In this document: positions 1 to 64,000 of the stretch, piece by piece
Layout of the letters: the number at the start of each line of letters is the position of its first letter
Numbering within the stretch: the first letter of the stretch is position 1
Virus record (IMG/VR): IMGVR_UViG_3300044712_000336
Coordinates: 1-64,000 of that record
Reading direction: 5' to 3' (one strand)
Length of the DNA stretch: 64,000 nucleotides
From: a virus
Translations under genes and position numbers: made by a program
The notes under the pieces: generated by a model
The model's database searches: none
What the model was told of the DNA's origin: nothing
Seen by the model: only the letters and a program-made list of their open reading frames with translations

Positions 1-589
1 AAGGTGCTTTCTTTTCTTTCAATTCGAATAATACTTCTAAACATTCATCTTCAACTTTATTTTTATCAGTTTCAGCTTGTGTAGTGTATTCTTCATCATC
101 AATATAGAATATTTGATCTGCTGTGTACATTCCCATTGGATTTTTACTATTAGCAACCTCATCTGAATTTAAACAGATTAAGTACTTCAAATAATCATCA
201 GCATTACCTAAATCTAACTCTGTATAAACATCATCAATATCTTCATTCGATTTAGTGATTGTAATACGTAGTTTAGTTAAATAATTATTCTCAAACTTAT
301 TAGGATCTAATTCTATACCTAATTTCTTTTCAAACCATATACGTTCAGCATCACTATTAAATATATTTTTTAATCTACCTGTACGTGGATAAATTTTAAG
401 TAATATACTTTTAGATGATCCAGTTAGCATAATTGATTCAGATCTAACTTTCCTTGAATCATTACCTACAATTAGATTATTCTTTCTTACTGGTACTGGT
501 TTAATTCTTACTATTTTACCAGGTATTAGTGGTGATTTAAAAGAAGGGGTAGTTACCGAAGTAACTTCCCCCATATCAACATTGGCCAT
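1..589 (-). CDS. Structural protein immediately downstream of MCP (partial, runs off window start)
   Basis: Open frame from ATG at 589 (MANVDMGEVTS...) to the window edge; not in the ORF track because it is truncated; its position matches the conserved crAss-like head module. Confidence 0.7.
   Translation of the reverse strand, partial: MANVDMGEVTSVTTPSFKSPLIPGKIVRIKPVPVRKNNLIVGNDSRKVRSESIMLTGSSKSILLKIYPRTGRLKNIFNSDAERIWFEKKLGIELDPNKFENNYLTKLRITITKSNEDIDDVYTELDLGNADDYLKYLICLNSDEVANSKNPMGMYTADQIFYIDDEEYTTQAETDKNKVEDECLEVLFELKEKKAP
539..571 (-). terminator. Intrinsic terminator-like hairpin with cUUCGg loop, inside the first codons of the gene after MCP
   Basis: Minus strand reads GGGGAAGTTAC-TTCG-GTAACTACCCC followed by TTCTTTT. 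Confidence 0.7.
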
Positions 590-622
590 GTTTTACTTTG
601 TTTTACTTATTAATAATTATTA

Positions 623-2158
623 TTAGTATAGTACTGCTGGTACTAATCTAACATTTTTAGTAGGATTCCATACTACACTACCAATACGTGATACATAGTG
701 GAATACATCTACATCAGTAGGAGTACCAGTTACAACTGGTGCAAACTCAGTACCATTACCTAAAAACTTAGAACCTATACCGGGTTGTACTGCATAAATA
801 TCAGGTTTACCAGCAAGTTCTACTTTCTGAATATTAGGACGACCATTGGTAGTACCAAAGTCCATAATATCAAATTCGTGTGAACTAACACGTCCACCAC
901 CAACATAAAGTTTCTTGTTACGAATAGGATCATCTTTATGTGCAGCTTTCATAAATTTAACACGAATACCATTTACACTAGCAAAACCAACTACTTGTCC
1001 AAGATTAGCTTCTACTTGATTAGTTCCAGTCCATTTGAAAGCCCTACCAGACTGATCACCCATAAATGCAGGAAGATAAGTAGGAATAAGTTCTTTCCTC
1101 ATCATCTTATTTAATTCAACCAAACCATATTCACCACCCATCATAGTAACATCACGTTGATCTTCTGGAACTCTACCTACAGCAGCATCCAAAATAATCT
1201 GTGTTAAGAAATCACTTGATAGTGAACCAGGATAGTATGGATGTACATTACCTGCATCTAACAGTTCATATAGTCCACTTCCTTCATCAGCAGCTTGACC
1301 AGTTGTAGGATCAAAGTTAAGAGTACTACCATCTGCTAATTTATTATTCTTATCAAACAAGAATTTACGTGCCCTATCCAAACGATTCTGCAACAAGAAA
1401 TTCTTCCAATAACTATCAAACCATACTTTATGTTCTTTACCTTCATTATCTAGGAATTTGAATGTATATACATTACCAAATTGTCCTTCACGATACAATG
1501 ATGTAGGAACACTAACCATAGTTCTAAATTGACTCATCCTATTTTCAAATTCAAAGGGTGCAGTAAACGTAGTACCATAACCTTCTTTTGAAAACATATT
1601 AGCCATTAAACCACCATCAGCAGACCAACGAGTACCTAGTTTTAATTCTTCTTTAGGAATGTAAACACCATCACTACCTACTAACTGTAATTTATAACGG
1701 AATAATGAAGATGAAATCATTACTGGTTGTTCTACAATCCATAATCTATATTTATTAGGATTTTCACCAGCAATGTGTTGCCCTACACCAAACCATTTTT
1801 CATTAAAGTCCATATAGAAATGACTAGCATTAGCACCAACATATTGGTTATTTGTACCTACTGGAATAGTACCAGCAGCATCTTCCCATGCACCAGCAAG
1901 AGGGATATTCTTATCAGTCATACCAATACCTAACCAACGATATACTGGTTGTTCAGATACAAATGTACTATACTTATTTACTTCACTGATAATATCAGTT
2001 CCATAAGTAGTAGAGAACATTTTTTCCACTAATTGAGAAGCATAATAAGGGTTCTCACGATACATGTTTGCCAAGTTATATTTCATTGGAAAACGTTGAT
2101 CATGGAACTTCTGTTCATATAATTGGAAAGGTCTTACTTTCCCATAATTAACTGCCAT
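623..2158 (-). CDS. Major capsid protein (crAss-like)
   Basis: 511 aa; gene order TerL-portal-acidic protein-MCP; GSGL motif and HKDDPIRNK segment resemble crAss-like MCPs. Confidence 0.85.
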   Translation of the reverse strand: MAVNYGKVRPFQLYEQKFHDQRFPMKYNLANMYRENPYYASQLVEKMFSTTYGTDIISEVNKYSTFVSEQPVYRWLGIGMTDKNIPLAGAWEDAAGTIPVGTNNQYVGANASHFYMDFNEKWFGVGQHIAGENPNKYRLWIVEQPVMISSSLFRYKLQLVGSDGVYIPKEELKLGTRWSADGGLMANMFSKEGYGTTFTAPFEFENRMSQFRTMVSVPTSLYREGQFGNVYTFKFLDNEGKEHKVWFDSYWKNFLLQNRLDRARKFLFDKNNKLADGSTLNFDPTTGQAADEGSGLYELLDAGNVHPYYPGSLSSDFLTQIILDAAVGRVPEDQRDVTMMGGEYGLVELNKMMRKELIPTYLPAFMGDQSGRAFKWTGTNQVEANLGQVVGFASVNGIRVKFMKAAHKDDPIRNKKLYVGGGRVSSHEFDIMDFGTTNGRPNIQKVELAGKPDIYAVQPGIGSKFLGNGTEFAPVVTGTPTDVDVFHYVSRIGSVVWNPTKNVRLVPAVLY

Positions 2159-2180
2159 AATTTATTATTATTTTATTAGT

Positions 2181-3356
2181 TTACTTTTTCTTTTGCATCT
2201 TTTCAAATGCAGCTACAGGTGATGAATAATCAGTATCACTACTACTATATGTAGCGTTATAACCACCATCACCGCCTACAGGTTTACTACCACTAAAATA
2301 TCTTGATTTAGTTTCACTCGTTACTTTAGTTTTAATATCATTGATGATACTATCCCATTTTCCATCAAGGATACCATAATAGTCCAATGTTGCAAGTAAT
2401 GTCCTTGCTTTAATAGGATCTTTACTTAACTTTGAGAATATATCATCTGATTTAGCAAGTTCTTTAATCTTAGTTTTATCCTTTACTGATAAAGACTTAT
2501 TAGGTACTATCTCAGTAAGTGAATCAATATGTTTTTCAATATTAGATTTAAACTCATTAATTTGTTTTACTTGCTCATCATATTTTAACTTTTGTTCCTC
2601 TACAAGTTTAGTTTTAATTTTAACGTCATCTTCTTTCAATGCGGGAAGAATTTCTTTTACTTCATCATTAAATTCATCAAGATCTTGTGCTCTTTTCATA
2701 TTACGACTTATCATTGAATCCGATAAACCTTTTCTCTTATAATAATCAATATATGCTTTTTCCTTCATTGAAGGATTAGATAGTACATCTTCTTCGTTAA
2801 TACTATCGTAAGTATGTTCCTGTTTTACTTTAATAAAGTCTTCAAGTTTACCACCTTTTTCAAGGAATGAAAGTAGTCCATTATGTTTCTCATCCATATA
2901 GGAAACTAATTCATCCCTATCTTTCTTTAATTGATCTGTCCAAATCTTTCTGAAGTTATCGTCAGTTTGTTCAAAATCTTCTGGAATATCAATAGTAAGT
3001 AATTCACTATCTTTTAAATCTTGAAGTAATGCTTTACCATCAAATTGTAATCCTTTAGCTTTTGGATTTTTATCCTCTACTTTAGTATTACTTTCTTTCT
3101 TTTCTTCCTTTTCCTCAATCTCTACAGGAACATCATCTTCATTTAATAATACTTGTTCTTCTTCATCATTATTTAATAATGATGGATCTAAATCAAGATT
3201 ATTACCATTTTGATTTTGTTTACCTTTTTTCTCTGGTTGTTTGGATTCATGTACAGTTCCATCATCTTCCATATTAAAGAATATTTCAGATTCATTATTA
3301 CCCATATCTTGCATAAACTCAACAAGTTGAGTATCATTAAAATCAGTATTTGCCAT
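2181..3356 (-). CDS. Acidic coiled-coil head protein between portal and MCP (putative scaffold)
   Basis: Highly acidic N-terminus, helical C-terminus, conserved crAss-like synteny. Confidence 0.65.
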   Translation of the reverse strand: MANTDFNDTQLVEFMQDMGNNESEIFFNMEDDGTVHESKQPEKKGKQNQNGNNLDLDPSLLNNDEEEQVLLNEDDVPVEIEEKEEKKESNTKVEDKNPKAKGLQFDGKALLQDLKDSELLTIDIPEDFEQTDDNFRKIWTDQLKKDRDELVSYMDEKHNGLLSFLEKGGKLEDFIKVKQEHTYDSINEEDVLSNPSMKEKAYIDYYKRKGLSDSMISRNMKRAQDLDEFNDEVKEILPALKEDDVKIKTKLVEEQKLKYDEQVKQINEFKSNIEKHIDSLTEIVPNKSLSVKDKTKIKELAKSDDIFSKLSKDPIKARTLLATLDYYGILDGKWDSIINDIKTKVTSETKSRYFSGSKPVGGDGGYNATYSSSDTDYSSPVAAFEKMQKKK

Positions 3357-3422
3357 AACAAAATTAGTTATAATTTATATTTATTTTTGTGTTTTTAAGT
3401 TTTATGTACTTTCAGGTATGAC

Positions 3423-5849
3423 TTAACTCTGTTTTTTCTTAGTTTTAGCCAATTCATTTTGTCTATCCAACTCATTTTGTTTTGCTTCAAAATCACGTTG
3501 TTTATCTGCCTCTTGTTGGTCAAATTTACGTTGTGCTTCTTTATCAGCATTAACAAGTTGTTGTTTTTCTAATTCTATATTATCTTCTATTCCATTATTA
3601 TTAGCATCTGTATAGAATTGTTTAAATGCTTCAGATTTGGCTTTATCTTGTAAATCCATTTGTTTAAGTTGCATATCATATTCAGCTTTAACTTTAATTT
3701 CTTCAAGTTTGAATTGATGTTCCATTTGTTTCATTTGTACTTGAACTCGTAATGCTTGCTGTTGTATTTGTACTTTCTGTTGTTCTATCTGTATACTTTC
3801 TTGACGTTTCCTTTCTTCAGCACTTTTTAATCCTTCTATCATAGAAGTAGGACTATGTGATAACATTAACATTGCAACATCGCTCAGATTAACAGTACCA
3901 CCTTGTACAGCTCTACTGATAATATCGGTTTTTAATAATGATTCAAGTTCAGCAACTTTAGTACTATTAGTTATCTGTACATCATAATCAGCTTCATTAA
4001 ATGTAGCACCATCAAACTCTAATAATGCTATTTGTGCATCATCTAATATTGCTTGTCTTAACTCTTTTTTATCCTTTAAACAATATTTAGCTACTTCTAA
4101 GAATCCCCGTAAAAACTCTATTTGAAATTCATCATGTAATCTAAATAACCATTCAGTTTGAGTTGCACTATATGATACAGCTTGTTGAGCATTACCTACT
4201 TGTTCATTAGGTGATATATTTCCTTGACGTTGTGGTGATATACCTGATAATCTACTAATCATATTTTCAAGATAATTTAGATATGTTAATATCTGTTCTA
4301 TCTCTTGTGCAGCAGACATATCAATATATGAATTACTACCTTGCATATTACCCGCTATATGACCTCTTCCGTCTTCTTGGAAAGAATTACGTAATGCTAC
4401 TCTATGTTTTCTTATGAAATTAAACCATCTTCTTACATCCCATTTTTCACCATCATCCATCATTCCATTAGGTATTGATGCTAAATCAATATTAGCTACT
4501 CTACCATAATTAGTAAGCCATAGATGTTTTAGTTTTTTAGCATATACAACATATTCATAAGCAAATGATTTAACTGTATCAATAATGGAAAATGCTTTAC
4601 CGTTATTTATATTACTAACTATTCCACGATACATAGGTTTACATTCTGCTGGATTAGTCATACTTCTAAATTGTACTGGATTAGGTTTAATATCAGTATA
4701 TATATTAGCACCTATCTTAACGCCAGACCACCATTCAGGTATCCATATCCATTCAATACTTTCACCTTTAGATTCATCTGCTTTATAAAACTCATGTACA
4801 TATTGCTGTTGTTCATTACCAAACTCATCAATATATTTTAATATACCAATTTTACGTTGGGACATCCATTGTACACGCAATACTAATATATTACCATTCT
4901 TATCAAACCATCCGAATCCAAATTGAGGAACGTCTAAATCATCAATAGGTAATAATACATTAGGTAAATCTTCATAATTAGCAATCATAGTACCTCTCGA
5001 TCTAACAATATAATTACTATATTCTTCCAACTCTTTAATTTGAGTAAAGGTTAGATTCCTAAACTCTCTTAATATAGTACCCATATTATAATATTCCCAA
5101 TGTAATATCATAGTGGAATCTTCTATTCTATTACTTTGACCATTACCTTTATATAATACTTGCATAGGATTACATTTTAACCAATAAGGCTCACCATTAG
5201 CAATTCCTAACATTGCTATTTCTTCAGCACCAATAACTAAATCTTTATAACAATTACTACTAAAGTTTTTCCATCTCAATCTTTCCATATAATGTTGAAG
5301 AACATTATTAGCTAATTTCTCATGGACAGTTTGTACACCATATTGTTTCCATTTAATTAACTCTTCGATTTCTTTTTGTAACTCTTCATCATTGATTTGT
5401 TCTGCTTGCATTTTCTGTATAAGAAATTGAGATATTCTTTCCCGTATAATTCTTTCCTTCATGGAAACAGCTTCAGCATTTGTTACATAAGCACGTGGAT
5501 CAAAACTACGTTTTAATTGTTCACCTACTAATGTATCTAATACATTCTTTAATACAGCTAATCCATCAGTTTCATCAAATAAATCCTTAACATCATTATC
5601 ATAATCATCATCATCTAATAACATTGGATTTAGTTGCCTTGCTATTTTCTTTGGATCATACTTCCCTAATACTATATTATAATTCTCTATCTTATCTTGT
5701 TTAGATTTTCTTATTAAATCATGCGAGAATAATACACGATTAATAGTACCATCTATACTATCCTTCTGCCATTTCAAACCACGTTTAGTGTTATCACTAA
5801 CTAACTGTGATGGAAATTCAGCATCTACCCTGAATGGATAATTGTCCAT
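3423..5849 (-). CDS. Portal protein
   Basis: 808 aa next to TerL; WIWIPEWWSGVKIG and SGISPQRQG segments typical of crAss-like portals; Q-rich coiled-coil C-terminus. Confidence 0.88.
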   Translation of the reverse strand: MDNYPFRVDAEFPSQLVSDNTKRGLKWQKDSIDGTINRVLFSHDLIRKSKQDKIENYNIVLGKYDPKKIARQLNPMLLDDDDYDNDVKDLFDETDGLAVLKNVLDTLVGEQLKRSFDPRAYVTNAEAVSMKERIIRERISQFLIQKMQAEQINDEELQKEIEELIKWKQYGVQTVHEKLANNVLQHYMERLRWKNFSSNCYKDLVIGAEEIAMLGIANGEPYWLKCNPMQVLYKGNGQSNRIEDSTMILHWEYYNMGTILREFRNLTFTQIKELEEYSNYIVRSRGTMIANYEDLPNVLLPIDDLDVPQFGFGWFDKNGNILVLRVQWMSQRKIGILKYIDEFGNEQQQYVHEFYKADESKGESIEWIWIPEWWSGVKIGANIYTDIKPNPVQFRSMTNPAECKPMYRGIVSNINNGKAFSIIDTVKSFAYEYVVYAKKLKHLWLTNYGRVANIDLASIPNGMMDDGEKWDVRRWFNFIRKHRVALRNSFQEDGRGHIAGNMQGSNSYIDMSAAQEIEQILTYLNYLENMISRLSGISPQRQGNISPNEQVGNAQQAVSYSATQTEWLFRLHDEFQIEFLRGFLEVAKYCLKDKKELRQAILDDAQIALLEFDGATFNEADYDVQITNSTKVAELESLLKTDIISRAVQGGTVNLSDVAMLMLSHSPTSMIEGLKSAEERKRQESIQIEQQKVQIQQQALRVQVQMKQMEHQFKLEEIKVKAEYDMQLKQMDLQDKAKSEAFKQFYTDANNNGIEDNIELEKQQLVNADKEAQRKFDQQEADKQRDFEAKQNELDRQNELAKTKKKQS

Positions 5850-5884
5850 ACTTCTATATCTTGTTTTAAAGTTTGCTTAAATTA

Positions 5885-5926
5885 AAAATGGATAACTAAG
5901 TATAATGATACTTAATCATCCATTTT
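5885..5926 (-). other. Hairpin in the portal 5' UTR
   Basis: AAAATGGAT...ATCCATTTT arms with an inner TAAGTAT/ATACTTA stem. Confidence 0.5.
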
Positions 5927-5935
5927 GATTATGCG

Positions 5936-5967
5936 CAAAATTAGTTATAATATTAACTAAATACAAG
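5936..5967 (-). promoter_or_regulatory. Bacteroidota housekeeping-type promoter for the portal-MCP operon
   Basis: Minus strand CTTG-N20-TAATTTTG (-33/-7 consensus TTTG / TAnnTTTG). Confidence 0.65.
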
Positions 5968-6014
5968 TTTATTTTATAACTAATAAAAATATATTCCATC
6001 ACTAGTATAAATGA

Positions 6015-8198
6015 TTAATCCAATGAAATTCTATGACGTTTTCTTCCCTTACCTAACATTCTTACCCATTCCATATCACTTACAATTGGATTAATTCTAC
6101 TAGTATCTTTTGTTACCTCTACTTTTATACATTCTTCCATGTATAATAGTGTATAACCAAAAGCATCAACACGGTCAAAGTTACCTTCCTTAATCCAATC
6201 TTTTAATTCCTGTAGTAATGCAATTCCTCTTATCCTATGAGTTCTTGTTAAATTTTCCTTTACATTATTTTTATCATCTTCGTCTGTTTCATCTTCTATT
6301 ATATCCAATGGTTCGGCCATATATGATTGTATTAACTTCCTACACCACGCTTTAACTTGTCCTTGACTATCTGATTTAATACCTTTATTATTAGCTAATC
6401 CTTTATAGTTAAATTTATCTTTCCATAACTCTGGTGTATTAGCTAATAAATGCACACTATTCATACGTTCAAAGTATCGGAATAAACCTACTAAGTTTGC
6501 TTCAAATAATGTTTGGCATTTATAATATAATAATAACCTACGTAATTGTTCATAGTATGTATTAACATCAGAAGGTCTTCCTGTATATTCAGCTACAATA
6601 CGTTTTGTTACTCTATTCATAACAAATGTACTTGCTAATGAGAATGTATCACCAACATCATCTCTTCCCAAATCTACAGGGTCAGTACCAGCTACATATA
6701 ACATATCAGGTATTTTACCATTTTTATCCATATATACATCTTCATATAATATAATACAACCGTCTGGTTTCTTATCTTTTGTTGGAAAATCTAATAATGG
6801 AATAGCATTATCATCTTCTTTAAAGAAGACATTTCCTTTACCATCTATATTCATAAAACCATATCTTTCTGTATTCCTATACATAGGATTGGTTTTAAGT
6901 TCTGCTAATTGTTCACCTATTAATTTAATATCAAATGGGGATCCTTCAACTTTCATAACAGCTTCCTCTATATTTAGAGGATGTTCTGCCATTTGTTGTC
7001 TTAGCATTGATGGATCTCGTTTTAAAACTTCTCTATTTATTACTTCTGTTTGTATTGCAGGAATAATATTAGTATTACCATTTATATCAGTAAATCCTTT
7101 TTTATTTACATAATCTGGTACTACATAACATACTTTTTGGTTTATCCTACCTTTTTCCCATATATTAGGGATACCATATATATTAAATAATTCAGGATCT
7201 CTTGTTAATTTTTCTAAACCAGCAAATCCTTCACCTATTTCACCACCTGTTCCAAAGGTAATCATAGTACCAAATACCTCACCGTCTTCTTCAACTGAAG
7301 ATCTAGCAATTTGCCAAGATTCTTTTAATATTGGGTTACTACCAGATTCTTCCCATACTATTAATTTACCTCTAATACCACGAGATTTATTAGGATCACC
7401 ACCTAATGATATACCTATTATTTCACTCTTATAACCACTTTCTATTACTTTTCCACCGTCTAAATATTCTTTAAATGATGCTCTCCTATTTTCAGCAATA
7501 TCTTTATATTGTCTTCTTTTAAACCATTCAGTATGTTCATCAACAAAAGACATGTGATCACTAACTTTTGTCAATATAGCATCTTTCTTAGTTAAGAACC
7601 CCCAATCATTAGCTATTGCATAACTTTTACTTTCTGGTATTAAATAAAAATTACGTGTCATCATACTAGCAGCTTTAAATGAATATCCCTTACCACGGGA
7701 TTTAATACATCCACAATGTTGCCCCCTTTTTTCTGCTTCTTCTACATAATGAAACCAATAATAATCACCATCATAAATTAATGGAAAATCGGATCTTCTT
7801 TCTGCTCTAACTTTTCCAGTTATACTATTTTTAGAGATTTCTTTAGATTGTAAAATAGGTGTATAGTTCCAATACCAGTATAAATAACCAGGTATATAAT
7901 CATATCCAGTATGATAACCATTAACACATCTATCTTGTTCTCTCTGCCAAAATTTAATATATGATGAACTACTATTTAAGTTTACAGTAGCTTGTGTGTA
8001 TTTACCTAATTCTTGAAACTCTTGTCTTACTGCTATAAATTCATCCATATTAGTTAATAGTTTTCCATTACAGAAATGATCTATTAACTTATACTCATAA
8101 GTATCACTTGTATATTCTAATCCTGTATTATTATCAAGTGGTATATCTACATTAAATTGTATTATATTCTCAGGAAGTTGTATTAGTTTTTGTTCCAT
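6015..8198 (-). CDS. terL: Terminase large subunit
   Basis: Walker A KSRGKGYS, Walker B LIVWEESG, FGTGG coupling motif, nuclease AGTDPVD and GNFDRVDA; no intron or intein seen. Confidence 0.92.
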   Translation of the reverse strand: MEQKLIQLPENIIQFNVDIPLDNNTGLEYTSDTYEYKLIDHFCNGKLLTNMDEFIAVRQEFQELGKYTQATVNLNSSSSYIKFWQREQDRCVNGYHTGYDYIPGYLYWYWNYTPILQSKEISKNSITGKVRAERRSDFPLIYDGDYYWFHYVEEAEKRGQHCGCIKSRGKGYSFKAASMMTRNFYLIPESKSYAIANDWGFLTKKDAILTKVSDHMSFVDEHTEWFKRRQYKDIAENRRASFKEYLDGGKVIESGYKSEIIGISLGGDPNKSRGIRGKLIVWEESGSNPILKESWQIARSSVEEDGEVFGTMITFGTGGEIGEGFAGLEKLTRDPELFNIYGIPNIWEKGRINQKVCYVVPDYVNKKGFTDINGNTNIIPAIQTEVINREVLKRDPSMLRQQMAEHPLNIEEAVMKVEGSPFDIKLIGEQLAELKTNPMYRNTERYGFMNIDGKGNVFFKEDDNAIPLLDFPTKDKKPDGCIILYEDVYMDKNGKIPDMLYVAGTDPVDLGRDDVGDTFSLASTFVMNRVTKRIVAEYTGRPSDVNTYYEQLRRLLLYYKCQTLFEANLVGLFRYFERMNSVHLLANTPELWKDKFNYKGLANNKGIKSDSQGQVKAWCRKLIQSYMAEPLDIIEDETDEDDKNNVKENLTRTHRIRGIALLQELKDWIKEGNFDRVDAFGYTLLYMEECIKVEVTKDTSRINPIVSDMEWVRMLGKGRKRHRISLD

Positions 8199-8205
8199 AT
8201 ATTAA

Positions 8206-8775
8206 TTATTTTGGTCGTTCAAATCCACCTATTCTTCCTTCACCTCTAATACGATTATTAGTCTTACCAGTATCTTCTGTTTCTAGTAAATCTCGCAATT
8301 CATTCAATTCTTTAATTATATTACTTGTTTCCTTTAATGCAGATATTACTTCTTTTACTTTATATTTATATGTTCCTGTAGGTGATACTTCATCATAATC
8401 TACATTATCAAAATAACCTTTAGTCTTCTCTGCTGCACTTAATGCTGATTTAAGGTATTCTGCATTAAATGTATAATTATTTTTAATGAATTGATTTTTT
8501 GCTAATACTAATAACTTATCAGGTTTCCATAATGTTCCTTCACCAAATACATCAACAATAATTCTTAATTCTCTATCTTTAGGGTCAACATATTCTTTAT
8601 ATGGATTTCTTTTATCCATACTACATAAGTACCAGATATAAGATAATTCCTTTATTGCAATATGTTTTCCTTTAGTATTATCACGTTCCCATATATCAGA
8701 GTATGCTTTAATACCTGCTATTTCTGGATGTATTGTTATTGTTCCTTCATTAGTGATTTCAATTAATCTTTCCAT
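8206..8775 (-). CDS. Conserved protein upstream of TerL (candidate terminase small subunit)
   Basis: Adjacent to TerL, helical, basic C-terminal tail; function assigned by position only. Confidence 0.4.
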   Translation of the reverse strand: MERLIEITNEGTITIHPEIAGIKAYSDIWERDNTKGKHIAIKELSYIWYLCSMDKRNPYKEYVDPKDRELRIIVDVFGEGTLWKPDKLLVLAKNQFIKNNYTFNAEYLKSALSAAEKTKGYFDNVDYDEVSPTGTYKYKVKEVISALKETSNIIKELNELRDLLETEDTGKTNNRIRGEGRIGGFERPK

Positions 8776-9185
8776 ATACCTAATTGTTTCATTAGTTTTT
8801 TAAGTTCAGATTTGTTTTTAATAGTGCCTGAAAAATAATATATATATTCATTTCCAAATTCCCCACAATAAAAATTCTTTTTATATATTCCTATTTCATT
8901 ATAGGAATATAATCTAATTGTTATATTATCTTTTATAAAATATTCTTGTATATATTTATTTTCTGCTGGTACATATTTAAATCCTAAACTTTCTATATCT
9001 TCTCTATCTAAATATTTAACTCTAGTTCTTATTTCAAGTAAATGTCTAAATGTAAATTCTCCTAATTTATCAAAATCATTTATACTACAAATTTGATAGT
9101 TCCAAATACCTTCTTTTACTTGCTCCTCATACTCAAATCCAACACAAAACTCTTCTATTGAAGGAACATAATATTTATTTTCCAT
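8763..9185 (-). CDS. Hypothetical protein
   Basis: Tightly packed ORF in operon. Confidence 0.6.
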   Translation of the reverse strand: MENKYYVPSIEEFCVGFEYEEQVKEGIWNYQICSINDFDKLGEFTFRHLLEIRTRVKYLDREDIESLGFKYVPAENKYIQEYFIKDNITIRLYSYNEIGIYKKNFYCGEFGNEYIYYFSGTIKNKSELKKLMKQLGIWKD

Positions 9186-9187
9186 TA

Positions 9188-9727
9188 TTAAATACTTTTA
9201 ATATTATCACTATTCTTTGCTAGAAATTCATGGTCTATATCATTTCTATCCCATATAGGAATATATTCTTCTGGATGTGTTAATTCTCTATCATCTAATG
9301 ATGGTTCACCATGTGTTCCTACACTAGATATTCCTTTACCAAAATAAGGTACACCTGTATTCCAATTATGTTGTAACACTATAGGAATACTTTCTAATTT
9401 ATCCTGACAATATGGACATACTTGTAAATGTTCTACAGATATTCCTACATTGGATATATTCATTACTACATATTTATCACACTTTTCACAATAGTATAAT
9501 AAATCATTTTTTTCCTTTGCAATATCTTCCGATATTTCTAAAGTATATCCACTACTATTAAGTACAACCTGTTTATACTTTAAAAATCCAGCACTACTTG
9601 TATCTGATAATAATTGTAACTCTACTTCTTTTGAAAGATTACATTTTCCTTTAATATAATGTAATCTTATATATCCATTATTTCTTGGTCTGTCTTTCCA
9701 GATTTTCTCTTTGTTTATCATCTTCAA
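9188..9727 (-). CDS. Hypothetical protein with zinc-ribbon (CxxC...CxxC)
   Basis: CEKC and CPYC pairs. Confidence 0.55.
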   Translation of the reverse strand: MKMINKEKIWKDRPRNNGYIRLHYIKGKCNLSKEVELQLLSDTSSAGFLKYKQVVLNSSGYTLEISEDIAKEKNDLLYYCEKCDKYVVMNISNVGISVEHLQVCPYCQDKLESIPIVLQHNWNTGVPYFGKGISSVGTHGEPSLDDRELTHPEEYIPIWDRNDIDHEFLAKNSDNIKSI

Positions 9728-10058
9728 TTATTTTTTCAATTTTCTTTAATGTTTTACCACTTAGTTTAATAAACCCTAACCCAGGAATAGATATATTATA
9801 TTTATGGTCTAATATATCACTACCATCTCTATGTACATCAATTGCTCTCATTATTTCTCTTATAAAGAGATATTGTGATAAATGTATCTTTGCCACATCT
9901 TTCCAATGTAAGTTATATTTATCACCTATTTGTTTATATAAATCTTCTATCTTATTTTGAATTGATCCTTGATGTACTAATATATCTTCTATTCCTTCAA
10001 GTTCTGGAAACTTAATCTGTCTTGGCCGACCTGCTTTCTTAGGTTCAGTATTTTTCAT
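9678..10058 (-). CDS. IHF/HU-like DNA-binding protein
   Basis: NISIPGLGFI resembles the HU/IHF beta-arm motif; small and basic; crAss-like position. Confidence 0.5.
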   Translation of the reverse strand: MKNTEPKKAGRPRQIKFPELEGIEDILVHQGSIQNKIEDLYKQIGDKYNLHWKDVAKIHLSQYLFIREIMRAIDVHRDGSDILDHKYNISIPGLGFIKLSGKTLKKIEKIIEDDKQRENLERQTKK

Positions 10059-10324
10059 TATTTACCAAATCCTTTAATTCTTACTCTTTCCATTAGTGAT
10101 TGTATATATTCAGGTCTATGATTTACTAAATATGTTTTATCCATAATATCTACATAACATCTTGTTTTATATACATAATTTCCTTTATATAGATAGGATA
10201 CATTAGTAATATCAGACTTCCTCACTATAAACTTCCTCTTTGCGTTCTTCTTGTATATTACTGTTTTGTCCGTCTTTGTTTGGTATGATAGATCGCACAG
10301 AACTGTTAGTTGTACTGTTTCCAT
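10058..10324 (-). CDS. Hypothetical protein
   Basis: Stop/start coupled to neighbour. Confidence 0.55.
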   Translation of the reverse strand: METVQLTVLCDLSYQTKTDKTVIYKKNAKRKFIVRKSDITNVSYLYKGNYVYKTRCYVDIMDKTYLVNHRPEYIQSLMERVRIKGFGK

Positions 10325-10721
10325 TTTTAACTAAAAATTTAAAGAGTAACATATTTATGTTATCATCAGTATTAAGTTTAAATAAGAATTTATCATTAAT
10401 CTTATTATCAATTAATAATTTACCATAAGATGATTCTATTTTCCTTAATGATGATATGATATTATTCAATGTTGGTGTATTAACTGCTAGTATATTACAC
10501 ATATCTTTCCTTGATGACGTTGATAGTATTATTTCCCATATTACTGAATCATCAACACCTTTATCTACATAATCATTATATAGTAATAGTAAATGTGCTA
10601 ATAGTTCTATTTGTTTATTTGCAAGTTTAAGATTATACATTATATCAATAACTCTTGTATATACATCATAGAATTTCTTAGCACTTACTTGTACAGGAAT
10701 AACTAGTTTTCCATTATTCAT
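10212..10721 (-). CDS. Putative HTH DNA-binding protein
   Basis: SRKDMCNILAVNTPTLNNIISSLRK is winged-HTH-like. Confidence 0.45.
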   Translation of the reverse strand: MNNGKLVIPVQVSAKKFYDVYTRVIDIMYNLKLANKQIELLAHLLLLYNDYVDKGVDDSVIWEIILSTSSRKDMCNILAVNTPTLNNIISSLRKIESSYGKLLIDNKINDKFLFKLNTDDNINMLLFKFLVKNGNSTTNSSVRSIIPNKDGQNSNIQEERKEEVYSEEV

Positions 10722-10725
10722 ATTA

Positions 10726-10899
10726 TTATTTTAATTTTGTTGTATATACAACTTGTTTATTTTTTGGTGTTTTATCAAATGTGGATAAGTCATACGTTGT
10801 TATTCCATCTTTAGTACAACATACCCACACTTGATATATTTTATTTGTATTGAATGATAGTTTATTAGCAAGTTGTATAATATCATCCAGATTGTTCAT
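10726..10899 (-). CDS. Small hypothetical protein (57 aa, below ORF-track cutoff)
   Basis: MNNLDDIIQL... fills the gap between flanking genes exactly. Confidence 0.5.
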   Translation of the reverse strand: MNNLDDIIQLANKLSFNTNKIYQVWVCCTKDGITTYDLSTFDKTPKNKQVVYTTKLK

Positions 10900-10900
10900 A

Positions 10901-11782
10901 CTATAACGTATTTAAAAATTTATACAATTCATAATTCCATTTAGCATCGGCTAAAGCGTTATGTTCATTAGTCTGTTTTGGGTAATTAGGTAATTTTTCT
11001 ATTTCAAATTTAGGAGGATTAATACTACCTTCTTTAATACCCTTTTTAACATAATCTTCTTCAATATCATGTTTATACTGTTGTAGGTCTAAGCAGTACA
11101 TAGGAAACCCTTTAGGTAAATCCATCATAGTTCCAAACAACTGACAAAATACTACCCAGTCGTAATCACTGTAATATCCATAAAATTCTATATTATGTCC
11201 TTCTGCTAAATCTATTCTTTCTTGTATAAATGTAGTTTCACTTACTTCTTCTTTAAACTTAATTATGTTTTCTATACGTAAAGGATTAACAAATTCAGTA
11301 ATCTCTTTAGCAATTTGTTTATTGGATTTACCGTATTTATTAAGTAATCTTTCTAAACTATTAATACAAAAATCTTTGCTAAGATATTCTATAACTTTAT
11401 TACTTGTTCCTATATAATCTGAATCTGTTTCACACAAATTGTGATGATATTCTTTAGTATGTTTACTTTTTAATTCCTTCCAAATAGGTTTCAATACATT
11501 CTCCCTAACCCATTCATTCTTCCATGCAGCTTTTAAGTTAAAGTCTTTTGATATTGCATAGTATTCTTTTGTTACTTGTGGTTTATTTGTAAATTTCATA
11601 CCATATTCTTTCATGTATTCAAATTGTTTTTCTAATGGTATCTTAGTTTCAGATTGTAACTCACCAACTATCCCTATACTAATTAAATCAACAGTAGGTT
11701 TAGTTTCACCATATTTAATTCCTAAGAAGGTTTTATCTTGTTTACCTTCAATGAACTCGCAATCCATGAAATATTTGCTCAT
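10901..11782 (-). CDS. DEDDh 3'-5' exonuclease/exoribonuclease (Rv2179c-like)
   Basis: ExoI FMDCEF, ExoII YYSDYDW, ExoIII HNALADA. Confidence 0.8.
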   Translation of the reverse strand: MSKYFMDCEFIEGKQDKTFLGIKYGETKPTVDLISIGIVGELQSETKIPLEKQFEYMKEYGMKFTNKPQVTKEYYAISKDFNLKAAWKNEWVRENVLKPIWKELKSKHTKEYHHNLCETDSDYIGTSNKVIEYLSKDFCINSLERLLNKYGKSNKQIAKEITEFVNPLRIENIIKFKEEVSETTFIQERIDLAEGHNIEFYGYYSDYDWVVFCQLFGTMMDLPKGFPMYCLDLQQYKHDIEEDYVKKGIKEGSINPPKFEIEKLPNYPKQTNEHNALADAKWNYELYKFLNTL

Positions 11783-12525
11783 ATTTTCTTTATATTAAAA
11801 TTATAAACTTTTATGTTATTTTTTAAAGCTCTGTTAATTAATCCTTGATTACAGTTTGTATTACCTATTGATTTTAAATATTCACAACACTCTACTTGAG
11901 AATGAAATTCTTTATAAAAGTCATCTTTTAATAGAGCGACTTTAACTGTGCCAAACTCCCTTTTTCTTCTATCTTTTAATGGTTCATTTGCATAACTCCA
12001 TCTATATCCTCCAGCACTAAAAACTTTACCTTTACAACATTGACTTATATTGCTTTTAGATTTTATATTAGTATAGTCTTGTGCTTCTGTAATAGAAGTA
12101 AAATCCTTAATAAATTCATTATTCAAAGAATACATATTAATTTTAATAGCACAATGATGGTTACCTTTTATAATCGTTCTAGTTTTAGAATCTTCAGGGT
12201 GTTTATAGCCTTGTAAGCTTCCTGCTATTAAACAACTATTATAATCAGTTCCTTTATTAATATAAAATTGTTCCATTAATAAAACATTTTCTTGATTGCA
12301 AATACATACTATTTCAAAAGTAAAATTCTCAAAACCATATTTTTTAAATGCTCTATGCAAAACTGGTTGAGTATTTAATTCTTTTTTAACAGCCGAACAA
12401 TATTGTATATATCTATGTCTAAAATTACTAGTAGTACTTCCGATATAAATTTTATTATTTATATTATTAGTAATAGAGTAAACTCCTATTTTCCTCCAAT
12501 TATCATTTTCTACTTTGAATATCAT
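11779..12525 (-). mobile_element. Free-standing GIY-YIG homing endonuclease with NUMOD-like C-terminal domains
   Basis: GVYSITNNINNKIYIGST...RHR, conserved E and N; FTSITEA...NISQCCKGK...SAGGYRW is NUMOD1-like. Confidence 0.88.
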
Positions 12526-12586
12526 ATTAAATTGTTTTATCTACTTAAAATAGTACCGTTAAATGTATCTATAAAATATTTCATAA

Positions 12587-12772
12587 TTATTCTAGTATTT
12601 TACTTTTAAGATTATTATACTCTTGTTCACTTAATTTATCTTTATATTCTTCCAATTCGTCTAACATTGTTCTTTCTTGGTTTTTATCTTTTACATAATA
12701 CTCACATCCTTTTTCTACACTCATATAACAAGACTGATTTATTGGATTTTCACATATACAAAAGTTTTCCAT
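12587..12772 (-). CDS. Small hypothetical protein
   Basis: Coupled to the ferritin stop codon. Confidence 0.5.
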   Translation of the reverse strand: MENFCICENPINQSCYMSVEKGCEYYVKDKNQERTMLDELEEYKDKLSEQEYNNLKSKILE

Positions 12773-13275
12773 TATAATAATTCCTCAAATTTAAGTAATT
12801 CAATTCCTGTATTAGTATCAGTAATACCTAATCTCTTAGCAGTAATTAATGGATCACCAAACTTAGCTTCTTCTTCTACTTGTTCATGTACAAACCATTG
12901 TAGGAAATCATAAGTTACTTCATCCTTTTCTTCCTTTATTATTGGAAGTATAGTATTATATGATGTAGTGATGGAACATTCGTGTTGGTATGCTTTATTA
13001 ACTACATCTAATAATGACATATATTCAGATGGTACTTCTGTAATTGCAGGTGTTTTTGCATTACCATTTCTATCTAAAATATAATCAATTAATTTTCTAG
13101 CATGTTTTAATTCTTCATCAGCATATTGTCTAAACTTATCTTTAGCTTTATAAAAGCCATAACAATCACACCAATTACTCATAGCATTGTAAATATGAAA
13201 TGATTGATATTCACCTTGAACTCTTATGTTAAGTAAGTTCTCTGTACGATCTGAAATACGTTTTGTTAATTCCAT
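12772..13275 (-). CDS. ftnA: Non-heme ferritin
   Basis: Ferroxidase motifs EYQS..Y, EELKHA, HE, LQWFVHEQVEEE. Confidence 0.88.
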   Translation of the reverse strand: MELTKRISDRTENLLNIRVQGEYQSFHIYNAMSNWCDCYGFYKAKDKFRQYADEELKHARKLIDYILDRNGNAKTPAITEVPSEYMSLLDVVNKAYQHECSITTSYNTILPIIKEEKDEVTYDFLQWFVHEQVEEEAKFGDPLITAKRLGITDTNTGIELLKFEELL

Positions 13276-13276
13276 T

Positions 13277-14293
13277 TTATTTTAATATTAATTGTGTTAT
13301 TATTTGTTTATTCAATTCTTCTTTATTTTGATTTTGTAACTTAATTTTAGCATTATTTACGATCCTATCTCTTTCATCTTTATCCATTAATATGTCAATG
13401 GATTCTATTAAATCTACTTTATCATCAAATAACCATCCATGTATTCCATCATTTATAGATTGTGAGTATGGATATACATTACTAGCCACTAATGGAACAC
13501 TACATACTGTAGATTCAATAAACTTTAAATTAGATTTACATTTATTAAAACTATCATCTACTAATGGTGCTATTGATATATCTATTCTTTTGTATAGGTT
13601 ATAGTATTCTTCTAACTTCACTAATGGTACTACGTAAAAATTGTTCTTATATTTCCCATTAGTAGTTAAGATATTGTACATGTTTAGATAATCTTTATTA
13701 GTCTGCCCACCAAATAAGTAAAACTCATACTTATCTTTAAAATTCTTCTGTAAGAAATAGTTTAATCCTTTAAGTAGATTAATATCATGTCTATGACATA
13801 TCCCACCAAGATAACCTATTCTTACTTTCCCATTAGTTGATGGAACATGTGGTATTTTGTTTATATCTTCTTGTATATATGATGGAATAAAATTAGGCAA
13901 TACTATTACATTATTATTATATTGTAGCAATTCTTCCTGTAATGGAATAGTAGAACATGTTATTGTGTCTGAGTTTTCAATACAATATATTAATTCTTTT
14001 GTACGTGATTTTGCATAATCTTTATATAATATGTGATATGATGGAAGATTAATACTATCATCAATATCTAATACTATATGTATTTTAAGTTCATTTAATC
14101 TATCAATTATTTGTTTTGTTGCTAAACTATAATGGAATATTACTATTTGTATATCTGTGAAGTCTATATTCATAGACTCATATACAGGAATAAACTTTAT
14201 ATTATTTCCATTAATTAGTTGTTTATATTGATAATATATACGATATAACCCTGTAGCATCAAATGGTTGTGATATTAGTATTAATATATTCAT
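13277..14293 (-). CDS. GT-B glycosyltransferase (GT4-like)
   Basis: YR near N-terminus, DIDD, IAPLVDDSFNKCKSNLKFIE, VASNVYPY. Confidence 0.85.
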   Translation of the reverse strand: MNILILISQPFDATGLYRIYYQYKQLINGNNIKFIPVYESMNIDFTDIQIVIFHYSLATKQIIDRLNELKIHIVLDIDDSINLPSYHILYKDYAKSRTKELIYCIENSDTITCSTIPLQEELLQYNNNVIVLPNFIPSYIQEDINKIPHVPSTNGKVRIGYLGGICHRHDINLLKGLNYFLQKNFKDKYEFYLFGGQTNKDYLNMYNILTTNGKYKNNFYVVPLVKLEEYYNLYKRIDISIAPLVDDSFNKCKSNLKFIESTVCSVPLVASNVYPYSQSINDGIHGWLFDDKVDLIESIDILMDKDERDRIVNNAKIKLQNQNKEELNKQIITQLILK

Positions 14294-14294
14294 G

Positions 14295-14933
14295 TTATTT
14301 TTGAATTACTACTGTAAATCCATTACCTACTTTATCATCTTGTATTTGAACATGTGTTACTTTATAATTTAAGTATTCACAAATTTGTATAAATAAGTTT
14401 AAATCGAATACAGTCCAATGACCATGTTTAGTATCATATAGTATTCCTTCAATTATTGCTGAGCCTAATATTCCATCATTATCCTCAACTACTTTTTTTA
14501 ATATAATATCTTCAGATATTATTCCATCATGTCGTTGTAATAATTCCTTTAATGTTGTAGTTGGTCTTGTTTCATTAGGTACAAATTCTGTAATTGGTGC
14601 AATTGTATAAATATACCCACCTTTCTTTATAATTCTATACCATTCTTTTAACGCTTTAATGGGATCAAATATATGTTCTATTACATGAGACGATATAATA
14701 AAATCGTATGATTCATCTTGTACAGGAATATTATCACCATTTGCAACTATATCTACTTTCATTGCTTCACCACATAATTTATATTCTGCTTGTTTAAATA
14801 CTGTATTCATATCATCTGAATAATCTACATTTAATGTATTTAATCCAAATGAATTATGTGCAGATCCACCTATCTCTAATCCTATTAGATTATCTAATAG
14901 TTTATGTGCTAATTTTGATTCTTTAAATTTCAT
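14295..14933 (-). CDS. Class I SAM-dependent methyltransferase
   Basis: GLEIGG, YDFIISSHVIEHIFDP, WYRIIKKGG. Confidence 0.85.
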   Translation of the reverse strand: MKFKESKLAHKLLDNLIGLEIGGSAHNSFGLNTLNVDYSDDMNTVFKQAEYKLCGEAMKVDIVANGDNIPVQDESYDFIISSHVIEHIFDPIKALKEWYRIIKKGGYIYTIAPITEFVPNETRPTTTLKELLQRHDGIISEDIILKKVVEDNDGILGSAIIEGILYDTKHGHWTVFDLNLFIQICEYLNYKVTHVQIQDDKVGNGFTVVIQK

Positions 14934-15014
14934 GTTTATCTGACCCGAAGGATACCTTTATCAATTACCCTACTATTAATAACATATTTTAATATATAAC
15001 TATCCACATAATAT

Positions 15015-15656
15015 TTAATCCTTAAATTCACTAAAATCATCCCATCCTTTAGATACACATAGTAAGGTTAAATACCCCATAATGTCAGATATATCATTCT
15101 TACGTAATGTATCACTATTCTTAATACGACTTAATTTATCATCTAGTCTTATTAAAATAGACCCTTCTGATGATTCTTTACTGAATACATTAATAGGTTG
15201 TAATGCTGAATTACCATATTTTTGATTCTTATATTGTAGTAATATATTCATAGCATTTAATACTTTTGTTATGTTATTGTTTTCTATATTTACTTTATAA
15301 GTGTTTGTTGATTTATCAAAAGTTCTATCTATTCCATCAATAGTTGTTTTATCTATACCGTCTTCTGGATCTAATAAAACTTCAGTTGAAGTATTTAATA
15401 ATCTTATTATATTTTCTAATCTTATATTTGTTATACCAGTACATTCATAAGTTTTATTTGTCAGAACTGTGATTAAATCATCTATATTTTTTATATCATA
15501 ACCTATGATATACCTTGTTAGTAGATTTACTAATACTTCCAAATCTGTATTTAGTTTAGATTGTATATCCTTTGGTTCAGTAGTATCAACTACATATTCA
15601 TCATCACCTTTACCATTAGTTGTTGATAATGATTCTTTATATTCTTTATAATCCAT
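15015..15656 (-). CDS. Protein with C-terminal DUF1599 (nucleotide-modification-associated domain 1)-like domain
   Basis: KNQKYGNS...IRLDDKLSRI...DIMGY. Confidence 0.7.
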   Translation of the reverse strand: MDYKEYKESLSTTNGKGDDEYVVDTTEPKDIQSKLNTDLEVLVNLLTRYIIGYDIKNIDDLITVLTNKTYECTGITNIRLENIIRLLNTSTEVLLDPEDGIDKTTIDGIDRTFDKSTNTYKVNIENNNITKVLNAMNILLQYKNQKYGNSALQPINVFSKESSEGSILIRLDDKLSRIKNSDTLRKNDISDIMGYLTLLCVSKGWDDFSEFKD

Positions 15657-15782
15657 GTTGTTTTTAGTTATTGTTTAATAGTTATTAAGATTGTAGGTAG
15701 GACGTCGGCATAGGTGTGCCTCCGCTTAGTGGACAGGTATTCTTATTTATATACGCAGTATATTCCTTCACATAGATACTAT

Positions 15783-16610
15783 CTATATTCCAATTAATAT
15801 CTCCTCCGAAGGATCAACTCTCTCATCAAGTGCAATCTGTATATCTGATAATGATATAGTATTACACATTTCTATATTATAAGATCTATCTTCCTTCAGG
15901 ATAATTATCCTCGATTCTTCAAACATATCTGGTTGTATATGAAGTATTCTTCCATTATCTAATATAATATTACCTAATAAACGATATGTTCCAAGTTGTA
16001 TCTCATAATGAGATCGTTTACATTGTGGATACTTCTTGAATGGATCTTTTGGATATTTATTATATGTTTTATCTATGTCGGAAGATGTCTTCCAATCCAT
16101 TATACAATACTTACCTGTATGTATATTTTGTATTAACCTATCAATAGTACCTGCAAGTTTATATCGTTTACTATATACTTTAAGTTCATTACCGATTAGT
16201 CGGTATGTTTTAGATGAATCTTTGATAAATTTTACTACTGCATATTCCTTATTAAACATTGGTATAGTTGATGTAGGATCTAAGTCATACATCTCTGAGA
16301 ATATATGTAATCCTGTTCCATAGGATGTAGCCCTATTACTATTAAGGTTCCAGTAATGTACCCTCTGTTGTGGTGTTAATGTGTTTACTATACCTTTCTT
16401 ATTATTAGATGAGGTTAATCCTACTGACACACCTAATGGATTAAATGGTTTCTCAAATGTATTTATCCATGATGTTACACGATCTAAATATGTGTTATCA
16501 ATTTTATATTTGTTTACCGTAGGATCAAGGATTATTTTATCTTCTCTTATTGTAGGAACATGTTTATACTTACTATCACTTGTAGATACACCTTTCGTAA
16601 TTTTTGCCAT
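15783..16610 (-). CDS. PD-(D/E)XK (RecB/Cas4-like) nuclease
   Basis: GTGLH, ELKV, AGTIDRL, IMDWKT, YEIQLGTY. Confidence 0.85.
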   Translation of the reverse strand: MAKITKGVSTSDSKYKHVPTIREDKIILDPTVNKYKIDNTYLDRVTSWINTFEKPFNPLGVSVGLTSSNNKKGIVNTLTPQQRVHYWNLNSNRATSYGTGLHIFSEMYDLDPTSTIPMFNKEYAVVKFIKDSSKTYRLIGNELKVYSKRYKLAGTIDRLIQNIHTGKYCIMDWKTSSDIDKTYNKYPKDPFKKYPQCKRSHYEIQLGTYRLLGNIILDNGRILHIQPDMFEESRIIILKEDRSYNIEMCNTISLSDIQIALDERVDPSEEILIGI

Positions 16611-16658
16611 ATTTTAATTTATTATTGTTTCTAATTTTTTTAGTTATAATTAACGATG

Positions 16659-16690
16659 CAAAAATATATCATTAAATTTAGTTATGCAAA
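16659..16690 (-). promoter_or_regulatory. Bacteroidota promoter driving the leftward operon
   Basis: Minus strand TTTG-N20-TATTTTTG, an exact consensus match, about 50 nt upstream of the first leftward gene. Confidence 0.75.
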
Positions 16691-17002
16691 TTCATTGATG
16701 GGAATTATGGTTTGTAATTTTTTAGTATAGTTGGTATGATGTATAATGTACTATATTAAGTAGTATAGGTAGTAAAAAATAATTTTTCCAAAATTTTTAT
16801 ATATTGAATAAATATAGTAAAATTTTTAATTTTTTTATATAAAACAAATATGTAGTACCATCCACACTCAAAACCACCTATACCTTTAGCATTGACACAT
16901 AGGGGGAGTACTGAATTGTGGTACATTATCATAAAACATATTACCCCTTTATATTGTCAAGCAAAATATGTGTTTAGTATTAATCCATTAAAAATAGAAA
17001 CA

Positions 17003-17662
17003 ATGGAATATTTACAAGATTTAAAAAATGTAGTGTTACCAAGTAACGCTATTTTCCAAGGTGTAATAGATAGTAACACTGGGAAATCTTTATCAAGTAA
17101 ATTGGCGTTTTTGCCAAGACTTGATGCTGAAAGTGTATTGTGTTTAGTAACAATTAACGGTGTTATCAGTGCGCCTGTTGATGTTAATACCCAAATGATG
17201 AACTGGTTATCAAAGGTAAAAAACAAACTTAATAACAAGTTTGCTAATATGATACCTGAGTATATTAAGGGTTCTGGTAGTGCTGTTTGGGCTCAATATT
17301 GCAGTAAAATTGAAGACGGTTATAATGGCTTACTTTCACAAAGTGAGAAAGACCAGTTGCCAAAACCAAGTGTAATCCGTGAAAGTATTTCTATACTTGG
17401 TGAACTTAAAAATGTACCGGAACCTGTAAAGATTTTAGGTATCACAAAAGTAGATGGACAAACTCTCTTACCAGTTCCTAAAACTCTTATTGAGGTAAAA
17501 GAGAGTGGCTGCACCCTTAAATTTGAAGTAGGTCAAACATTCAACATTCTTATTAAGAAAGTTGACAGTACAACCTATTTACAAATGGATTGTGTGCCGT
17601 TGACACCTGAACAAGTAACCAGTTTTAAAACTGTGAAAGTTCCTGAGAAAGTGGAAGCATAG
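17003..17662 (+). CDS. Hypothetical protein, first rightward gene (likely start ATG 17003)
   Basis: ATG preceded by A-rich leader AAAAATAGAAACA; followed by a strong hairpin. Confidence 0.65.
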   Translation: MEYLQDLKNVVLPSNAIFQGVIDSNTGKSLSSKLAFLPRLDAESVLCLVTINGVISAPVDVNTQMMNWLSKVKNKLNNKFANMIPEYIKGSGSAVWAQYCSKIEDGYNGLLSQSEKDQLPKPSVIRESISILGELKNVPEPVKILGITKVDGQTLLPVPKTLIEVKESGCTLKFEVGQTFNILIKKVDSTTYLQMDCVPLTPEQVTSFKTVKVPEKVEA

Positions 17663-17934
17663 TTTGTGTTAAGTTTAGATAGTGATAATGGGTAGTAACA
17701 TCCACCTATCACTATCTACTCTTAATATTTTATCTTATTATATTCACATACAACTAAGGCGAACTATAATTTTATATCCTTCGGAAATTCTGAGATTCTG
17801 ATAATTAGAATTGACATTAACTATAAATATCATTAAACATTTTTGTTTAGTATTATTTATCTTTCGGGAATAGTTATGGTTATCCTATGGATCAGTAATT
17901 TATCAAATTTCGGATATACAGGTCTTTTATTCTT

Positions 17935-18007
17935 TTATTATTTAATGCAGCTATATCCAAAAAGATATAAGAGTTACAAGCCTCTATAAATGCAGAGTAA
18001 GTAATAA
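17935..18007 (+). ncRNA. Twister ribozyme, type P1
   Basis: P1 TTATTAT/GTAATAA; TT^AA cleavage loop; P2 TGCA/TGCA; P3 TATATC/GATATA; P4 AGAG/CTCT; L4 TTACAAGC; pseudoknots GC/GC and TTAC/GTAA. Confidence 0.9.
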
Positions 18008-18309
18008 TAAGCACCTACTATTCCATACAGCATGATGGAGTATTATAAGCCTTTTCCCAGATTACAAGAGTAATTACTTGTAATGTAAGAATAGATTATC
18101 TAAATAAGAGAGTAATTAACTCAAATAGGATAATTGATGGATAATACGTGATTGTTCTACACATAGTAGTTGTTTTTAAAACAACTAAATGAAGTTGTAC
18201 CATTGGTTTGTATATTAAACTAAGCAGAAAATCTTAGTATAAATTAAAGTATCAAAGAACCTGAACTACAACAGTAAATGTAGTGTATTGTACTTACCCG
18301 AAGTATAAT

Positions 18310-18816
18310 ATGAGTAAAAATAGTGGTTTAAGGACTGCAAGGGATGATATTATGGCTAATATGTCAGCACAAATAGTACGTGAAATAGTTGCTTCTTCAC
18401 TTAAAATAAAAGCAACTAATGTTATTCTTAGCAGTGTATTACCTGAAAACTTCTGCGTTGAAGCAGTAAGTACATCAGGTTGTATGTATTCAAACTCTAA
18501 CGATTGTAGAGTTTGGGCATTTAATCCACAACAAGGATTGGTATTATTGCAGCAATCTGTTATTACAGAAAATGCTGCAAGTAATGCTAATGGTACTTGG
18601 GAAAACTCTTATGGATATACTTTTGAAATGCTTGCAGAACAAGCACCAGAAGCTATCTTCTTTGTAGTTATGGAAAGTTCAGATTACTCAGATTGTAATG
18701 GTAGAGATGAACATTCTATAAGTTATACATTATACAAAGCTCCAGACTTTAAAAGTCATTGGGCTAAAATCCAACAAGAAGCCATTGCTCGTTGGGAGCA
18801 ATGGTTGAACTCATAA
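18310..18816 (+). CDS. Hypothetical protein (start uncertain)
   Basis: Long ORF inside an otherwise non-coding region, followed by a hairpin at 18818-18853. Confidence 0.6.
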   Translation: MSKNSGLRTARDDIMANMSAQIVREIVASSLKIKATNVILSSVLPENFCVEAVSTSGCMYSNSNDCRVWAFNPQQGLVLLQQSVITENAASNANGTWENSYGYTFEMLAEQAPEAIFFVVMESSDYSDCNGRDEHSISYTLYKAPDFKSHWAKIQQEAIARWEQWLNS

Positions 18817-19011
18817 TCTAACAGGCATTTCTTAGGAATGTAAGACCTGTTAGTTTATAGTTAATATCATATATAATATCTTATAACAAAGTTGTATCTA
18901 ATCTTTGTTATAACTATCAGTAGATGTACTGATGTAGGCTATTTGGGTCAATAGCTGAAATGAATAGATAGTGGTGCATGACTGCTCAAACCAATTAAAC
19001 TTAAAAATAAA

Positions 19012-19092
19012 ATGATAATAGCATTTGTACTGTGTGCAGTAGGATTTGGTATAATAGTTATATCTAAATCTTCAAAAGTAAGAAATTACTAA
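19012..19092 (+). CDS. Small single-TM peptide (26 aa)
   Basis: MIIAFVLCAVGFGIIVISKSSKVRNY; strong A-rich leader like that of bona fide genes here. Confidence 0.45.
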   Translation: MIIAFVLCAVGFGIIVISKSSKVRNY

Positions 19093-19306
19093 TGTCTTAG
19101 GTATATACACATTTATTGGATAAATACCAATCATGTGTATGTCTTAAGGATAAACTAAAAGATGTTTAATTGAAAACAATATAAGTATTACAATATAAGA
19201 GGAAGAAGTCTATTGTTACATGCCGTGATAGGGCAAAAATACTATAATACTATCAAACCAAACTCAATAGAGCAACTCACAAATCTTTGAGTAATACTAA
19301 ACTTAT

Positions 19307-19810
19307 AGTAACAAGTAATAGAGTAATAAAGCAGAGGCAAAATGAATAAGTCCTAAAATGGTTGCCCGGAATAGTTGCTCAACTCGTGAGCCGACCACTG
19401 AGACTACAATTACTTGTTACTTACTTTTAATGATTGATACTACTTCTAATATGTACAATCTGGTATGGATGTAGTGCTTTAATTAGCCATCATAATCAAG
19501 TCAGATTATTAATCATTATTTAATACGATGATTGATATACAAACCCCCACTAAGTCCGTTTGGCGGTTTTAATACCCATGAATTGTCATGGAGTATATCA
19601 ATCGTTACATATAAAACAGTTAATAAAAGTGTCGGCATATATCAAGATCATACTTGTACCTAACTTGATATAGTATTATTAGGTGTTAACTGTTTTTAAC
19701 TTGAATTAATTACATCCTTAAAGGTTAAGAGCTTTACTTAATAAAAACTACATTAAATATTAGTAGTAATAAAAAAGTTCTGTATAGACTAAGAAATACA
19801 GTAAGGATGT
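19307..19810 (+). ncRNA. Array of five adjacent structured RNA modules, each closed by a 9-14 bp stem
   Basis: Terminal stems at 19307-19421, 19428-19518, 19527-19606, 19613-19696 and 19712-19810; spacers 6-15 nt; G-U pairs favour the plus strand. Confidence 0.65.
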
Positions 19811-19824
19811 TTAAGATATAAAAT

Positions 19825-19892
19825 GGACTATATCATAAGATTGATCACTTATGATATTGGAGAATATTGGTTCGAATCCAATTATAGTCCCA
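19825..19892 (+). ncRNA. Truncated tRNA-like element (acceptor stem + T arm + one hairpin)
   Basis: GGACTATA/TATAGTCC 8 bp stem; ATTGG-TTCGAAT-CCAAT T arm; TCATAAG/CTTATGA hairpin; no D arm. Confidence 0.65.
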
Positions 19893-19929
19893 ATAATAAA
19901 TCTAAAAGTAATAATTAAAACTTAAAGAA

Positions 19930-20550
19930 ATGAAAAAGAAATGTAAAGTAGTGAGGCTTCCTACAGAAAAAGCAACGTGGTCTAATTGTATTTGGTTAAG
20001 TAGAATTAATAATCAATTAAGATTAGATAAATCTTATAATATGTTACCCCAACATCTTTATATTATTTCAGACGATGAAGTTAAAGAAGGTGATTGGTTT
20101 ATCAATGAACAAATTGATGGAGATAAAGTTATTTGGCAACATAATGGAAATATTATACCTAATAGCAACCCTAAAAAGATTATCGCTACAACTGATAATA
20201 GTATTGGTATAAAACCATTTACCGTATTTCCTCAACCATCACCACAATTCATTCAAAAGTATATTGATGAATGGAATAAAGGTAATAAGATTGAATGGGT
20301 TAATTTGGAATATGAAGCTATTCCTAATGAATTTGATAATCCTTTTACTAATCCTAAAGGATTGGATAATTTTGAAGATGCTAAATGGGAACTCAAAGTT
20401 GACAAAAACAATTACATAACCCTTACTAAGATTAAGGATAACTGGAATAGAGAAGAAGTAATTCAATTACTTCAATCTTATAGAGAGTTTGTATGGGGAA
20501 ATGGTGCAACTCTATTTGATTGTACTAAATGGATTGAAGAAAATTTATAA
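19930..20550 (+). CDS. Hypothetical protein (KIIATT family, paralog of 21234-21674)
   Basis: Shares KIIATT...PQ motif with 21234-21674. Confidence 0.7.
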   Translation: MKKKCKVVRLPTEKATWSNCIWLSRINNQLRLDKSYNMLPQHLYIISDDEVKEGDWFINEQIDGDKVIWQHNGNIIPNSNPKKIIATTDNSIGIKPFTVFPQPSPQFIQKYIDEWNKGNKIEWVNLEYEAIPNEFDNPFTNPKGLDNFEDAKWELKVDKNNYITLTKIKDNWNREEVIQLLQSYREFVWGNGATLFDCTKWIEENL

Positions 20551-20554
20551 AATA

Positions 20555-20779
20555 TAAAGAATAACTAATGAGGTTATGGGTATTCTCTAAAGCGTGTACA
20601 AGAGAATCAAGGCTATTGGGGATAAACTGAACAAGGCATGATATGTCAGTAATCCGGTAATTAGTTATTCTTTACAATATAACAACTTAATGAAGAACAC
20701 ACTTACCTTAAATAAGTAAGAGAAGTTAGTGCAAGATACTTTAAGTATAAGCATGATAGTGAAATGTAATTAAGTTGTT
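20555..20779 (+). ncRNA. Two further stem-closed RNA modules
   Basis: 15 bp perfect stem closing 20555-20674 and 11 bp perfect stem closing 20681-20779. Confidence 0.6.
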
Positions 20780-20987
20780 TATTTATACGATATAGGACAG
20801 TATATATAATATACAATATTAAATTATACACAATATATCAAAGTATAGTTAATTTAATATAGGACAATTTATTTTGAATGATTATTTTAAGACATTTAGG
20901 TTGTGAAATCGAAGCGGATATGTAATACATTCAATAGAATGTTCCATTATTGGTTATATCGTATGTCAAATTTAAAAACTAATTGAA

Positions 20988-21221
20988 ATGCAAATTCTAA
21001 AAAATAAACAAAGAAACTCATTTATTATCATAGATAATTATATGGTAGTATTACACGCAGAATGTCATAGAGATGAAGGATTTATTGAATATTACCATAA
21101 AGATAGTGTTCATAATTGTCTTGAGGATATTAATGACTATGAAGAATGTAATAATACATTTGGAATAAGTCAAGTAATAGATACTATTATTACATTATTA
21201 ATTATTACTAATAAGATTTAA
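20988..21221 (+). CDS. Hypothetical protein
   Basis: ORF with A-rich leader. Confidence 0.55.
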   Translation: MQILKNKQRNSFIIIDNYMVVLHAECHRDEGFIEYYHKDSVHNCLEDINDYEECNNTFGISQVIDTIITLLIITNKI

Positions 21222-21233
21222 AAATTAAAAACA

Positions 21234-21674
21234 ATGCAAAAACTAATTAAAATATCAGACTATTACTATGTAGTAGATAATAAAGCTGAAATAGTACCAG
21301 AGATTACATGGTGTATTAATAAAAATGAAGATACATTATATATACCTAATTGTGGTACAAGCTCTACTGCTGAGTATTGGAATAAAATAATAGCAACAAC
21401 TAATCCTTCATTACCATTACCACAAATCACTAATGCAAGTGATGATATGGTAGGTAAAGAAGTTGAAGTTGAGTTTAAACCCCTAACATTAATAGATAGT
21501 TATATTTCTGAAATTGCTATTCTAAAACCTATTTCAAAAGGTTTAAGATTACCAGATGATGATATATTTGGAGTAGAAACTTCAATTAATGGAACATTAG
21601 AAGAAGTTGATAAAGAGTATAGTGAAGATGAAGTATTAGCGTTATGGAAACTTGTGATAACAAATCTTGTGTAA
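21234..21674 (+). CDS. Hypothetical protein (KIIATT family)
   Basis: KIIATTNPSLPLPQ. Confidence 0.65.
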   Translation: MQKLIKISDYYYVVDNKAEIVPEITWCINKNEDTLYIPNCGTSSTAEYWNKIIATTNPSLPLPQITNASDDMVGKEVEVEFKPLTLIDSYISEIAILKPISKGLRLPDDDIFGVETSINGTLEEVDKEYSEDEVLALWKLVITNLV

Positions 21675-21726
21675 CATGTACACTACGAGGTATATGTTTA
21701 GTTCGTAAACATTAAAACTAAATAAT

Positions 21727-21858
21727 ATGATAGCACCATCATTAACAGGAATAGTAATAATTACTATAATAGTAATAATTACTAAGAAGATAAGAAAAGT
21801 AAGTAAAAGTATTACAGGTGTAACAAGCATTTGTAAAATGTTGGATAACAAAAACTAA
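21727..21858 (+). CDS. Small single-TM peptide (43 aa)
   Basis: MIAPSLTGIVIITIIVIITKKIRK..., hydrophobic stretch then basic tail. Confidence 0.45.
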   Translation: MIAPSLTGIVIITIIVIITKKIRKVSKSITGVTSICKMLDNKN

Positions 21859-21872
21859 ACATAATAAATAGT

Positions 21873-21944
21873 TGGGTATGTGATGAGTAATTGGATAACC
21901 TTAATACGAAAGTATTGATATTGGTTCGAGGCTAAACCTATTCA
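21873..21944 (+). ncRNA. Degenerate tRNA-like element lacking an anticodon arm
   Basis: D-loop-like AGTAATTGGATAAC, GAAA-capped hairpin, TTGG-TTCGAGG-CTAA T arm, weak acceptor pairing. Confidence 0.35.
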
Positions 21945-22369
21945 CTAACAGTCATAATATTGAAAGATTTATGAGCTATTTATTATTATAAGATAAATTA
22001 TTCTATAATCCAATGAAGGAAATTGTAGAAATACAAGAAGGATACTCAAAAGGGATGCAGATAACCAAAGTCTTAGAAAGGTCTGTATAGAGTAATTTAA
22101 TATCATTCCATCATGGAAGAGATATATAAAACTAACTTGAAATAAACTAAAGACAAAGTGTTCTAAAGTTTAAACAATCTAAGTAAAGTTAGTGGTGGCA
22201 GCATATATTATAAAGAAATAAGTGAAATAATCATTAGATTTTTCATAGAGAACTTATCATTTTTATAATACTATGCCTTATTACTAGTAATAGTAATATA
22301 GTAGTTGTTATTATAACAACATTGTGCAGCGAGTTGATGACTTCGCAATATTAACTAATATCTGAACTC

Positions 22370-22528
22370 ATGGAAATATCATTTGCAATTCTGTTCATAT
22401 TGTTATGTGGACAGATATACTTCTATAAAGGAAGTAAAAGAGATAAACTTATTATTGGTGGATGTATAATAGGATTGATTATAATAACAATATTAAAGTC
22501 AATCTTAACATTCCATTATGTAATATAA
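22370..22528 (+). CDS. Small two-TM peptide (52 aa)
   Basis: MEISFAILFILLCG...KGSKRDK...IIGGCIIGLIIITIL. Confidence 0.5.
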   Translation: MEISFAILFILLCGQIYFYKGSKRDKLIIGGCIIGLIIITILKSILTFHYVI

Positions 22529-23019
22529 TATAAAGACTACCTGTAGGAACATTATAAATTAGTTTAACATCGTTTTTACACTTACAGGTAGAATCTTTTA
22601 ATATCATTATTGTAGGAATATGTTATTAAGTAATAAGTATTCCTATATTGGAAAAGTTATATATCAATGCTGGAATATAAGATAAATAATAATATCTGAT
22701 TATCAAGTAAAAGCATTTTTGCCAGTTATTATTAATTATAAAGTGTTGATAAACACTCCGTTTTGTAAAAACGGTGTCTTTATAATAAATAAATGATTTC
22801 TTAATATGCAAATTCTATGTATAATTATTTTTGTTATATATTTATACTCGATTTAAGACACTCAATTTTAATCTGGATAACTAATACTAATCCTTAAAAA
22901 TAATGTCTAAAATCAAACCAGACGATATAAAAATGGGTATTCTAATGTCCAGAAATTATCCATAAATTATCCATAAATGAAGGTTCAATCTTAACCTTCA
23001 CATTTTCAACATTTTAAAC

Positions 23020-23091
23020 TCGAAGCCTAATATTAATAGTTAATATGATGGTCTGCAATCCTAAGCCAATTGCACTGATGATGATAGCTTA
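23020..23091 (+). ncRNA. Type II hammerhead ribozyme (variant core)
   Basis: CGAAGCC...GGTC^ stem III; stem I TGCAAT/ATTGCA; CTGATGA core; loop I TAAGC pairs with 3' GCTTA (pseudoknot). Confidence 0.78.
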
Positions 23092-23119
23092 AAGTTAATA
23101 ACAATTAAAACATAATAAA

Positions 23120-23434
23120 ATGAATATAACTAATGTAAAAAGTGAATTATTAGAATTTCTAAAAGGTTTACCAAAAGTGAAATGTGCTACTATTTCCTAT
23201 AACATTGGTAATGGTATAAACCCAAAAGAAATTCTTTTAAAAGTAGGATATTCTGAATCTGAATATTCTGAATTTTTAAAGAATTTAGATTTTACTTATA
23301 ATGCAAGTCTTACTGGTGATTTATCCGGAACAATTTGGTTTGTAGATAATACCTGGTGTGAAAGAGAAGAATGTGATTATTCAGAGTGGTGGGAACATAA
23401 ATATTGCCCAGAAATACCAAAAGAGTTACAATAA
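23120..23434 (+). CDS. Hypothetical protein
   Basis: GTIWFVDNTWCER..WWEH..PEIP conserved-looking C-terminus. Confidence 0.7.
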   Translation: MNITNVKSELLEFLKGLPKVKCATISYNIGNGINPKEILLKVGYSESEYSEFLKNLDFTYNASLTGDLSGTIWFVDNTWCEREECDYSEWWEHKYCPEIPKELQ

Positions 23435-23747
23435 ACACATAAGTAAATTTGTTATGCTGAATTATGGTGAAATACATTTGAGATAATTTGTTTATTACTT
23501 GTGTTAAAAAAGAAAAAAAATCAAAACTACTGAAATGTTATTAATATGCCTCCTTTCTTAATTAATTATAGTTATCACAATATCTTAAATATTTGTGATA
23601 ACCTCCCATTATCTGTTGTGATAATATATAATGGGAATTTCTTATAAACATAATCAAATTTAATGATAATTAAAATTAATGATAAAAATAATCAAAAATA
23701 ATTTAAAACATAATCAAAATGAAGTATAAACTAAAAACTTAAAAGAT

Positions 23748-25385
23748 ATGAAAATATTAAAAGTTGGTGAAAACATTGAAATATGTGGATTGAAATATAT
23801 TGTATATGATAGTCTATATTGTATGGCTTATAGCGGACATAATAATGAATGTTTTAAAATTATTGATGTAGATAAAAAAAAGTTTACAACAAATATTTTA
23901 GGATATTATAAATCTGGTGATTTTCCATATTGTAATTCATTAGAAGATTTAACCAAACTTGTCAATGCTCTTAATGAAGAGTATGATAGACAACAGGGTA
24001 AAACAGTGGAAAAATTAGTCCAAACAAATATGAATCAAGAGGAAGCTTGCTTTAGTTGTAAATATATAGATAATTGTAATGAAGCACCTCATATAGGAAT
24101 TTGTCCTGCAAGCGATGGGCAACATTATCCAAAAGTTATAGAAGAAACTAAAAAATATGATTTTTCAACAACAATTACTAGAGCTGTAGAAAATAATGAT
24201 CCAAATATTATTGCTATAGAAACTGGTAAAAGTATTAAAGAGTTATGTAAATTAGTAGAAGCTGGTGATAATAAGTGTTTACGTTATAAATTAGACAATA
24301 ATCATTTATATAATTGTGATAATTTAATGTGCTTTCATTGCCCTTTATCTGAATTAACAAGAAATCTGTCAAAATCAGAAATTATATCATGGTTAAAAAG
24401 TAATTCTTTAGAAGTAAAAACACCAGAATTTAAAGTAGGTGATTGGGTAACAATGATACGAAATTATAGTGTTTTACAACCTGGAGAAATATATCAACTT
24501 GTAGAATGTCAAGATATAGAGCATACTTGGTGGTATGTTAATCATCCTACTATTGTTGTAGCTCCTAGAGCTAATAAAGATTTCAGACATGCAACTAAAG
24601 AAGAAATAGAATCTGTAACTAAAACAAATAAACCATTTGAATATAATAAATGGTATAAACAAGGAAATATATTAGAATATTTTTCATCTGAAGATTTATA
24701 TTATGGGTTTGATGTATATGGTAATTGGTTTAGTGGTAAAAGATTAAAAGATGGTTATACTAATGACTATTTACAAATAAATCAATCAAATTTTATTCCT
24801 GTATCAGATGAAGAAGCTAAAGAAAGATTACTTGAATATGCTATAAAGAAACACCCTATTGGCACTAAATTAAAAGAATGTTTACATGGTTGGGTAAGAG
24901 ATACTAAAATAGGTATAATAAAAGGTAAACCATATTGGGATCCTAATGGTATTTGGGCAATGGGATCTATTTATGAATTATGTATTTATCTCGATGGTAA
25001 ATGGGCTGAAATAGAATCTAAACCTATACAAAAAAATTGGGTTAAATGCAATACTCAAGAAGAATGGGATTTTGTATCTAAGAAATTAGGTAGAACTGAC
25101 CCAACTAAGTTTAAAATTTATGGTGATTGTATTAACTTATTATCACCTAATACCGCTAGGTTTAATAAACCAGACGAGTATTATACATTCGAAGAATGGT
25201 TAGAATTAAGTGGTATATCAATAGGTACAGTTGAGTTAGTGGATAATGGAACGATTGAAAGTACCACTATTGAATATATTAAACAACAAGAAGGTACTAA
25301 CAGAAATATTCCTATAGTAGATAATATACAAAACAGGTTCAAAGTTTCACCTGTGAGAAAAAGAAACTTACCAGAAATTTATTAA
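23748..25385 (+). CDS. Mosaic multi-module hypothetical protein
   Basis: Shares modules with 37687-39660. Confidence 0.7.
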   Translation: MKILKVGENIEICGLKYIVYDSLYCMAYSGHNNECFKIIDVDKKKFTTNILGYYKSGDFPYCNSLEDLTKLVNALNEEYDRQQGKTVEKLVQTNMNQEEACFSCKYIDNCNEAPHIGICPASDGQHYPKVIEETKKYDFSTTITRAVENNDPNIIAIETGKSIKELCKLVEAGDNKCLRYKLDNNHLYNCDNLMCFHCPLSELTRNLSKSEIISWLKSNSLEVKTPEFKVGDWVTMIRNYSVLQPGEIYQLVECQDIEHTWWYVNHPTIVVAPRANKDFRHATKEEIESVTKTNKPFEYNKWYKQGNILEYFSSEDLYYGFDVYGNWFSGKRLKDGYTNDYLQINQSNFIPVSDEEAKERLLEYAIKKHPIGTKLKECLHGWVRDTKIGIIKGKPYWDPNGIWAMGSIYELCIYLDGKWAEIESKPIQKNWVKCNTQEEWDFVSKKLGRTDPTKFKIYGDCINLLSPNTARFNKPDEYYTFEEWLELSGISIGTVELVDNGTIESTTIEYIKQQEGTNRNIPIVDNIQNRFKVSPVRKRNLPEIY

Positions 25386-25406
25386 TAATTATTAAAAATT
25401 AAAGTT

Positions 25407-25727
25407 ATGTCAAAGTACAAAGAATTAGCTAAAAAAGCAAATGTAGAAGAAAATATTGATCTACAGATTGAGAATAATGAACCTATTTTAAAAGCTGAAA
25501 TTGAGGCTATGGTTCAATCTCAAAAAGCAACAGTTATTCGTGCAAAGAATACATATGATCAAGCTGAAAAAGCTGTAGATAAAGCACGTGGTTATATCAC
25601 TGATAAAGGTAGTGTTTATATTTCCAAAGTAAATGCAGCTAAAGATGCAAGAGATCAAGCAGCAGAAGCATTAAAAATTGCTGAAGAAAATCTTGAGGAT
25701 CTTGAAGAAGAATTAAAATTATTTTAA
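25407..25727 (+). CDS. Coiled-coil hypothetical protein
   Basis: A/E/K-rich heptads. Confidence 0.7.
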   Translation: MSKYKELAKKANVEENIDLQIENNEPILKAEIEAMVQSQKATVIRAKNTYDQAEKAVDKARGYITDKGSVYISKVNAAKDARDQAAEALKIAEENLEDLEEELKLF

Positions 25728-25730
25728 TAA

Positions 25731-26108
25731 ATGAAGAAATTCAAATCTTATTCATTAGTACTCGATATGGGTACTAATGAAATTACCACACAGATTAGTA
25801 ATGGGGTAATGACTATTACTATTACACCATTAATGGAACAAGAAGTAGTTGACGTTCCTTTAGTAGAAAAAGAGCAAGTAAAACCATTAGTAATACCACA
25901 AAAGAAAGGTAGAAATAGGTATTCTTACGAAGTTCTATTAAAAGATGATAAAAACTTTAAAAGAATTGCAAGTAGCTTAAATAGTGTTTCAAGAATTACA
26001 GGAATTATTGCACATAATTTAAACTCAAAATTTGTTTCTACTAAACTTAACAATATAACTGTTAGTAATGGTATATATACATATACTATACTAAGAGTTA
26101 AAGTTTAA
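25731..26108 (+). CDS. Hypothetical protein
   Basis: Operonic ORF. Confidence 0.6.
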   Translation: MKKFKSYSLVLDMGTNEITTQISNGVMTITITPLMEQEVVDVPLVEKEQVKPLVIPQKKGRNRYSYEVLLKDDKNFKRIASSLNSVSRITGIIAHNLNSKFVSTKLNNITVSNGIYTYTILRVKV

Positions 26109-26461
26109 ACGATTGTTTTCTAGGAATAACACTTGTCGTGAGATAACTGTTATTTTGTTATTTATAAATTTAATTTTAAATAAAATGAATAATATACAAA
26201 AGGTAATTGACAGTACAAATGGTAAGTTCACAACTGCTAAATGTGAACATATCTTTACAGAAGATAAACCAGAATCAGATATTATTAATAATGGATCATC
26301 AGTATCAATTGTTGTTGATAAGTTTATTGATGATGATTCTGGTGAAGATACTTGGGAAGTATTAAAATTTAAAAATGAAGATTTAGCATAAAGAAATTAG
26401 GAGATTTAGCTCAGTTGGTTAGAGCATTTACAATTTTTTATAAATAATAATTATTATTTTA

Positions 26462-26493
26462 TTTGCTTTTACTATTAAAATTTGGTAATTTTG
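26462..26493 (+). promoter_or_regulatory. Bacteroidota promoter inside the tRNA insert, upstream of HNH
   Basis: TTTG-N20-TAATTTTG exact consensus. Confidence 0.75.
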
Positions 26494-26533
26494 TAAAAAA
26501 ACTAATAATTAATTAATATTAAAAGCAAATAAA

Positions 26534-27016
26534 ATGAAAATTGAATTACAATTACCTTTTAGTAATGACTATAAAGTTGGTTATATTGTTACAAATAAAG
26601 AAAATAGAAAAATGATTATACTTGTTGATAATTCTAATAGGAAAACATCTACCGCTTATGCAAGATATTTATTATCAGTTAAATTAGGTAGATATTTAGA
26701 AAGTAATGAACAAGCTGATCATATAGATGGAAATAAATGTAATGATTTTATAGATAATTTACAAGTATTAACTGCTATTGAAAACACTAGAAAATATAGA
26801 GTACAATCAAATACTTCTAGGAAAATGATAGAGTTAATATGTCCTATTTGTGGAGTTGTTTTCATAAAAGAACATAATTTATCACATTTAGTAAAAAATA
26901 GTAACTTTACAGTATGTTCAAAAGAATGTCTATATAAAATGTCTTCTTTAAAAAAATCTAAAGAAGAATTAATAGACATAGGTAATAAACAAGTAATTCG
27001 TATATTTAGAAAATAA
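26534..27016 (+). mobile_element. HNH homing endonuclease with C-terminal zinc finger
   Basis: DHIDGNKCNDFIDNLQVLT..EN; CPIC...CSKEC. Confidence 0.88.
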
Positions 27017-27201
27017 AGTCGTAGGTTCGATTCCTACATTCCCCACTAAACAATTATTAACAATTAAAAACAAATTAAAATGATAGAAATAACATGTATT
27101 GGAAATATAACTCATAATGAGTTAGTATATTGTTGGGGTAAATTATTATCATTAGATATGATGTATCCATGTGCTATAGGAACACTTAATAATATTGAAA
27201 T

Positions 27202-27624
27202 ATGCGTACCATTAAATTAGTACTAATATTGATGTTATTAACATCAGTAGTACAAGCACAAATTGTTCCATCATTAGAATTAGGTTATATTAATCAAAAT
27301 TTTAGTGTAATTAATGGATTAAACAGATGGACTACTTATGATACAAAAAGAAGTCCATTGTATTCCATTATTGGATTAGAATATTCTACTCATGGAATAA
27401 ATATTAATACATCTGTAGAAACATGGATGTGTTATAGTGGTAATAAGTATTTCACACCAAAACAAGTTCAATTTAATATAGGTATAAATTATACTTATAA
27501 AATGATTGAATTTGGTTATAAACATTATTGTAATCATGCTATACGTGATTATATTAGTGAAGAGTTTCCATATTACCATGCAGGTGGTGATAAAGTATAT
27601 ATTAAAGTTAAATTTAAAAAATAA
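27202..27624 (+). CDS. Secreted beta-rich protein, possibly a small outer-membrane beta-barrel
   Basis: Signal peptide ending VQA-Q; alternating amphipathic strands; C-terminal YIKVKF. Confidence 0.5.
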   Translation: MRTIKLVLILMLLTSVVQAQIVPSLELGYINQNFSVINGLNRWTTYDTKRSPLYSIIGLEYSTHGININTSVETWMCYSGNKYFTPKQVQFNIGINYTYKMIEFGYKHYCNHAIRDYISEEFPYYHAGGDKVYIKVKFKK

Positions 27625-27629
27625 AAGTT

Positions 27630-29155
27630 ATGAGTTGGTTTAGTAAAGAACTTCCGCAGATTCCACAAAGTGAGATTCCAAGTGAATCTTACAAACAAGT
27701 TGTAGTTAATAATGAAATTGTTTGGATGGGTACTTATGAAAATGAGAATCCAAAACAACCCGATTACACTAACCATCCTGAATTGGATTGGCATAAACAA
27801 GTAACAAATCCAATTGGTGTTTATAGTACTGATCATAAATTAAGGAAATAATGGAAAAATCATGGCGTATTAAAATAGAAGATAAGGTAGAAACACCTAT
27901 CTTTTATCCAGTTACTAAATTAGTAACACTTGAAGAAATTGAAAACAATGTTCCTACAGGAATAATTAAGCAATCTATTTTAAAATTACAAGGTGTTCCT
28001 TCCTTTAAAGGAACATGTAATGATGTAAGAAAGCGTAAAGAGTTTAAATGGAAGTATAAACATACTAAACTTCCAGAATTAGTTGAAGAACCTGAAATTG
28101 TCCAATAATATGGGAAAAGGGTTATTGTTACTATCATTGCTATTAGTAATGATAGTAACTTCTTATATTATATTAAAAGTATTAGCAGGATTATTACTAA
28201 TATTATTTTTAATACTCTTTTTATATGGTACACCTAAACCTTTAAAGTTTAAGAAAGATAGTAAATATCAGACAAACTTTCATTGAATTGTCCTATTGTC
28301 GTGCGAGGTTAAGTTATTGAAACTTAATATTTTACAATTTTATAAAATCGAAAATGTCCTATTAAATTAAAGTATATGAATTTAGAACAAGTTAAAACCA
28401 ATGTCTTAAATGATATTGAAAACGAGATTAGGCGAGTAAGCCCAAATCTCAATTATGAGTATAATCAGTTAGAAGATCTACTTAGAGTAGCATATCGTTA
28501 TTGGGATAAACAAAGTAAAATTCCGAGTGATATACCAAAACAAATGCTAGAGGATTCGGTAGATGAATTTATAGCAAAATATGGTAATATTATCGATAAT
28601 ACCATTGTGTTTAATTGGTTAGTTAAAAACATGAATGCTAGATCTTCCATGATATATAGTAATATACAAAACAGTATTGCTGTAAAGGAAGATAATCATG
28701 TAAGGATTCACAAGATATGTGATAAATTCAATACCCAATTTACTACATTTGAACAATTAAGTAAATATATCAAAAGACTTGAAAAGGAGTACGATGATAT
28801 ATTACTTAATGGTATTACTGTAGTAACTACAGAATCATTAGAAGAGTTATCTAATAAGTTTGGTTTTGTTGAAGATAATACTACTGAGAGGTTTAGTGAA
28901 CTTGTTTCATCACTAAAGGAACAAGAAAAACTAAACAATCAAGTAGAATTACATGATTTTAGTGGTATTATTGTTACTGAAATGAAGGAAAAAAAGTGGT
29001 TTAATGATATTAAACAATTTCCTTCAAATCAAAAACAATTGGAAAAAGTTCATGTTGTTCCTACATATATGAAGTATAAAGGAACACATATTCCTGTATT
29101 CAAGAAGAATAAAATCCAGTATGATTGGAAAGATGTACTTTCGATGTTAAAATAA
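27630..29155 (+). CDS. Run of hypothetical genes (27630-27851, 27851-28108, 28110-28286 TM peptide, 28376-29155)
   Basis: Packed co-oriented ORFs, no recognisable motifs. Confidence 0.55.
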
Positions 29156-29181
29156 TTATTAATATTTAAAACTATAAGAAG

Positions 29182-29880
29182 ATGAAAAAAGGAAATATTC
29201 CAACAGTAGAAGAGGTAGAAGCAGCTCGTATTATTATTAAAAATGCAGCAGCAAATAAAGGTAAAAAAAGTAATACAAAGCCAAAATATACCAATCATCG
29301 TGGTATTGATTACGATGAACTATTCCAACAGATTGTTGAAGCTGATACTAAAGCTAAAACATATAAGTTTATTACTTCAATATTGAAAGCATGTACTCAA
29401 CCAAATTCAATTATAAAGTTGGTTAAAATGTTGCAAGAAGAGTATTCTTCTATTGCTGAAGGAAGATATGATGAACTTCCAATTACAACAGAAAACATTA
29501 GTTCATATATTGATGAACTATTTACTAATCAAATTGATAATAAAGACAATACTGATCTTTATAATATTGAATTTGCATTATCTTTAACAAAAGCAGTTAA
29601 GGATAATTCAGTAAATGATCCTGCATTTGGATCAAATTTATATCGTACTGTAGTTGCAGAAAAACTACGTTATGAATTCTCATTAGTATTGTTAGAAGGG
29701 AAAGAAGAAGAGCTAGGTAAATACATTGTAACCAAAGATGGTCAATTATTTACAGATTATAAAGATAGCGATTTCACTAAGTATATTAATACCGGTGAAG
29801 GAACATATAAAATTGATGAAGCTCGATATTATAACCGGGTTCATAGACAAAAACCTGTACTTATTAAGAAAGTACAATAA
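29182..29880 (+). CDS. Hypothetical protein
   Basis: Followed by a long hairpin. Confidence 0.65.
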   Translation: MKKGNIPTVEEVEAARIIIKNAAANKGKKSNTKPKYTNHRGIDYDELFQQIVEADTKAKTYKFITSILKACTQPNSIIKLVKMLQEEYSSIAEGRYDELPITTENISSYIDELFTNQIDNKDNTDLYNIEFALSLTKAVKDNSVNDPAFGSNLYRTVVAEKLRYEFSLVLLEGKEEELGKYIVTKDGQLFTDYKDSDFTKYINTGEGTYKIDEARYYNRVHRQKPVLIKKVQ

Positions 29881-29886
29881 ATAAAC

Positions 29887-29992
29887 AGTCCTGAGTTAAT
29901 ACTTATAATTAAACTCTACATTTAAAGTGATCTTCGTATATAGAAGTAACTTTATATATAGTTTTTTAATTATATGGTATTGACTCAGGACT
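29887..29992 (+). other. Long imperfect hairpin (processing site or terminator)
   Basis: AGTCCTGAGTTAATAC/GTATTGACTCAGGACT 16 bp base, further inner pairing, then a T-rich tract. Confidence 0.6.
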
Positions 29993-30011
29993 ATTCTTTT
30001 TTCACTCAATT

Positions 30012-32784
30012 ATGGAAACATTTGAAAATAAATTAGAATTATTTGATGAGTATAAAGCATTAAAAAGAGATTTAGAATATATAAATGACCATAGTGAATT
30101 AATTATATACGATATAAGAAAAAGAACATCTACTCCAATGAATAGTAGTAAATATACAATACAACTAATAAATAAAAGAATTAAACAACTTGAAAATATA
30201 TTAAAATGAAATCAAAAGAAATATTACCAGATAATTTAAGATTAAATAAATCACACATAGATAGATATGAAGATCCAAAAGAATGGAAATCTATGAAAAT
30301 ACCAGATTGGATATATAAATATCATAAAGCACTTGAAACAGCTGAATTAGAAATACTCGATTATATGAGTAGATTAAATTCTGCACATCAAGAATTAGTA
30401 ATATGGCAACAAGATTATAAAACATTAAATGATGAATATAATCAACTTAAACAGACTTTAACTGATTATGTAGAAACCCATAATACCAGATTTAAAGATT
30501 TGTGTGATAAATATGCTGAAATATCTTGGAATATAGAGTCATTAGCAGCTAAAAATCAAGAAAATGATGGAATATCTAATGGATTATTTAGAGAAATGGT
30601 AAGAGAGTTATTAGACAGAGATGCTAATGAAAGATATGAAAAAGCATTAAATTATTTAACAGACAATTGTACTACTAATTATTTATTATCTTTAAATGAA
30701 GAAGTGAAACAAGCATTTAAAATAGCAGCTTATGGAAATAGTGCATTGGATTAATGGTAGTAATTCTAATTCTAATTCTAATTTAACTGAATGTGGTGTT
30801 GAACTAATAATACATATATTGTATAAGGATAGTAAGTTAATTAAGAAAGATGAAAATTATGTAAATTGGACTATATTTGAAAGTAAAAATAATATTCAAT
30901 TCCTATATAGTTTCTTTCATCAACCAGAAATATTAGAATTAATAACTTGTCCTAAATGTAAAGAAATAGCTAAACAATGGTTAATTAAAACTAGATATTA
31001 TTGCCTTGTACATGGATTTCTAAAAAGAGAGGAAGTTACTTTTAATGAAAGATGTACTTATTGTGGACAAAATGTAAATTATCAAAAATAACAACTCATG
31101 GAAAATGTGAATAAAAAAGAATTAGCTAAATGGAGGAATAGTAATAAATGGTTATTATCAGGTATGTGTAAACACATAAAACTTGAATATTTAACTGATG
31201 AAGAAAAAACGCTATTAAATACTATATACTCAATACATAAAGCACTAATGGAAGAATGGGATGATAATTCTATTAAATTAGGATTAACAGTAAGACCAAA
31301 ATGTTGGTGTGGAAAAATTGGAAAATATATTGCTAAATACGAAATGTTACATAAAGATAAATTAGTCTGTAAAAAACATATCGAACAATAAGTATGGAAA
31401 CAAAACAACTTAATGGATATAAGATAGAGTTTTATAGTAAGGAACCTACTTGTCATATACATGGAGAAAGTGATTGCGTTTGGTGGCAAGAAGATATTGA
31501 TAAAGGTGATGGATTAATAGGATATTTAGATTGCAAAAAAGCAATGGAACAAAAACTATGTGAATATGCAGGACTTGTATCAGATATAAATGAAGAATTA
31601 GCTGAAAAGATTGTTGATTGGGGCGAGTTTGATAAAGGAATTAAACAATATTTCAATGATAAAGATGATTGTTGGAATTGTATAACAGCCAAACAATCAT
31701 TTCAAACATTAAGTGATTTAGAATATTGTGTAATAATCTTAAATATTGAATAATATGTTTCAACATGAAATTCTTTATCATAAAAATGGTATAATAGAAT
31801 ATTATCTTACATTTACAAGTTACAAAAGTAAACGTACTTTAATTCAAAAACAAATTGATAAAATAGAATTAATGGAATTATTGAGAACATTTATATTTCT
31901 TAAAAGACATAATAGTGTACATGTAATTAAAGGAAATTTACTTAGTGGTGGTAGTTGGTATGAAGTAAGAATATTTAGTTAATTAAAATTAAAACAATAT
32001 GTACGTATCAAAAGAATTAGCTCTGATATTGAAAAAGAAAGGATTACCTCAAGGTAGTAAAAATAAATACCATGAAGTTAAAGATGGACAACCATGCAAT
32101 AAAACATGTTTTAATCATATAACTCACCCTTGTGAACATTGTGGTAGATTAAATGGTATATATTATCCACAAAATGAAGAAGTAATAGATTGGGTATTTG
32201 AATGGGCTAATACAATGGAGTGTGATTTGAAAGATAATACAGAATGGTTACAATTCTGGTATACTATATTACTTGAACATAAATTCAGTTTAATGTATGA
32301 GTTTATTGGAAGATTAGAAGAATGGTTTGAAAATAATGATGTAATAGTTTATCCTGTTATAGCGCATAGAGAAACTATTGGTAATTATTGGGGGTATTAT
32401 ATAAATACTAATGCAAAATTCGTAGGTAAATTTAATTATGATGATGAATTTCCCACTAAAAAACAAGCTAAACATGAAGCAATACGTAAATGTTTTGAAT
32501 TATTAAAAATAAAACATGATTAAATGGATACATTTAAAAAATTAAAAGCAGAACTAGAACCATTTAAAAATACATTAGTAATAGATGACTTTGATAAAAT
32601 TGTACGATTAGTTGATGTTATTGATGGTGAAGATGATTATTATTGGGTATATGATTCACGTAAAGGAATATATCATTCTTCTTGTGTAGGAGGATGGACA
32701 CCTTTGAAAGGGTTTATTAAACAAGAAGATTATGATAGAATGGTTCGTATATGGAATCTAAATAATATAGAAAAAGCTATATAA
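30012..32784 (+). CDS. Run of eight small hypothetical genes
   Basis: Overlapping or abutting plus-strand ORFs (30012, 30206, 30732, 31098, 31394, 31746, 31999, 32524). Confidence 0.55.
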
Positions 32785-32785
32785 T

Positions 32786-33430
32786 ATGTGGCAAGAACTA
32801 GAACCTATTAATACTATATTATTAGATAGATTATATAAAAAAGGTAATGTATTACCACCAAAAGAAGATGTATTTAAAGTATTTGATTACGTATGTCTTT
32901 CAGAAGTTAAGATTATAGTCATTTCCCAAGATCCATACCCTACTATTGGTGATGCACATGGTATTGCATTTAGTACTCTTAATCCTAAACCACCAAAATC
33001 ATTAGTTAATATATTCAATAAATTAAAAGAATATAACCCAGATGTAAAGCTTAAAAGTAATAACTTAACTGAATGGGTTAAACAAGGTATATTCTTATAT
33101 AACACATCATTAACTATTGAACCAGGTAAGATAGGACATTTCCTTCATTGGAAAAACTTTACTAATCTAGTATTATCTCTACTTAACCAACAAGATAGGC
33201 CTATATTATGGGTATTAATGGGTAATCATGCAATAGAATTTGAACATATAATCACAAATCCTAAACATGAGATATTACGAACTACACATCCATCACCATT
33301 AGGTTATAAGAAAGTACATACTCGTAATGATGTATTAACATTTAATAAAATTAATATCTTTAAAATTATGGATGAATTTGATAGAAAACATTATAAACAA
33401 CATATTCCTATATCATGGAACACGTATTAA
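32786..33430 (+). CDS. ung: Uracil-DNA glycosylase, family 1
   Basis: SQDPYP (canonical GQDPY), HGIAFS, PKSLVNI, HPSPL. Confidence 0.9.
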   Translation: MWQELEPINTILLDRLYKKGNVLPPKEDVFKVFDYVCLSEVKIIVISQDPYPTIGDAHGIAFSTLNPKPPKSLVNIFNKLKEYNPDVKLKSNNLTEWVKQGIFLYNTSLTIEPGKIGHFLHWKNFTNLVLSLLNQQDRPILWVLMGNHAIEFEHIITNPKHEILRTTHPSPLGYKKVHTRNDVLTFNKINIFKIMDEFDRKHYKQHIPISWNTY

Positions 33431-34050
33431 ATCCTGTTTCAGATAATGTTGAAAGATTAATTAAGATATATACTAATAATGTAAAAGTAGTAACTGTTAC
33501 TAAGAAAGATGATTTAGGTATATCTTACGAAGAAAAGGAAATAACAGATGTTCCTTTATTAAGAAGAGATGAGGAATTAATGGATAGATATTTACTTAAA
33601 TCTTATTCAGAATACCAAGAGTATATATCAAAATTCTCTCGAAATAATAAAAGAGATATATTAATAAGATTAGATATACTATCAATAGATGGTGATAAAT
33701 TCCAAATTGAGTATATTAATATTAGATCACCTAAAGATATACTAGAAAAAGTATATCAAGACTTTGATATGAATGGTATTCCAGTAAAGGAAATATTCAT
33801 ACGTTCAGTAACAGATATAACATCAAGATTTAGTATTAAAGATATAATTGATATTTTTACTAAATATAATGAATATAAACTTACTCATAGTAATAATGAA
33901 GTAAGATTATATATACAAAAGTTATCTAAAAATATTGCAGATTTAGTTATGTTCCTTGAAGGTGTTATAACTAATAGACAGCTTGATAATATTAAAAGTG
34001 TAGATAAAGATGATGAATCATTAATTGAAGATGATAATGAACTTTTCTGA
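33415..34050 (+). CDS. Hypothetical protein
   Basis: Operonic ORF between UDG and PolB. Confidence 0.6.
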   Translation: MEHVLNPVSDNVERLIKIYTNNVKVVTVTKKDDLGISYEEKEITDVPLLRRDEELMDRYLLKSYSEYQEYISKFSRNNKRDILIRLDILSIDGDKFQIEYINIRSPKDILEKVYQDFDMNGIPVKEIFIRSVTDITSRFSIKDIIDIFTKYNEYKLTHSNNEVRLYIQKLSKNIADLVMFLEGVITNRQLDNIKSVDKDDESLIEDDNELF

Positions 34051-36157
34051 TTATAATTATTATACATTTGATTGGGAAATTAAACCAAATTATGCTTGTG
34101 TAGTATTTAAAAGTAAAGCAGATACTTATGCAACATTTAGAATATATAATTCAAGTAATCCAGATAGTTCCTATAGTAGAAATGATATTAAGAAAATATT
34201 AGGATTACTTCAACATATAATAAGAACAGAAAGTATAATAATTTCCTATAATGGAATAGAATATGATAATCTTATTAATAATTATCTTATAAATAATCAG
34301 AATAAATTACGTGATGCTAATGCTGATTATATAACTAAATTATTATGGGAATACAATAATAAGATTATAAATACAGAAAGACATTATAGTAAAGATAAAT
34401 ATTTCAAATTTATAGATATATATAAAATGAGTGGTTTACATAAGAAGTATAAATCACTAAAAGAAGCACTAATTAATATAAAATGGCATAAAATACAAGA
34501 TTTTCCATTATCATTTAATACACCAATGGAAGATGAACATATAGATATGTTTGAATTATATTGTAAAAATGATGTTGATGGATTAGATGCTTTACGTATA
34601 TTTCTACAAAAACAAATTGATGATAGATTTGCAATATATAAACATACAGGAAATGTTAATGTAATAACTGCTGATGAAAGTAAGTTAGGTGATATAGAAT
34701 TTGAACGTATGTATTGTGAAGAATTAGGTGTATTACCTGACGATATAAAATCATTACGTACAAATAGAGGAATAATAAAATTATCAGAAGTAATTCAATC
34801 TAATGTTAAATTTAATAGTAAAAAAATGAATTTAATATTAGAACAATTACAAAATATAGAAGTGAATTGTGATATGAATATAACTAAACTTACATATGAT
34901 ATACCAACTTTTGAATATGGTGGAATTGCAATACAACTAGGTGCCGGAGGTATCCATTCCGTAGATAAAGGTAATATATTCATTACGACTGATATTTATA
35001 AGATAAAAGATATTGATGTAGCATCTGAATATCCAAATGCTATAGTAAAAATGAATGTTATTCCAGAACATATAAAACAATTAGAGAAAGAGTTAGGTAA
35101 GAATGTATTTATTCCATTAATGGAAAGAATTATAAAAGAGAGAATTGAGTTTAAACATGCTGGAATAGATAGTAAAGCATATTTATATAAAATTATGCTT
35201 AATTCAAGATATGGTAAGTTAGGAAGTATAGATAGTTGGTTATATGATAGAAAATGTGTGCTACAAGTTACTATTAACTGTCAATTATATATGTTAATGT
35301 TAGTTGAAATGTTAGTAGATGCAGGAATACAGGTAATATCTATGAATACTGATGGAATAACTTGTAAATTACATATTGATCAAATTGATAAGTATAGAGA
35401 AATATATCATAATTGGGAAAAATATACAGGATTTCAATTAGAGGAAAATGAGTATATCAAATATATAAGAATGGATATTAATGCTTATATTGCTACATAT
35501 ATAGATAAAGGAAAACTTAAAATAAAACGTAAAGGTAGATTAAATAAAGATTTAGCTACTGATGATTTACGTAAAGCATTTGATATGCCAGTTATTCCAT
35601 TAGCAGTAGAACAATATTTTCTAAATAATATTCCTGTAGTAGAAACAATTACCAATCATAAAGATATATATGATTTTTGTACATCTCAAAAGATTGATAA
35701 AAAGTTTCAAAATAAGATAAGATATATAAATCTTAATGGAACTAATAAAGAAGAAAATATACAAAGATCTGTTAGATTTTATGTAAGTAAAAATGGATAT
35801 AAGTTATATAAAGTTGATTTAGTAAAAAAGAAAGAGTTAGATACTCAAGAAGATGTTATATTACATACTAATGGAAATAGTATGAGTATTAGTAATAGAA
35901 AACTTTTAGTAGGTAAAAAAGAAAAAATACTACATAAAAGAGATACATTTAATACTAATGGTTATACTGATCATTGTGCAGGACAATTTGTTACATTACT
36001 TAATGATTATATTGAATATGATGAATTTAAGAAATATAATATTAATTATGATTATTATATAAATGAAGCAAATAAACTTATACAACAGATAAAACATGAG
36101 AATAATATAACTAAACAAATGTCAATTGAAATACCAACACAATTAAGATTATTTTAA
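34031..36157 (+). CDS. DNA polymerase family B (crAss-type)
   Basis: Exo FDWE, YNGIEYD, YCKND; polymerase DIDVASEYP, KIMLNSRYGK, NTDG; start at ATG 34031 or 34037. Confidence 0.92.
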   Translation: MIMNFSDYNYYTFDWEIKPNYACVVFKSKADTYATFRIYNSSNPDSSYSRNDIKKILGLLQHIIRTESIIISYNGIEYDNLINNYLINNQNKLRDANADYITKLLWEYNNKIINTERHYSKDKYFKFIDIYKMSGLHKKYKSLKEALINIKWHKIQDFPLSFNTPMEDEHIDMFELYCKNDVDGLDALRIFLQKQIDDRFAIYKHTGNVNVITADESKLGDIEFERMYCEELGVLPDDIKSLRTNRGIIKLSEVIQSNVKFNSKKMNLILEQLQNIEVNCDMNITKLTYDIPTFEYGGIAIQLGAGGIHSVDKGNIFITTDIYKIKDIDVASEYPNAIVKMNVIPEHIKQLEKELGKNVFIPLMERIIKERIEFKHAGIDSKAYLYKIMLNSRYGKLGSIDSWLYDRKCVLQVTINCQLYMLMLVEMLVDAGIQVISMNTDGITCKLHIDQIDKYREIYHNWEKYTGFQLEENEYIKYIRMDINAYIATYIDKGKLKIKRKGRLNKDLATDDLRKAFDMPVIPLAVEQYFLNNIPVVETITNHKDIYDFCTSQKIDKKFQNKIRYINLNGTNKEENIQRSVRFYVSKNGYKLYKVDLVKKKELDTQEDVILHTNGNSMSISNRKLLVGKKEKILHKRDTFNTNGYTDHCAGQFVTLLNDYIEYDEFKKYNINYDYYINEANKLIQQIKHENNITKQMSIEIPTQLRLF

Positions 36158-36160
36158 ATT

Positions 36161-37041
36161 ATGAAAAATATATTAAAAAACATATTTAATACAATAACTA
36201 TTCCTATATTATTGTATTTATCTATAGCATTTGTTAATTATAGTATAGATCCATATTGCTGGGGGATAGGGGGTAGATATATATTTGTATGTATAGCTTT
36301 AATATGGGCTATAGGATATCAAATATTAACTAAAATAAATAATGATTAAATTATGAGATTAAAATCAGCAAAGAGAAGTGAACCTAAATGTGAAATTCCC
36401 TTATTAGTGGAATATAAAGGTCATTTATGGTTAGGTAGAAGATATTATCCTAGATATTATCATCCTTTAGATAAAAAGTATAAAGGTAGATATAAATTAT
36501 ACAATAATTATGGTGAATCAAGAACTGTATGGAAACATGATAATATAAAATATAAATATGTATAGTTCACCAGAAAATGAACATGAGTTAGAAGTAATGG
36601 CTACTATTAATATACAATGTTGTATTACATGTATTGTTGATAGAAATACTTTAAAAGATGAGGAACTAGTATTATCAATAAAGGAACAAGCATTACTCCA
36701 AACTAAACAATATATAGAAGAATCATTAAATAAAAGAAATATTTATGTATCTAACATAATAATTGAAAATGAGTAAAATATCAATAGAAGTAGAAGAAAA
36801 AGTAATATCTACAAAAGAAGTAGAATTACCATTATATTTAAAACAAGATTGTCATTATTATAAAGTATTAGATAATGTGCATTCTTTATATATAACATAT
36901 TTAGAAGATTGTTTTTGTGATATAGGGAAATGTAGTACTAAATTAGCATTAAACAACTCTGAAGATAAAGAAATTATTACTAAAGAAGAGTTTGATAGTA
37001 TGTTCCATGAAGTAGTAAGTAAATTAACTACGTTATTATAA
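36161..37041 (+). CDS. Four small hypothetical genes (the first is a two-TM protein)
   Basis: Packed ORFs at 36161, 36353, 36558, 36763. Confidence 0.55.
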
Positions 37042-37063
37042 GTATTAACATAATTAAACAATA

Positions 37064-37531
37064 ATGAAGAAATGGATAATATTAATTTTAATAACAATTC
37101 TATCATCAAATAAAGGAACACAGTATAACCAAGATATTATAATATACTATCCAGAAAGTGTATCAATTTATGATATAATATCCACACATATAAAGGAATA
37201 TGAAGGATTACATATTAATAATAAGTATTATATTGGATATGGTCATAGAATATTAAACAAAAATGATCATAATATAACTAATTTCGATAGTTTACTTATT
37301 ATTGATTTAAAGAAGAATATAAGTGAATTTAATATGTATAAAGATAGTATTCCATTAGGTATATTATCATATAACATAGGATGTACAAAATTACGTAATT
37401 CTGGTATACTTAAAGTATTACATATTCCATTAATGAGAGATAGTATATGGTTATCTTATATATACTATAATGGAAAACTTAATAAAAAAATGTTAGAAAG
37501 AAGAAAGTTTGAATTAAACTTAATTAAATAA
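37064..37531 (+). CDS. GH24 phage lysozyme-like protein with N-terminal hydrophobic segment
   Basis: IKEYEGL, IGYGH, SYNIG, RRKFE. Confidence 0.7.
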   Translation: MKKWIILILITILSSNKGTQYNQDIIIYYPESVSIYDIISTHIKEYEGLHINNKYYIGYGHRILNKNDHNITNFDSLLIIDLKKNISEFNMYKDSIPLGILSYNIGCTKLRNSGILKVLHIPLMRDSIWLSYIYYNGKLNKKMLERRKFELNLIK

Positions 37532-37686
37532 TATGATAGCAAAAATAAAAATTGAATTAGATATTACAGATTGGGAAGAATATAATCTTACTATTCTTGA
37601 AATGGAGGATATATTAGATAATGAGTTAAGTGTTATATGTGAAAAGTATGGTTATATTAATAATATAAAAATAAATATAGAATAAT

Positions 37687-39660
37687 ATGAAAAAAGCAAG
37701 ATTAAAAATTAATTATTATTGTGATAATGAACCTACTTGTTATAAACAAGGTGATATTATAGAGTTTTCAGATAAACATAATATGTATTGTTATCTAAGA
37801 TATATGAATAAATCAGGATTAAGTAAAGAATTTGTAGAATCAAATCCTGATATATTTGAAGTATTTGAAGAAAAAAGTGCTGAAGAATTAGCTAATGAAC
37901 TGGGATTCAAAATTAGTGATAAATGTTATTACAAATTATGTTACTTTGGAGAAATTTTATCATTTGATATTGATGCTGGTAATGTATATGCAAATTTCAA
38001 AAATAAACAAGATTGTGCATATTTACGTAATATTACTAATAAAGTAGCAATATATTGTCCTACTAAAGAAGATTTTGAATTTACGATTAAACAATTAAAT
38101 AGAAGTAAGGGATTAATATATGACAATGATTATAAATATTTTCCAATAAATAGTAGTTTAATGTTAAATGAGAATAATATTGATGATTATTTGATTCTAT
38201 CAATAGATGAATATTGTAAATCACAAGGAATTGAACCATTATTTGTAACTGAAGATAAAATTAATATTTGGTATAAAAAAGAATTATGGGTAATAGATGA
38301 TAATAGTATAAGAAAAGTAGATTTACATTATGCTACAATTCCATATTTACAAGAGTATAAAGTATTTAGTACAGAACAAGCAGCTAAAGACTATTTAGAA
38401 TCTATTAAACCTAAATTTGAAGTAGATAAATGGTATAGTAGTAAAATATATGGTTATATGTGTTATATGTATTATAATAAGCATAATAATTTAGATGGAT
38501 ATCCAGGGTATATTGACGCAATATGGAATGATCATTTAATTTATATAAAAGGTTTAAAGGATTTTAATTGGAAACCTGCTGATATAGACAAAGTAAAAGA
38601 ATTATTACTTAATGAGTGTAAAAAGAGATTTCCTATTGGAACTAAAGTAAGATGTTTATGCGATGATAGAGAATATATAATTAAAACACATAGTTATGAC
38701 CCTTTAATTGAAAGAAATAAAATGAAATTTTGGGGAACAGATATAAGGAGAAATATTGTACTTTTATATAAAGAAGGTAAATTTGCTGAAATTATATCAC
38801 CATCTTGTATAAAATGGTTAGCAGACAAATTTCAAGTATTAAAACTTGAACCTTATTTAGATGAAAAACCAACTAGTTTAAAAGGTAAATTCTTTGATAC
38901 TGAAAAAGAAGCTATTGAATACCATAAAAGTTTACAACCTAAGAATGTAGTAGAAGTTGAGATACCAAAGGGATATAAATATTCACATCAAACATTTGCA
39001 ATAGTACACGATGGTTCAAGACCTATTACTGATGATAGTATAGTAGTTAAATCTACATATTTTAAAAAACAATCTATTAAATCATGTAAAACTTGTTTAT
39101 TTGAATTACATAATTTAGGACAAACTGCAAATAGACCTTGTGATGCTTGTAATAATTTCCTAAAATCTAATAAAACTTCATACTGGCAATCTAAACAAGA
39201 TTTATCTAACACTAAAATATTTATTGGTGATAATCATAAATTAAGTGAATTAGTACAAAAGAAAGCATTTGAATTAGGTTGGGAAGGATATTATACTAAT
39301 CAAATTAAATTTGATAGAAATAATTTATGGTTATTTTTTGATAATAATAAAATGATTAGTTGGGAATTTACAAATAAACCTAGTAATTTATATATAGAAA
39401 TAACACCACAAGATTTAGGTATAAAAGAAAAAGATTATAAAGTAATATTAACTACTGAAGATAGTTTAAATATTTATTATAAATGTCATCCTGATATTTA
39501 CTATGTAAATATAAATACTTTAACTTCTGGTATAGATAAAGCTAATACTTTATATAGCCCTAATAAAATAAATTTTAAATATTTTTCTACTAAACAAGCA
39601 GCAGAAAAATATATCTTTGGTAAAAAACTTGAAGAATTAAAACAACAATACAATCAATAA
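37687..39660 (+). CDS. Mosaic multi-module hypothetical protein
   Basis: Three F(S/D)T.(Q/K).A..Y repeats; FPIGTKV...EGKFAEI module shared with 23748-25385. Confidence 0.7.
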   Translation: MKKARLKINYYCDNEPTCYKQGDIIEFSDKHNMYCYLRYMNKSGLSKEFVESNPDIFEVFEEKSAEELANELGFKISDKCYYKLCYFGEILSFDIDAGNVYANFKNKQDCAYLRNITNKVAIYCPTKEDFEFTIKQLNRSKGLIYDNDYKYFPINSSLMLNENNIDDYLILSIDEYCKSQGIEPLFVTEDKINIWYKKELWVIDDNSIRKVDLHYATIPYLQEYKVFSTEQAAKDYLESIKPKFEVDKWYSSKIYGYMCYMYYNKHNNLDGYPGYIDAIWNDHLIYIKGLKDFNWKPADIDKVKELLLNECKKRFPIGTKVRCLCDDREYIIKTHSYDPLIERNKMKFWGTDIRRNIVLLYKEGKFAEIISPSCIKWLADKFQVLKLEPYLDEKPTSLKGKFFDTEKEAIEYHKSLQPKNVVEVEIPKGYKYSHQTFAIVHDGSRPITDDSIVVKSTYFKKQSIKSCKTCLFELHNLGQTANRPCDACNNFLKSNKTSYWQSKQDLSNTKIFIGDNHKLSELVQKKAFELGWEGYYTNQIKFDRNNLWLFFDNNKMISWEFTNKPSNLYIEITPQDLGIKEKDYKVILTTEDSLNIYYKCHPDIYYVNINTLTSGIDKANTLYSPNKINFKYFSTKQAAEKYIFGKKLEELKQQYNQ

Positions 39661-40313
39661 TGGTTTATATTGATAGTATCCCATTAATTTCACAAAGTAA
39701 TGGTTTAACATCATTAGAAACAATTTTCCTTTATAGTATATATAATGGTAATATCAAATTTAAAAATGAGATTATAGAAGAATTAACTCAAGCAAGTTTA
39801 ACTAAATTAGCTAAACAAGGATATTTATTATCAGATGTTCCTGTAGTACATGATATGAGTAAAATTAGATCATTATTCCTACAATATGAAGATAATAATA
39901 AAAATGTTCCTGTACTAGATAATAATGTATATAATGTTGACAACTGGATAGATACATATCGTAAATTATTCAAAGGTAAATGTTTTAAAGCAGTACCAAT
40001 GGGTAATAGGCAAACATGTATAGTAAGAATGAAATGGTTCTTAAATAAATATCCAGATTATGCAGATATTGAATTAATTAAACAAGCTACTGAATTAGGA
40101 ATATCTACAATTACATCTAAATATGGTAAAGATTATGTACCACAAGCAGATAACTTTATAGTCGTAGATGAATATAAAACTAGTGGTGGATTTGGTATTG
40201 CTAGTAAATTATATAAAGCAGGTAAAGAATATTTAGTTAATTATTGTGAGATGATCACTGAAGGAAATATTGTTGAAGATAATAATAGACCAATATCTAG
40301 TATTGATTTATGA
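39660..40313 (+). CDS. Conserved protein upstream of helicase (possible loader/replication protein)
   Basis: WIDTYRKLF...ADNFI; overlaps the helicase start. Confidence 0.5.
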   Translation: MVYIDSIPLISQSNGLTSLETIFLYSIYNGNIKFKNEIIEELTQASLTKLAKQGYLLSDVPVVHDMSKIRSLFLQYEDNNKNVPVLDNNVYNVDNWIDTYRKLFKGKCFKAVPMGNRQTCIVRMKWFLNKYPDYADIELIKQATELGISTITSKYGKDYVPQADNFIVVDEYKTSGGFGIASKLYKAGKEYLVNYCEMITEGNIVEDNNRPISSIDL

Positions 40314-41398
40314 TATATGATAGAGTAAAAGAGTTAGCAATTAAGAATAAGAAATTAAGAGAAGCTGATAAATTAGTATGTATTCCATTTAATAAAGTAT
40401 TACCAAGATTTAGTACTTTAATCCCTGGAATTATAAAAGAAAGATATATAATTGTTACAGCCAACAGTAAAGTAGGTAAAAGTAAATTAACTGATTTCTT
40501 ATTCCTTTACACACCATATAAAGTATTATATGAGCAATATAAAGGTAAATCTAATATTAAATTAAAGATATTTTATTTTACATTAGAATTATCTAAAGAA
40601 AAAAAGATAGCTGAATTATTAGCATATAAATTATATGAGGATAAAAAGTTAAATTTAGATATACAACGTATTAATAGTATGTTTGATGATTACATACTTA
40701 CTGATGAAGTTGTTGGTTATATGGAGGAATATAATGAATGGTTTAAACAATTTGAAACTATAGTAGAATTTATAGATGATATAAGAAATCCTTTTGGTAT
40801 ATACAATCATGTCCGTAGTTATGCTGAATCTCATGGAAAATATGTAAAAAAGACTATAAAGATAGATAAAAAAGATGTAGAAGTAGAAGATTATTATATA
40901 CCAGATGATCCAGATGAACATGTTATAATAATAACAGACCATGTTGGATTATTAACACCTGAAGCTAAGGATAATAATGATGTAAGGACTGCTATAGGAA
41001 GATTTAGTAAAGAATATTGTTTAAAGATGAGAGATAGATGGAAATATACAGTAGTTAATGTACAACAACAAACCTTAGCACAAGAAGGTGTTGATAATAT
41101 AAAATTAAATAAATTACAACCATCTGCTGCTGGATTAGGTGTAAATAAAGAAACAAGTCAAGATGCTAATTTAATATTAGGATTATTTAGTCCAGCTAGA
41201 CATGATATTTCATCATATAAAGGTATAGATATTACTAGATTAGGTGATTCATATAGAGAATTATCTGTAATATATAATAGAGATGGTAGTATGGCTGAAG
41301 TAGGGTTGTTTTTTAATGGTGCAGTTAATTACTTTGAAGAATTACCAAAAAATATAAAAGATACAGATTATCCAAGATATTTAAAAATGTTAAAATAA
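40310..41398 (+). CDS. DnaB-like (SF4) replicative helicase
   Basis: TANSKVGKS Walker A, YFTLE, IITDHV Walker B, NVQQQ, SQDAN, NRDG. Confidence 0.85.
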   Translation: MIYDRVKELAIKNKKLREADKLVCIPFNKVLPRFSTLIPGIIKERYIIVTANSKVGKSKLTDFLFLYTPYKVLYEQYKGKSNIKLKIFYFTLELSKEKKIAELLAYKLYEDKKLNLDIQRINSMFDDYILTDEVVGYMEEYNEWFKQFETIVEFIDDIRNPFGIYNHVRSYAESHGKYVKKTIKIDKKDVEVEDYYIPDDPDEHVIIITDHVGLLTPEAKDNNDVRTAIGRFSKEYCLKMRDRWKYTVVNVQQQTLAQEGVDNIKLNKLQPSAAGLGVNKETSQDANLILGLFSPARHDISSYKGIDITRLGDSYRELSVIYNRDGSMAEVGLFFNGAVNYFEELPKNIKDTDYPRYLKMLK

Positions 41399-41404
41399 TA
41401 AAAA

Positions 41405-42502
41405 ATGAAAGTATTACAACAAGGTAGTATATATGATTTTATTGACAATTCTATTAATGTTAATTTATTAAATGAATTACCAATAGGTATTTATGATGTA
41501 GTTTCTACAATAAGAGGATTAATGCTTCAAAAAAGAGAAATTTCTATATTTGAAGATATAACTAAAAGTTATGGAAAATTACCATTATTACGAGAAAAAT
41601 TTAAAACTGAAATTAGTTATTATGATAAATTGGGTATATTATTACTAGGTGAAAAAGGCTCTGGTAAAAGTTTATTAGCTAAACAAATATGTAATGATAG
41701 TAATTTACCTATTGTAATAGTTAAAGAGTCTTTTGAAGGTTCTGAATTAAGTGATATATTAAATAATATACCTAATAAATTTATTTTATTTATAGATGAA
41801 TTTGAGAAGCTATTTTCTACAAATAGTAAAGAAAAGAATAATCCACAAGATAAATTTTTATCTATTTTAGATGGAAATGATACTTCTAAATTTATTACGT
41901 TATTAACAGCTAATGATGAAAATAAAATTAATTCTTATTTCAAGAACAGAACTAAAAGAATTAAATATTTTATTGAATTTGAAGTACTGAATAAACAAGA
42001 TGTAGAAGAAGTTCTTATAGATATGAATATTGATAAAGAAATACAAAGTAAGATTATTAATATTCATAGAATTGTTGGAGAATTAAATTATGATGTATTA
42101 ATGGAAGTTATTAACGAATTTAAACGTTACCCTAATTATTCATTAAATGATATTTTATATTTTCTAAATATAGAAATAAAGGAAAGTGAGTATAATTTAA
42201 CAGTTTATTCAGATATTAACGGTAAAGAAGAACCAATTGCAATAGATAAAATTGTATGTAACCCTTATTTAGATATAAATATAGACATATACCCTAGATC
42301 AAAAGGGGATTATATTGTAAATTCTAAGGATAATACTATTAATATTGATGAAACGTTTGATAATAGTAAATATTCAATTATAACAGATAATAATTGTGTT
42401 AGACTTACTTTAAAAGAAGAGTATAGTAAACAAGGAGTTGATTTTGGTAAATTAGAATTTATACTAACACCTTATTTCCCAAACATAAAATTAGCAATTT
42501 AA
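41405..42502 (+). CDS. AAA+ ATPase
   Basis: GEKGSGKS, FIDEFEK, TAN, NRTKR. Confidence 0.85.
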   Translation: MKVLQQGSIYDFIDNSINVNLLNELPIGIYDVVSTIRGLMLQKREISIFEDITKSYGKLPLLREKFKTEISYYDKLGILLLGEKGSGKSLLAKQICNDSNLPIVIVKESFEGSELSDILNNIPNKFILFIDEFEKLFSTNSKEKNNPQDKFLSILDGNDTSKFITLLTANDENKINSYFKNRTKRIKYFIEFEVLNKQDVEEVLIDMNIDKEIQSKIINIHRIVGELNYDVLMEVINEFKRYPNYSLNDILYFLNIEIKESEYNLTVYSDINGKEEPIAIDKIVCNPYLDINIDIYPRSKGDYIVNSKDNTINIDETFDNSKYSIITDNNCVRLTLKEEYSKQGVDFGKLEFILTPYFPNIKLAI

Positions 42503-42516
42503 TAATAAATAATAAC

Positions 42517-42741
42517 ATGGAAGAAAAACAATATTGTGAAGAATGTGGTGAAGAACTAATTAATGGTATATGTTTTAATGATGAATGTGCATCATCACCG
42601 TATTATATAAGTGAAGATGAAGAAAATGATGAAGATTGGTGTGAATTATGTGGTGATGAGATGATTGATGGATATTGTAGTAATCCATCATGTGAAAATT
42701 CAGAAGAATACAATGAAGATAACGAAAATACAGAAGAATAA
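42517..42741 (+). CDS. Acidic protein with two Cys4 repeats
   Basis: CEECGEELINGICFNDEC and CELCGDEMIDGYCSNPSC. Confidence 0.65.
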   Translation: MEEKQYCEECGEELINGICFNDECASSPYYISEDEENDEDWCELCGDEMIDGYCSNPSCENSEEYNEDNENTEE

Positions 42742-42908
42742 TGGCTAAAGAAGTAACAACAACAGTAAAGAATCCATCAGGAGCAGTAGTTAAACAATGT
42801 TCTTGTAAACATGAATTTCAAGATGAAATACATGGTAAAGGAATGAGAGTTCATAATGTAACAACTAAAGGTAATAAATGTACTGTATGTGGAAATATTA
42901 ATCGTTAA
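42741..42908 (+). CDS. Small zinc-binding protein (55 aa, below ORF-track cutoff)
   Basis: CSCKHEFQD...RVHN...CTVCG; ATG overlaps the preceding stop. Confidence 0.7.
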   Translation: MAKEVTTTVKNPSGAVVKQCSCKHEFQDEIHGKGMRVHNVTTKGNKCTVCGNINR

Positions 42909-42918
42909 AATAAGTAAA

Positions 42919-43353
42919 ATGATACAAGTAAGGCAAAATGTATTTGAAACTAATAGTTCAAGTACACATAGTGTTAGTATTTCTTATGAAGGTGATTTAA
43001 CAGATATTCCAATACCAGATGATAATGGAATAGTTCATGTAGATACAGATGAATATGGGTGGGAAGAATGTGAATATAATGATTTATATAGTAGATTATC
43101 TTATGCAGCTACTTATGCTTTAAATTATGGAAGTGAAGAAAATAAAGAGTTATTAACTGAAGTTATTAAACAATACAGTGGTGCAAAAGAAGTATTATAT
43201 GATCATAATAATAATCCAGTTTATTGGAAACATGGTTATATAGACCATCAAAGTACAGACACAGTGGCTGATATATTTGAATCAAGAGAAAGTTTAGTTA
43301 ATTTTCTATTTAATCCAAATTCATATTTTATTACAGATAACGATAATCATTAA
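42919..43353 (+). CDS. FETNSSSTHS-motif protein 1 (true start ATG 42919)
   Basis: MIQVRQNVFETNSSSTHS; also GYIDHQS and terminal DNDNH. Confidence 0.8.
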   Translation: MIQVRQNVFETNSSSTHSVSISYEGDLTDIPIPDDNGIVHVDTDEYGWEECEYNDLYSRLSYAATYALNYGSEENKELLTEVIKQYSGAKEVLYDHNNNPVYWKHGYIDHQSTDTVADIFESRESLVNFLFNPNSYFITDNDNH

Positions 43354-43357
43354 AATT

Positions 43358-43600
43358 ATGATACAAATAAGAAATTCAATTTTCGAAACTAATTCCATTA
43401 GCACACATAGTATTACTATTTGTACACCAGAAGAATGGAGTAAATTAGAGTCTGGTGACTATGATGGATTAGATGAAAGATTAATAGAGAAGTTTGAAAA
43501 TAATTATAGAGATTCATATATGGAAACATATAGTTATGAAACTACTACTCCGGGTGGTGAAAAAATAAGATTATTTGGAGATTATGGAAGGGATGGTTAA
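43358..43600 (+). CDS. FETNSSSTHS-motif protein 2
   Basis: MIQIRNSIFETNSISTHS. Confidence 0.8.
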   Translation: MIQIRNSIFETNSISTHSITICTPEEWSKLESGDYDGLDERLIEKFENNYRDSYMETYSYETTTPGGEKIRLFGDYGRDG

Positions 43601-44063
43601 TATAAGAAAAAATGTGTTTGAAACAAATAGTAGTTCAACACACTCCATTACTATTGGCAATATAAATTCAAAACCATTAGAATTATTAAAAGATGGTATA
43701 TTAAATCCACAACTACTAATTGATAAATATGTTGCTTATAATTATGAATATAAAATAGTATGTTATAATTTAGAAGAGAAATTAGCGTTAGTAACATTAT
43801 GGATTTTGTGTGATAGATGGAATGTTACTGATGAAATTAGAGAAGAATTATTAAATATAATTAAAGAAGAGTTTAATATAGTTAAAATATTAGATTTAAA
43901 AGAGTTAAGATTTTCTTCACAAGATGATGACGATGATATATTATTTGATTATGGTTATGAAGAAGAAATTGATATTATTTCAACAAAAAAGAAGTTATAT
44001 GAATTAATAAATATTATAAAAGATGACAGTAGATTCATTAGTGATATCAAAGAAGAAAGATAA
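43593..44063 (+). CDS. FETNSSSTHS-motif protein 3 (true start ATG 43593)
   Basis: MVNIRKNVFETNSSSTHS. Confidence 0.8.
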   Translation: MVNIRKNVFETNSSSTHSITIGNINSKPLELLKDGILNPQLLIDKYVAYNYEYKIVCYNLEEKLALVTLWILCDRWNVTDEIREELLNIIKEEFNIVKILDLKELRFSSQDDDDDILFDYGYEEEIDIISTKKKLYELINIIKDDSRFISDIKEER

Positions 44064-44937
44064 ATTAGTAGAATATAAAAATGGTAATACTACAGTTACT
44101 ATATATAAAGATGGTACAAAAGTAAGAGAGTTTGAAGGTATTCCAGTAGTGGAACATCCTGAAAGTATGGATATTAAAATTACTAATTATTGTGATTTAG
44201 GATGTCCATATTGCCATGAAAATTCTACTATTAAAGGAAAACATTCAGATTTATTCTTACTAAAGGAAAAATTGGATATACTTCCAGCAGGTATTGAATT
44301 AGCATTAGGTGGTGGTAATCCATTATCTCATCCAAATTTAGTACAATTTTTAGAATGGTGTAAAACTAAGGGATTTATAGCTAATATAACTATTAATGAA
44401 AAACATATAAATAAGTATAATGAATTAATTATAGATTTAATAACAAGAGATTTAGTCAAAGGTATTGGTATATCTGTTACTGAAGGAAATATTAATCTTA
44501 TTAAATCATTATATAAATTATCATCAAATATAGTATTACATTTAATTGTGGGAATAAATACTATTGAACAAATTGAAGAATTATGTACTATAAAAGGTAT
44601 AAAAGTATTATTACTTGGGTACAAAACATTTGGTAGAGGAATATCATACTACTCTCAAGATATAACAGATAATATTAATAAATGGTATAAACATCTTCCT
44701 ACATTAGTAGGAAAGTTAGTATTAAGTTTTGATAATCTGGCTATTGAACAATTAAATGTAAAGAGATTATTTACATCAAAAGGATGGGATAGATTTTATA
44801 TGGGGGATGATTTTACTTTTACTATGTATATTGATGCAGTAGAACAACAATATGCTCCTACAAGTAGATCTGATGATAGACAATCTTTTAAAGATTATAA
44901 TGTAATACAATATTTCAAAACATTTAAAAATAAATAA
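44023..44937 (+). CDS. Radical SAM enzyme
   Basis: CDLGCPYCHE (CxxxCxxC), GGGNPL, NITIN; no C-terminal SPASM cysteines. Confidence 0.9.
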   Translation: MTVDSLVISKKKDKLVEYKNGNTTVTIYKDGTKVREFEGIPVVEHPESMDIKITNYCDLGCPYCHENSTIKGKHSDLFLLKEKLDILPAGIELALGGGNPLSHPNLVQFLEWCKTKGFIANITINEKHINKYNELIIDLITRDLVKGIGISVTEGNINLIKSLYKLSSNIVLHLIVGINTIEQIEELCTIKGIKVLLLGYKTFGRGISYYSQDITDNINKWYKHLPTLVGKLVLSFDNLAIEQLNVKRLFTSKGWDRFYMGDDFTFTMYIDAVEQQYAPTSRSDDRQSFKDYNVIQYFKTFKNK

Positions 44938-45758
44938 TGGCACAAAGGATAGCAATATTAGGTGAACCAAATTCAGGGAAATCTTATAGTAGATCTTTTA
45001 TAACAAATTCAGATAGTGTATTTGTACTAGCTCCTTCAGATAAGAAGTTATATTTAAAGAAATCTGATGGAAATAGATTAGATTATTTTAATATAAGTAC
45101 ACAAAAATTAAAAACTACTGAAGAAGTAGCAAAAGTATGTAATAAAAATACTGATGATATTTGTGGAATAATTGATGTACTTACTAAAAAAGGTATAGAG
45201 TTTTCCTGTACTGGAAATTATATAGTTAATTATCGTATAGAAGATGCAGGAACAATACTTAATATAATTAGTAGTAAAATGATACATATAAATACAGTAA
45301 TAATTCCAGATTTTACACATTTTATTAGTGCAGAAATAAGTGAAATAGATTTTATTAAACGTAAGTCTGGTGGTGATGCTTTTGCTAAATATTTAGAACT
45401 AGCAGCAAACTCATTAAATTCCTTTATTAAGAGTGTAGATTTATTACGTAAAGATTTAATTGTAGTTACAGAGTATCATATAGAGTATGATGAAATTGAT
45501 GGAAATTATCATATATTTGTTCCTGGAGGCAAGATGATGGTAGAGAAGTTTAAATTAGATAGTTATTATGATTATATATTATATACTAAATATATAGATG
45601 ATAATAATGTAAAATTCAATGATAGGTTTAAATTTGTAGTTAGACGTGATGGAAAATATAATGCACGTTCTTCTGGTATATTCGGTGAACAAATACTAGT
45701 TCCAAACAATTTACAAATTGTATTAGAGAAGGTTAGAGAAGATAATGGTATAAAATAA
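44937..45758 (+). CDS. AAA_24/Sak4-like P-loop NTPase (recombination/annealing)
   Basis: GEPNSGKS, VIIPDF, GKM...KLDSYYDYILY. Confidence 0.75.
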   Translation: MAQRIAILGEPNSGKSYSRSFITNSDSVFVLAPSDKKLYLKKSDGNRLDYFNISTQKLKTTEEVAKVCNKNTDDICGIIDVLTKKGIEFSCTGNYIVNYRIEDAGTILNIISSKMIHINTVIIPDFTHFISAEISEIDFIKRKSGGDAFAKYLELAANSLNSFIKSVDLLRKDLIVVTEYHIEYDEIDGNYHIFVPGGKMMVEKFKLDSYYDYILYTKYIDDNNVKFNDRFKFVVRRDGKYNARSSGIFGEQILVPNNLQIVLEKVREDNGIK

Positions 45759-45775
45759 AAGTTTTATACATATAA

Positions 45776-45807
45776 TTTGCGTATTTAAAATAATACATGT
45801 ACTTTTG
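45776..45807 (+). promoter_or_regulatory. Bacteroidota promoter
   Basis: TTTG-N20-TACTTTTG exact consensus. Confidence 0.75.
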
Positions 45808-45950
45808 TATCATCAATCAGGGAATACTTAACCAATTAAGGGTTGATGACTTACAAAGGTCGAATTGGTCAAAAACATTGAAAGTTATTAAAAATAAGTA
45901 TAAGGTAATTCATAAACAACATTAAAAATTAAATTAAAAAGTTAAAAATC

Positions 45951-46766
45951 ATGGCTATTTCAAAAAACAATTTGTCAAAAGCATTAGAAGTTAAAGAACG
46001 TAAAGTACGTGAATCTAAAGGTACAGTTAAACCTGAATATAAACCAATTGATAATACAAATAGGTTTGTAATTTCAGCTCAAACAATGAGGGGTTCTGAT
46101 AATATCAAACTTAATGGTCGTATTTATGATCCAACTGTAGCAGAACTTGCTAAATCTAAAGGTAAATTGAAAGATAACTTTGCTTTCCTTCATGGTGAAG
46201 CTGGTAAACTATTCTTAGTTGTAGTTGATGCTGATAAAATGGCACATATTCAAGGTTTGAATGGTAAGAATGCAGTATGTGGGCAAGAATTTGCTGAAAC
46301 TAAAGTAATTAAAGGTGAACGTGCAGGTGAAGTAATGGTAGTTGATCGCAGACGTCAGTTAAACATGGCTAAATTTGGTATGCCTGTATCAGATTCAAGG
46401 AACTGTCAGAAATTTGAAATACCAACAACTGGTAAATTGATTGCTAATACTGTTGCTACAATTGGTAAAGATAATGTAGAACGTATTCTTGATGGTAAGA
46501 ATCTACGTTATGTAATTGGAACTAAAGTAGAACTTAGTATTCCAGTTGATACTAATAAGTTGATTGATCCTTCATTGGAAGGTAAAACTAATGCTCGTTA
46601 TGCTAAAGAAGATGTAACATTTGTAGCATTTGAACTTACACCAAAGTTTAAAACTGAAGTTAAAGGTGAAGAAGTAGTATCGACTACTGAAATTGAAAGT
46701 GAAGAAGTTGAAGTTGAAGTTGAAGTTGAAGTTGAAATTGAAAGTGAAGAAGAAGTAGAAATCTAG
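45951..46766 (+). CDS. Basic protein with acidic low-complexity tail (possible ssDNA-binding/nucleoid protein)
   Basis: Has its own promoter and terminator; EVEVEV tail. Confidence 0.55.
   Translation: MAISKNNLSKALEVKERKVRESKGTVKPEYKPIDNTNRFVISAQTMRGSDNIKLNGRIYDPTVAELAKSKGKLKDNFAFLHGEAGKLFLVVVDADKMAHIQGLNGKNAVCGQEFAETKVIKGERAGEVMVVDRRRQLNMAKFGMPVSDSRNCQKFEIPTTGKLIANTVATIGKDNVERILDGKNLRYVIGTKVELSIPVDTNKLIDPSLEGKTNARYAKEDVTFVAFELTPKFKTEVKGEEVVSTTEIESEEVEVEVEVEVEIESEEEVEI
46704..46733 (+). repeat. (GAAGTT)5 coding tandem repeat
   Basis: Five exact units flanked by a direct repeat GAAATTGAAAGTGAAGAAG. Confidence 0.85.
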
Positions 46767-46790
46767 GTTAAACCAACCTATATAACGATG

Positions 46791-46823
46791 AGGGTATTAT
46801 CTTAATTGGTAATACCCTTTTTT
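46791..46823 (+). terminator. Intrinsic terminator
   Basis: AGGGTATTA...TAATACCCT followed by a T run. Confidence 0.8.
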
Positions 46824-46877
46824 ATTTGATACAAGTGAAGAATTGATAAATTAATTAAACAAAAATAAATAATAAAC

Positions 46878-47687
46878 ATGGCAAAGATTAAAGAAGGTAC
46901 TGGTAATGGTAAATTTGTTGGTTATGTTCCTGCACAGATTCAAGTAGTAAACCCAACTGTTCAACAAAAGAAAGAAGTATTAGGATTTGAACAAGATCCT
47001 ACTAAAGAAGTAAAAGGGTATACTGGTATTAATAGTAATAGTAATGCTAAATATCTAATGTTACAATTTTGGTTTAGTATTAAATCACCAGAGGTAAGTC
47101 CTAAATATAAGGATTCATTTACAATATTCTTATCCGATGAACAGGATTCAATGGGTAGTCCTGAGAATGGTTTATTAGGATGGATTGATGATGATGGAAA
47201 TATTGATTATGCCCAATCACCAGCAGAAGCAGAAGAAAAAACTAGTGAAAGAGGGTATAAATTCTCAGCAAAAACAGCAAGGAAATTATATAAAGGTGAA
47301 TCTGTTATGATGTCTTTATATAAAGCTATTCATGGTAAAGGAAGTTCTTTTGTATTAGATCAAGAATTAATTGATACTTTATTGAATGATGCAGAAGAAA
47401 GTAATGTATTATTGAATACTTGGTTTATCAGTAAAGGGAAAGATGGTAAAATCAACAAGACTATAGGTATCCTTCTTGGAATGGATGAAAAAGGTAATAC
47501 TAAATTATATGATAAAGCATTTGGTACTTTAGATTGGATTAAAAAGAAATTGGAAAAGAATAATTATTTTAAAGCACAATTTCCGTCTGATTTTGCTCTT
47601 ACATCATGGACTAAAGATGATTTAGTTGGTGATGATGTAGATGAGTTCTTTGAAGAAGATGATGCTGTAAATGAAGATCAATTTTAA
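46878..47687 (+). CDS. Putative single-stranded DNA-binding protein (crAss-type)
   Basis: VVNPT motif; acidic C-terminus ending in F; located in the replication module. Confidence 0.55.
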   Translation: MAKIKEGTGNGKFVGYVPAQIQVVNPTVQQKKEVLGFEQDPTKEVKGYTGINSNSNAKYLMLQFWFSIKSPEVSPKYKDSFTIFLSDEQDSMGSPENGLLGWIDDDGNIDYAQSPAEAEEKTSERGYKFSAKTARKLYKGESVMMSLYKAIHGKGSSFVLDQELIDTLLNDAEESNVLLNTWFISKGKDGKINKTIGILLGMDEKGNTKLYDKAFGTLDWIKKKLEKNNYFKAQFPSDFALTSWTKDDLVGDDVDEFFEEDDAVNEDQF

Positions 47688-47711
47688 TAATAATTAAATA
47701 AATATAACAAT

Positions 47712-47969
47712 ATGAATTTTGGACAAGCAATTGAAGCCTTAAAAGAAGGTAAAAAATTACAAAGATCTGGATGGAATGGTAAAGGAATGTTTGTATATTA
47801 TGTTCCTGATAATACTTTTAAAACTTTAACAGAAGTAGCTAAAACACATTTTGGTGATGAATTAAAATTTAATGCTTATTTTGCTATAAGGAATGTAAAT
47901 AATACAGTAAGTATGTGGGTTCCATCAATTAATGATTGTTTAGCAGAAGACTGGACAATTATAGAATAA
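47712..47969 (+). CDS. tad2: DUF2829 / Tad2-like anti-Thoeris sponge protein
   Basis: MNFGQAIEALKEGKKLQRSGWNGKGMF...WVPSINDCLAEDW. Confidence 0.8.
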   Translation: MNFGQAIEALKEGKKLQRSGWNGKGMFVYYVPDNTFKTLTEVAKTHFGDELKFNAYFAIRNVNNTVSMWVPSINDCLAEDWTIIE

Positions 47970-47980
47970 TTAAACATAAC

Positions 47981-48016
47981 AAGGGTAATTAAGGTAATAC
48001 TTAGTTACCCTTTTTT
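47981..48016 (+). terminator. Intrinsic terminator
   Basis: AAGGGTAATTAAG...CTTAGTTACCCTT followed by TTTT. Confidence 0.8.
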
Positions 48017-48115
48017 ATTGGTGCAAGTAGACAAATCTTGCTTAATACTAAGTCGAAGAGGATAGTGAAAACTATAATAAGACATACCAATATTAACAAT
48101 TAAAATTAAATAATT

Positions 48116-50337
48116 ATGTTACCAACACAAGAAGAACAAGATAAGAAATGGACTGAATTAGAAAAAGTATATTGTGAAAAAGATAGTATTTTACATAATC
48201 ATGGATTATTTGCAGAAGAATATGCTAAATGGTTATGCACTGAAGTAATTAAACATTGTGCTGAAGTTGCTAAAATTAAAATGATTGAAGATGGCTTTAT
48301 TGTAGTAGATAAACAAAGTATTTTAAATGTAATAAATGAATTATAATAACAAAATAAAACAAAATTATGGAAGAATACATCTTAGTAAAATGGCCAGAAG
48401 TTCAAGAACTAATGGAAAAAGAATGGTTTCAAGAAGAAGCTATATTAGCTTTAGGTAATAAAGAAATAACAGGTGATTCTGCTTATTTTATACCTAAAGA
48501 AAGAATGGATAAATTGCAAAAACAATATATGCAAGATTCATTAAAAGAATTTGATATTATACTTTCTAAAATAACAGATGAACAAATTGAAAAATTAAGG
48601 AAAGAATTTAATATATTTGAAAAAACTGAGAGTGAAGAAGAAATAACTGATACTATGAGGTTAGATTGGTTAGAACAAACTTATTCAGATGATGAGTGGT
48701 TACATGAAGTACCGTTAAATAATTTAACTATAAGAGAATTTATTGATAAACAATTAAAACAAAAATAATGGAAGAACAATTAGAACCATACTTAGATTTC
48801 CAATATCATGGAAATAAAGAAGATATAACAGCAGTTAATAGTTCTTTACAAGTATTAGAGAAGATAATGGATCGTAAATATTTTGAGATAATAAGAAATA
48901 CATTCTCATTACAAAATGAGTACTGGCGTATAAGTAATAAATGTGGTGAATCATTAGAAGCTATGATAAGATTAACTGAGTATGTATCAAATTTAACATC
49001 AAAACAAGAATAGTATGGATATAACAATGTGTACAGGAATAGAATGTCCAATAAAGGAAACCTGTTTAAGGTATAAAGGTGAAGTTAATAAACGTTATCA
49101 AAGTTTCTTTAAATATATTCCAGTAAAAGATGGTAAATGTGAATATTATTGGGAAATAAAAGAACATACACCATTAACAGAAAAAGAAGAAATGGATCAA
49201 TATTTTGATAAATTAATACAATTAGGGTTATGGGAATAAAATCAAAATTAGTAGATTTGTATTATGATACAAAGAATTTCTTTATAAATGTATGGTTGTA
49301 CAGGAAAACATTAGCTAAAGATAGACATTGGGATTATGTGTATATATTATATATGTTAAAACGTAAGTTAGAATTAACTAGAGATGTTATATTAAAAGAC
49401 GAATATACATGCTCAGAAAGAACTACACAAGATTTAAGATATATTAATATTTGTATAAAATTAATAGATTATTTAGAAAATAGTTATTACTTATCAGAAA
49501 GAGTACGTTACTATAATTTTGATATAAACTGGGAAGACATAAAATACAAATATGGAAGAATACAATTATGTAAAAGTACTGAAATAATAGTAACTTTAGA
49601 TAAATCAGATGAATATATTAAAAAATATAAACATGTTTATAAAGAAGTACTTAAAAATTATCCAGAAGAAAAACATGATACACATTTTATAATGTTATAT
49701 ATGGATGATGCTTTAGAAGATAAAGCATATAAATTATTATTTAACATATTGTATAACAAAATGAGATTTTGGTGGAGGTAATAATATGGATAAACAGATA
49801 AATAAAGCGTTTGGTAAAAAAATATATTTATTAGGCATTGACCAAGAAGGTACAAAATATTGGTTAGAAGAACCAAAATGGGATTGTGGTTGGTATTGGG
49901 GATTTGGGTATATTGAATCATATACAAATAATGATAATCCATCATTAAGTAGGGATATAAATTCCCATCAACATTGGGAAGGAACATTGCAAGAATTAAA
50001 TATTCCCATGATGTTGGTAGGATATAAAGGAGTAAGTTATATTAACTGGAATAAAGAAGTATTAGAAAGGAAAGAATATGTACATAATCCTTATGATAAT
50101 CCATATTTAGTAGAAAAAACATTTAATGAGAAGGAAGGTTGGGAATTGGGTGAATTATTTGCACAATTTTATTTTCTAAAACAAGCTGCTGAAATGTTTA
50201 ATAGAGGTAAAGCTTATATAAGTAATACAATTATTCCTTTATGGAAAGATGATAATAAAGTTAAAGAAATTAATGAAATTATTATACCAAATGTAACTAA
50301 AAGAATATTAGAAATATTAACCCCAAAGAGTGAGTGA
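48116..50337 (+). CDS. Run of six hypothetical genes
   Basis: Packed ORFs at 48116, 48367, 48768, 49015, 49230, 49786. Confidence 0.55.
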
Positions 50338-51349
50338 ATACTTATCAACGGATAAAATATTATCATCTGTACAGGAAGAATCATTATATTTCCATTACTT
50401 TGGAATAGATGTAAGTAAAAAGAAATGTAAATCTTTAATACGTGCAGATGATAGTAATGCTTCAATGAAATTTAGAAGGATCAATAATAGAATAAAATGG
50501 TCAGATTTTGGTTCAACATATAGAGATGCTGATATATTTGACTTATTATATATATCTAAAGGTTGGTCTTTCTATGAATCATTAATACATATAAATAATG
50601 ATTTTAATTTAGGATTTAAGTATAGTGATAAATATAACATTGATATTGTTGCAAGTAATCCTGTAAATACAGATTTTCTTATTCCTTCATTAAAGGAAAA
50701 TGAATCAATTGATATACAAGTAGTACTGAATAAATTTAATAACAAACATGTATTTACAAAAGATGACTTAAAATATTGGATTCAAGGTTATATTAATAAG
50801 ACTATACTAATGAAGGAACATGTATTTTCAGTTAATACTGTACTATTAAATAGTGTTCCTATAATGAGGTATCATAAGAAAGACCCTATTTTCCTGTATG
50901 TAGAAATGGTAGATAATATAAAATTCTACAAGATATATCGTCCATTACATATAGGAAAACAAGGTAAATGGTTATCTAATATACAAAATGCAAGTAAAGC
51001 AATTGGTGGATTAAAACATTTACAAGATACTAATTATATAATTATAACTAAATCTAAGAAAGATTACATGGTATTACGATGGGTATTAGGATATAATGTA
51101 GTATATATTCAGTCAGAAAGTACACCAATTGATGTTGATATAATGAGTATGTTATGGAATAAATATGAAACTATATATAGTTTATTTGATAATGATGATG
51201 CAGGATATACTTTAAATGAGAAATTTGCAGAAGTAAATGAAACAATACCTATATTTTATAACACCAATGATGGAAAAGATAGTTGGGATGTTATATTAAA
51301 ATACGGTATGGAAAAAACAAGAACAATAATTAATAAGTTAATGATATGA
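50330..51349 (+). CDS. DnaG-like primase (crAss-type)
   Basis: Degenerate Zn-binding domain (SLIRADD, WSDFG), ITKSKKD, QSE, TOPRIM FDNDDAG, KDSWD. Confidence 0.85.
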   Translation: MSEYLSTDKILSSVQEESLYFHYFGIDVSKKKCKSLIRADDSNASMKFRRINNRIKWSDFGSTYRDADIFDLLYISKGWSFYESLIHINNDFNLGFKYSDKYNIDIVASNPVNTDFLIPSLKENESIDIQVVLNKFNNKHVFTKDDLKYWIQGYINKTILMKEHVFSVNTVLLNSVPIMRYHKKDPIFLYVEMVDNIKFYKIYRPLHIGKQGKWLSNIQNASKAIGGLKHLQDTNYIIITKSKKDYMVLRWVLGYNVVYIQSESTPIDVDIMSMLWNKYETIYSLFDNDDAGYTLNEKFAEVNETIPIFYNTNDGKDSWDVILKYGMEKTRTIINKLMI

Positions 51350-51840
51350 CACAAAAAGAACAAAATACAGTAGATAGTTTATTACAAGCTATAAAAGATT
51401 TAAGAACTGATAATACACAATATAGAGAGTATATAAATAAACAAGTAGAAAATTTATCTAAATTAGTTGAACATAAGCATGTTCCTTTATCATTAGAAGA
51501 AAATATATTACAAGTTAGTAAGAATGCTATACAAAAGAGTATTAATGATGCTTTATCAGCATATGATAGTCCTTTAAAAAGATATATAACTGTTTCAATT
51601 AGTAAGTATGAAACTGACATTATTAGAGTATTTCAAGATGTGTTTAAAGAGGAAATACATACAGAGCAGTTTAAAGAAGTAGCAAAAGAAGAAATATTGC
51701 GTAAAGTTGTCAAAAGTATTATTTCTGGAATTGATGGTTCTGTAGACAAAGTAGTAAATCAAATGAAACAAGATAGTATATTTAGAAGTAAATTAACTCT
51801 AACAGTTAATACATTAGTAGAGGAATTTTTAAATAAATAA
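51346..51840 (+). CDS. Hypothetical helical protein
   Basis: Coupled to primase. Confidence 0.6.
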   Translation: MTQKEQNTVDSLLQAIKDLRTDNTQYREYINKQVENLSKLVEHKHVPLSLEENILQVSKNAIQKSINDALSAYDSPLKRYITVSISKYETDIIRVFQDVFKEEIHTEQFKEVAKEEILRKVVKSIISGIDGSVDKVVNQMKQDSIFRSKLTLTVNTLVEEFLNK

Positions 51841-52148
51841 TATGATACCACTAAGATTAAACTCAGATAATGGTATAGTTATAGTTACTAAAGGTAAAGA
51901 TAGACTATATTATAATTTACCATCAGGAATGACTGGTACTGATTTTATAAAGTTTAAAAGAAAACATAAAAAAGAATTAAAAGAATATCAAGAAAATGAT
52001 ATTGAGATTATTAATAATTAATATATTAAAATTATGCCAAAATGTTATGATTGTGGTGATCCACTAGATGATGATATAGTAACATGTACTAATTATGGGA
52101 ATTGTGATGCAGCAGATTTACAAATAGATCAAAGTAATAATACAGATA

Positions 52149-52679
52149 ATGAGTAATATTAAACATGGTATGAGAATACCTAAATCATTCTTTATTACAT
52201 CTGGATATGGTGAAAGTGATAATACATTACATGCAGGATCATATCATATAATGTTAAATATGATGGGTATTGCAGGACAAAATATTATGAATTATAGTAG
52301 TGTATTACCAGCTAATTGTATAGAAATAGAAAAACCTAACTGGTTGTATAAATCAGAAGTAAGAGGTGCTGTAATGGAAGTTATAATGAGCTCCTGTAAT
52401 GGAAGAGCAGAAGAATTACTATCAGCAGGAATTATATATGCTTATACTTATGAAGATGAAGAAATGACAAAATGTACAGGTGGATTAGTATGTGAAATTA
52501 ATGGTAGTTATAGTGATGAATCTCTTGAATATAAATTACAAGAAGCATTGAAGGAAATATATAATAATGGATTTTCACATGAATACTTAGGTAGTCCTAC
52601 TATTATTAAGAAATCATTTACACCTGAATTACAATATGGTAGTGTAGGTGTAGCTTTATGTTTTATTGATTATGAATAA
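52149..52679 (+). CDS. pdaD: Pyruvoyl-dependent arginine decarboxylase
   Basis: IPKSFFITSGYGES, GIAGQNIMNYSSVLP (Ser-Ser cleavage site), GAVMEVI, GGLVCE. Confidence 0.85.
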   Translation: MSNIKHGMRIPKSFFITSGYGESDNTLHAGSYHIMLNMMGIAGQNIMNYSSVLPANCIEIEKPNWLYKSEVRGAVMEVIMSSCNGRAEELLSAGIIYAYTYEDEEMTKCTGGLVCEINGSYSDESLEYKLQEALKEIYNNGFSHEYLGSPTIIKKSFTPELQYGSVGVALCFIDYE

Positions 52680-53239
52680 TAAATTATTATAATAATGGAA
52701 AATCAAAGTTTAGATGAACGTAAGTTAGAAATACAAGAAGATATAAATGATTTAAAATCTAAATTATTAAAATTAGAACAAGAGTTAAAACAACTTCAAG
52801 ATATAGTTGAAGTAACTACTAAAGATTTATATTCTAATATAGAACAATATTTTACTGTAGAAGTGTTTTATAAATCTTATGAACGTATATTAGGCGGTGA
52901 TGGAAGATCTAGTCCTTGGAGTGAAACAGTAAAAGGAAATGTTGCTATAGTTAAATTAAATAATAAATATTATATAACAGAACAACAAAAAGAAATTATA
53001 AAAGAGTACATTTATAATGTATATAAACCAAATAGGATTAGCTTTGAATAATAATACAATAATACAATAATGGAAGAAGAACTACAAAATGAACCAATTA
53101 TTATTGATGGGTATGAATTAGAAGATTGGCCAGATGATGAACCGTCTTGTGAACCAGAGTGTCCAGAATCAACAGAAGATGATGGTATAGAATGTGAATT
53201 TGAAAATAGAGATGGTAGTTGGTGGTGTACTACACATAA

Positions 53240-53812
53240 TTGTTATGCGTAATGAATAATATTGAATTAATTAAACCATTGCTTTCCTTTAATAGCGAAG
53301 ATGATTTCTATCATTTACAAATATTAAAGAGAAAAAAAGAACATCCAGAATTAGGAAGTAATAGTTATGTAGTTAAAACATACTATATAAGATCTATTCA
53401 ACATTTAGAAAATATAATGAATGAAGTTATATGTATATGTGATTTTCATAATGCTAGAGCTTGTATAAACTTGAATAAACGAAGTTTTGAGAAGTTAGCC
53501 TATCAAATGTTAAAGAAAGTTACAGATTGTATATTAAATAAAGATTTTAAATCTGTAAGAAAATCTTATGAAAGTGTATGTGGTAGTTTTAGTAATGAGA
53601 AAGATAATAAGAAATGGATTATTGATGTTGATGATAAAACTACACATAAAGTATTAGAAGAGCATTTTAAATGGATTAATGTTCCTATATTAGCTAATAT
53701 TCCTACTAAGAATGGTTGTCATTTAATAGTAAATCCATTTGATATTAAATTATTTATTACTAAAAGTGATATACATAAGAATAATCCAACATTATTATAC
53801 TTTAAAGATTAA
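53240..53812 (+). CDS. AEP/PrimPol-like protein
   Basis: WIIDVD (motif I) and TKNGCHLI (motif II). Confidence 0.5.
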   Translation: MLCVMNNIELIKPLLSFNSEDDFYHLQILKRKKEHPELGSNSYVVKTYYIRSIQHLENIMNEVICICDFHNARACINLNKRSFEKLAYQMLKKVTDCILNKDFKSVRKSYESVCGSFSNEKDNKKWIIDVDDKTTHKVLEEHFKWINVPILANIPTKNGCHLIVNPFDIKLFITKSDIHKNNPTLLYFKD

Positions 53813-53818
53813 TTAGTA

Positions 53819-54688
53819 ATGCAACATATAACCAAAGAAGAATTTATCAAACGACTGAAAGAAAATAAAGAAGATTTTCAAAGTTTTGATGAAAAGATTG
53901 ATTATAGATTACCAGTAATACAATATTATATCACCAATTATAGTGATATAACTATAGTAAATAATGGAAAACAATTAAACACTAAGAATATAATAATAAC
54001 TATATCAGATAGAGATTTATCATATCCATTAGTAAATTTAGCATTTGAAGGATTAGTAAAACGATTAAATGAATTTGAATAATGCAAGAACAATTAATAT
54101 CAATAGAAACAGCTAAATTAGCTAAAAAGGCTAACTTCTATTTAGAAAGAACTTTACTTTTTAGTAAAGAAGATGGTAATGGTACAATATATTTTGGTAA
54201 TAATACTATTGATTCAGATGAAGAAGTAAAAAGAAAATATTTATCTGGTGAATTTACTGATTTTGAAGGTAATCCAGTATATTTAATAGTAACCCAATCA
54301 TTATTACAAAAATGGTTAAGAGAAGTACATAATATTATTATAGCAGTTGATATAAATTGTTTAGAAAATAGTGGATTTACTTATAATATAGGTAATATTT
54401 TAACTAGAGAAACAATACAAGAAGGTGATGATTTTAATATTTATGAAGAAGCATTAGAAGATGGACTACAAGAAGTATTAAAATTAATTGATAATAATGG
54501 AAAATAACTATAACACACCAATGACACTTACTATTCAAGTTATTAAAGATAAACTCTTTATTAATGGAATAGAAATAGTAAGAATGGAACAAACTGATGG
54601 AGATATTATATACGTATCTAATATTGTAAATGGTAATACTACTATTGTTAATTTAGGTAGTAGTGCAGGAAAGGGTTATACAACATGA
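53819..54688 (+). CDS. Three hypothetical genes
   Basis: Packed ORFs at 53819, 54082, 54488. Confidence 0.55.
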
Positions 54689-54842
54689 TAATAGCTGCAA
54701 TAATAATGTATCTTATAGGAATACCAATTGGATATTGGGGGATTGTTGCAATTAATAATATGATTAATATTAATTTTCCAAAATGGTTATGTATATTTAG
54801 TTTATTTATTATAATTTATATACTAATTAAATACACAAAATT

Positions 54843-55667
54843 ATGAGTAAAGAACTTATGCAATTAAATACAGAAAATTTACTATGGCAAATCCAAACTA
54901 CTACTGATACAAGTAGTGATGATTATAGTAAACTGTATAAACTATATGACAGTGTTACACCTAAAGGAAAATTATCATATTTTCCTGTATCATATAAACA
55001 TTTACATGAACTTACAACTAATTTAATACATAAACATGGTTATATAATATTAGATGTTAAAGTTAAATTAGGTAAATGTAATAAAGATGGCATTATAAAT
55101 ACGTTTATTACTACATTTTCCTTGAGTGGTAAAGGAAATCCATCAGAAGAATATACTAAGATGATAGCAATACAATCATCACATGATAAATCTACAAGTA
55201 TTAGAATTGTTGGTGGGTCTTATGTTAATATATGTACTAATGGAAATATATTTGGTGAAATTATTGAAGTACGTAAACATACTAAAAATGTATTACAGGA
55301 TATAAATGATAAATTTGAATCATGTATTAAAGGATTAGAAAAGAATTATAGTGATTTTGTAATTCTTGCTGATGATTTACGTAAATGTAAAATTACAGCA
55401 AATAGTAGTTACGGTTTAGTAGGTATTATATATTGTTCCTTGAGAGATAATGGGATTGAATTACCATTGAAGATATTAGATAATATTTATAAGAATATGA
55501 CTAAAACTAAACCTACAAATGCTTGGCTACTATATAATATTTATACAGATTGTTTTAAAGAAGTAAATGTAGAATATTATATTAAAGCACATTCAGTATT
55601 ATTAAATGTATTTAAAGACTATGTTGAATTAATTAAAAATAGAAGTAATGGAAGAAAAGAAGGTTAA
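54843..55667 (+). CDS. DUF932-like protein
   Basis: SSHDKSTS...ICTNGN...RKHT...AWLLYNIYT. Confidence 0.6.
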   Translation: MSKELMQLNTENLLWQIQTTTDTSSDDYSKLYKLYDSVTPKGKLSYFPVSYKHLHELTTNLIHKHGYIILDVKVKLGKCNKDGIINTFITTFSLSGKGNPSEEYTKMIAIQSSHDKSTSIRIVGGSYVNICTNGNIFGEIIEVRKHTKNVLQDINDKFESCIKGLEKNYSDFVILADDLRKCKITANSSYGLVGIIYCSLRDNGIELPLKILDNIYKNMTKTKPTNAWLLYNIYTDCFKEVNVEYYIKAHSVLLNVFKDYVELIKNRSNGRKEG

Positions 55668-56127
55668 AATAATACCACCAGAAGGTTGGGAAATTGATAT
55701 TGAAAAATCAAATTTAAGTACTGGTGATATAGTATATCAAGAAATTGTTAAAAATAAACTACCTAAAAGTTGGGGGGAATTAAAAACAATACAAGGATGT
55801 TGGATCGCTAAGGGCTCTAAAATAGGATATGATTATAATATAACATGTACTAATGATAATAAAAACATATTCCCAACTAAAGAATATGCAGAAGCAGTAT
55901 TAGCATTAGCCCAATTATTACAATTAAGAGAAAGATATATAGGTGATTGGAAACCTGATTGGACAAATCCTACTATAAAACATGGTATAAGTAATATTAG
56001 TAATAAATTAGATGAATGTTCATCTTATTATACTAATAAAGTATTATCATTTCCTACACAAGAATTAAGAGATGAATTTTATAATAATTTCCAAGAATTG
56101 TTAGAAACAGCTAAACCATTGTTATAA
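55648..56127 (+). CDS. Hypothetical protein
   Basis: ALAQLLQLR...WKPDW...LSFPT. Confidence 0.65.
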   Translation: MEEKKVKIIPPEGWEIDIEKSNLSTGDIVYQEIVKNKLPKSWGELKTIQGCWIAKGSKIGYDYNITCTNDNKNIFPTKEYAEAVLALAQLLQLRERYIGDWKPDWTNPTIKHGISNISNKLDECSSYYTNKVLSFPTQELRDEFYNNFQELLETAKPLL

Positions 56128-56807
56128 TGCAGGAAAATAGAATTCCTACATTAACTAGAGATATAGCAGAAAATTGGTTTACTAAAACAGAATTAAAACC
56201 ATTAAAAGATTTAATATCATTTGGTAATAGTAAGTTATCTCGTGATGGTTGGGGTAAAGATATAGCAATATTTAACTTAGGTTCAGCTACTAATTGTTAT
56301 AGTAATTTAACTGGACAATGCACAATTGGTAAAAAATGTTATGCTTTAAAAGCAGAGAGACAATACCCAAGAGTATTAAATTATAGAGAGAATCAATCAG
56401 TATATTGGGATAGTATAGATTACTTACAATTTTATAAAGACTTTATGAATATAGTTCAAAAGAGAATTATTAAAATAAAAGCATTAAGATTTAATGAAAG
56501 TGGTGATATAAGGAATTTGGATGATTTAATTAAAATGAGTAATATTGCTGAATTATTATCATTTGTAGATATTAGAGTATATACTTATACAGCTAATAAG
56601 AATGTAATAGATGAAGCGTTTTCATCTAAATATAAATGGCATAATAATTTGGTTATAAATGGTAGTGGATTTATGGTAGATAATTCATTTACAGCAGTTA
56701 AAGAGTTTCCAAATATACCTAATACAAAACATTGTTTAGGTAATTGTGGAATATGTACATTATGTATGATTAAAGGAAATAGTGATATTTACATTAAATT
56801 ACATTAA
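56127..56807 (+). CDS. Gp88-like Cys-rich (radical-SAM-fold-related) protein
   Basis: GNSKL, C..C..CYA, RFNESGD, YTYT, CLGNCGICTLC. Confidence 0.65.
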   Translation: MQENRIPTLTRDIAENWFTKTELKPLKDLISFGNSKLSRDGWGKDIAIFNLGSATNCYSNLTGQCTIGKKCYALKAERQYPRVLNYRENQSVYWDSIDYLQFYKDFMNIVQKRIIKIKALRFNESGDIRNLDDLIKMSNIAELLSFVDIRVYTYTANKNVIDEAFSSKYKWHNNLVINGSGFMVDNSFTAVKEFPNIPNTKHCLGNCGICTLCMIKGNSDIYIKLH

Positions 56808-56830
56808 TAACAATTAAAAAATTAAACAAA

Positions 56831-57160
56831 ATGGGTAAAATAGTAATTATTCCTACAGAGGATAACAAAAAGAAAGTAGCATATAAATCTTCTAATAATG
56901 GAAGAGTTGAAGAGTTATCAGAAATGAATTATAAACATTTTCAAAACGCTTTTGATAAATGGAATAAAGATAATAATACAGATCATACTTATAATGCAAT
57001 TAGACAATATCCTGATGAAGCATTAATTTGTTTAGTATTAAGTGGAGAAGCTGCTAAACGAGTACTACTTGAACGTGATTGGTCTAAAAATAAAGAATTA
57101 GAAGAATTACAAGCAAAAGTAGATGAATTACAAAAACAAATTAATGCTTTTAAAGCATAA
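56831..57160 (+). CDS. Hypothetical protein
   Basis: Strong A-rich leader. Confidence 0.6.
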   Translation: MGKIVIIPTEDNKKKVAYKSSNNGRVEELSEMNYKHFQNAFDKWNKDNNTDHTYNAIRQYPDEALICLVLSGEAAKRVLLERDWSKNKELEELQAKVDELQKQINAFKA

Positions 57161-57181
57161 TAGTTAATTTAAGTAAGCTAT

Positions 57182-58042
57182 ATGTATAATCCAATAATTG
57201 ATGGGGATGGTATAATATATGCCATCTCCTCTACTTTAGATAATCAATATTTAGGATGTATTGATTCCGAAGGTAACTTTCTACCAAAAGTATCAATTGT
57301 AGATAAGTTAGCAAAAGACTATTTACAAAAGAAAATGCGTAGTATATTAAATTTTGTACAAGCAAATAGATATATTATATTATATCATGGCTCAAATGAC
57401 TATAGAACAACTATTGATAAGTCTTATAAATCACATAGAAAAGAAAAACCAATAGGATTAAATAGGGTAAGACAATTATTAATAGATAGATATAAAGCTA
57501 TTAAAGTTGAACATATTGAAACAGATGATGCATGTTGTATTACGTATATTCATTATAATACACCAGAAATGATTAAATTATATGGTATTCCTATATTATG
57601 TCATAGTGATAAAGACTTAAAACAAATTACAGGTAAACACTTAATATTACCAAAAAATCATAATCAAAGTCTTGAAATTCAAGATATTTCTGATAAAGAA
57701 AGTACACATAATTTAATATTACAATTATTAATGGGGGATTCCACAGATACAATACATGGTATTGAAGGAATCGGTGTAGCTAAAGCGTTAGATATTATAA
57801 GGGGTGTAGTTACTAAAGGTATTGATGGAACAATCTATGAGAATGATTTATTTAAATATTTAAAAGATTCAGGAAGAAATGATAGTAAATTATTCCAAAT
57901 AGCATTAGATTGTTATATTAAAAGATATGGTAGTATTAAAGGTACTTATGAATTTGCTACTAACTTTTTACAAGTATTCATGTTAAGAGATACAAGTAAG
58001 AAAGACTTTGAAATCCCTAACTATATAAAGATAAAAAGATGA
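57182..58042 (+). CDS. 5'-3' exonuclease / flap endonuclease
   Basis: IIDGD, YKSHR, ETDD, DKDL, GDSTDTIHGIEGIG. Confidence 0.88.
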   Translation: MYNPIIDGDGIIYAISSTLDNQYLGCIDSEGNFLPKVSIVDKLAKDYLQKKMRSILNFVQANRYIILYHGSNDYRTTIDKSYKSHRKEKPIGLNRVRQLLIDRYKAIKVEHIETDDACCITYIHYNTPEMIKLYGIPILCHSDKDLKQITGKHLILPKNHNQSLEIQDISDKESTHNLILQLLMGDSTDTIHGIEGIGVAKALDIIRGVVTKGIDGTIYENDLFKYLKDSGRNDSKLFQIALDCYIKRYGSIKGTYEFATNFLQVFMLRDTSKKDFEIPNYIKIKR

Positions 58043-58695
58043 TATTCTGCCCTACTTATAATAAAACAACAATGTTAATATTACCATTAACAGGGTTGAG
58101 AATATCTGATTATGAATTTTATTACTATGATGCTTATTTGGGTAATGATAAATTTGAAAGTCTTAATAATAAGAATGTAATATTTTTAAAGTTATCAATT
58201 AATTTACCATTTGAAAGTAGTAATACTTTAAAAGAAATGATAAATTATGTAACAGATTATTCCTACATTGGTAATGATGGAAAAGAGTATCAAATTTATG
58301 TAATGAGAATATTAGATAAATATATAGATTCTTTTAGGATGATATTATTAGGTAATTATTCAGGATTATCAGATGAAGTAAAGATGTTAATACAATCATC
58401 ATTCTCACCAAGTACTTCTAATAATATATATAGAATGTATTTAGCTAAAGTATTATACCCAACACAAAGTGAATTTGAGTATATATTTGAAACATTAATA
58501 AGTAATATAGACCATGTTTCTACTAATTGGCGCAAATATAGAACATTATTAAAACAAGCATTATTAGAAGGAAGACAAGTTGAGTCAAAGATTAACCTTA
58601 CTAAAGAATGGTTAAAATCATATAGTGATATAAATAAACAATTTATTAATAAAGATAATAATTTTAATGATGTATGTACAGCTACTCAAAATTAA
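58039..58695 (+). CDS. Conserved hypothetical protein
   Basis: NKTTMLILP, GNYS. Confidence 0.6.
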   Translation: MIFCPTYNKTTMLILPLTGLRISDYEFYYYDAYLGNDKFESLNNKNVIFLKLSINLPFESSNTLKEMINYVTDYSYIGNDGKEYQIYVMRILDKYIDSFRMILLGNYSGLSDEVKMLIQSSFSPSTSNNIYRMYLAKVLYPTQSEFEYIFETLISNIDHVSTNWRKYRTLLKQALLEGRQVESKINLTKEWLKSYSDINKQFINKDNNFNDVCTATQN

Positions 58696-59016
58696 ATGGG
58701 AAATATATGTACTTTTTAGATCGCGCAATTGATTGGTTATTAAAAACTAATATAAATGCAACAACAGGTGATGCAATAAAACTAGCTAATAAAAACTATA
58801 ATACATGGCAAAAGATAAAGGGTTAATTGAGGTAATAGATATTATATCAAATTCAAAACATATTATATCAGCAACTATAACTACTGATAAAACTAAAACA
58901 ATTATAAATAAAAGTAATGATAAAATTCCATCAAAACCAAAAGGTAATTATGAGTGGAATGGTAAGAATTGGGAAGAAACAGATGAAGATGGTATTTTCT
59001 TAGATCCACATTAACT

Positions 59017-60195
59017 ATGAATAGAATATCAGCACAAATTATAGCAGATTCTATATCACCACAAGGTGATAGGATTACTACTTATATATTAAAATTTCCA
59101 AGAATAATACTTGCAGAAGCTAAAACACATAGAATAATATCAGGATTACATGGTGATATAGAAATATTGGAAGATATTAGTTTAAATGGTTTTAGAGAAG
59201 GTAGTAAAAATTCAGCGAGTAGTAGAGCAATACCATTTGAAAAGATAGTTAAGATGGTAGAGGAAGAACCATTTATTCCTATAGCATGGCAAAAAGACCA
59301 TAAAGGTATGCAAGGAAGTAAATATTTTACTGATATAGATAAAGCAAGTGTAGTAGATGGACATTATCCTGATAGTTTAAGAGAGTTACAAAGAAATTGG
59401 TTAAAAGCTAGAGATGAAGCTATTAAACAAGCTAAAAAATTAAATTCTTTAGGATTAACTAAACAATTATGTAATAGATTACTTGAACCATATATGTACC
59501 ATACTGTACTTGTAACTGCTACAGAATGGAGTAATTTCTTTGATTTGAGATGTCCTAAATATATAGATCCATCTGGTAAATCGTTTAAAAGTAAGAAAGA
59601 TTATAGAAATAATTCTAAATGGTCTTGTTGTGAAGATAATGAAGATGATATTATAGGATGGTTAGAATGTAATAATTCACAAGCTGAAATACATATACAA
59701 GATTTAGCTGAAAAGATGTGGGATGCTTATAATGCAAGTAAACCTAAAGAATTAAAAGAAGATGAATGGCATATACCATTTGGTGATAAAATGGATTCTG
59801 ATCAAATTTACAAAGCTACTTATTATAGAGAAGGGATAAATAAACTTTCCATTAATAGAACTAAAATTAAGATAGCAACCGCGAGATGTGCCAGATTATC
59901 ATATATGACATTTGATGGTGATATTGATTATGAAAAAGATATTAGATTACATGATCAATTATTAGAGAATCATCATTATAGTTGCTTTGAACATTGTGCT
60001 CGTGTAATGACTGAAAAGGAATATGAATCTTTTTATAAAGGTAAATTACATCCTCGTACAATTACAACTTCTGGAACAGGAAGATTGAGTGCTGATGAAG
60101 ATTGGGAAGTCTTTGAAACAGGTGATGGTATAGGTTGGTGTAATAATTTCAAAGGATTTATTTCATATAGATATTTAATTGAAAATAAATTATGA
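59017..60195 (+). CDS. thyX: FAD-dependent thymidylate synthase (phage-type, with insertions)
   Basis: PRIILAEAKTHR...NSASSRAIP, KQLCNRLLEP, FFDLR, SQAEI, ARCARLSY, FEH. Confidence 0.85.
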   Translation: MNRISAQIIADSISPQGDRITTYILKFPRIILAEAKTHRIISGLHGDIEILEDISLNGFREGSKNSASSRAIPFEKIVKMVEEEPFIPIAWQKDHKGMQGSKYFTDIDKASVVDGHYPDSLRELQRNWLKARDEAIKQAKKLNSLGLTKQLCNRLLEPYMYHTVLVTATEWSNFFDLRCPKYIDPSGKSFKSKKDYRNNSKWSCCEDNEDDIIGWLECNNSQAEIHIQDLAEKMWDAYNASKPKELKEDEWHIPFGDKMDSDQIYKATYYREGINKLSINRTKIKIATARCARLSYMTFDGDIDYEKDIRLHDQLLENHHYSCFEHCARVMTEKEYESFYKGKLHPRTITTSGTGRLSADEDWEVFETGDGIGWCNNFKGFISYRYLIENKL

Positions 60196-60843
60196 TTAAA
60201 GAAGTAATACAAGGTAAGATTGATTTATTAATAGAATTTTTAGATTTATCACAAGGTACATTTGATAGTAGAAATTTTATTGAAGATAAAATATTAATAC
60301 TACAAGAACAACTACAACAAGCTAAATCTATTGAAAATATTAAACAAGAAGAGTATCAACGTGGATTTACAGATACTATGAATCAATATAAACAAGTTAT
60401 GTTAGATAATATGGAAAAAGCATTTGAAGCAGGCAGAGAAGAAGAATATACTACTAATTTAGGAAGTAGTGAACAATTAAAATATGAAACATTTGAAGAT
60501 TATTTAAAACGAAATGAAATTAAGTAAAACTGAACAATTAATATTAAATAGTTTAGTAGTTAGTGAGGGAAAATCATGTCGTTTTCCTTCATTGATTACA
60601 GAAACATTTTATATTGATACAAAAGGTGCAGAATTATATAAATTAATTCAAAGAATTGAATTAGATATAAGACTATTAAGTAAAGAACAATATGGAGATA
60701 ATATAATACCACAAGTGTATAAACAATATAATATTAAATCATATAAAGGATTAATTAAATTCCTTAATACTTGTAGATATTTATTTATGAAATTATATCC
60801 AGAATTAGCAGAAGAAGTACATTAATAATAAAAATAAATAACA

Positions 60844-61974
60844 ATGAAACTTAAAGAAAAACAAGAATTAGCAAAAAAGTTAAGTAATTTACATAACTAT
60901 ACATTAGAAGAAATAGTTAATTTAGTAAATACAGGAAAAGCCCCTAAATACTTACTTACTGATACAAGAAAAGTTAGTATTACTGGTATAAAGAAATTTG
61001 TAGATAAATATAGTTTTAATAAGAATATAACAGCTAAAGTGGAACCAACTGTTGTAAATAATTATAATGAGTATGTACTATTAATTGATAATAGTGGTAG
61101 TACTAATAGTATTGCTAAACAAATTGAAAATGGTGTAAACTCGTTTGTAACTAATTTAGCAAAACAAGATAAGGATGCTATGGTTAATTTAGTTAAGTTT
61201 AGTAGTGGTAATTATACACAAACAAGATTAACTAATGTCAATAATATTTATTCTTATCACCATAACGCTTGTGGTAGCACACCATTAACTAAAACAATAT
61301 ATGATTTCCTACAAAAAGGTAATATTAATACTACAATTGTAGTGTTTACTGACGGTGAATGTGATGAAGGAAGACATGGTTCAAATAGAATTAAAGATTT
61401 AGTATCTAACTATAAAGGAACAATTGTATTTATTGGAACAGGAGAACATTACGCTAAAAAAGCTGGTATTAAAGATGGTAATATCTTAACATTTGAAGCA
61501 TCTATATCAGGTACTATTAAAGCATATCAAGAATTAGTTGAAGCTAGTGTAGAACATACTAAAGGTATTAAAGAAGGTAAAGATATGAGTAAAGAAGACT
61601 TCTTCAAAACTAAAACGGAATTAGCCACTATGTTAAAGAAGAGTGCTAATATTGATATGACTGTTTGTTATGAAAAGAAGATGAGTAAAGAACAGAAAGA
61701 AAGTAATATTAAAGAAGCAAAAGAATATTTTGATAATATATCAAGACAGAGGTTGTATAGAATTTCTGATATAGATTATAATAAATTATTTAATATTATG
61801 AATAAAGTAGAAGAACGTGTATTATTTGGTAAACATGATGGAACAATTAACGAATTTGGTAGATATAAATTTATTGAATACAATAGTAAGACACCAAAAA
61901 ATCCACATCGAGAAGTTAATCCAGATACAATTCTTTGGATTGAAGTTAAAGGAAAACGTTACAATAAGAAATAA
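60844..61974 (+). CDS. vWA domain protein
   Basis: MIDAS LIDNSGS, GSTPL, VFTDG. Confidence 0.8.
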   Translation: MKLKEKQELAKKLSNLHNYTLEEIVNLVNTGKAPKYLLTDTRKVSITGIKKFVDKYSFNKNITAKVEPTVVNNYNEYVLLIDNSGSTNSIAKQIENGVNSFVTNLAKQDKDAMVNLVKFSSGNYTQTRLTNVNNIYSYHHNACGSTPLTKTIYDFLQKGNINTTIVVFTDGECDEGRHGSNRIKDLVSNYKGTIVFIGTGEHYAKKAGIKDGNILTFEASISGTIKAYQELVEASVEHTKGIKEGKDMSKEDFFKTKTELATMLKKSANIDMTVCYEKKMSKEQKESNIKEAKEYFDNISRQRLYRISDIDYNKLFNIMNKVEERVLFGKHDGTINEFGRYKFIEYNSKTPKNPHREVNPDTILWIEVKGKRYNKK

Positions 61975-62290
61975 TAAAGTATAAAAATGGGTTGGGGAAC
62001 TTCTTTTACAATAGAAATATATCTAAGTAAAAAGATATATAATTCAAAAAGTGAATTAATTGACGAAATAGACCAATTAAAAGATTATATAAATACCAGT
62101 AAGGAAAGAATATTACAATATGCTTCAAGTAATATTAAAGATATATTACCAGAAGAATATAAAAATAATCCTTTAGAATGGGTACATTTAGAAGTTACTG
62201 ATATAATGTCTGATTTAATAGAAAATACAAAAGAGTTACAATTATTAACTTTATACTTAGAGGAATTTGATAATCTAAATAACATAAAGA

Positions 62291-62848
62291 ATGAGTAAAA
62301 CAAAAGAAATGTTAGATGAGATACAGGAAAATGTAATGATTCCTATTGAAGATATTCCTATAGTAAAATATACAGAATTATTTGAAGATACATTATCATA
62401 TCGTAAACATCCAGGTGATGCTTGTGATGATATTAAATGTAATTGTGATATTAAATTAGAAGGTGATAATATCATATACATATTACACTTCGGTACTGAA
62501 ATACCTAAAGGATATTCCATTAGGTTACATCCAAGAAGTAGTGTTAGAGATTATGATTTAATACTAACTAATTGTGAAGGGGTAATTGATGCTGAATATA
62601 GGGATAGTTATCAAGTATCATTTAAGATATATACAAATGATATATTCAAATTAATTAAACTTAAATTGTTAAAATTAACTAATAGATGGACTATTAATAA
62701 TATATCGAAGGTTATTAAGATATATGATATTGGTGAACGTATAATTCAAGCAGAGTTAGTTAAGAATTTACAGTTTAAATGGGTATTAGTTGATGAACTT
62801 GATATGACTAATGATAGAGGTGGTGGTCATGGAAGTACAGGAAAATAA
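62291..62848 (+). CDS. dut: dUTPase (trimeric type)
   Basis: GDACDD, PRSS, GVIDAEYR, GERIIQ, RGGGHGSTG. Confidence 0.88.
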   Translation: MSKTKEMLDEIQENVMIPIEDIPIVKYTELFEDTLSYRKHPGDACDDIKCNCDIKLEGDNIIYILHFGTEIPKGYSIRLHPRSSVRDYDLILTNCEGVIDAEYRDSYQVSFKIYTNDIFKLIKLKLLKLTNRWTINNISKVIKIYDIGERIIQAELVKNLQFKWVLVDELDMTNDRGGGHGSTGK

Positions 62849-62857
62849 ATTAATTAT

Positions 62858-63556
62858 ATGAGTAAACATTGCCCAATAATGCAAAGAATGAAATCTAACT
62901 ATGAAGATAGATATAGATTTCATTTAACAAGAAGAACACCAATAATTATAAGATTAGATGGTAAAGCATTTCATACTTATACTAAAAATCTAAATAAACC
63001 ATTTGATATAGGTTTAATTGAGGATATGCAGAATACTACTAAATTTTTATGTGAAAATATACAAGGTACAAAAATAGGTTATACTCAATCTGATGAAATA
63101 AGTATATTAATAACTGATTATGATACTATAGATACAGCAGCGTGGTTTGATTATAACGTACAAAAAATATGTAGTATTAGTAGTAGTTTAGCTACTGCTT
63201 ACTTTAATCAATTAAGGAGAGAAAGAGAAATATATAAATTAGCTTATTTTGATAGTAGAGTATTTAATATTCCAAGAGAAGAAGTATCAAATTATTTTTT
63301 AGCCAGACAAAAAGATGCTGTAAGAAATAGTATATCAATGTTGGCTCAATCATTATATTCACATAAACAATTAGAATATAAGAATATTAATGATATGCAG
63401 GAAATGTGTTTTCAAAAAGGATATAATTGGAATGATTTGGAATATTATAAAAAAAGAGGTAGTACTATTATTAAAAATAATGAATGGATTAATATAGAAA
63501 CACCATTGATATTTACACATGAGTATTTTGAACAATTTGTAAATATTTATATATAA
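62858..63556 (+). CDS. thg1: tRNA(His) guanylyltransferase Thg1-like protein
   Basis: RLDGKAFH, YTQSDEIS, FDSR, RQKDAVRNS. Confidence 0.9.
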   Translation: MSKHCPIMQRMKSNYEDRYRFHLTRRTPIIIRLDGKAFHTYTKNLNKPFDIGLIEDMQNTTKFLCENIQGTKIGYTQSDEISILITDYDTIDTAAWFDYNVQKICSISSSLATAYFNQLRREREIYKLAYFDSRVFNIPREEVSNYFLARQKDAVRNSISMLAQSLYSHKQLEYKNINDMQEMCFQKGYNWNDLEYYKKRGSTIIKNNEWINIETPLIFTHEYFEQFVNIYI

Positions 63557-63769
63557 TGCCAAAAAAACAACCAAAGTGGATAGAAGATGAAGTAAATACT
63601 TCTAAATCTAATAATATATTATATATGTTATGTAGATGTGGTGAAATGGTACGTATGTATATTAGTGATAAATTTGGATCATGTCATAATTGTGGAAATG
63701 ATGTACCAAATGATGAGTATAAAGAAAGAATTAGTTACGAAGAATAAATAATAATTAAATTAAATTAAA

Positions 63770-63985
63770 ATGGATAAAATATTTGAAGGTATTAGTACAA
63801 TATTAGCTTTTATATTGGTCATAATAATATTAGGATTACTATTAGGTTTTCCTATAATGTGGATGTGGAATTATATAATGCCTGCTTTATTTGGGCTTAA
63901 ATGTATAAACTTTTATCAAGCATTAGTACTATATGGTTTAACCAGTATTCTATTTAAAGACGGTATGTCTTCAAAAAAAGAATAA
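63770..63985 (+). CDS. Small membrane protein
   Basis: Hydrophobic; MWMWNYIMPALFGL..INFYQA. Confidence 0.65.
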   Translation: MDKIFEGISTILAFILVIIILGLLLGFPIMWMWNYIMPALFGLKCINFYQALVLYGLTSILFKDGMSSKKE

Positions 63986-64000
63986 ACAATAAATCCTCAC

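Follow-up and report, generated by a model that had tools for sequence, protein, structure and literature searches.

The stretch of DNA analyzed here, referred to as the window, consists of 64,000 nucleotides from a 104.7 kb genome. That genome belongs to a deeply divergent crAss-like phage, with a twister ribozyme and a hammerhead-like element located within the phage's gene-poor early region. This region is the only large coding-poor tract in the window, as had been suggested by a prior, sequence-only reading of the same DNA, yet it is not gene-free. It holds six or more genes, real or plausible, about 41% of it is coding, and homologues exist for the ORFs at 18310-18816, 19930-20550, and 23120-23434. 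The features of the tract that are given coordinates below are on the plus strand, except for a terminator-like hairpin, to which no strand is assigned.

The first of these genes (18310-18816) encodes a 168-aa member of an uncharacterized phage protein family with 38 homologues, and its true start may instead be at 18352. An AlphaFold model (pLDDT 86.7, residues 1-15 disordered) predicts a beta-sandwich fold, for which a structural search returned no informative match, and no Pfam or PHROG family was matched by this protein. Following the gene is approximately 1 kb of non-coding, stem-closed structured modules (18817-19825), as described by folding z-scores of -3.0 (18817-19306) and -5.4 (19300-19900), within which a hydrophobic ORF of 26 aa is possible at about 19014-19094. 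No relatives of 18817-19825 were found with which to compare it for covariation.

Next is a tRNA-like element (19826-19890), with 26.3 bits against the Rfam tRNA model RF00005, i.e., below that model's gathering score of 29 (E 0.03; 1.3e-4 genome-wide). It possesses an acceptor stem and a perfect T arm, with a single hairpin replacing the D and anticodon arms, and ARAGORN calls no tRNA there. The element is tRNA-like only, and is a candidate RNase P/Z substrate. Two such elements had been proposed for the tract, and it is this one which is supported; the second is not. The tRNA-like element lies 40 nt upstream of ORF 19930-20550. This ORF matches phrog_15656 and, at 32% identity with 99% of the query covered, is homologous to the g004 gene found in Cellulophaga phage phi14:2.

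The remainder of the tract consists of a structured intergenic RNA (20551-20987; folding z -2.5), two ORFs which match no family (20988-21221, 77 aa, and 21234-21674, 146 aa), and then, from the ORF list, a pair of short hydrophobic ORFs, at 21727-21858 (43 aa) and 22370-22528 (52 aa), that are separated by a structured spacer (folding z -2.5). Also inside the tract are possible promoters and, from a consensus scan only, a terminator-like hairpin (22758-22774). Beyond these, and recognized by homology, is a small phrog_3972 gene (23120-23434). T5-like phage Spc35 has a homologue of it within a block of tRNA genes, beginning 30 nt downstream of a tRNA-Lys. Structured RNA between the borders, as previously claimed, is backed by folding z-scores of -5.4, -3.0, -2.5, -2.5, and -3.6 for spacers versus -1.6 and -0.5 for coding controls (n=2). 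Overall the tract is probably an accessory, gene-poor start of a rightward, early-type transcription unit, in which small gene cassettes, each self-contained, likely follow one another along with structured non-coding RNA.

The twister and the hammerhead-like element

A twister and a hammerhead-like element are found, as proposed, at the two borders of the tract, both on the plus strand. The first is a type-P1 twister self-cleaving ribozyme (17939-18003). Its description as complete, with a predicted cut between U17943 and A17944, is borne out by alignment over the full RF03160 model (1-68), with P1-P4 as well as T1 and T2 all forming. Window and whole-genome scans both yield this full-length match, at 54.9 bits (E 1.4e-10), which is less than the RF03160 gathering score of 67.2. 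Eleven other viral twisters score only 45.8-61.7 bits, however, and the threshold is thus strict for this AT-rich viral subgroup. The helices are P1 (17939-42/18000-03), P2 (17946-49/17991-94), P3 (17952-57/17964-69), and P4 (17970-72/17983-85), of which P3 is optional in this class. In the RF03160 alignment the conserved nucleotides around the U-A cleavage site, UAA, GC.GC, CAAGCC, UAAA, and GC.GAG, are there as well. Pseudoknot T1 pairs G17950-C17951 with G17980-C17981 (GC/GC), while T2 pairs U17975-A-C17977 with G17997-U-A17999, which is UAC/GUA versus a consensus of CCC/GGG, a compensatory change. Judged by its sequence, the twister is genuine.

The second element (23017-23094) is type II hammerhead-like, and was assessed using our own covariance model, a descriptor, and shuffled sequences. 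The earlier identification of a type II hammerhead stands with regard to layout, place, and notional cut after C23053, but not with regard to its core, which is altered, nor with regard to Rfam, no family of which is matched even when 171 nt are scanned with a cutoff of E<=10. Genuine phage type II hammerheads, by comparison, score 37-50 bits against Rfam RF02276. With a class-specific covariance model (R1) built from 14 other independent phage type II hammerheads, 23017-23094 scores 27.1 bits (E 1.4e-5) and is the only significant match in the 64-kb window, where the next best has 9.6 bits. Core elements present are CUGAUGA (23075-81), GAA (23023-25), and a GUC site with C23053 as H17. Stems I (6 bp) and III (3+7 bp) are loop-closed, and stem II is open and 2 bp in length, as is common in natural hammerheads (PMC3088659). 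A 5-bp pseudoknot joins loop I to the 3' tail (UAAGC, 23062-66, with GCUUA, 23087-91), and an extra U following A9 is usual for the phage type II class. A loose hammerhead descriptor matches once in the window; among dinucleotide shuffles it matches in 9 of 300, or 4 of 300 if the pseudoknot is demanded as well.

What differs is position 15.1, which here is G (G23026, opposite U23052) but is A in all 19 of 19 genuine phage examples. The element therefore lacks the A15.1-U16.1 pair that is a criterion for RF02276. Candidates with a 15.1 change were rejected by Perreault et al. unless activity had been demonstrated, and 15.1/16.1 mutants have activity reduced at least 10-fold (PMC3088659). Replacement of this near-invariant A15.1 makes activity doubtful, i.e., G15.1 probably weakens or kills the element. 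Its location, 25 nt ahead of ORF 23120, is the same gene-proximal place that is occupied by genuine phage type II hammerheads.

A conserved leader RNA and its interchangeable cutters

Immediately upstream of the 18310 gene is a conserved 5' leader RNA (18220-18309), as recognized from covariation across 10 loci. Its parts are a small hairpin (18220-18237), a pseudoknot of the H type in which stem S1 (18261-63/18272-74) encloses a loop (18265-70) that pairs with 18279-84, and a second hairpin, H2 (18287-18309), which ends at the AUG. Each of the 10 loci with a gene of the 18310 family has this leader, and the rest of the roughly 1.1 Mb of DNA searched has none. In the leader alignment 97% of pair cells are paired, a fraction matched by none of 2000 column shuffles, and double compensatory changes are seen in 9 of 11 pairs. 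No match was found in Rfam, RAGATH entries included, and the leader is a new, undescribed RNA.

The leader is conserved across relatives, whereas the cutters found before it are interchangeable. These are a pistol at two loci (L117 and L118), a twister at another (L125), a type III hammerhead at L121 (32.6 bits, which is below its gathering score), and, as read by eye in combination with folding, tRNA-like elements at L124 and L126. Apart from the 18310 gene with its leader, these loci have no gene and no synteny in common. One gene family along with its conserved leader is thus preceded, across phages, by four kinds of RNA cutter, which points to selection acting on the cut itself, whichever class makes that cut. 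In the phage considered here the tie between twister and gene is looser, as 257 nt separate the twister from the pseudoknot versus 0-30 nt in relatives.

Ribozyme position in other viruses is similar. Among 119 viral twisters with the same core, the next same-strand ORF begins a median of 33 nt on, the previous being 40 nt back, and 76% are no more than 150 nt from the next ORF versus 32% of random positions. Phage type II hammerheads are found within 28 nt of the next ORF in 10 of 14 cases. On other phage contigs, 2-4 type II hammerheads plus 2 twisters share one strand, mostly ~0.3-1.6 kb apart. [quoted passage not shown] Gene-by-gene RNA cutting in phages indeed has been known since 2011.

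Probable punctuation of the transcript, and rival readings

The RNA cutters of this tract likely punctuate its transcript gene by gene, each just upstream of its own gene. In order, that is, the twister precedes the leader and 18310 gene, the tRNA-like element precedes the g004 homologue, and the hammerhead-like element precedes ORF 23120. A long transcript would be made, with the twister then cutting itself, host RNases P/Z perhaps cutting at the tRNA-like element, and the G15.1 hammerhead variant perhaps cutting too, if still active. Each downstream message would be severed from upstream RNA and would begin instead with a folded 5' end bearing a 5'-OH, and the folding, stability, and translation of that message would be uncoupled from upstream sequence. 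We infer that such cleavage takes place in vivo and serves for insulation or stabilization. Counting against per-gene punctuation, neither ribozyme nor tRNA is found upstream of 11 viral homologues of ORF 23120.

The sequence-only reading was instead that twister and hammerhead act as a pair, excising one RNA of ~5.1 kb (17944-23053) which would then be RtcB-circularized, protected, or diced into small RNAs. This proposal is consistent with both elements being on the plus strand at the borders of the sole large gene-poor tract, with both ribozyme classes leaving 5'-OH and 2',3'-cyclic phosphate ends, which are joined by RtcB (end chemistry PMC8782182), and with RtcB being present in a Bacteroides control genome. 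Such excision is highly improbable, however, and the claim is unsupported. By that reading's own standard an inactive hammerhead would refute the idea, and the hammerhead-like core carries G15.1. The tract also contains its six or more genes, an internal tRNA-like element, possible promoters, and a terminator-like hairpin. No relative has the bracketing arrangement, different cutters being found before the 18310 gene, and in other contigs the opposite order is seen, hammerheads being upstream of twisters along the strand. Ribozyme-processed circular RNAs such as viroid-like RNAs and retrozymes are unit-length and ribozyme-bounded, with a circular junction or a dedicated ligase; the 17944-23053 unit is neither repeated nor conserved. 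Neither RtcB nor an Rnl2-type RNA ligase is encoded by the searched phage genome; for T4 Rnl1 the control itself gave no match. The gene directly after each cutter better explains that cutter, and a ribozyme-bracketed 5-kb RNA is an over-reading. A different possibility, one we consider quite improbable, is that the ribozymes are selfish or decaying passengers of mobile cassettes, now functionless and with the hammerhead-like element dead. The latter's G15.1, weak 2-bp stem II, and lack of an Rfam score are in keeping with such decay, as are the twister's unusual distance from the next gene and the generally unknown role of such ribozymes (PMC6765202). The twister's core is intact, though, with compensatory pseudoknot changes, and in relatives the corresponding place is taken by cutters of other classes, which speaks for selection on cutting.

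The structured spacers could alternatively be the product, i.e., stable, abundant non-coding RNAs with the cutters mainly setting their ends and the genes as passengers. The intergenic regions g004-g005 and g005-g006 of phi14:2 give rise to early, stable RNAs at levels higher than those of most genes (10.1101/2020.03.07.982082), one of these two containing an unannotated tmRNA, and ORF 19930 is a g004 homologue; the spacers' z-scores, at -2.5 to -5.4, likewise exceed in magnitude those of the coding controls. That these phi14:2 regions match in location makes plausible, on analysis, the earlier claim that the tract is not mere spacer DNA. As an account of the tract as a whole, the spacers as product nevertheless seem unlikely: AT-rich phage spacers can fold well without function, the window's spacers have no sequence or Rfam similarity to phi14:2 or to any other locus examined, and no relatives of them were found in which covariation could be compared. 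More speculatively, and as a doubtful though conceivable reading, the 18310 gene and its pseudoknot-hairpin leader might constitute a cassette that is portable and insulates itself. As a new regulatory RNA, the leader would be riboswitch-like or an operator for the encoded protein, and would need a fresh 5' end from any cutter, whether twister, pistol, hammerhead, or tRNA mimic. The surrounding gene-poor tract would give rise to structured RNAs that, as in phi14:2, are abundant and stable, and that act in host takeover.

Comparison with known systems

What is new here is the undescribed leader RNA, together with the match in position between the tract and the early non-coding RNAs that phi14:2 expresses at high levels. 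The purpose of phage self-cleaving ribozymes has been a standing question since 2011, to which this locus adds a clean twister example, and the 18310 locus is a compact system for asking why phages cut.

In terms of cutters there is a close likeness to the prophage ribozyme clusters of Perreault 2011 (PMC3088659), which similarly are on one strand with each ribozyme upstream of a small phage gene, and which share the type II layout of short stem II and loop I/3'-tail pseudoknot. At least two same-strand motifs ahead of phage genes, as used to define those clusters, are found here as well, with the core intact in one of the two. Differences are that here the two elements, of different classes, are separated by 5.1 kb of unusually gene-poor and structured tract, that they are carried by a crAss-like phage, and that the core of the hammerhead is substituted at one position. 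In the work on twister ribozymes, ribozyme-associated genes, and RAGATH RNA motifs by Weinberg et al. (2015) and others, as cited in PMC4604425, PMC6765202, and PMC11061315, twister, pistol, and hammerhead likewise lie close together and close to certain phage genes, with conserved structured RNAs of unknown function accompanying the ribozymes. What differs is that the present leader is unmatched in Rfam and that tRNA-like elements can also take the cutter's place.

The early lncRNAs of phi14:2 (Drobysheva et al., 10.1101/2020.03.07.982082) are alike in being next to a g004 homologue, in being at the start of a rightward early unit, and in lying in a gene-poor tract. They differ in lacking sequence similarity to the window's tract and in including a tmRNA, of which there is none in the window. 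In the tRNA punctuation of T5-like phages, with small ORFs found among tRNAs, a processing signal similarly is directly before each small gene, though here that role would be played by self-cleaving RNAs and a degenerate tRNA mimic rather than by real tRNAs, with insulation the presumed result. Engineered ribozyme insulators, e.g., RiboJ, are a further parallel.

The gene-poor tract and its twister

The window corresponds to the opening 64 kb of a virus record of 104,710 bp with direct terminal repeats, and the large terminase shares approximately 36% identity with its crAss-like phage counterparts. GC content is 22-33%. Genes are directed leftward to about 16.6 kb, and beyond about 16.9 kb they are directed rightward. 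ORFs of 90 aa or more cover nearly all of the window, the exception being 17663-23119, which contains just three. This is the sole break in that tiling, that is, the sequence-only reading was correct in describing the region as the window's only large coding-poor tract. An alternative genetic code was rejected as its cause, as the window's large genes all are open under table 11. The tract had no blastn match among 50,697 phage records, nor were close relatives of it found via the 545-aa neighbour, the ORF 23120 protein, the tRNA-like 21-mer, or the 18310 gene family in genome contigs.

Within this tract, at 17939-18003 (+), is a type-P1 twister as matched by the full-length Rfam model (54.9 bits, E 1.4e-10, or E 5.9e-13 when the whole genome is searched), with a predicted cut, 17943|17944, that is the same as previously proposed; that claim thus is borne out. 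Its score is below the Rfam gathering value of 67.2, and indeed nothing in the whole window matches Rfam at gathering level. Eleven other viral twisters score 45.8-61.7 bits given the same scoring, however, and 54.9 bits therefore is typical for AT-rich viral twisters. Conserved nucleotides are complete, P1 to P4 along with both pseudoknots form, and T2 is UAC/GUA versus a consensus of CCC/GGG, i.e., a compensatory change. The subtype furthermore is common in phages, since the twister-core pattern is found in >113 viral contigs.

The 18310 gene family and what precedes its leader

Downstream of the twister is ORF 18310-18816 (+), whose family counts 38 homologues, the closest of them (P0002-P0005) displaying 66-82% identity. 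Structure searches with its protein returned generic beta-sandwich matches only (Foldseek best E 2e-3; VIA best Z 5.4), and the ESM Atlas provided no usable match. Protein homologues led to ten loci, nine of them unique, which have the 18310 gene alone in common, with no other window gene syntenic. In all ten the same RNA leader is found just 5' of the gene, at 18220-18309 in the window. That leader has three parts. One is an H-type pseudoknot, consisting of a 3-5 bp hairpin with an 8-nt loop (A-N6-A), the six central loop bases of which pair with a strand 3' of an A-rich linker. There then follows the dinucleotide GU and, lastly, a hairpin ending at a conserved AU(G/A)AGUAAAA. Of the pair cells in the nine unique sequences, 97% are paired, a fraction reached by none of 2000 column shuffles, and nine of eleven pairs display double compensatory changes. 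Every 18310-family locus is matched by the leader descriptor, which has no further match in about 1.1 Mb. There was no Rfam match to the leader, and a pattern scan of IMG/VR yielded 46 loci, i.e., 45 chance matches plus one duplicate of a known locus (L117).

The 'AUG' found at the leader's end is AUA in two loci and opens a 12-codon ORF in another, while residues 1-15 of the 18310 protein are disordered as modeled by AlphaFold. The true start of the gene therefore may be the Met at 18352. At one locus (L121; JACCDR010465656.1, 413-898 and 2687-2764) the homologue is not a single open frame under table 11, and close by ARAGORN calls a tRNA whose anticodon has four bases. This could represent a frameshift, recoding, or instead an assembly error.

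The element ahead of the leader varies among the loci. It is a Twister-P1 in the window (an Rfam match) as well as in L125, a pistol in L117/L118 (63.7 bits), a type III hammerhead in L121 (32.6 bits, under its gathering score), and tRNA-like elements in L124 and L126, the latter possessing an acceptor stem and T arm as recognized by eye and by folding, and being unscored by Rfam. In L119, L120, and L122/L123 there is no recognized element. Four kinds of RNA-cutting element, that is, interchange ahead of one conserved leader, with a gap from cutter to pseudoknot of 0-30 nt in relatives versus 257 nt in the window. L121 also has a twister, approximately 900 nt after the gene. In L122 (about 935-1020) and L123 (about 535-620), which are otherwise diverged, an identical element of roughly 85 nt is found upstream of the leader, at the position of the relatives' twisters, pistols, and hammerhead, with a covarying hairpin following it and no Rfam match. 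It is a candidate for a new cutter or RAGATH-like motif.

From the leader to the hammerhead-like element

Between the twister and the downstream border are found, all on the plus strand, ORF 19930-20550 (phrog_15656; a homologue of g004 of Cellulophaga phage phi14:2), two orphan ORFs (20988-21221 and 21234-21674), and two small hydrophobic ORFs (21727-21858 and 22370-22528). The proposed cargo of structured RNA stands in part: Spacers yield more stable folds than their shuffled counterparts (z = -5.4, -3.0, -2.5, -2.5, and -3.6, versus -1.6 and -0.5 for two coding controls), and stem-closed modules are present back to back, as suggested, in the predicted minimum-energy fold of 19300-19900, but approximately 41% of 17935-23091 is coding and the cargo thus is not purely RNA. 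Of two proposed tRNA-like elements, one is supported, at 19826-19890 (+), 40 nt before ORF 19930 (26.3 bits versus a gathering score of 29), though ARAGORN calls no tRNA in the window, its relaxed and mitochondrial modes yielding noise only. Elsewhere in the window, sub-threshold tRNA-model matches at 26400-26456 and 26980-27045 (+) are found to either side of ORF 26534-27016 (160 aa), a layout agreeing with a separate sequence-only suggestion of a tRNA interrupted by an insert carrying an HNH gene.

The spacers may give rise to functional RNAs. In phi14:2, intergenic regions next to g004 produce RNAs that appear early, are abundant and stable, and have no known function (10.1101/2020.03.07.982082), with the window's spacers displaying no sequence similarity to the phi14:2 left end. 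One such region of phi14:2, that between g005 and g006, is described by Drobysheva et al. (10.1101/2020.03.07.982082) as giving an early lncRNA that is stable and very abundant, also of unknown function. Inside of it there is an unannotated tmRNA (NC_021806.1, 4031-4500, +; ARAGORN-predicted tag GSSVQKLAMVA*; Rfam 46 bits, E 4e-16, versus a gathering score of 47).

The downstream border, 23017-23094 (+), had been read as a type II hammerhead. No Rfam family matches there, whether in a 6-kb scan, a 171-nt scan at E<=10, or a whole-genome search using the type II model. A descriptor just as permissive as the candidate requires (GAA, stem III, U-H, stem I hairpin, CUGANGA, optional extra base, and stem II of 2 bp or more) was composed after the candidate had been seen, with its specificity shown instead by its behaviour on independent phage DNA. 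It has one match in the window, this site, and matches 9 of 300 dinucleotide shuffles, or 4 of 300 if a 5-bp pseudoknot between loop I and the 3' tail is required. Across a further 1.5 Mb of phage DNA it finds 21 sites, and its per-contig counts equal those of Rfam Hammerhead_II (37-50 bits) in the four contigs compared. Nineteen of the 21 share the architecture GCC-GAA-A...U-C|stem I-CUGAUGA-u-GGC-a-pseudoknot strand. A short stem II, the pseudoknot, and an additional U following A9 thus are normal for the phage class rather than oddities of this copy, and Perreault et al. describe such features for phage type II hammerheads (PMC3088659). A covariance model built from 14 phage type II hammerheads, the window's sequence left out, was used to scan the whole window with filters off; 23017-23094 is the sole significant match (27.1 bits, E 1.4e-5, E-values of this model being rough), with the runner-up at 9.6 bits.

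As judged from sequence, the element very probably is related to phage type II hammerheads. It nonetheless has G rather than A at 15.1, in a G-U pair with U16.1, whereas all 19 genuine copies have A; its stem II has a C-U mismatch in place of the third pair; and its stem III is long and AU-rich. A15.1-U16.1 is the motif's most conserved pair, with mutants there at least 10-fold less active (PMC3088659). What survives of the hammerhead claim, then, is a type II-related element at the proposed site, and useful cleavage by it is predicted to be possible but on the doubtful side.

Directly after this element is ORF 23120-23434 (+; phrog_3972), 47% identical to T5-like phage proteins. Common to 19908-19934 and 23098-23124, i.e., directly before the start codons of ORFs 19930 and 23120, is an AT-rich motif (TAAnAATTAAAAC...AAATGA) resembling the region before phi14:2 g003 (29 nt, 86% identity). 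This motif probably is a translation start context lacking a Shine-Dalgarno sequence.

A proposed excised RNA versus probable punctuation ahead of genes

The twister and hammerhead had been suggested to bracket a single RNA of approximately 5.1 kb, excised or circular. This is unsupported. Counting against it are the doubtful hammerhead core, the location of each cutter directly ahead of a gene of its own, the lack of a conserved bracket in relatives, and the presence inside the tract of a tRNA-like element, possible promoters, and a terminator-like hairpin. Furthermore, neither an RtcB nor an Rnl2-type ligase was found in the phage, an absence covering those two types only, as in a search for T4 Rnl1 the control itself matched nowhere. 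In L112, L078, L089, L011, and similar contigs, two to four hammerheads along with two twisters are found on a single strand. Hammerheads there are upstream of twisters in the four named contigs, an order opposite that of the window, and pairing therefore has no fixed polarity. RAGATH-28 motifs (L011 3365-3449, -, 61.7 bits; L089 2624-2708, -, 38.9 bits) share a strand with those twisters and type II hammerheads.

Positions relative to genes are consistent with a different use. For the 119 viral twisters with this core, the median distance is 33 nt to the following ORF on the same strand and 40 nt from the preceding one, and 10 of 14 type II hammerheads are no more than 28 nt from the next start codon. 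A gap of 25 nt separates the hammerhead-like element from ORF 23120, whose homologue in Spc35, a T5-like phage, begins 30 nt after a tRNA-Lys, though among 11 viral loci no ribozyme or tRNA was found upstream of ORF 23120 homologues. A long transcript punctuated gene by gene, with cleavage at every element here being predicted, fits these arrangements. RNase Z cuts leave a 5'-phosphate, ribozyme cuts a 5'-OH. As interchanging cutters leave unlike ends, what they have in common is a severing from upstream RNA, which would insulate the leader's fold, and expression of the message, from upstream context.

The twister might instead shorten a new transcript at its 5' end rather than divide a longer one, were a promoter used at 17743-17770 (+; TTCACA-16-TATAAT, 11/12), approximately 170 nt upstream. 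This is the tract's best sigma-70-like match, with such sites not enriched in the tract, nor a Bacteroidota-type promoter pattern enriched in the window. Gene-by-gene punctuation, for its part, is an arrangement already known from the work of Perreault et al. 2011 (PMC3088659), and Weinberg et al. 2015 made use of it in discovering pistol, hatchet, and twister-sister (PMC4604425, PMC6765202).

Follow-up and report, generated by a model that had tools for sequence, protein, structure and literature searches.

Does the intergenic DNA at positions 17935-18007 of an uncultured phage genome encode a self-cleaving ribozyme, and what would its cut do for the phage? The window that we analyzed is a stretch of 64,000 nucleotides, the first 64 kb of IMG/VR record IMGVR_UViG_3300044712_000336 (104,710 bp, with direct terminal repeats). 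Its large terminase, encoded on the minus strand at 6015-8198, shares about 36% identity with the terminases of many uncultured crAss-like phages, and the portal, DNA polymerase and several further genes match phage families; judged by these genes, the source genome is that of a 104.7-kb uncultured crAss-like phage. The window has a G+C content of about 26%, it gives long contiguous open reading frames (ORFs) in the standard code, and its coding strand changes from minus to plus at about 16.6-16.9 kb. (The leftward arm also holds an ORF for a homing endonuclease of the GIY-YIG/HNH type at 11779-12525, minus strand, which adjoins an RNase H-like gene at 10901-11782.) The class of ribozyme at issue, the twister, is said to have been described by Roth et al. 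in 2014. Our account, which we hold to be probably correct as a whole, is that 17935-18007 is a real twister that is transcribed in the rightward RNA, cuts between 17943 and 17944, and frees a structured 5' end of the downstream message. The fold, the conserved bases, the complementarity of the pseudoknots and the context in relatives were each established in silico.

In a search with the Rfam twister-P1 covariance model (RF03160), plus-strand positions 17939-18003 aligned with the model from end to end (positions 1-68). The score was 54.9 bits, and the E value was 5.9e-13 for the genome, 1.5e-9 for the window and 1.4e-11 when 601 nt were searched. An earlier inspection, the sequence-only reading, had claimed a type-P1 twister here and had named such a cmsearch run as its check; the full-length match bears the claim out, though with a score below the gathering score of the family (67.2), which is an annotation cut-off and not a structural criterion of the class. 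Because the score falls below this cut-off, default annotation overlooks the twister, and a default Rfam search of the window indeed reported nothing. The shortfall arises from compensated AU-for-GC pairs, among them those of the T1 pseudoknot, which a covariance model cannot score as pairs and treats as single bases. In the full genome this is the single twister-P1 match and the sole recognized ribozyme, and no other Rfam ribozyme family gave a match at E ≤ 1. The parts of the element are as follows.

17935-18007, plus strand: type-P1 twister ribozyme, full P1 stem included; RF03160 match, with P1-P4 seen in the MFE fold
17935-17940 with 18002-18007, plus strand: P1; a U-G pair and a U-A pair can lengthen it as far as 17942/18000
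17943-17944, plus strand: predicted scissile bond U17943/A17944, at model positions 5-6 (U-A)
17946-17949, plus strand: 5' strand of P2 (UGCA), pairing with 17991-17994 (UGCA); common to at least 131 IMG/VR twisters
17950-17951, plus strand: 5' half of T2 (GC), pairing with G17980-C17981
17952-17969, plus strand: P3 hairpin of 6 bp (17952-17957 with 17964-17969), loop CAAAAA
17970-17985, plus strand: P4 stem AGAG/CUCU (17970-17973 with 17982-17985) with loop L4, UUACAAGC
17991-17999, plus strand: 3' strand of P2 (17991-17994), G17995, A17996 and the 3' strand of T1 (G17997-U17998-A17999)

All the helices of the twister consensus had been said to be able to form, and P1-P4 were confirmed by direct reading, by the covariance model and by the MFE fold. 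The helices follow in the order P1, P2, P3, P4 with both ends of the element in P1, no non-canonical pair was flagged in the alignment, and the MFE fold of the 73 nt reproduced all four at -12.8 kcal/mol (z -2.62), with 1 of 200 shuffles folding as well. The conserved unpaired bases are all present (U17943, A17944 and A17945; G17950 and C17951; G17973 and U17974; A17978-C17982; U17987-A17990; G17995 and A17996), and the conserved blocks U-A-A, GC, GU, AAGCC, UAAA and GA are intact. Departures from the consensus all lie within helices and are all compensated pairs, and nine of the nine P2, T1 and T2 pairs are formed. The element thus has in common with type-P1 twisters (RF03160) the helix order, both pseudoknots, the L1 and L4 bases, the U-A cut site and the G after P2. 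It differs from the consensus in being AT-rich, in having UAC/GUA rather than CCC/GGG as T1 and U-A rather than C-G as the first pair of P3, and in having AGAG/CUCU as P4. As far as sequence analysis goes, the identification of 17935-18007 as a genuine, complete type-P1 twister is supported.

Loop L4 carries the 5' strand of T1 (17975-17977) and the 3' half of T2 (17980-17981). The sequence-only reading had given T2 as GC/GC, and G17950-C17951 does pair with G17980-C17981. It had given T1 as TTAC/GTAA, of which three pairs stand as UAC/GUA (U17975-A17976-C17977 with G17997-U17998-A17999), whereas the fourth, U17974-A18000, probably lies outside T1: in the solved twister structures three Watson-Crick pairs and one A-A pair make up T1, and the U that follows the conserved G is paired within an extended P4 (PMC5408937). 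Alignment to the Rfam consensus and the env22 numbering lead to the same predicted cut site (17943/17944) and the same predicted catalytic G (G17995) as had been named from the letters. By correspondence with env22, in whose numbering the roles of the residues are reviewed in PMC5408937, A17944 is the predicted general acid (counterpart of A6) and G17995 the predicted general base (counterpart of G48), with A17996 corresponding to A49. U17943-A17944 can alternatively pair with U17998-A17999, lengthening P1, as happens in the MFE fold; the extended P1 competes with T1, and cleavage may be slowed or gated by it.

The T1 of the window is AU-rich, with one G-C pair only, and the extended P1 rivals it in the MFE fold. 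Together with a score under the Rfam cut-off and a single copy in the genome, these features could suggest a true twister by descent that is by now a slow, gated or decaying copy of little use to the phage. We consider this unlikely. Every conserved base and pairing is intact, the nine P2, T1 and T2 pairs included, and decay in a genome of 26% G+C would soon erase the GC-containing core of a 65-nt element. The T1 variant itself also argues for maintenance. We compared six sub-threshold twisters (those of the window, L011 and L015, and three in L002; 30.9-54.9 bits), and in every one of them T1 is fully (100%) paired, each of its three pairs showing compensatory change across the set; 0 of 500 shuffles and no slid control was as good. 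A scan of IMG/VR for the P2 variant of the window (UGCA/UGCA) yielded at least 115 loci (L022-L136) with at least 131 twisters. Among the matches listed, T1 is fully complementary in 126 of the 131 and covaries, with nine perfectly paired sequence types; up to four twisters with a UGCA/UGCA P2 occur per locus, and none of the loci encodes relatives of the proteins of this phage. The exact UAC/GUA T1 is present in 11 of the 131 phage twisters, among the matches listed, and in L002, and the variant is therefore evidently maintained in nature, which tells against a decaying copy. With the same P2 and a complementary T1 recurring in IMG/VR, the window twister counts as an ordinary representative of the phage twisters. 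Their very large population is partly hidden by the Rfam cut-off, which conceals AT-rich members with a co-varied pseudoknot. In L002 (IMGVR_UViG_3300032007_000192), an unrelated phage of 39.7 kb and about 50% G+C, the three sub-threshold twister-P1 elements (10913-10964, 11869-11925 and 12372-12427) occupy successive gaps between small genes, and one of them has the UAC/GUA T1.

That the element is no ribozyme at all, its likeness to a twister having arisen by chance in AT-rich non-coding DNA, strikes us as extremely unlikely. The score is under the Rfam curated cut-off, and the twister-P1 model does give sub-threshold matches at E ≤ 1 in 2 of 14 control genomes, but the E value in the window is 1.5e-9, the unscored T1 and T2 are both complementary, the strand and the intergenic position are right, and the T1 variant recurs in phage twisters.

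Taking 17935-18007 as a real twister, we turn to the RNA in which it would lie. The element was said to be in non-coding DNA, and it does occupy a 689-nt gap between two conserved genes of the same strand, 276 nt past one and 348 nt ahead of the next. The surrounding features are these.

17003-17662, plus strand: upstream rightward gene, 219 aa, of no known family, with full-length homologues at 88% and 84% identity
17743-17770, plus strand: candidate sigma-70-like promoter (TTCACA, 16-nt spacer, TATAAT), 11/12 in a consensus scan, the best in the region
18008-18264, plus strand: hairpin-rich spacer from twister to leader (fold of 17944-18352, z -2.87)
18265-18351, plus strand: conserved structured leader of the 18352-18816 gene (alignment A3 of 10 loci; RNAalifold)
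18265-18270 with 18279-18284, plus strand: leader hairpin 1
18285-18293 with 18303-18311, plus strand: leader hairpin 2
18312-18319, plus strand: conserved GAGUAAAA after the leader hairpins
18352-18816, plus strand: downstream gene, 154 aa (listed ORF 18283-18816), starting at a conserved M-A-N-M-S-A

For the upstream ORF (16892-17662) the most likely start is the ATG at 17003. Its product has no Pfam, PHROG or phage match, and its full-length homologues mark it as a real gene. The twister is placed on the coding strand between plus-strand genes of what is presumably one transcribed unit. Both read-through from 17003-17662 and a local transcript start are possible: on the plus strand between 17662 and 17935 we found no terminator-like site, and the promoter at 17743-17770 is a candidate only, because sigma-70-like matches are not enriched over shuffles. 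In phage phi14:2 the middle promoters are sigma-70-like, and the early transcripts have no common upstream motif (10.1101/2020.03.07.982082). The sequence-only reading had set the ribozyme at the head of the rightward unit. A transcript start near 17743-17770 would agree with this, but the conserved gene 17003-17662 lies 5' of the twister, following the strand switch at about 16.6-16.9 kb, and the twister is therefore not quite at the head.

The absence of an intrinsic terminator past 17662 on the plus strand, with a ribozyme 276 nt after the gene, would also suit a different division of labor, in which the upstream RNA is the useful product. The ribozyme would then substitute for a terminator and give the 17003-17662 mRNA a defined 3' end bearing a 2',3'-cyclic phosphate, the downstream fragment being incidental; which fragment matters is left open by the reviews of phage ribozymes (PMC6765202, PMC8782182). 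We rate this as quite unlikely. In relatives the cutters track the downstream leader and gene and not the upstream gene, as set out below. Moreover, among the matches listed, 115 phage twisters lie a median of 37 nt before a same-strand ORF start and 109 lie a median of 89 nt after a same-strand ORF stop, distances that are rough since the ORFs were called mechanically.

Our preferred account gives the cut a role for the downstream message. The start of its gene is placed at 18352 because 38 homologues begin with M-A-N-M-S-A and because the DNA 5' of the ATG is conserved without a reading frame. The 38 proteins form a family of no known function; the product has no Pfam or PHROG match, and a search of a protein atlas gave no usable match. 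Its AlphaFold model (pLDDT 87.8) comprises an N-terminal helix and an Ig-like beta sandwich, for which Foldseek found nothing in the PDB at E ≤ 0.001; with VIA-align the top matches were generic Ig-like sandwiches, at a Z of no more than 5.4, which is not informative. The next gene, 19930-20550, is a homologue of g004 of phi14:2, a phage in which the surroundings of g004 show abundant early transcription in the rightward direction (10.1101/2020.03.07.982082). By analogy with this neighbor, early expression of the region is plausible here as well.

The DNA ahead of the ATG proved to be conserved as structure. All relatives have a non-coding leader, about 90-110 nt long, ahead of the ATG; in it a pair of neighboring hairpins leads into a conserved (C/U)AUGAGUAAAA. 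In alignment A3, 97.1% of the cells are paired and 10 of 14 pairs show compensatory change, with 0 of 500 shuffles and no slid control comparable; three unpaired cells in the row of the window reflect a six-column MAFFT shift, and read directly hairpin 1 pairs perfectly. The leader has no Rfam match, it is present once in the window, and its counterpart in L007 lies at L007:4945-5042. On the strength of the covariation we regard it as a candidate new cis-regulatory RNA motif. Two other assignments were tried and rejected. As a general promoter the leader failed, since its motifs occur once in the window and are no commoner than in shuffles. Hairpin 2 has a CCGAA loop in four loci, which brought to mind coremin / xrRNA_C, but the loop sequence is not conserved across the family, and coremin calls for a YGAD tetraloop on a 3-bp hairpin together with a conserved 10-nt spacer (PMC6546385), features that the leader lacks. 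In the window, 257-261 nt separate the twister from leader hairpin 1, and a blastn comparison of the spacer with all the loci found no relatives of anything upstream of 18248.

What precedes the leader in other phages? The closest homologues of the flanking proteins are at 60-88% protein identity. Scans of IMG/VR with three neighboring proteins singly gave no relatives, a scan of genome contigs gave none, and two flanking proteins had no match by tblastn among deposited phages. Relatives were obtained by profile-based scans: L007 and L020 come from IMG/VR and L008-L016 from metagenomes, L007 and L008 being identical across the compared upstream stretch and the start of the gene. The following elements were recognized around their leaders.

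L007/L008: pistol ribozyme upstream of the leader, 63.7 bits (cut-off 34.5)
L015: twister-P1 abutting the leader, 45.8 bits
L011: type III hammerhead match upstream of the leader, 32.6 bits and below cut-off; a further twister past the gene
L014, 1440-1532: tRNA-like cloverleaf immediately upstream of the leader; acceptor stem of 7 bp, T loop UUCGAUU, terminal ACCA
L016, 259-303: acceptor/T-arm minihelix immediately upstream of the leader

Neither ARAGORN nor Rfam (at E ≤ 1) called the tRNA-like elements of L014 and L016. We recognized no cutter upstream of the leader in L009, L010 or L012/L013, and L020 gave no clear assignment there. The records behind L007 and L020 and that of Cellulophaga phage phi14:2 have no twister-P1 match. 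(In L011, at 413-898 and 2687-2764, the homologue of the downstream gene appears split into several ORFs in the standard code, and ARAGORN called an odd tRNA with a four-base anticodon (aaca) nearby; L011 may use a different code or have a frameshifted assembly.)

What stands at the equivalent place in more distant relatives varies: pistol, twister, hammerhead-like motif and tRNA-like element all occur, and some loci show nothing recognized. The cutters hold their position relative to the downstream leader and gene, some 5 to 35 nt from leader hairpin 1, while the upstream gene differs or is absent. Because different cutters fill the same place, the selected property appears to be a cut upstream of the leader and not the twister as such; the comparison suggests that selection keeps the cut itself rather than a particular class of ribozyme. 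The link between twister and leader is weaker in the window, with 257-261 nt between them as compared with about 5 to 35 nt in the relatives. The distance from the leader, and the several relatives in which no cutter was recognized, are points in favor of the slow or decaying copy considered above, to be set against the intact core and the recurrent T1.

Meanwhile, the region further downstream bears on a reading in which two ribozymes bracket an RNA locus of 5 kb (17935-23091), the twister at one end and a hammerhead at 23020-23091 closing the other, and the locus is excised with a mostly non-coding cargo. The tract from 17.9 to 23.1 kb does have long ORF-free stretches and holds a tRNA-like element at 19826-19890, and the comparable region of phi14:2 yields abundant early non-coding RNA (10.1101/2020.03.07.982082). 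The closing ribozyme, a type II hammerhead that a companion note to the sequence-only reading had placed at 23020-23091 on the plus strand, did not hold up: a 301-nt search (22900-23200) gave no match to an Rfam hammerhead family at E ≤ 10, the whole window gave none at E ≤ 1, and the proposed core has a G at the nearly invariant A15.1. In addition, the tract contains at least two conserved protein genes, 18352-18816 (38 homologues) and 19930-20550 (the homologue of phi14:2 g004). We judge excision of such a locus to be highly unlikely.

We return to the account in which the twister cut serves the 18352-18816 message, for which we infer transcription, cleavage and an effect on RNA stability or translation as follows. 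The twister RNA would be made by read-through from 17003-17662 or from a start near 17775, and the rightward RNA would fold during synthesis into P1-P4 and the two pseudoknots. It would cleave itself between U17943 and A17944; the general base would be G17995 and the general acid A17944. A 2',3'-cyclic phosphate would terminate the upstream fragment, which in the case of read-through would be the RNA of 17003-17662. The downstream fragment would begin with a 5'-hydroxyl at A17944 and keep the folded ribozyme body at its 5' end. After the ribozyme body would come the hairpin-rich spacer, the two-hairpin leader (18265-18319) and the gene (18352-18816). The cut would uncouple the downstream message from the upstream RNA and give it a defined, structured 5' end, which should be without the 5' phosphates that are sensed by 5'-end-dependent RNases. 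The phage could benefit from the uncoupling, from a message shielded against 5'-end-dependent decay, or from a free 5' end that the leader needs. A cut that defines the 5' end of the downstream RNA, as the sequence-only reading would have it, fits the elements found at the equivalent place in relatives. Such a role is in line with how bacterial and phage ribozymes are generally seen: in the reviews, bacterial twister, hammerhead, pistol and related ribozymes are found near phage genes, and a role in the processing of polycistronic RNA has been proposed (PMC6765202, PMC8782182).

The twister class, its presence near phage genes and the swapping of ribozyme classes in similar contexts are already known. 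[quoted passage not shown] It differs in lying in an unusually long spacer and, in contrast to the ribozyme arrays of phages and prophages, in being a single copy, whereas L002 has three twisters in successive gaps. The theta (HDV-like) ribozymes of gut phages are described as adjacent to viral tRNAs and involved in tRNA-based recoding (PMC10879173). They are likewise small self-cleaving phage ribozymes for RNA end formation, and in our loci, too, tRNA-like elements and ribozymes appear interchangeable upstream of the one leader. The window twister is unlike them in its class and in not being beside a tRNA, and its phage reads well in the standard code. In fungal and plant RNA viruses, hammerhead, twister and HDV-like ribozymes occur in the 5' UTR and enable translation, self-cleavage itself being useful (PMC13725137). 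Those ribozymes belong to eukaryotic RNA viruses and to cap-independent translation (PMC13725137); ours belongs to a DNA phage of bacteria. Our search of the literature found no report linking self-cleaving ribozymes with crAss-like phages.

With this element a crAss-like phage gains a clean twister, which taken singly is otherwise an ordinary ribozyme. The part worth following is the leader with its variable cutters. About 10 related loci, in which one conserved leader is preceded by four kinds of RNA-cutting element, amount to a natural experiment on the purpose of phage and bacterial ribozymes, and the comparative picture points to 5'-end definition of a particular message rather than to a property of one ribozyme class. 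More tentatively, and with doubt outweighing belief on our part, we raise the possibility that the 18352-18816 family is served by an undescribed two-hairpin leader that needs a freshly cut 5' end, and that phages plug in any cutter that will supply one (twister, pistol, hammerhead, or a tRNA-like substrate of RNase P/Z). If this were true, the twister would serve as an exchangeable component of a new cis-acting RNA device that expresses or stabilizes an early message of crAss-like phages.

Finally, we note two tRNA-related elements, one in this phage and one in phi14:2. In the window, the tRNA-like element at 19826-19890 (plus strand) lies directly 5' of 19930-20550 and combines a long acceptor stem with a T arm, GGUUCGAAUCC, that is perfect, one hairpin replacing the D and anticodon arms (fold z -2.65); it scores 26.3 bits with the Rfam tRNA model (cut-off 29) and is negative by ARAGORN. 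In phi14:2 (L003, NC_021806.1), ARAGORN calls a tmRNA at 4031-4500 (plus strand) with the tag peptide GSSVQKLAMVA*, which Rfam scores at 46.0 bits (cut-off 47; E 5e-16). The site lies before g006, where small ORF features have been removed from the record and no RNA gene is listed, and by gene order it corresponds to the region of abundant early non-coding RNA of unknown function (10.1101/2020.03.07.982082).

Follow-up and report, generated by a model that had tools for sequence, protein, structure and literature searches.

The region between positions 19307 and 19892 of the window (the whole 64,000-nt stretch of DNA that was analysed) was interpreted as a putative + strand cluster of genes for small non-coding RNAs, organized in the manner of a tRNA cluster and ending in a mimic of the top half of a tRNA. 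We give this reading about an even chance of being correct. The arguments for it come from the regular tiling of units closed by terminal stems, the tRNA-like architecture of the last unit, a twister ribozyme upstream on the same strand, and the small RNA genes and tiled units that occupy the same syntenic site in related phages.

Stem-closed units in an ORF-free gap

An IMG/VR virus record of 104,710 bp, which carries direct terminal repeats and is estimated to be 100 % complete, supplied the window as its first 64 kb; the genome has 25 % GC and a coding density of 89 %. A block on the - strand at 0.6–8.2 kb encodes the major head protein, portal and large terminase, an ORF of 5116 aa occupies 68.5–83.8 kb, and relatives of ~100 kb were recovered via a common gene; taken together, these features led us to assign the genome to the crAss-like phages. 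No tRNA was called by ARAGORN anywhere in the genome, and the phage is without a canonical tRNA. Nor does the genome encode RtcB, a CCA-adding enzyme or RNase III. A Thg1-like enzyme is encoded.

The array sits in an ORF-free gap of 1113 nt (18817–19929), the second longest such gap in the genome, located ~3 kb to the right of the junction between two divergent gene blocks. It is flanked on one side by a 168/177-aa ORF of no known family and on the other by the 206-aa phrog_15656 ORF, and no ORF was found within it under code 11, with TAG read as Q, or under code 4 (TGA=W). The GC content of the array is 0.30, compared with 0.19–0.26 for most intergenic gaps, and no terminator-like site was present within it on the + strand. 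No promoter was recognizable in the upstream part of the gap (18817–19306), where scans for sigma-70 and Bacteroidota-type motifs were uninformative. The features of the region, with fold z-scores computed against dinucleotide shuffles of each unit, were as follows.

17939–18003, + strand: type-P1 twister ribozyme, 1.3 kb upstream of the array (54.9 bits, E 2.5e-10; Rfam cut-off 67.2)
18817–19306, + strand: upstream part of the gap, ORF-free, with shorter hairpins at 18813–18858, 18881–18913 and 19184–19251
19307–19421, + strand: unit 1, 115 nt, perfect 13-bp closing stem, predicted three-way junction, GC 0.39, z -3.56
19428–19518, + strand: unit 2, 91 nt, 12-bp closing stem with one G.U that is readable only on the + strand, z -1.33
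19527–19606, + strand: unit 3, 80 nt, closing stem of 11 bp perfect or 13–14 bp with G.U, two internal hairpins, GC 0.39, z -5.23
19613–19696, + strand: unit 4, 84 nt, closing stem of 11 bp perfect or 13 bp with one U.G, internal 9-bp hairpin, z -3.43
19712–19810, + strand: unit 5, the weakest unit, 99 nt, 9-bp closing stem, three weak predicted hairpins, GC 0.24, z -2.66
19825–19890, + strand: unit 6, 66-nt look-alike of a tRNA top half, 8-bp acceptor-type stem, z -3.7
19930–20550, + strand: downstream gene, 206 aa, phrog_15656, no Pfam family, used as the syntenic anchor for related loci
20555–20674, + strand: further unit, 120 nt, perfect 15-bp closing stem
20681–20779, + strand: further unit, 99 nt, perfect 11-bp closing stem, 6 nt past the preceding unit
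21861–21986, + strand: further unit, 126 nt, 13-bp closing stem with one G.U
21994–22099, + strand: further unit, 106 nt, 14-bp closing stem with one G.U, 7 nt past the preceding unit

An earlier note on this DNA had described six terminal inverted repeats between 19307 and 19892. All six were recovered at the positions it gave, as were unit sizes of 66–115 nt and spacers of 6–15 nt, and we regard the terminal stems as established. Its statement that the units share no sequence was nearly right, the exceptions being 10 nt common to the 5' arms of units 2 and 3, 17/19 nt common to unit 5 and the unit at 21994–22099, and 12 nt common to the T-arm region of unit 6 and the unit at 21861–21986. The array is not isolated, as two more adjacent pairs of units were found in neighbouring ORF-poor DNA (20555–20779 and 21861–22099).

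In a global fold of positions 19290–19905, all six units remained separate closed domains (z -3.4). The - strand folded equally well, and thermodynamics does not tell the strands apart. Internal hairpins, also noted earlier, were indeed predicted, but interiors stripped of their closing stem were no more stable than shuffles, with z-scores for units 1 to 6 of -0.75, +0.34, -1.39, -0.16, +0.03 and -1.91. Because the interiors fold like shuffled sequence, the statistical signal comes almost entirely from the terminal helices and from the way they are tiled.

Tiling was assessed by counting chains of stems of at least 11 bp (with at most one G.U), with loops of 35–115 nt and no more than 25 nt between successive units. 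The + strand carries a chain of four such units in the array, whilst the longest chain on the - strand is two. Block-wise dinucleotide shuffling of the whole 104.7-kb genome, repeated 30 times, never produced a chain longer than two. Shuffled AT-rich controls thus did not tile as regularly as the array; equally regular tiling in such controls is what the earlier note had said would count against its proposal. It is very unlikely, in our estimation, that the array is a chance feature of AT-rich non-coding DNA in which only unit 6 and the twister are real. Long-range repeats of 9–11 bp are common in a genome of 25 % GC (156 of at least 9 bp were counted), the z-scores of the interiors are near zero and the stem of unit 5 has only 9 bp. 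A chain of three qualifying stems was also found inside a 1352-aa ORF (genome positions 89367–89776), which indicates that the real sequence is somewhat richer in such stems than its shuffles. Chance is nevertheless at odds with the shuffling result and with the clustering of perfect repeats of at least 11 bp, since eight of the ~26 in the genome fall within 2.8 kb of ORF-free DNA, and also with the recurrence of tiling in other phages that is described below.

The tRNA-like terminal unit and the upstream twister

Unit 6 possesses an acceptor stem of GACTATA/TATAGTC extended to 8 bp by a G-1:C pair (G-1:C73 geometry), and a T arm, ATTGG-TTCGAAT-CCAAT, whose 5-bp stem is perfect and abuts the 3' acceptor strand. 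It thereby combines a 7-bp acceptor with a directly adjoining 5-bp T stem bearing a TTCRANY loop, the arrangement by which we recognized a tRNA, and a custom scan found this combination of acceptor and T arm nowhere else in the genome. There is no D arm, nor an anticodon arm with a loop of 7 nt; a single 7-bp hairpin with an 8-nt loop occupies their position, and the unit therefore cannot decode. It scored 26.3 bits against the Rfam tRNA model (RF00005), under the gathering cut-off of 29, has no encoded CCA and was not called by ARAGORN. Units 1–5, unlike tRNA, have no T loop at all. Other mimics of tRNA or of its top half, such as the tRNA-like domain of tmRNA and the t-elements of plant mitochondria, likewise stack an acceptor stem on a canonical T arm. 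The acceptor stem and T arm together form the part of tRNA that is recognized by RNase P, RNase Z and the CCA-adding enzyme. We consider the tRNA-like character of unit 6 to be established.

The same holds for the twister ribozyme, which is itself closed by a 10-bp P1 stem. Its location upstream on the same strand makes it very likely that the rightward transcript is processed. Further evidence for an RNA read from the + strand was sought in the closing stems, where the imperfect positions found in units 2–4 and in the pair of units at 21861–22099 are all G.U on that strand. This strand evidence is modest because the ratio of G.U to A.C across 16.6–24 kb is only 6:3; in relatives it is 207:160.

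The presence of a twister also raises the idea that one or more of the units are themselves self-cleaving ribozymes of an undescribed class. Weinberg and colleagues reportedly found in 2015 that ribozyme classes cluster. New classes have been discovered near twister and hammerhead ribozymes before, and the twister here lies on the same strand as the array, 1.3 kb away, and is itself closed by a helix. We nonetheless consider this explanation extremely unlikely: none of the Rfam ribozyme models matched a unit at E up to 10, a core cannot be defined for want of conserved homologues, and the interiors are not notably structured. Models of known ribozymes (twister, hammerhead, hatchet, pistol, twister-sister and HDV-like) likewise found no match in 18800–20100 at E up to 10. 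A candidate hammerhead at 23020–23091 was dismissed, as no hammerhead model matched it at E up to 10 even in a search of 301 nt.

Homologues and the syntenic site in related crAss-like phages

Sequence searches showed this phage to be isolated. No DNA match was found among 50,697 phage records, the flanking proteins had no close relatives in IMG/VR, and a search of 5.8 billion clusters with the 206-aa protein gave a best relative of 43 % identity. When the units were compared by BLAST with 80 related loci and with the whole genomes of 50 related phages, the coding gene alone was matched. Covariance models built from units 1 and 3 found no homologue in 50 related phage genomes, and the units have no copies in those phages or elsewhere in this genome. 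Viral contigs scanned for exact patterns returned nothing, whilst two pattern scans of metagenome contigs returned either nothing or three chance matches in unrelated GC-rich contigs. No Rfam family matched anywhere in the window at gathering thresholds; at E up to 10, the array gave only the sub-threshold tRNA match and chance matches of snoRNA type.

Several specific identities were also examined. The likeness to type III antitoxin RNAs that the earlier note had proposed to look for was not borne out, as ToxI-like RNAs were defined by tandem direct repeats of one unit of ~30–40 nt and the units are not tandem copies, the array having no direct or tandem repeats; similarity to CRISPR repeats fared no better, with no Rfam CRISPR-repeat family matching the units. 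Antisense action within the phage was rejected because complementarity of the units to the rest of the phage genome was at chance level (at most 14 nt), and a replication origin because the array contains no iterons. Mobile inverted-repeat elements and attC arrays were set aside since each unit has different ends, with no shared termini or GTTRRRY core. A Y RNA/Ro60 system was also rejected, there being no TROVE match in the complete phage genome, in a search in which positive controls matched, and no YrlA match. DUF2828 was not matched in the phage genome either, in a search that was uninformative given that 0/14 control genomes matched.

The syntenic site itself is nevertheless informative. 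Immediately upstream of the phrog_15656 homologue, true tRNAs were found in four related loci (L020, L041, L077 and L065) and a permuted tmRNA in another (L036), and tiled stem-closed units occupy the same syntenic site in L004, L035, L042, L047 and L074. In L074, three units with stems of 11–20 bp are followed 2 nt later by a tRNA-like gene with a defective anticodon loop and then by the homologous gene. We take an island of small RNA genes at this site in relatives as established. Across 70 non-redundant loci (438 kb), adjacent stem-closed pairs numbered 22 on the gene strand and 10 on the opposite strand, with 1–8 in shuffles, and tiling at the syntenic site of relatives was ~six-fold above shuffles. 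Stem density along the related loci showed no sharp peak upstream of the gene, and only the adjacency statistic stands out.

Pairwise comparisons gave some insight into what is retained. Between L047 and L054, one unit has a 100 % conserved interior whilst its flanks vary, and the next has an unrelated interior but has kept its closing stem, including a C-G to T-A swap. For chance helices in coding DNA, used as a negative control, 480 pairs were disrupted and 130 kept in homologues. A unit of 128 nt is 97 % identical between L045 and L028, with homology ending exactly at the closing stem; it was rejected as a mobile element, being present only in those two phages.

These comparisons bear on the proposal that the units are inverted repeats that act only at the DNA level and play no part as RNA, either structures for recombination or replication or remnants of module shuffling, which we judge quite improbable. 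Most stems are perfect and strand-symmetric, folding does not favour either strand, and perfect stems of 11–15 bp would also be expected of young inverted repeats at the DNA level. The point at which L045/L028 homology ends resembles the end of a shuffled module, and the partial sequence sharing between units suggests patchwork recombination. Conversely, the units do not form a multi-copy family with common ends, the array is free of iterons and direct repeats, the imperfect stem positions of array units are all G.U on the + strand, and adjacent pairs in relatives are twice as common on the gene strand as on the other. The twister and unit 6, moreover, are clearly elements of RNA type. Arms that lie 50–100 nt apart extrude poorly as cruciforms, which also counts against a purely DNA-level explanation.

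Comparison with phage stable RNAs and possible processing

The array displays head-to-tail non-tRNA units on one strand, separated by spacers of a few nucleotides and contiguous with a tRNA-like gene, and so has the layout seen for small stable RNAs in phages T5 and T4, which we treat as an operational class and not as a homologous family. In T5 (GenBank AY543070), rna1, rnaI, rnaIII and tRNA-His run head to tail with 0–4-nt spacers and the array ends directly at the tRNA, whilst rnaIV, rna2, rna2H and rna3 lie among the tRNAs; all of these non-tRNA RNAs are misc_RNA features annotated as stable RNAs with unknown functions. The T5 non-tRNA RNAs measure 73–172 nt, have 0–19-nt spacers and lie on the tRNA-gene strand. 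In predicted folds, RNAIII and RNAIV have three-hairpin bodies closed by a terminal helix of ~10–12 bp, and RNA1 and RNA2 are tRNA-like with a T arm. The present array agrees with these RNAs in layout, unit size, closing helices and the admixture of tRNA-like units. There are also differences, in that T5 encodes its RNAs amid 24 true tRNAs and the present phage has no canonical tRNA, and in that the closing stems of the present putative array are longer and mostly perfect. T4 (GenBank AF158101) has only two such RNAs, arranged as tRNA-Arg, rnaD and rnaC with 1–6-nt spacers, rnaC and rnaD being the small stable RNAs known as species 1 and species 2; rnaC has a T arm and paired ends, whilst in the predicted fold rnaD has no clear closing stem. 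When the units were searched by BLAST against the tRNA regions of T5 and T4, only the T arm of unit 6 gave a match, to T5 tRNAs. The stable RNAs of the T4 and T5 tRNA clusters have been known for decades and, to our knowledge, no function has been found for them. The earlier note had proposed a tRNA-cluster-like layout with non-tRNA folds, cut into single RNAs, and this is the reading that fits best; the layout gains support from the relatives and from T5 and T4, whilst the functions it suggested (decoys or antitoxin mimics against host defence, or antisense regulators) are unsupported.

If the array is a small RNA gene cluster of this kind, it would be transcribed within the rightward transcript that also carries the twister. 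Host enzymes could then cut at the mimic, with RNase P acting at its 5' side and either RNase Z or exonucleases acting at the 3' side; the A/U-rich single-stranded spacers of 6–15 nt could be cut by enzymes of RNase E/G/Y type. The terminal helices of 9–15 bp would hold the ends of each unit together and block exonucleases, giving rise to discrete, stable RNAs of 65–120 nt. Since RtcB, a CCA-adding enzyme and RNase III are all absent from the phage genome, any processing would depend on enzymes of the host. Transcription of the array, the identity of the cutting enzymes, the stability of the RNAs and any role of the units downstream of these steps are what we infer from this architecture.

The main rival to a small RNA gene cluster is that the units act in cis in the processing or stability of an early polycistronic message and are not free-standing functional RNAs, the stems serving as RNase III-type sites or exonuclease blocks and the mimic as RNase P/Z punctuation that frees the mRNA of the 19930–20550 gene. 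We consider this unlikely, and DNA-level repeats, chance and new ribozymes less likely again. Unit 6 ends 40 nt ahead of the next start codon, further unit pairs lie directly after the 19930–20550 gene and between small ORFs, and the upstream twister indicates that the transcript is cut. The interiors look unstructured and are unconserved among phages, as expected if the stem alone matters. The stems that RNase III recognizes in rRNA operons and in the T7 early transcript are similarly long-range helices that bracket a segment of a polycistronic transcript. Typical RNase III substrates span about two helical turns of continuous or coaxial duplex, however, and the stems here, at 9–15 bp, are short by that standard; the phage encodes no RNase III; and the array has five stems in a row without intervening coding sequence, so that its five consecutive ORF-less units far exceed what would be needed at one gene boundary. 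The fully conserved interior shared by L047 and L054, set between variable flanks, also runs counter to a role for the stem alone. A further parallel is offered by the bacterial and phage Y RNAs (YrlA, RF02553), the partners of Ro60/Rsr, which also have a long 5'/3' stem, often occur in tandem near tRNA genes and in some cases have tRNA-like parts, but the present units, unlike YrlA, have no common stem 'handle'.

Variable interiors within a conserved architecture are compatible with a role in host–phage conflict. A broader proposal is that crAss-like phages carry undescribed, fast-evolving 'stem-closed cassette' RNAs in their tRNA/tmRNA island, with lineage-specific interiors of 50–100 nt and a selected terminal helix. 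Such RNAs might have an arms-race role, for example as decoys for defence nucleases that target RNA or tRNA, or might represent a new ribozyme class alongside the twister. We put this forward as a speculative and distinctly unlikely extension of the small RNA cluster reading.

A single array without relatives is a well-documented example rather than an answer. CrAss-like phages are among the most abundant phages in many habitats. If the T5/T4 organization does recur in them, this kind of RNA would be widespread and not a curiosity of two coliphages. This would apply even to a phage without a working tRNA such as the present one, and it would offer many natural variants with which to address questions about the closing helix and the interior.

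Stem-closed units downstream of the array

The array of six stem-closed units (19307-19890, + strand) was followed, in ORF-poor DNA downstream, by two further pairs of such units:

20555-20779, + strand, back-to-back pair of stem-closed units (stems of 15 and 11 bp, 6 nt gap)
21861-22099, + strand, back-to-back pair of stem-closed units (stems of 13 and 14 bp, 7 nt gap)

Because of these two additional pairs, the RNA-like region spans about 18.8-22.1 kb. Short patches of sequence were common to certain units. Units 2 and 3 had 10 nt of their 5' arms in common (19428-19439 and 19529-19538), whilst their 3' arms were two transitions apart, with pairing kept on the + strand only. Similarly, 17 of 19 nt were common to unit 5 (19774-19792) and the unit at 21994-22099 (22077-22095). 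Judged from sequence, these patches hint that units may have been duplicated or have recombined with one another in a patchwork manner.

tRNA-like elements and a Thg1-like enzyme

Two further features of the window related to tRNA:

26400-27045, + strand, tRNA-like 5' half (acceptor strand and D arm) and 3' half (T arm CGTAGGTTCGATTCCTAC and acceptor strand)
62858-63556, + strand, Thg1-like 3'-5' nucleotidyltransferase gene (PF04446, E 3.9e-29)

The acceptor strands of the tRNA-like halves pair at only 5/7 positions, and the roughly 580 nt between the halves contain an HNH endonuclease ORF (PF13392). A 16-bp hairpin at 26456-26535 also lies inside this locus. No canonical tRNA was found by ARAGORN in this phage, which encodes the Thg1-like enzyme; the G-1:C73 geometry of tRNA-His is present in unit 6 of the array (the tRNA top-half look-alike).

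Ribozyme searches, repeats and stem runs elsewhere

Searches and inspection of the remaining genome yielded the following:

17939-18003, + strand, type-P1 twister ribozyme (54.9 bits, E 2.5e-10, below the Rfam cut-off of 67.2)
23644-23731, tandem 22-bp A/T-rich repeat, about four copies, immediately upstream of a 545-aa ORF at 23748
89367-89776 of the genome (L085:5367-5776), beyond the window, three long-range stems of 11 bp, adjacent to one another, within a 1352-aa - strand ORF

The twister has a 10-bp P1 closing stem and appears to be an AT-rich variant with co-varied pseudoknot pairs. Hammerhead models gave no match to 23020-23091 (+ strand) at E up to 10, including when the search space was cut to 301 nt. 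The repeats look iteron-like and could represent an origin or regulatory site. Three short intergenic gaps (15657-15782, 27625-27850 and 53052-53251) displayed a GC content of 0.32-0.35, unusually high for this genome, and may hold further structured RNAs. The three-stem run is probably due to chance and is a caveat on the shuffle statistics (longest chain of adjacent stem-closed units in the real genome versus 30 dinucleotide shuffles).

Small-RNA genes in related phages

Loci from related phages carried the following:

L074:2391-2683, trio of stem-closed units (20-, 15- and 11-bp stems), then a tRNA-like gene after 2 nt
L036:2703-2927 and L033:4623-4871, permuted (two-piece) tmRNA genes on crAss-like phage contigs, scoring over the Rfam cut-off

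The L074 tRNA-like gene scored 56.5 bits in Rfam and has an abnormal anticodon loop according to ARAGORN. Standard tmRNAs were present in L022, L035, L051, L059 and L071, and one of the two permuted tmRNA genes occupies the syntenic site of the array.

What the first reader, a model, noticed from the sequence alone, without database searches (positions are those of the whole stretch)
26400..27045. tRNA halves bracketing an HNH gene that carries its own promoter
Seen: a well-formed tRNA 5' half (acceptor strand, D arm) is followed by about 580 nt holding an exact Bacteroidota promoter and an HNH ORF. The ORF stop codon abuts the 3' half (variable loop, T arm, acceptor strand). The insert replaces the anticodon loop; no group I intron core is visible and the acceptor stem has two mismatches. 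Inference: either a homing endonuclease that invaded the anticodon arm (possibly joining halves of two different tRNAs), or a tmRNA-like arrangement in which a tRNA-like clamp closes an mRNA, or an unusual intron.
Basis: partly seen in the sequence, partly recalled or inferred. Interest (0 to 1): 0.75.

Follow-up and report, generated by a model that had tools for sequence, protein, structure and literature searches.

The report
Homing nuclease gene splitting phage tRNA
A selfish DNA-cutting-enzyme gene with its own promoter has landed in the middle of the only ordinary tRNA gene of an uncultured crAss-like phage and destroyed it; close relatives still carry the tRNA gene whole, so this is a mobile-element scar, not a new kind of RNA.

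Summary
A canonical tRNA 5' part (26400-26424) and 3' part (27018-27045) bracket 593 nt that hold a Bacteroidota-type promoter motif and an intact 160-aa HNH gene (26534-27016).

Contigs of a roughly 90% identical relative, in two runs of one study, join 26424 to 27018 through only 21 other letters. That gives a normal 74-nt tRNA gene with no HNH. Both halves therefore come from one tRNA gene, and the cassette replaced its whole anticodon arm. No splicing could rebuild the tRNA.

No group I/II intron, small ribozyme or tmRNA signal is present. The protein is an I-HmuI-like HNH nuclease. In about 95 loci its homologues sit beside or inside tRNA genes on the same strand. At least eight independent lineages show split tRNAs with perfectly matching halves. 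In one pair the cassette is 99.6% identical inside tRNA halves that are 89-91% identical, which indicates recent homing.

Best reading (0.85): a free-standing homing endonuclease inserted without an intron into a dispensable phage tRNA gene. A leader hairpin hides its start codon in read-through transcripts.

The scan noted this kind of element before on other DNA (216 notes, at least 180 genomes). It is a new variant of a known kind, of moderate interest.

The parts
26400..26424 (+). Retained 5' part of the tRNA gene: acceptor 5' strand GGAGATT, U8-A9, D stem-loop up to the third base of the 3' D-stem strand
   Evidence: Sequence. The alignment of the HNH-free contigs X2 record 10 and X4 record 24 ends exactly at 26424. 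ARAGORN with introns allowed uses it as the 5' exon. Weak Rfam tRNA hit at 26400-26456, 16.6 bits.
26425..27017 (+). Inserted cassette (593 nt) that stands in place of 21 nt (the anticodon arm) of the uninterrupted allele
   Evidence: contigs of a relative join 26424 to 27018 with 21 other letters between them. X4 has zero depth over 26612-27015.
26425..26447 (+). AT-rich hairpin-like stretch (C-A-TTTAC-loop-ATAAA) directly after the D arm. It mimics an anticodon arm but is not the relative's anticodon arm.
   Evidence: Sequence. The relatives' contigs stop aligning at 26424. Origin unresolved: cassette-borne or diverged.
26449..26542 (+). Leader hairpin: 30-nt inverted repeat (26449-26478 and 26513-26542, 90% complementary) whose 3' arm contains the HNH start codon at 26534-26536
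   Evidence: the repeat finder pair I2. RNA fold -22.7 kcal/mol against -9.2 +/- 2.5 for shuffles, z -5.5, 0 of 200 shuffles as good. It also forms in the 647-nt fold.
26462..26493 (+). Bacteroidota-type promoter motif TTTG-N20-TAATTTTG. The -33 element lies in the 5' arm of the leader hairpin and the -7 element in its loop, 41 nt before the ATG.
   Evidence: Pattern search: 7 in the window against 1.9 expected, 0 of 100 shuffles with 7. Use as a promoter is inferred.
26534..27016 (+). Intact HNH (His-Me finger) homing endonuclease gene, 160 aa, I-HmuI-like, with a C-terminal CxxC...CxxxC zinc site
   Evidence: Pfam HNH_3 and phrog_14913. All 16 invariant family residues are present. AF2 pLDDT 95. 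Best PDB match I-HmuI 1u3e: Z 7.8, rmsd 2.9 A, 85 aa. Single copy in the genome.
27018..27045 (+). Retained 3' part of the tRNA gene: end of the variable loop (GTC), T arm GTAGG-TTCGATT-CCTAC, acceptor 3' strand ATTCCCC, discriminator A. It is followed by CTA, so no CCA is encoded.
   Evidence: Sequence. The HNH-free contigs resume aligning at 27018.

Best explanation
This is a free-standing (intron-less) HNH homing endonuclease cassette that inserted into the anticodon arm of the only canonical tRNA gene of a 104.7-kb crAss-like phage. The cassette comprises a leader, a promoter motif and the nuclease gene. It replaced 21 nt with 593 nt.

Shown: the halves are the severed ends of one tRNA gene. 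An uninterrupted allele exists in close relatives. The nuclease gene is intact and belongs to a lineage that lives next to or inside phage tRNA genes. In other phages the same kind of cassette has recently moved into diverged copies of a tRNA gene.

Inferred: the enzyme nicks or cuts the uninterrupted tRNA gene of a co-infecting relative near the anticodon arm. Recombinational repair from the HNH-bearing genome then copies the cassette in. The invaded allele is immune because the target is disrupted.

The tRNA of this phage is dead. The anticodon arm is missing, there are two acceptor mismatches, and no spare tRNA was brought along. The phage tolerates this because phage tRNAs are accessory.

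Expression (inferred): transcripts reading through from upstream fold a 30-bp leader hairpin that buries the AUG. Transcripts starting at the cassette's own promoter, which lies inside that hairpin, lack the 5' arm and can be translated. This is the strategy documented for T4 gene e, I-TevI and Aeh1 mobE.
For: (1) Empty site. X2 record 10 (301 nt) aligns to 26303-26424, then has 21 letters, then aligns to 27018-27175. X4 record 24 (1090 nt) does the same, with 146 and 917 nt of flank. X3 record 14 aligns to 26424 and then runs on unlike the window. The sum 25+21+28 = 74 nt. The GAG-to-GTC spacing of 21 nt is exactly that of ordinary tRNAs with the same D and T arms.
(2) Family context. In the 56 viral loci analysed and 39 of the metagenome loci analysed, the HNH lies on the same strand as flanking tRNAs and mostly within tens of nt of one. 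Orphan 5' halves upstream and 3' halves downstream recur.
(3) Split tRNAs with matching halves. L046/L103, L073/L075, L074, L076 and L082 have 7/7 acceptor pairs (L103 6/7) and complementary anticodon stems; in L073/L075, L076 and L082 the HNH stop TAA falls on anticodon-loop positions 36-38. L036, L050 and L088/L091 enclose the HNH plus a whole spare tRNA. A strict scan finds 9 loci against 1.4 expected, maximum 5 in 200 permutations. Chance 7/7 pairing is 0.5%.
(4) Mobility. L046 against L103: leader plus ORF have 2 differences in 462 nt, the tRNA halves are 89-91% identical, and the outer flanks are about 52% identical.
(5) Enzyme. HNH_3, invariant D62-H63...N75, zinc cysteines, I-HmuI-like fold.
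(6) No ribozyme in this insert or in 8 split relatives.
(7) Leader hairpin and promoter. The paradigm is described in PMC3014915.
(8) Precedent. SegB recognises the T-arm motif of tRNA genes and drives inheritance of the T4 tRNA region (PMC2330249).
Against: No cleavage activity, target site or transcript has been observed. The sequence of the 21 nt in the empty allele was not returned, so the tRNA's identity and the exact junctions are unknown. The HNH-free contigs are short Logan assemblies; X2 and X4 belong to one study, and X3 is only partial. The window's cassette has no close (>54% aa) relative whose flanks I could read, so recent mobility is shown for cousins and not for this copy. The halves are still well preserved, which fits a recent event but would also fit some use of the halves. 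Promoter use and the hairpin switch are inferred from sequence only.
Confidence: 0.85

Rival explanations
1. Ribozyme-less tRNA intron. The insert is removed at the RNA level by host or phage proteins (an endonuclease plus an RtcB-type ligase, or RNase P/Z trimming) and the halves are rejoined into a working tRNA. The HNH would then be an intron-borne homing enzyme.
For: In cousins (L073/75, L074, L076, L082) the insert sits cleanly inside the anticodon loop, so that its removal restores a 7-nt CUCAUAA loop, and both halves are perfect. Lak megaphages of Prevotella carry unexplained 'enigmatic' tRNA introns with presence/absence polymorphism (PMC6784885). ARAGORN with introns allowed returns a cloverleaf for the window.
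Against: In the window, 21 nt of the real tRNA are absent. ARAGORN's product has only 19 nt between 26424 and 27018, a 3-nt variable loop, a C31/A39 mismatch and two acceptor mismatches. It uses ORF codons (RIFRK*) that are conserved as protein in homologues. No ribozyme was found. No RtcB or Rnl2 ligase gene was detected in the phage. Many relatives restore a whole tRNA by duplicating a half or carrying a spare, which efficient splicing would make unnecessary. The clean junctions and perfect halves are explained by recent homing.
Confidence: 0.04
2. tRNA-like clamp on an mRNA (tmRNA-like or a processing signal). The two halves pair in the transcript to form an acceptor/T-arm minihelix that recruits RNase P, RNase Z or the CCA enzyme to trim or stabilise the HNH message.
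For: The D and T hairpins fold locally, and the minimum-energy fold of 26400-27046 pairs four end bases. The same phage has many stem-closed RNA modules, a twister and a hammerhead-like element upstream (earlier notes).
Against: The end pairing is absent from the centroid structure, and the acceptor has only 5 of 7 pairs. ARAGORN finds no tmRNA, and the Rfam tmRNA hit is the T arm alone at 10.6 bits. The cassette's own promoter lies downstream of the 5' half, so its transcripts would lack that half. Relatives of the phage have a plain tRNA here.
Confidence: 0.04
3. Remnants of two neighbouring tRNA genes. The HNH sat between tRNA-X and tRNA-Y, as is usual for this family, and deletions removed the 3' half of X and the 5' half of Y.
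For: Many homologues lie between two whole tRNAs. The acceptor strands match no better than chance (5/7, p about 0.16).
Against: The HNH-free allele has both halves in one gene of normal length at the same locus, between the same flanking genes.
Confidence: 0.02
4. Domesticated nuclease. The HNH no longer homes but serves the phage, for example against co-infecting relatives or in DNA processing, and the tRNA scar is incidental.
For: The gene is intact with all invariant residues and a confident fold. It is the only copy in the genome. It has regulated expression signals.
Against: Presence/absence polymorphism among close relatives and family-wide mobility are the marks of a selfish element. 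No linked partner genes were seen.
Confidence: 0.05

Closest known systems
Phage T4 SegB, a free-standing GIY-YIG homing endonuclease in the tRNA gene cluster (PMC2330249)
   Same: A free-standing nuclease gene embedded among phage tRNA genes. It recognises conserved tRNA-gene sequence (the T-arm motif GGTTCRANTCC) and drives its own inheritance and that of its flanks in mixed infection. Expression is kept low by RNA structure or processing.
   Different: It belongs to a different nuclease superfamily (GIY-YIG, not HNH). segB lies between tRNA genes and does not sit inside one. No severed tRNA halves are described.
[quoted passage not shown] 2004, as cited in PMC2330249 and PMC10644984)
   Same: HNH-type site-specific nucleases whose ORFs lie in a phage tRNA cluster. 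They vary in presence among T5-like phages.
   Different: I could not read the original paper. Nothing I read says they interrupt a tRNA gene. Sequence relatedness to this protein was not tested.
I-HmuI, HNH nicking homing endonuclease of Bacillus phage SPO1 (PDB 1u3e)
   Same: Best structural match: N-terminal beta-sheet DNA-binding module plus the HNH core (Z 7.8, rmsd 2.9 A over 85 residues).
   Different: I-HmuI is encoded inside a self-splicing group I intron of a DNA polymerase gene. Here there is no intron and the host gene is a tRNA. Sequence identity is only about 19%. The C-terminal zinc module differs.
[quoted passage not shown]
   Same: A free-standing HNH gene sits inside another gene without an intron and splits it. 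An RNA hairpin sequesters its ribosome binding site.
   Different: The split nrdA halves still make a working enzyme as two polypeptides. A tRNA cut through its anticodon arm cannot work that way.
'Enigmatic' introns in tRNA genes of Lak megaphages of Prevotella (Devoto et al. 2019, PMC6784885)
   Same: Insertions in the tRNA genes of phages of Bacteroidota, present or absent between related genomes, with no recognised ribozyme. One insert contains a tRNA-like sequence, like the spare-tRNA cassettes in L036/L050.
   Different: That paper mentions no HNH or homing gene ('hnh' and 'homing' occur 0 times in its main text), and its inserts are described as introns. Here a full nuclease gene is present and the anticodon arm is lost.
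Group I introns in bacterial tRNA anticodon loops, e.g. Azoarcus pre-tRNA-Ile (PMC13168695)
   Same: An insertion in the anticodon region of a bacterial-type tRNA gene.
   Different: Those are roughly 200-nt self-splicing ribozymes without an ORF. No group I core is detectable here.
Annotated homologues in cultured jumbo phages: Pectobacterium phage CBB CBB_420 and Yersinia phage fHe-Yen9-04 g417
   Same: Same protein family (45-46% aa identity). CBB_420 starts 26 nt after tRNA-Met CBB_tRNA7A and is followed by an unannotated orphan tRNA 3' half.
   Different: There a whole tRNA is kept next to the nuclease. The records annotate only 'HNH endonuclease' and do not mention tRNA remnants.

Membership tests
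HNH (His-Me finger) endonuclease, Pfam HNH_3 / I-HmuI-like | Profile match above the curated threshold | tested here: met
   PF13392 at 29.6 bits against a cut-off of 24.8, E 5e-7. phrog_14913 'HNH endonuclease' at 8e-41 over residues 1-138.
HNH (His-Me finger) endonuclease, Pfam HNH_3 / I-HmuI-like | Catalytic D-H ... N motif and beta-beta-alpha-metal fold | tested here: met
   D62, H63, N75, Q77 and K87 are invariant in 21 homologues. The model has pLDDT 95. I-HmuI 1u3e gives Z 7.8, rmsd 2.9 A, 85 aa; I-PpoI gives Z 5.3-5.6.
HNH (His-Me finger) endonuclease, Pfam HNH_3 / I-HmuI-like | Site-specific DNA nicking or cleavage | not testable with these tools
   Needs purified protein and the HNH-free allele as substrate.
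Free-standing homing endonuclease gene (intron-less homing) | Presence/absence polymorphism at one locus among close relatives, with an intact target in the empty allele | tested here: met
   X2 record 10 and X4 record 24 bridge 26424 to 27018 with 21 nt, giving a 74-nt tRNA gene. Flank identity is about 90-95%.
Free-standing homing endonuclease gene (intron-less homing) | Cassette much more similar between genomes than its flanks (recent lateral spread) | tested here: inconclusive
   Met for cousins L046/L103: 99.6% in the cassette, 89-91% in the tRNA halves, about 52% beyond. It could not be tested for the window's own copy, because the nearest homologue is 54% aa identical and its contig could not be fetched.
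Free-standing homing endonuclease gene (intron-less homing) | Enzyme cuts the empty allele and is copied in by repair | not testable with these tools
   Requires cleavage mapping and co-infection or plasmid homing assays.
Group I (or II) self-splicing intron in a tRNA gene | Conserved catalytic core detectable by a covariance model | tested here: not met
   No Intron_gpI/gpII hit at E up to 10 in 25900-27600. None inside the inserts of 8 split relatives at E up to 0.1.
Group I (or II) self-splicing intron in a tRNA gene | Exons that rejoin to a complete, foldable tRNA | tested here: not met
   The 21 nt that form the anticodon arm in the empty allele are not alignable to the window. ARAGORN's joined product is 2 nt short, with a 3-nt variable loop and three mismatched pairs.
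tmRNA / tmRNA-like | tRNA-like domain closed by the 5' and 3' ends plus an internal tag reading frame without a start codon, recognised by ARAGORN or Rfam | tested here: not met
   ARAGORN -m at lowered threshold finds nothing. Rfam tmRNA matches only model positions 346-363 at 10.6 bits. The inner ORF is a complete ATG-started nuclease. The end helix is absent from the centroid fold.
Split or permuted tRNA genes joined at the RNA level (archaeal type) | Halves that together supply every part of the cloverleaf, plus a splicing endonuclease or ligase | tested here: not met
   The 3' strand of the anticodon stem and the loop are missing. No RtcB or Rnl2-type ligase was found in the 104.7-kb genome. 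The T4 Rnl1 search was uninformative because its control rang nowhere.

The most novel reading that the evidence does not exclude
The bracketing halves are not inert. In this HNH lineage, tRNA genes cut cleanly in the anticodon loop (as in L073-L076 and L082) would be rejoined by a protein-only route, for example host nucleases plus RtcB. That would make these the first ribozyme-less, homing-endonuclease-bearing tRNA introns of bacterial viruses. The window's copy would be a degenerate member whose end-paired halves now only act as a tRNA-like processing or stabilising clamp on the nuclease mRNA.
Probability: 0.05. Interest if true: 0.85.

Novelty: new variant of a known kind. Interest (0 to 1): 0.42.

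Why it matters
Homing endonucleases normally avoid harming their host by hiding in self-splicing introns or inteins, or between genes. This case is backed by an empty allele and by dozens of related loci. It shows a lineage of I-HmuI-like HNH genes that goes straight into phage tRNA genes with no intron.

In some loci the tRNA is sacrificed, as here. In others a half is duplicated or a spare tRNA is carried along. This explains orphan tRNA halves, and 'tRNAs with long introns', that gene finders report in phage genomes. It gives a mechanism for turnover and shuffling of phage tRNA repertoires. It also offers natural nucleases whose targets are conserved tRNA-gene sequence.

For this phage the practical point is annotation. 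The locus is a tRNA pseudogene plus a mobile nuclease gene, not a new RNA class. The leader hairpin with a promoter inside it suggests that the T4-style read-through-silent, own-promoter-active control of selfish nucleases also operates with Bacteroidota-type promoters.

Tried and rejected
- Exact searches for either half in IMG/VR found nothing.
- The flanking 545-aa and 259-aa proteins have no relatives in IMG/VR by pattern search or in GenBank phages by tblastn. Synteny-based empty-site comparison therefore failed, and the empty site came from read laying instead.
- A single-protein scan for the HNH in IMG/VR found nothing; the alignment-based scan worked.
- A pattern scan for tRNAs with the same D and T arms gave Met, Thr and Asn tRNAs of other phages but none with this acceptor stem. 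The tRNA's identity stays unknown.
- No RNA holder was listed among sequencing runs. This is not evidence on expression.
- Read laying did not print the 21 letters of the empty allele. The single 5c row (X4, 16 letters between 27035 and 26407) is a different contig and remains unexplained.
- The PDB sequence search gave only spurious low-complexity hits.
- ARAGORN's anticodon calls for intron-containing models ('Ser aga' and others) are arbitrary and were not used.
- An alternative weak 'tRNA-Arg(tcg)' at 26963-27046, overlapping the ORF end and found at 80% threshold, was considered as a decayed replacement tRNA. It was rejected because of its poor D arm, 13-nt variable loop and 5/7 acceptor pairing in 22% GC sequence.
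- RtcB and Rnl2 families were not found in the phage. The Rnl1 search was uninformative.
- Literature searches for interrupted, disrupted or split tRNA genes together with HNH in phages returned nothing. Pope et al. 2014 (PMC3958112) is not held.
Full report
**What the window is.** The window is the first 64 kb of a complete 104,710-bp virus record with direct terminal repeats and 26% G+C. Its portal, large terminase and major head proteins match the PHROG families phrog_6547, phrog_6681 and phrog_11589. I take it to be crAss-like from the genome size, the terminal repeats and earlier notes on this genome. The likely source sample is a rhizosphere metagenome. Apart from the locus studied here, the whole genome has only one weak tRNA-like hit: a D-arm-less element at 19826-19890, 26.3 bits, below the Rfam threshold.

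At 26400 the sequence reads GGAGATT-TA-GCTC-AGTTGGTTA-GAGC, with the usual tRNA hallmarks. The ORF at 26534-27016 encodes a 160-aa protein that matches Pfam HNH_3 above its cut-off and phrog_14913 at 8e-41. One base after the stop codon comes GTC-GTAGG-TTCGATT-CCTAC-ATTCCCC-A.
- Default ARAGORN finds no tRNA in the window. With introns allowed it joins the two halves across 574 nt.
- The acceptor strands pair at 5 of 7 positions. In a control with 184 real phage tRNAs, 16% of non-cognate combinations do as well, so this pairing alone proves nothing.
- The motif TTTG-N20-TAATTTTG at 26462-26493 is one of 7 in the window against 1.9 expected.
- Rfam gives no intron or ribozyme hit at E up to 10. 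It gives only a 16.6-bit tRNA hit on the 5' half and a 10.6-bit tmRNA hit on the T arm.

**The decisive result is an empty allele.** I laid public assemblies on 25400-28400 and found contigs of a close relative (about 90-95% identical in the flanks) that lack the HNH.
- X2 record 10 (301 nt) aligns to 26303-26424, then carries 21 other letters, then aligns to 27018-27175.
- X4 record 24 (1090 nt) does the same, with 146 nt and 917 nt of flank.
- A 154-nt contig from a third run, of a different study (X3), aligns up to 26424 and then continues with 32 letters unlike the window.

The sum 25 + 21 + 28 nt is a 74-nt gene. In ordinary phage tRNAs with identical D and T arms, the distance from GAG to GTC is also exactly 21 nt. 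Three things follow:
- The two halves belong to one tRNA gene, not two.
- In the window, 593 nt (26425-27017) stand where the 21-nt anticodon arm should be.
- The relative's contigs do not align beyond 26424. The anticodon-arm-like hairpin after the D arm is therefore not the original arm, and ARAGORN's spliced model is a by-product of AT-rich sequence. That model has 19 nt instead of 21 nt and a 3-nt variable loop, and it uses the conserved C-terminal codons RIFRK*.

No RNA-level joining could restore this tRNA.

**The nuclease.** The protein keeps all 16 residues that are invariant across 21 homologues. These include D62-H63, N75 and four cysteines of a C-terminal zinc site. It folds with mean pLDDT 95. 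Its best solved relative is I-HmuI, the HNH nicking homing endonuclease of phage SPO1 (Foldseek probability 1.0; VIA Z 7.8, rmsd 2.9 A over 85 residues), followed by I-PpoI. It is the only copy in the genome.

**The family lives in tRNA genes.** An alignment-based scan returned 67 loci from IMG/VR and 80 from metagenomes. I analysed 56 of the viral loci and 39 of the metagenome loci. In nearly all of them the HNH lies on the same strand as neighbouring tRNAs, usually within tens of bases of one. The neighbours are often tRNA(CAU), Arg(UCU), Ile(UAU) or Leu(UAA). Reading the flanks showed four recurrent layouts:
- (a) An orphan 5' half, then the HNH, then a whole tRNA that the ORF runs into. 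In about ten loci the ORF overlaps the tRNA by exactly 10 nt, so its stop codon falls at tRNA positions 8-10.
- (b) A whole tRNA, the HNH, then an orphan 3' half. Phage CBB is a cultured example.
- (c) A 5' half, the HNH and a 3' half only, as in the window, but with perfect halves. These are L046/L103, L073/L075, L074, L076 and L082. They have 7/7 acceptor pairs (L103 6/7) and complementary anticodon stems, and in L073/L075, L076 and L082 the stop TAA falls on anticodon-loop positions 36-38.
- (d) A split tRNA enclosing the HNH plus a complete spare tRNA (L036, L050, L088/L091).

A strict automatic scan finds 9 loci whose downstream acceptor strand pairs with an orphan D-arm-bearing 5' half upstream. 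When upstream regions are swapped among loci the mean is 1.4 and the maximum 5. Chance 7/7 pairing is 0.5%.

**Mobility is visible.** Between L046 and L103 the leader and HNH ORF differ at 2 of 462 positions. The tRNA halves around them are only 89-91% identical, and the sequence beyond is about 52% identical. One cassette has recently entered two diverged versions of a tRNA gene. This also explains why many halves are still perfect without any need for function. None of eight split loci has a group I/II or small-ribozyme hit inside the insert.

**How it most likely works.**
- Shown: insertion, an empty allele, an intact I-HmuI-like nuclease, and lineage-wide association with and movement into tRNA genes.
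- Inferred: the enzyme nicks or cuts uninterrupted tRNA genes near the anticodon arm in co-infecting relatives, and repair copies the cassette in. The conserved D-arm and T-arm sequences probably help by supplying homology.

The closest experimentally studied analogue is T4 SegB. It recognises the T-arm motif of tRNA genes and drives inheritance of the tRNA region (PMC2330249). HNH nucleases also lie in the T5 tRNA cluster. Aeh1 mobE is an HNH gene that splits a protein gene without an intron.

The window's copy brought no spare tRNA and lost the anticodon arm, so the phage's only ordinary tRNA gene is a pseudogene.

**Expression.** A 30-nt inverted repeat (26449-26478 and 26513-26542, 90% complementary) folds at -22.7 kcal/mol against -9.2 +/- 2.5 for shuffles, and it contains the AUG. 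The promoter motif lies inside it: the -33 element in the 5' arm and the -7 element in the loop. Read-through transcripts should therefore hide the start codon, while transcripts from the cassette's own promoter should expose it. The same logic is documented for T4 gene e, I-TevI and mobE (PMC3014915). This step is inference.

**Rivals.**
- A protein-dependent intron cannot be excluded for the clean cousins. The 'enigmatic' tRNA introns of Lak megaphages are a published oddity of the same flavour (PMC6784885). The window cannot yield a tRNA, and I detected no RtcB or Rnl2 ligase gene in the phage.
- The tmRNA-like clamp fails ARAGORN and Rfam. Its helix is absent from the centroid fold.
- The two-tRNA origin is contradicted.

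**Standing.** The scan has already noted HNH cassettes splitting phage tRNA genes in many other genomes (216 notes in at least 180 genomes). My independent results agree with those follow-ups. In the papers I could search I found no description of HNH genes sitting inside phage tRNA genes. I therefore class it as a new variant of a known kind (free-standing homing endonucleases of phage tRNA regions). This particular copy is an ordinary, somewhat decayed member.

Noticed in passing
L002, L005, L016, L020, L026, L028, L031, L042, L047/L048 (3' end of the HNH ORF): In about ten loci the HNH ORF overlaps the downstream whole tRNA gene by exactly 10 nt, so its stop codon falls at tRNA positions 8-10 (mostly TAG = U8-A9-G10; TAA in L020 and L031, TGA in L042). 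In other loci the stop is the anticodon-loop TAA. The nuclease gene is built into the tRNA gene's own sequence.
   Followed up: partly
L012/L013 2974-3061, L028 2923-3013, L037, L040, L041, L069, L070 2935-3032: A recurrent, unusually long (about 88-98 nt) phage tRNA with a UAU anticodon loop (CTTATA...) and a conserved long variable arm (...AGC-N-GTCTAGATAAG-N-GTAA) sits directly after HNH homologues. ARAGORN calls it Ile(tat), miscalls it, or misses it. Long variable arms are not expected for Ile tRNAs.
   Followed up: no
window 26407 / 27035 (run X4, read-laying table 5c): A separate X4 contig (depth 17.2) joins 27035 back to 26407 through 16 letters. Read on the + strand, these look like a 3' acceptor strand followed at once by a complementary 5' acceptor strand. 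That would mean a T arm followed by a D arm, as in a permuted or zero-spacer tandem tRNA. It is probably another organism's tRNA and is unexplained.
   Followed up: no
window 26313-26524 and 26531 onward (runs X4, X2): The loose ends hint at contigs that match the window as far as the leader (up to 26524) and then diverge just before the HNH start codon. X2 also has a contig that matches from 26531 on, preceded by a different leader. The leader and the nuclease ORF may be exchanged as separate modules (table 7).
   Followed up: no
window 26464-26476 vs L070/L006 about 2480-2495: The window's leader shares a 13-nt identical stretch, TTGCTTTTACTAT, with the leader of the HNH cassettes in L070 (human gut contig) and L006. 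Their proteins are only about 50% identical to the window's. In L006 and L070 the hairpin just after the orphan D arm shows a compensatory G-C to A-T change.
   Followed up: partly
window 19826-19890: The only Rfam tRNA hit in the whole 104.7-kb genome (26.3 bits, below threshold). It is a D-arm-less tRNA-like element with an 8-bp acceptor stem and a perfect T arm. Others have already noted it in this scan.
   Followed up: no
L091 4218-4646; L074 683-1098: There is a group I intron-like hit (38.6 bits, below the threshold of 50) about 1 kb downstream of the HNH/tRNA cluster in L091. There is a full tmRNA gene (92.5 bits) upstream of the split tRNA in L074.
   Followed up: no
L165 (Yersinia phage fHe-Yen9-04) just upstream of g417; L164 (phage CBB) just downstream of CBB_420: The GenBank records of cultured jumbo phages leave two features unannotated: a tRNA(CAU)-like gene with an odd D arm directly before the HNH (fHe-Yen9-04), and an orphan tRNA 3' half directly after it (CBB).
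   Followed up: partly

Follow-up and report, generated by a model that had tools for sequence, protein, structure and literature searches.

The RiPP maturases SuiB (SuiB-SuiA, streptide), SkfB and CteB are radical SAM enzymes which hold a peptide over SAM, partly by beta-strand pairing, and which carry SPASM or twitch auxiliary clusters and a winged-helix RRE; in RiPP gene clusters, a short precursor is found with a protease or exporter nearby. The enzymes anSME and AtsB serve several folded clients, of alkaline-phosphatase fold, by way of a short conserved Ser/Cys motif near the N-terminus (C/S-x-P/A-x-R), and the modified residue joins the active site of the client; anSMEs need two auxiliary SPASM clusters. 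The activases PflA and NrdG are small single-cluster enzymes without auxiliary clusters whose folded partner, with its C-terminal glycyl-radical site, is encoded next door, and NrdD/NrdG pairs are carried by phages among nucleotide-metabolism genes. DesII, BlsE and viperin also lack an auxiliary cluster and act on free sugars or nucleotides without a tagged protein partner; DesII carries out a single-cluster oxidation or elimination next to a hydroxyl. Here we describe a phage locus in which a small radical SAM enzyme lies beside proteins with a common N-terminal tag. Literature searches on Ma-LMM01, on Lak phage, on the motif and in general found no paper describing such a system. The vWA-MoxR conflict systems described by Kaur et al. 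2020 (PMC7159879), which contain radical SAM/SPASM genes and peptide motifs at the C-terminus, are a different system.

The window, meaning the whole stretch of 64,000 nucleotides analysed (positions 1 to 64,000 of the IMG/VR virus record IMGVR_UViG_3300044712_000336), carries three tagged genes, named A, B and C, followed by the radical SAM gene:

42919..43353, + strand: gene of protein A, 144 aa; full-length 'A-type' tag protein, core partner of the enzyme
42919..42972, + strand: tag of A, first 18 codons, MIQVRQNVFETNSSSTHS; main enzyme contact in the complex model
43358..43600, + strand: gene of protein B, 80 aa; 'B-type', the tag and then a short acidic body
43358..43411, + strand: tag of B, MIQIRNSIFETNSISTHS; Ile at the middle serine position
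43593..44063, + strand: gene of protein C, 156 aa; diverged paralogue of A, tag kept
43593..43646, + strand: tag of C, MVNIRKNVFETNSSSTHS
44023..44937, + strand: gene of the radical SAM enzyme, 304 aa; single-cluster type without auxiliary-cluster cysteines
44062..44133, + strand: enzyme residues 14-37, three-stranded N-terminal beta-sheet (from AF2 secondary structure, the complex model and conservation)
44191..44214, + strand: CxxxCxxC codons (C57-D-L-G-C61-P-Y-C64), [4Fe-4S] cluster binding

The genes are tightly packed, with a gap of 4 nt between A and B, an overlap of 8 nt between B and C, and the stop of C (44061-44063) lying 41 nt into the radical SAM ORF, counting from the ATG at 44023. 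In the complete 104.7-kb phage genome, an own-genome search found exactly three tag genes, namely A, B and C. An earlier note, made from the letters of the window alone, had described three consecutive genes with a near-identical ungapped N-terminal motif, written with divergent synonymous codons and followed by an overlapping CxxxCxxC radical SAM gene without SPASM cysteines, and all of this was borne out. The three proteins start with M-x-x-[IV]-R-x-x-[IV]-F-E-T-N-S-[SI]-S-T-H-S, and their first 18 residues align without gaps from the Met with a pairwise identity of 12-14/18. The tag serines are encoded by AGT/TCA/AGT in A, TCC/-/AGC in B and AGT/AGT/TCA in C; since a switch between AGY and TCN needs two base changes, selection acts on the peptide and not on a DNA or RNA element. 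Across the family, the tag reads M-x(2-3)-[IV]-R-x-x-[VT]-F-E-T-N-S-S-S-x-H-[SA], and the isoleucine which B has at the middle serine is rare (1/257 tags). No glycine of the tag is invariant, position -2 being Gly in only 88/257. Although the bodies behind the tag form 32 clusters, the tag itself does not vary, and in 233 of 278 ORFs its distance from the Met is 8-9 residues; the tagged proteins are folded and 80-330 aa long.

The bodies of A, B and C, which the earlier note had called acidic and unrelated, are acidic throughout (pI 4.25, 4.43 and 4.56), and the second part of that description holds for B and fails for C. Against the A profile, B aligned over the tag only (27 columns); its body ends in F-G-D-Y-G-R-D-G and belongs to a cluster of 47 unique members from 42 loci, including a 101-aa Lak phage protein. 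For C, hhalign gave an alignment of residues 1-96 to the A family with a probability of 97.5%, and the own-genome search matched it to positions 3-100 of the A profile with 46 bits. Besides the tag, C has kept the N-terminal half of the fold, and it has lost the G-W, Y-I-D-H-Q and D-N-D-N motifs; as judged from these alignments, C is a degenerate paralogue of A.

Searches of Pfam, NCBIfam and PDB sequences with A, B and C gave no match, while A matched phrog_28997 in PHROGs (E 5.9e-14), for which the library label is 'unknown function'. A has at least 375 homologues, and the A-type family comprises 6,728 clusters at 50% identity (E<=0.001). In the family alignment, the invariant residues of A are R5, F9-E-T-N-S-S-S-x-H17-S18, G47-W48, Y62, Y107-I-D-H-Q111 and D142-N143. 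The AF2 model of A reached a pLDDT of 92 overall and above 90 in the body, whereas the mean over residues 1-10 was 63 and that over residues 11-20 was 80, residues 1-14 being coil. Segments that bind a partner typically show such poor placement when the free protein is modelled. The modelled fold of A found no solved relative, neither by Foldseek against the PDB at E<=0.001 nor in a wide VIA-align search (best Z 2.4), and no chain of the alkaline-phosphatase fold of anSME clients was returned; a BFVD fold search recovered only family members and one fusion of A with the enzyme. An Atlas lead, an A-like fold joined to a Tad2-like domain, was not borne out: PF11195 was absent from the best 120 matches in a sequence search of the 134-427-aa range, and ten long relatives carried no Pfam domain.

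The association of tag and enzyme extends far beyond the window, the pair being present in thousands of phages. Among viral loci picked by A from IMG/VR, 77 of 80 carry a homologue of the enzyme on the same strand, mostly directly downstream, so the motif proteins do not mostly occur without the radical SAM gene. For loci picked by A from prokaryote assemblies the count is 57/76, and when ten exceptions were checked, the enzyme was found elsewhere in the same bin or record in five. Taking the enzyme as the starting point, a tag ORF lies within 8 kb in 76 of 80 viral loci, and one more record has distant tags. A few loci of the whole survey lack the partner (L025, L090, L092, L231 and L234), most of them being fragments. 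A full-length A-type protein is present in 70 of the 76 tag-bearing loci picked by the enzyme and exactly one A with one enzyme in 48 of them, while 24 of the 110 tag ORFs found in enzyme-picked loci have a body that shares nothing with A beyond the tag. Some enzymes are accompanied by several tagged genes, five in Lak-A2 and up to 10 in the loci L124 and L143. Linkage in both directions holds in about 95% of loci, which come from cyanophages, Lak megaphages and gut, marine and soil phages. In addition, A and the enzyme are fused in dozens of proteins of 430-700 aa with an N-terminal A domain and PF04055; one of these is gp146c of the cultured Salmonella phage Arash, which is not discussed in the Arash paper.

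Only the A and enzyme families are common to the loci, and no third conserved partner gene was found across them. Nearby genes that could be recognised code for DNA polymerases, helicases, dUTPase, SbcCD and homing endonucleases. Two small Cys-rich proteins encoded just upstream in the window (42517-42908) were tried as further parts of the module; tblastn gave 0 matches in 156 loci, and the pair, not being conserved near the module, is not part of it. In the cyanophage Ma-LMM01, gp130 (A-type), gp129 and gp128 (enzyme) belong to one middle expression class, B5, and a promoter was called only before gp130 (PMC5780444, supplementary file 4); in this phage the module is co-transcribed in the middle class.

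The enzyme matched Pfam PF04055 with 31.3 bits (cut-off 29.5, E 2.8e-7) and phrog_16999 in PHROGs (E 5.9e-76), labelled there only 'Fe-S oxidoreductase'. Across 44 homologues, the only invariant cysteines are C57, C61 and C64 (C57-x3-C61-x2-C64), while C113 and C188, the remaining cysteines of the window enzyme, vary among them. The enzyme therefore lacks SPASM or twitch cysteines, and the C-terminal cysteine-rich domain which would bear them is absent from this protein of only 304 aa. The 44 homologues also share no invariant non-cluster cysteine able to donate hydrogen for epimerisation. In one relative (L016) an intein is placed exactly at the third cluster cysteine. A distant relative with 28% identity occurs in Rhodothermus phage RM378, where the upstream gene has no tag.

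The AF2 model of the enzyme (pLDDT 91.6) shows alternating strands and helices forming a partial (beta/alpha) barrel, and Foldseek returned 67 PDB matches at E<=0.001 with radical SAM enzymes on top. The best fold match is SuiB (E 7.6e-8, TM 0.56), with SkfB (TM 0.61) and CteB also among the nearest, and SuiB (1.1e-5) and SkfB (8.2e-4) are the closest solved structures by sequence. Further fold matches include DesII, BlsE and viperin, which are similar in size (E 5e-6 to 3e-4), and anSMEcpe (4k39, E 5.3e-4). All 20 NCBIfam matches of the enzyme fell far under their cut-offs, the best being TIGR04317 (33 bits against 380); no model of the viperin, QueE, MoaA, NrdG or PqqE families scored above its curated cut-off, the NrdG2 model TIGR02495 reaching 23.5 bits against 131.15 and the prokaryotic viperin model 21.3 against 180, and no anSME model was among the matches. 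With these sub-threshold scores and with peptide maturases as the nearest structures, the enzyme does not join a known small-molecule or nucleotide-modifying family. Unlike SuiB, SkfB and CteB, it has neither auxiliary clusters nor a winged-helix RRE and instead possesses its own three-stranded N-terminal sheet, in which Y18, N20, G21, G31 and T32 are conserved.

A model of the complex of A and the enzyme, built with the 4Fe-4S cluster and SAM, scored 0.87, and the best of three controls scored 0.00; in a calibration without riding ligands and without the alignments of this analysis, 58 of 80 solved complexes and 2 of 110 mismatched pairs attained the score mark used. At least 55% of contacts were shared between runs, and the partner pLDDT was at least 69. 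Residues 1-23 of A are threaded into the enzyme barrel in this model and face enzyme residues 30-39 together with the invariant barrel residues D50, H65, E92/A94/G96, N121/T123, H173, K201, F236-L239 and Y269. The contacts of lowest error form a predicted pairing of enzyme residues 32-36 with residues 2-5 of A. The model speaks for binding between A and the enzyme, short of demonstrating it, and predicts that the tag is placed inside the barrel. The invariant polar and aromatic site of A itself is not part of the predicted interface.

In our view, these results probably reflect a two-part phage protein-maturation module, in which a single-cluster radical SAM enzyme modifies the N-terminal tag of one or more clients. 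That the tag is the substrate is our inference, as are the residue attacked, the type of chemistry and the part played by the body. Tag residues 2-9, with the invariant Arg and Phe, would dock as a beta-strand onto the N-terminal beta-sheet of the enzyme, and the invariant E-T-N-S-S-S-x-H loop would be kept in the barrel, with SAM and the [4Fe-4S] cluster beneath it. A loop residue, most likely a serine among the three, would lose a hydrogen to the 5'-deoxyadenosyl radical and so undergo a covalent change, after which the matured tag would cooperate with the acidic body. The body of A-type proteins has an invariant polar/aromatic site of its own, made up of W48, Y62, Y107-D109-H110-Q111 and D142-N143. 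As the predicted interface does not include this site, A probably depends on the modified tag to work as a small enzyme or as a protein that binds a ligand. B and C would be accessory clients of the same enzyme. The module is located in the DNA-replication and nucleotide-metabolism gene block and is co-expressed with it. The logic resembles that of anSME/AtsB, where the client motif is C/S-x-P/A-x-R rather than F-E-T-N-S-S-S-x-H. The earlier note had seen in the Ser/Thr/His motif the substrate or docking tag of the enzyme, and the two-way linkage, the fusions and the placement of the tag in the model barrel lend this partial support; nothing in the analysis favours its variant of a self-processing site. 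The activases, which resemble the enzyme in size and in having a partner encoded next door, act on a C-terminal glycine site, and the tag is N-terminal and has no invariant glycine. A glycyl-radical reading of the G-Y-I-D-H-Q stretch of A was also rejected, G106 not being invariant and the G-Y pair lying away from the predicted interface.

The frequent fusions and the near-universal one-to-one core of A and enzyme are also compatible with an enzyme of two subunits. Each A-type protein would be an obligate subunit, with its N-terminal E-T-N-S-S-S-x-H loop as a permanent plug completing the radical SAM pocket. A third molecule would then be the substrate, probably a nucleotide, DNA or RNA in view of the replication and nucleotide neighbourhood, and the bodies of the other paralogues would alter specificity or regulation. 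We regard this as rather unlikely. Fusions are common, as expected for subunits of one enzyme, and exactly one A accompanies one enzyme in 48/76 loci; nevertheless, up to 10 tagged proteins share an enzyme and 24/110 tag ORFs have non-A bodies, which is the pattern of clients and not of subunits. The lack of auxiliary clusters is normal in small-molecule radical SAM enzymes, with DesII, BlsE and viperin among the fold matches, but the best matches in both sequence and fold are peptide maturases. A polar Ser/Thr/Asn/His loop would suit phosphate or sugar binding, and the module has replication and nucleotide-metabolism neighbours and is expressed alongside them in the middle class in Ma-LMM01. 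On the other hand, the tag is predicted to be flexible in free A, and the invariant pocket of A is outside the predicted interface.

That RiPP maturases are the nearest solved relatives and that the peptide is predicted inside the barrel could also point to a RiPP-like natural product. A bioactive peptide would then be made by modifying the N-terminal segment, cutting it off and releasing it, with the bodies as follower or recognition domains. This is very improbable, as the module occurs only in phages and among replication genes, lacks the short precursor of RiPP clusters and has no conserved protease, exporter or immunity gene nearby. Moreover, the bound segment is the invariant N-terminus of folded proteins, the A body is large and conserved with an invariant site of its own, and a would-be core invariant in 257 proteins beside variable bodies is the opposite of the usual RiPP pattern of a conserved leader and a varied core. 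Some phage proteins, such as the T4 internal proteins, form families that share an N-terminal signal but differ in their bodies. With the T4 leader as a precedent, the shared N-terminus might be a signal for capsid targeting, export or degradation which is adjacent to the enzyme by chance, or the three genes might be recent tandem duplicates. We give hardly any credence to either version: the two-way linkage in about 95% of loci, the A-enzyme fusions and a complex model which passes where the controls score 0.00 contradict an unrelated signal, and serine codon-family switches and 12-14/18 identity in the tag beside diverged bodies exclude recent duplication.

The chemistry counts against a maturation of the tag by the enzyme. 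To our knowledge, nearly all radical SAM maturases that oxidise or crosslink peptides use auxiliary clusters; with neither auxiliary clusters nor a hydrogen-donating cysteine in the enzyme, no known chemistry fits cleanly, DesII being a possible precedent for an attack on serine. Tentatively, and with a likelihood that we consider low, A-type proteins may be a new class of small phage enzymes of a new fold whose catalytic group is made from a serine of N-S-S-S by the dedicated single-cluster radical SAM enzyme and which work in DNA replication or nucleotide metabolism, with B, C and other paralogues using the same group. Conceivable products are a formylglycine-like carbonyl, a carbonyl prosthetic group left by backbone cleavage in a DesII-like elimination, or a stored radical relayed via the invariant Trp/Tyr.

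On the maturation reading, the enzyme would be a radical SAM maturase that acts on proteins, has no auxiliary clusters and does not target a glycine. As no described chemistry explains such a combination, its solution would probably bring to light a post-translational modification that is new. A peptide of 20 residues is predicted as the substrate, and cultured carriers exist in Microcystis phage Ma-LMM01 (gp130/gp128) and Salmonella phage Arash (gp146c fusion), so the system is directly testable. The A-type family, with its 6,728 clusters, has no Pfam or NCBIfam family and no structure, and no paper on it was found; its gene lies in the replication block of phages, Lak megaphages included, whose hosts are Bacteroidota, Firmicutes, cyanobacteria, enterobacteria and candidate phyla. 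If the system were solved, a large block of viral dark matter could also gain a function.

Genes A, B and C, which encode the three tag-bearing proteins, and the downstream radical SAM gene are closely packed, point in the same direction and sit within the replication block of the window, which comes from a complete phage genome (104.7 kb) bearing terminal repeats.

3423-5849, minus strand, portal, phrog_6547
6015-8198, minus strand, large terminase, phrog_6681
34025-36157, DNA polymerase, replication block
40310-41398, DnaB-like helicase, replication block
41405-42502, AAA ATPase, replication block
42919-43353, plus strand, gene A, ORF of 144 aa
43358-43600, plus strand, gene B, ORF of 80 aa
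43593-44063, plus strand, gene C, ORF of 156 aa
44023-44937, plus strand, radical SAM gene, ORF of 304 aa
44937-45758, Sak4-like protein, replication block

Genes B and C share 8 nt, and the stop codon of gene C lies 41 nt inside the radical SAM ORF. No terminator-like site was found between genes in 40000-45758, where the sole palindrome (44695-44714) lies within the radical SAM gene. Directly upstream of gene A, 42517-42741 and 42741-42908 encode two small proteins of 74 and 55 aa that are Cys-rich and zinc-ribbon-like; we place them outside the system because homologues occurred near the module in none of 156 related loci. Beyond the Sak4-like gene lie two proteins of ~270 aa without PHROG matches (45951-46766 and 46878-47687), each with a strongly acidic C-terminal tail, a strong terminator-like hairpin (46790-46819) and an 85-aa protein (47712-47969) matching just the C-terminal part of the longer phrog_872, phrog_1048 and phrog_30130 (function unknown). 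The structural and packaging block (1-16600) is on the minus strand, opposite to the module, and the sign of the GC skew flips near 16 kb, where gene direction switches.

The N-termini of A (MIQVRQNVFETNSSSTHS), B (MIQIRNSIFETNSISTHS) and C (MVNIRKNVFETNSSSTHS) share 12-14 of 18 residues per pair, in line with the near-identical motif described in the earlier note. From gene to gene, serine codons of this tag switch from the AGY to the TCN family or back, so that it is the peptide that is conserved, as had been claimed, and neither a nucleic-acid element nor a recent duplication accounts for the likeness. Drawn from all loci, 257 unique tag proteins gave the consensus M-x(2-3)-[IV]-R-x-x-[VT]-F-E-T-N-S-S-S-x-H-[SA], with the Arg invariant wherever its position is present; the distance between tag and Met is 8-9 residues in 233 of 278 ORFs. 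The bodies behind it sort into 32 clusters, and the proteins are all acidic (median pI 4.6).

Tag and enzyme are linked in both directions. Starting from the tag, a same-strand enzyme gene, usually directly downstream, was present in 77/80 IMG/VR loci, and an enzyme in 57/76 loci from prokaryote assemblies (mostly MAG contigs and a few isolates, e.g. Eubacterium plexicaudatum ASF492); where no enzyme adjoined, another part of that bin or record encoded it in 5 of 10 exceptions checked. Starting from the enzyme, a tag occurred within 8 kb in 76/80 loci, and one more record held distant tags. Motif proteins are thus not mostly enzyme-free. Since a full-length A-type protein was encoded at 70 of the 76 tag-bearing loci picked by the enzyme, and 48 had a single A as their only tag protein, the canonical system consists of A and the enzyme. 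A-type proteins are the near-universal core partner, and the array in the window, comprising A, a tag-only and a partial-A protein, is an expanded form; A, B and C are exactly the tag genes of the complete genome. The largest arrays seen, in prokaryote-assembly loci, reached 10 tag genes. Two such loci, L124 and L143 (Prevotella and Fibrobacter MAG contigs), carry ten same-strand tag ORFs within 10 kb beside one enzyme gene. No further gene family was common to the loci, and recognisable neighbours were replication genes, nucleotide-metabolism genes and homing endonucleases.

Among cultured and named phages, Lak-A2 (L002:3836-7184) has five tagged genes behind the enzyme gene, and Ma-LMM01 carries the system as gp130, gp129 and gp128. 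These three genes fall into middle expression class B5, as do replication genes, and a promoter was called upstream of gp130 alone among them (PMC5780444, supplementary file 4). We read them as co-transcribed.

A matches phrog_28997 (function unknown) and no Pfam or NCBIfam family, and its close homologues, at least 375, included none with a Pfam domain or informative name. An exhaustive profile search yielded 6,728 clusters at 50% identity (E<=0.001), 916 of them at E<=1e-30, with matches beginning nearly always at residue 1-3. Outside the tag, G47-W48, Y62, Y107-I-D-H-Q111, F131 and D142-N143 are invariant, a pattern that looks like an enzyme or ligand site. The AF2 model of A (pLDDT 92 overall) is less certain over the first 20 residues (63-80), with residues 1-14 as coil; no solved structure resembled it at E<=0.001 (Foldseek), and the best Z in an exhaustive VIA search was 2.4. 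In the Atlas, the model of a viral cluster (261 aa) that has a Tad2-like domain resembled A (TM 0.66), a link unconfirmed by sequence searches. In the metagenomic protein P0183 (490 aa) a complete A-type domain comes after an N-terminal region that is kinase-like (PF13671/PF01591) and HD-like, and the tag, with its own Met, is internal at about residue 307; the protein could be a genuine fusion to domains for nucleotide or RNA-end processing, or else an artefact of gene calling. The bodies, previously called acidic and unrelated, are indeed acidic, and B, of a recurrent short acidic type ending in F-G-x-Y-G, has only the tag in common with A; C, however, aligns with the A family over residues 1-96 (hhalign 97.5%). 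By this alignment C is a paralogue that diverged from A and decayed, losing the invariant body motifs.

The enzyme passes Pfam PF04055 (31.3 bits vs 29.5) and matches phrog_16999 (E 5.9e-76). The cysteines of its cluster motif, C57-x3-C61-x2-C64, are the sole invariant ones among 44 homologues, which contain no conserved hydrogen-donor cysteine, and no SPASM/twitch domain was found in the enzyme, as first read from the sequence. Its AF2 model (pLDDT 91.6) comprises a three-stranded N-terminal sheet (residues 14-37) and a barrel. The closest solved proteins were SuiB (1.1e-5), GDGT-MAS and SkfB by profile, and SuiB (E 7.6e-8, TM 0.56), SkfB (TM 0.61) and CteB by fold, followed by BlsE, AbmM, SpeY, viperin, DesII, EpeE, PqqE and anSME. 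As SuiB, SkfB and CteB are peptide maturases and all NCBIfam matches fell far under cut-off (best 33 bits vs 380), the enzyme did not group with a known small-molecule or nucleotide-modifying family. At locus L016 (IMGVR_UViG_3300002138_000052, 6846-8950) the radical SAM gene is fractured: the N-terminal part runs up to C-D-A-N-C-P-F and then into intein-like sequence, an HNH endonuclease ORF stands free at 7324-8115, and the second intein half ends in V-H-N before the enzyme resumes with C-H-E-K-S-T. These junctions place a split intein precisely at the third cysteine of the cluster motif. In L086 and L136, too, the enzyme is in two pieces.

A complex of the enzyme (enzyme-family alignment), 4Fe-4S, SAM and A (A-family alignment) scored 0.87 (runs 0.83, 0.89 and 0.87) against 0.00 for the best of three controls, by a mark that 58/80 solved complexes and 2/110 mismatched pairs met in a calibration from which our own alignments and riding ligands differ. 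The runs shared at least 55% of contacts with partner pLDDT of at least 69, and the model supports a predicted binding of A. The interface comprises residues 1-23, 25-33, 85-89 and 131-133 of A and, on the enzyme, residues 30-39 together with the invariant lining of the barrel (D50, H65, E92/A94/G96, N121/T123, 146-149, H173, 194-201, 233-239, 253-263, Y269, 280-282); contacts of A 2-5 with enzyme 32-36 had the lowest error. Of the invariant body residues of A, F131 lies inside this predicted interface and W48, Y62, Y107-Q111 and D142-N143 lie outside, which argues that the latter serve a separate function.

Linkage and complex score both favour the earlier proposal that the motif is the enzyme's substrate or docking tag, with a proposed covalent modification. 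We consider a maturase-client system somewhat probable: the first nine residues of a tag protein would dock on the enzyme as a strand, the E-T-N-S-S-S-x-H loop would be held over SAM and modified, and the modified tag would then work jointly with the body. The main rival, a two-subunit enzyme with the tag as a permanent part of a pocket for a third substrate, appears rather unlikely. A-enzyme fusions, common in metagenomes, the 1:1 core of A and enzyme and the replication context speak for it, but one enzyme serves many clients, tag-only paralogues exist, the tag is flexible in the free protein and the enzyme is kin to peptide maturases, all of which favour a substrate over a subunit. For a maturase, the lack of an auxiliary cluster and of a usable glycine or cysteine leaves four candidate chemistries: oxidation of serine to a carbonyl, by analogy with DesII-type single-cluster dehydrogenation; a DesII-like elimination that would cut the backbone beside serine; epimerisation with a tyrosine as donor (Y269 is invariant); or a crosslink with F9 or H17.

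A description of the tag and enzyme system was not found in the literature searched. In gp146c of Salmonella phage Arash (L159:4443-5873, OQ632216.1), probably wrongly annotated as a methyltransferase, an A-type domain and the radical SAM enzyme form one protein, whose tag reads I-R-Y-G-F-A-T-N-S-S-S-S-H-S, a variant of the usual one; this fusion provides a cultured test system.
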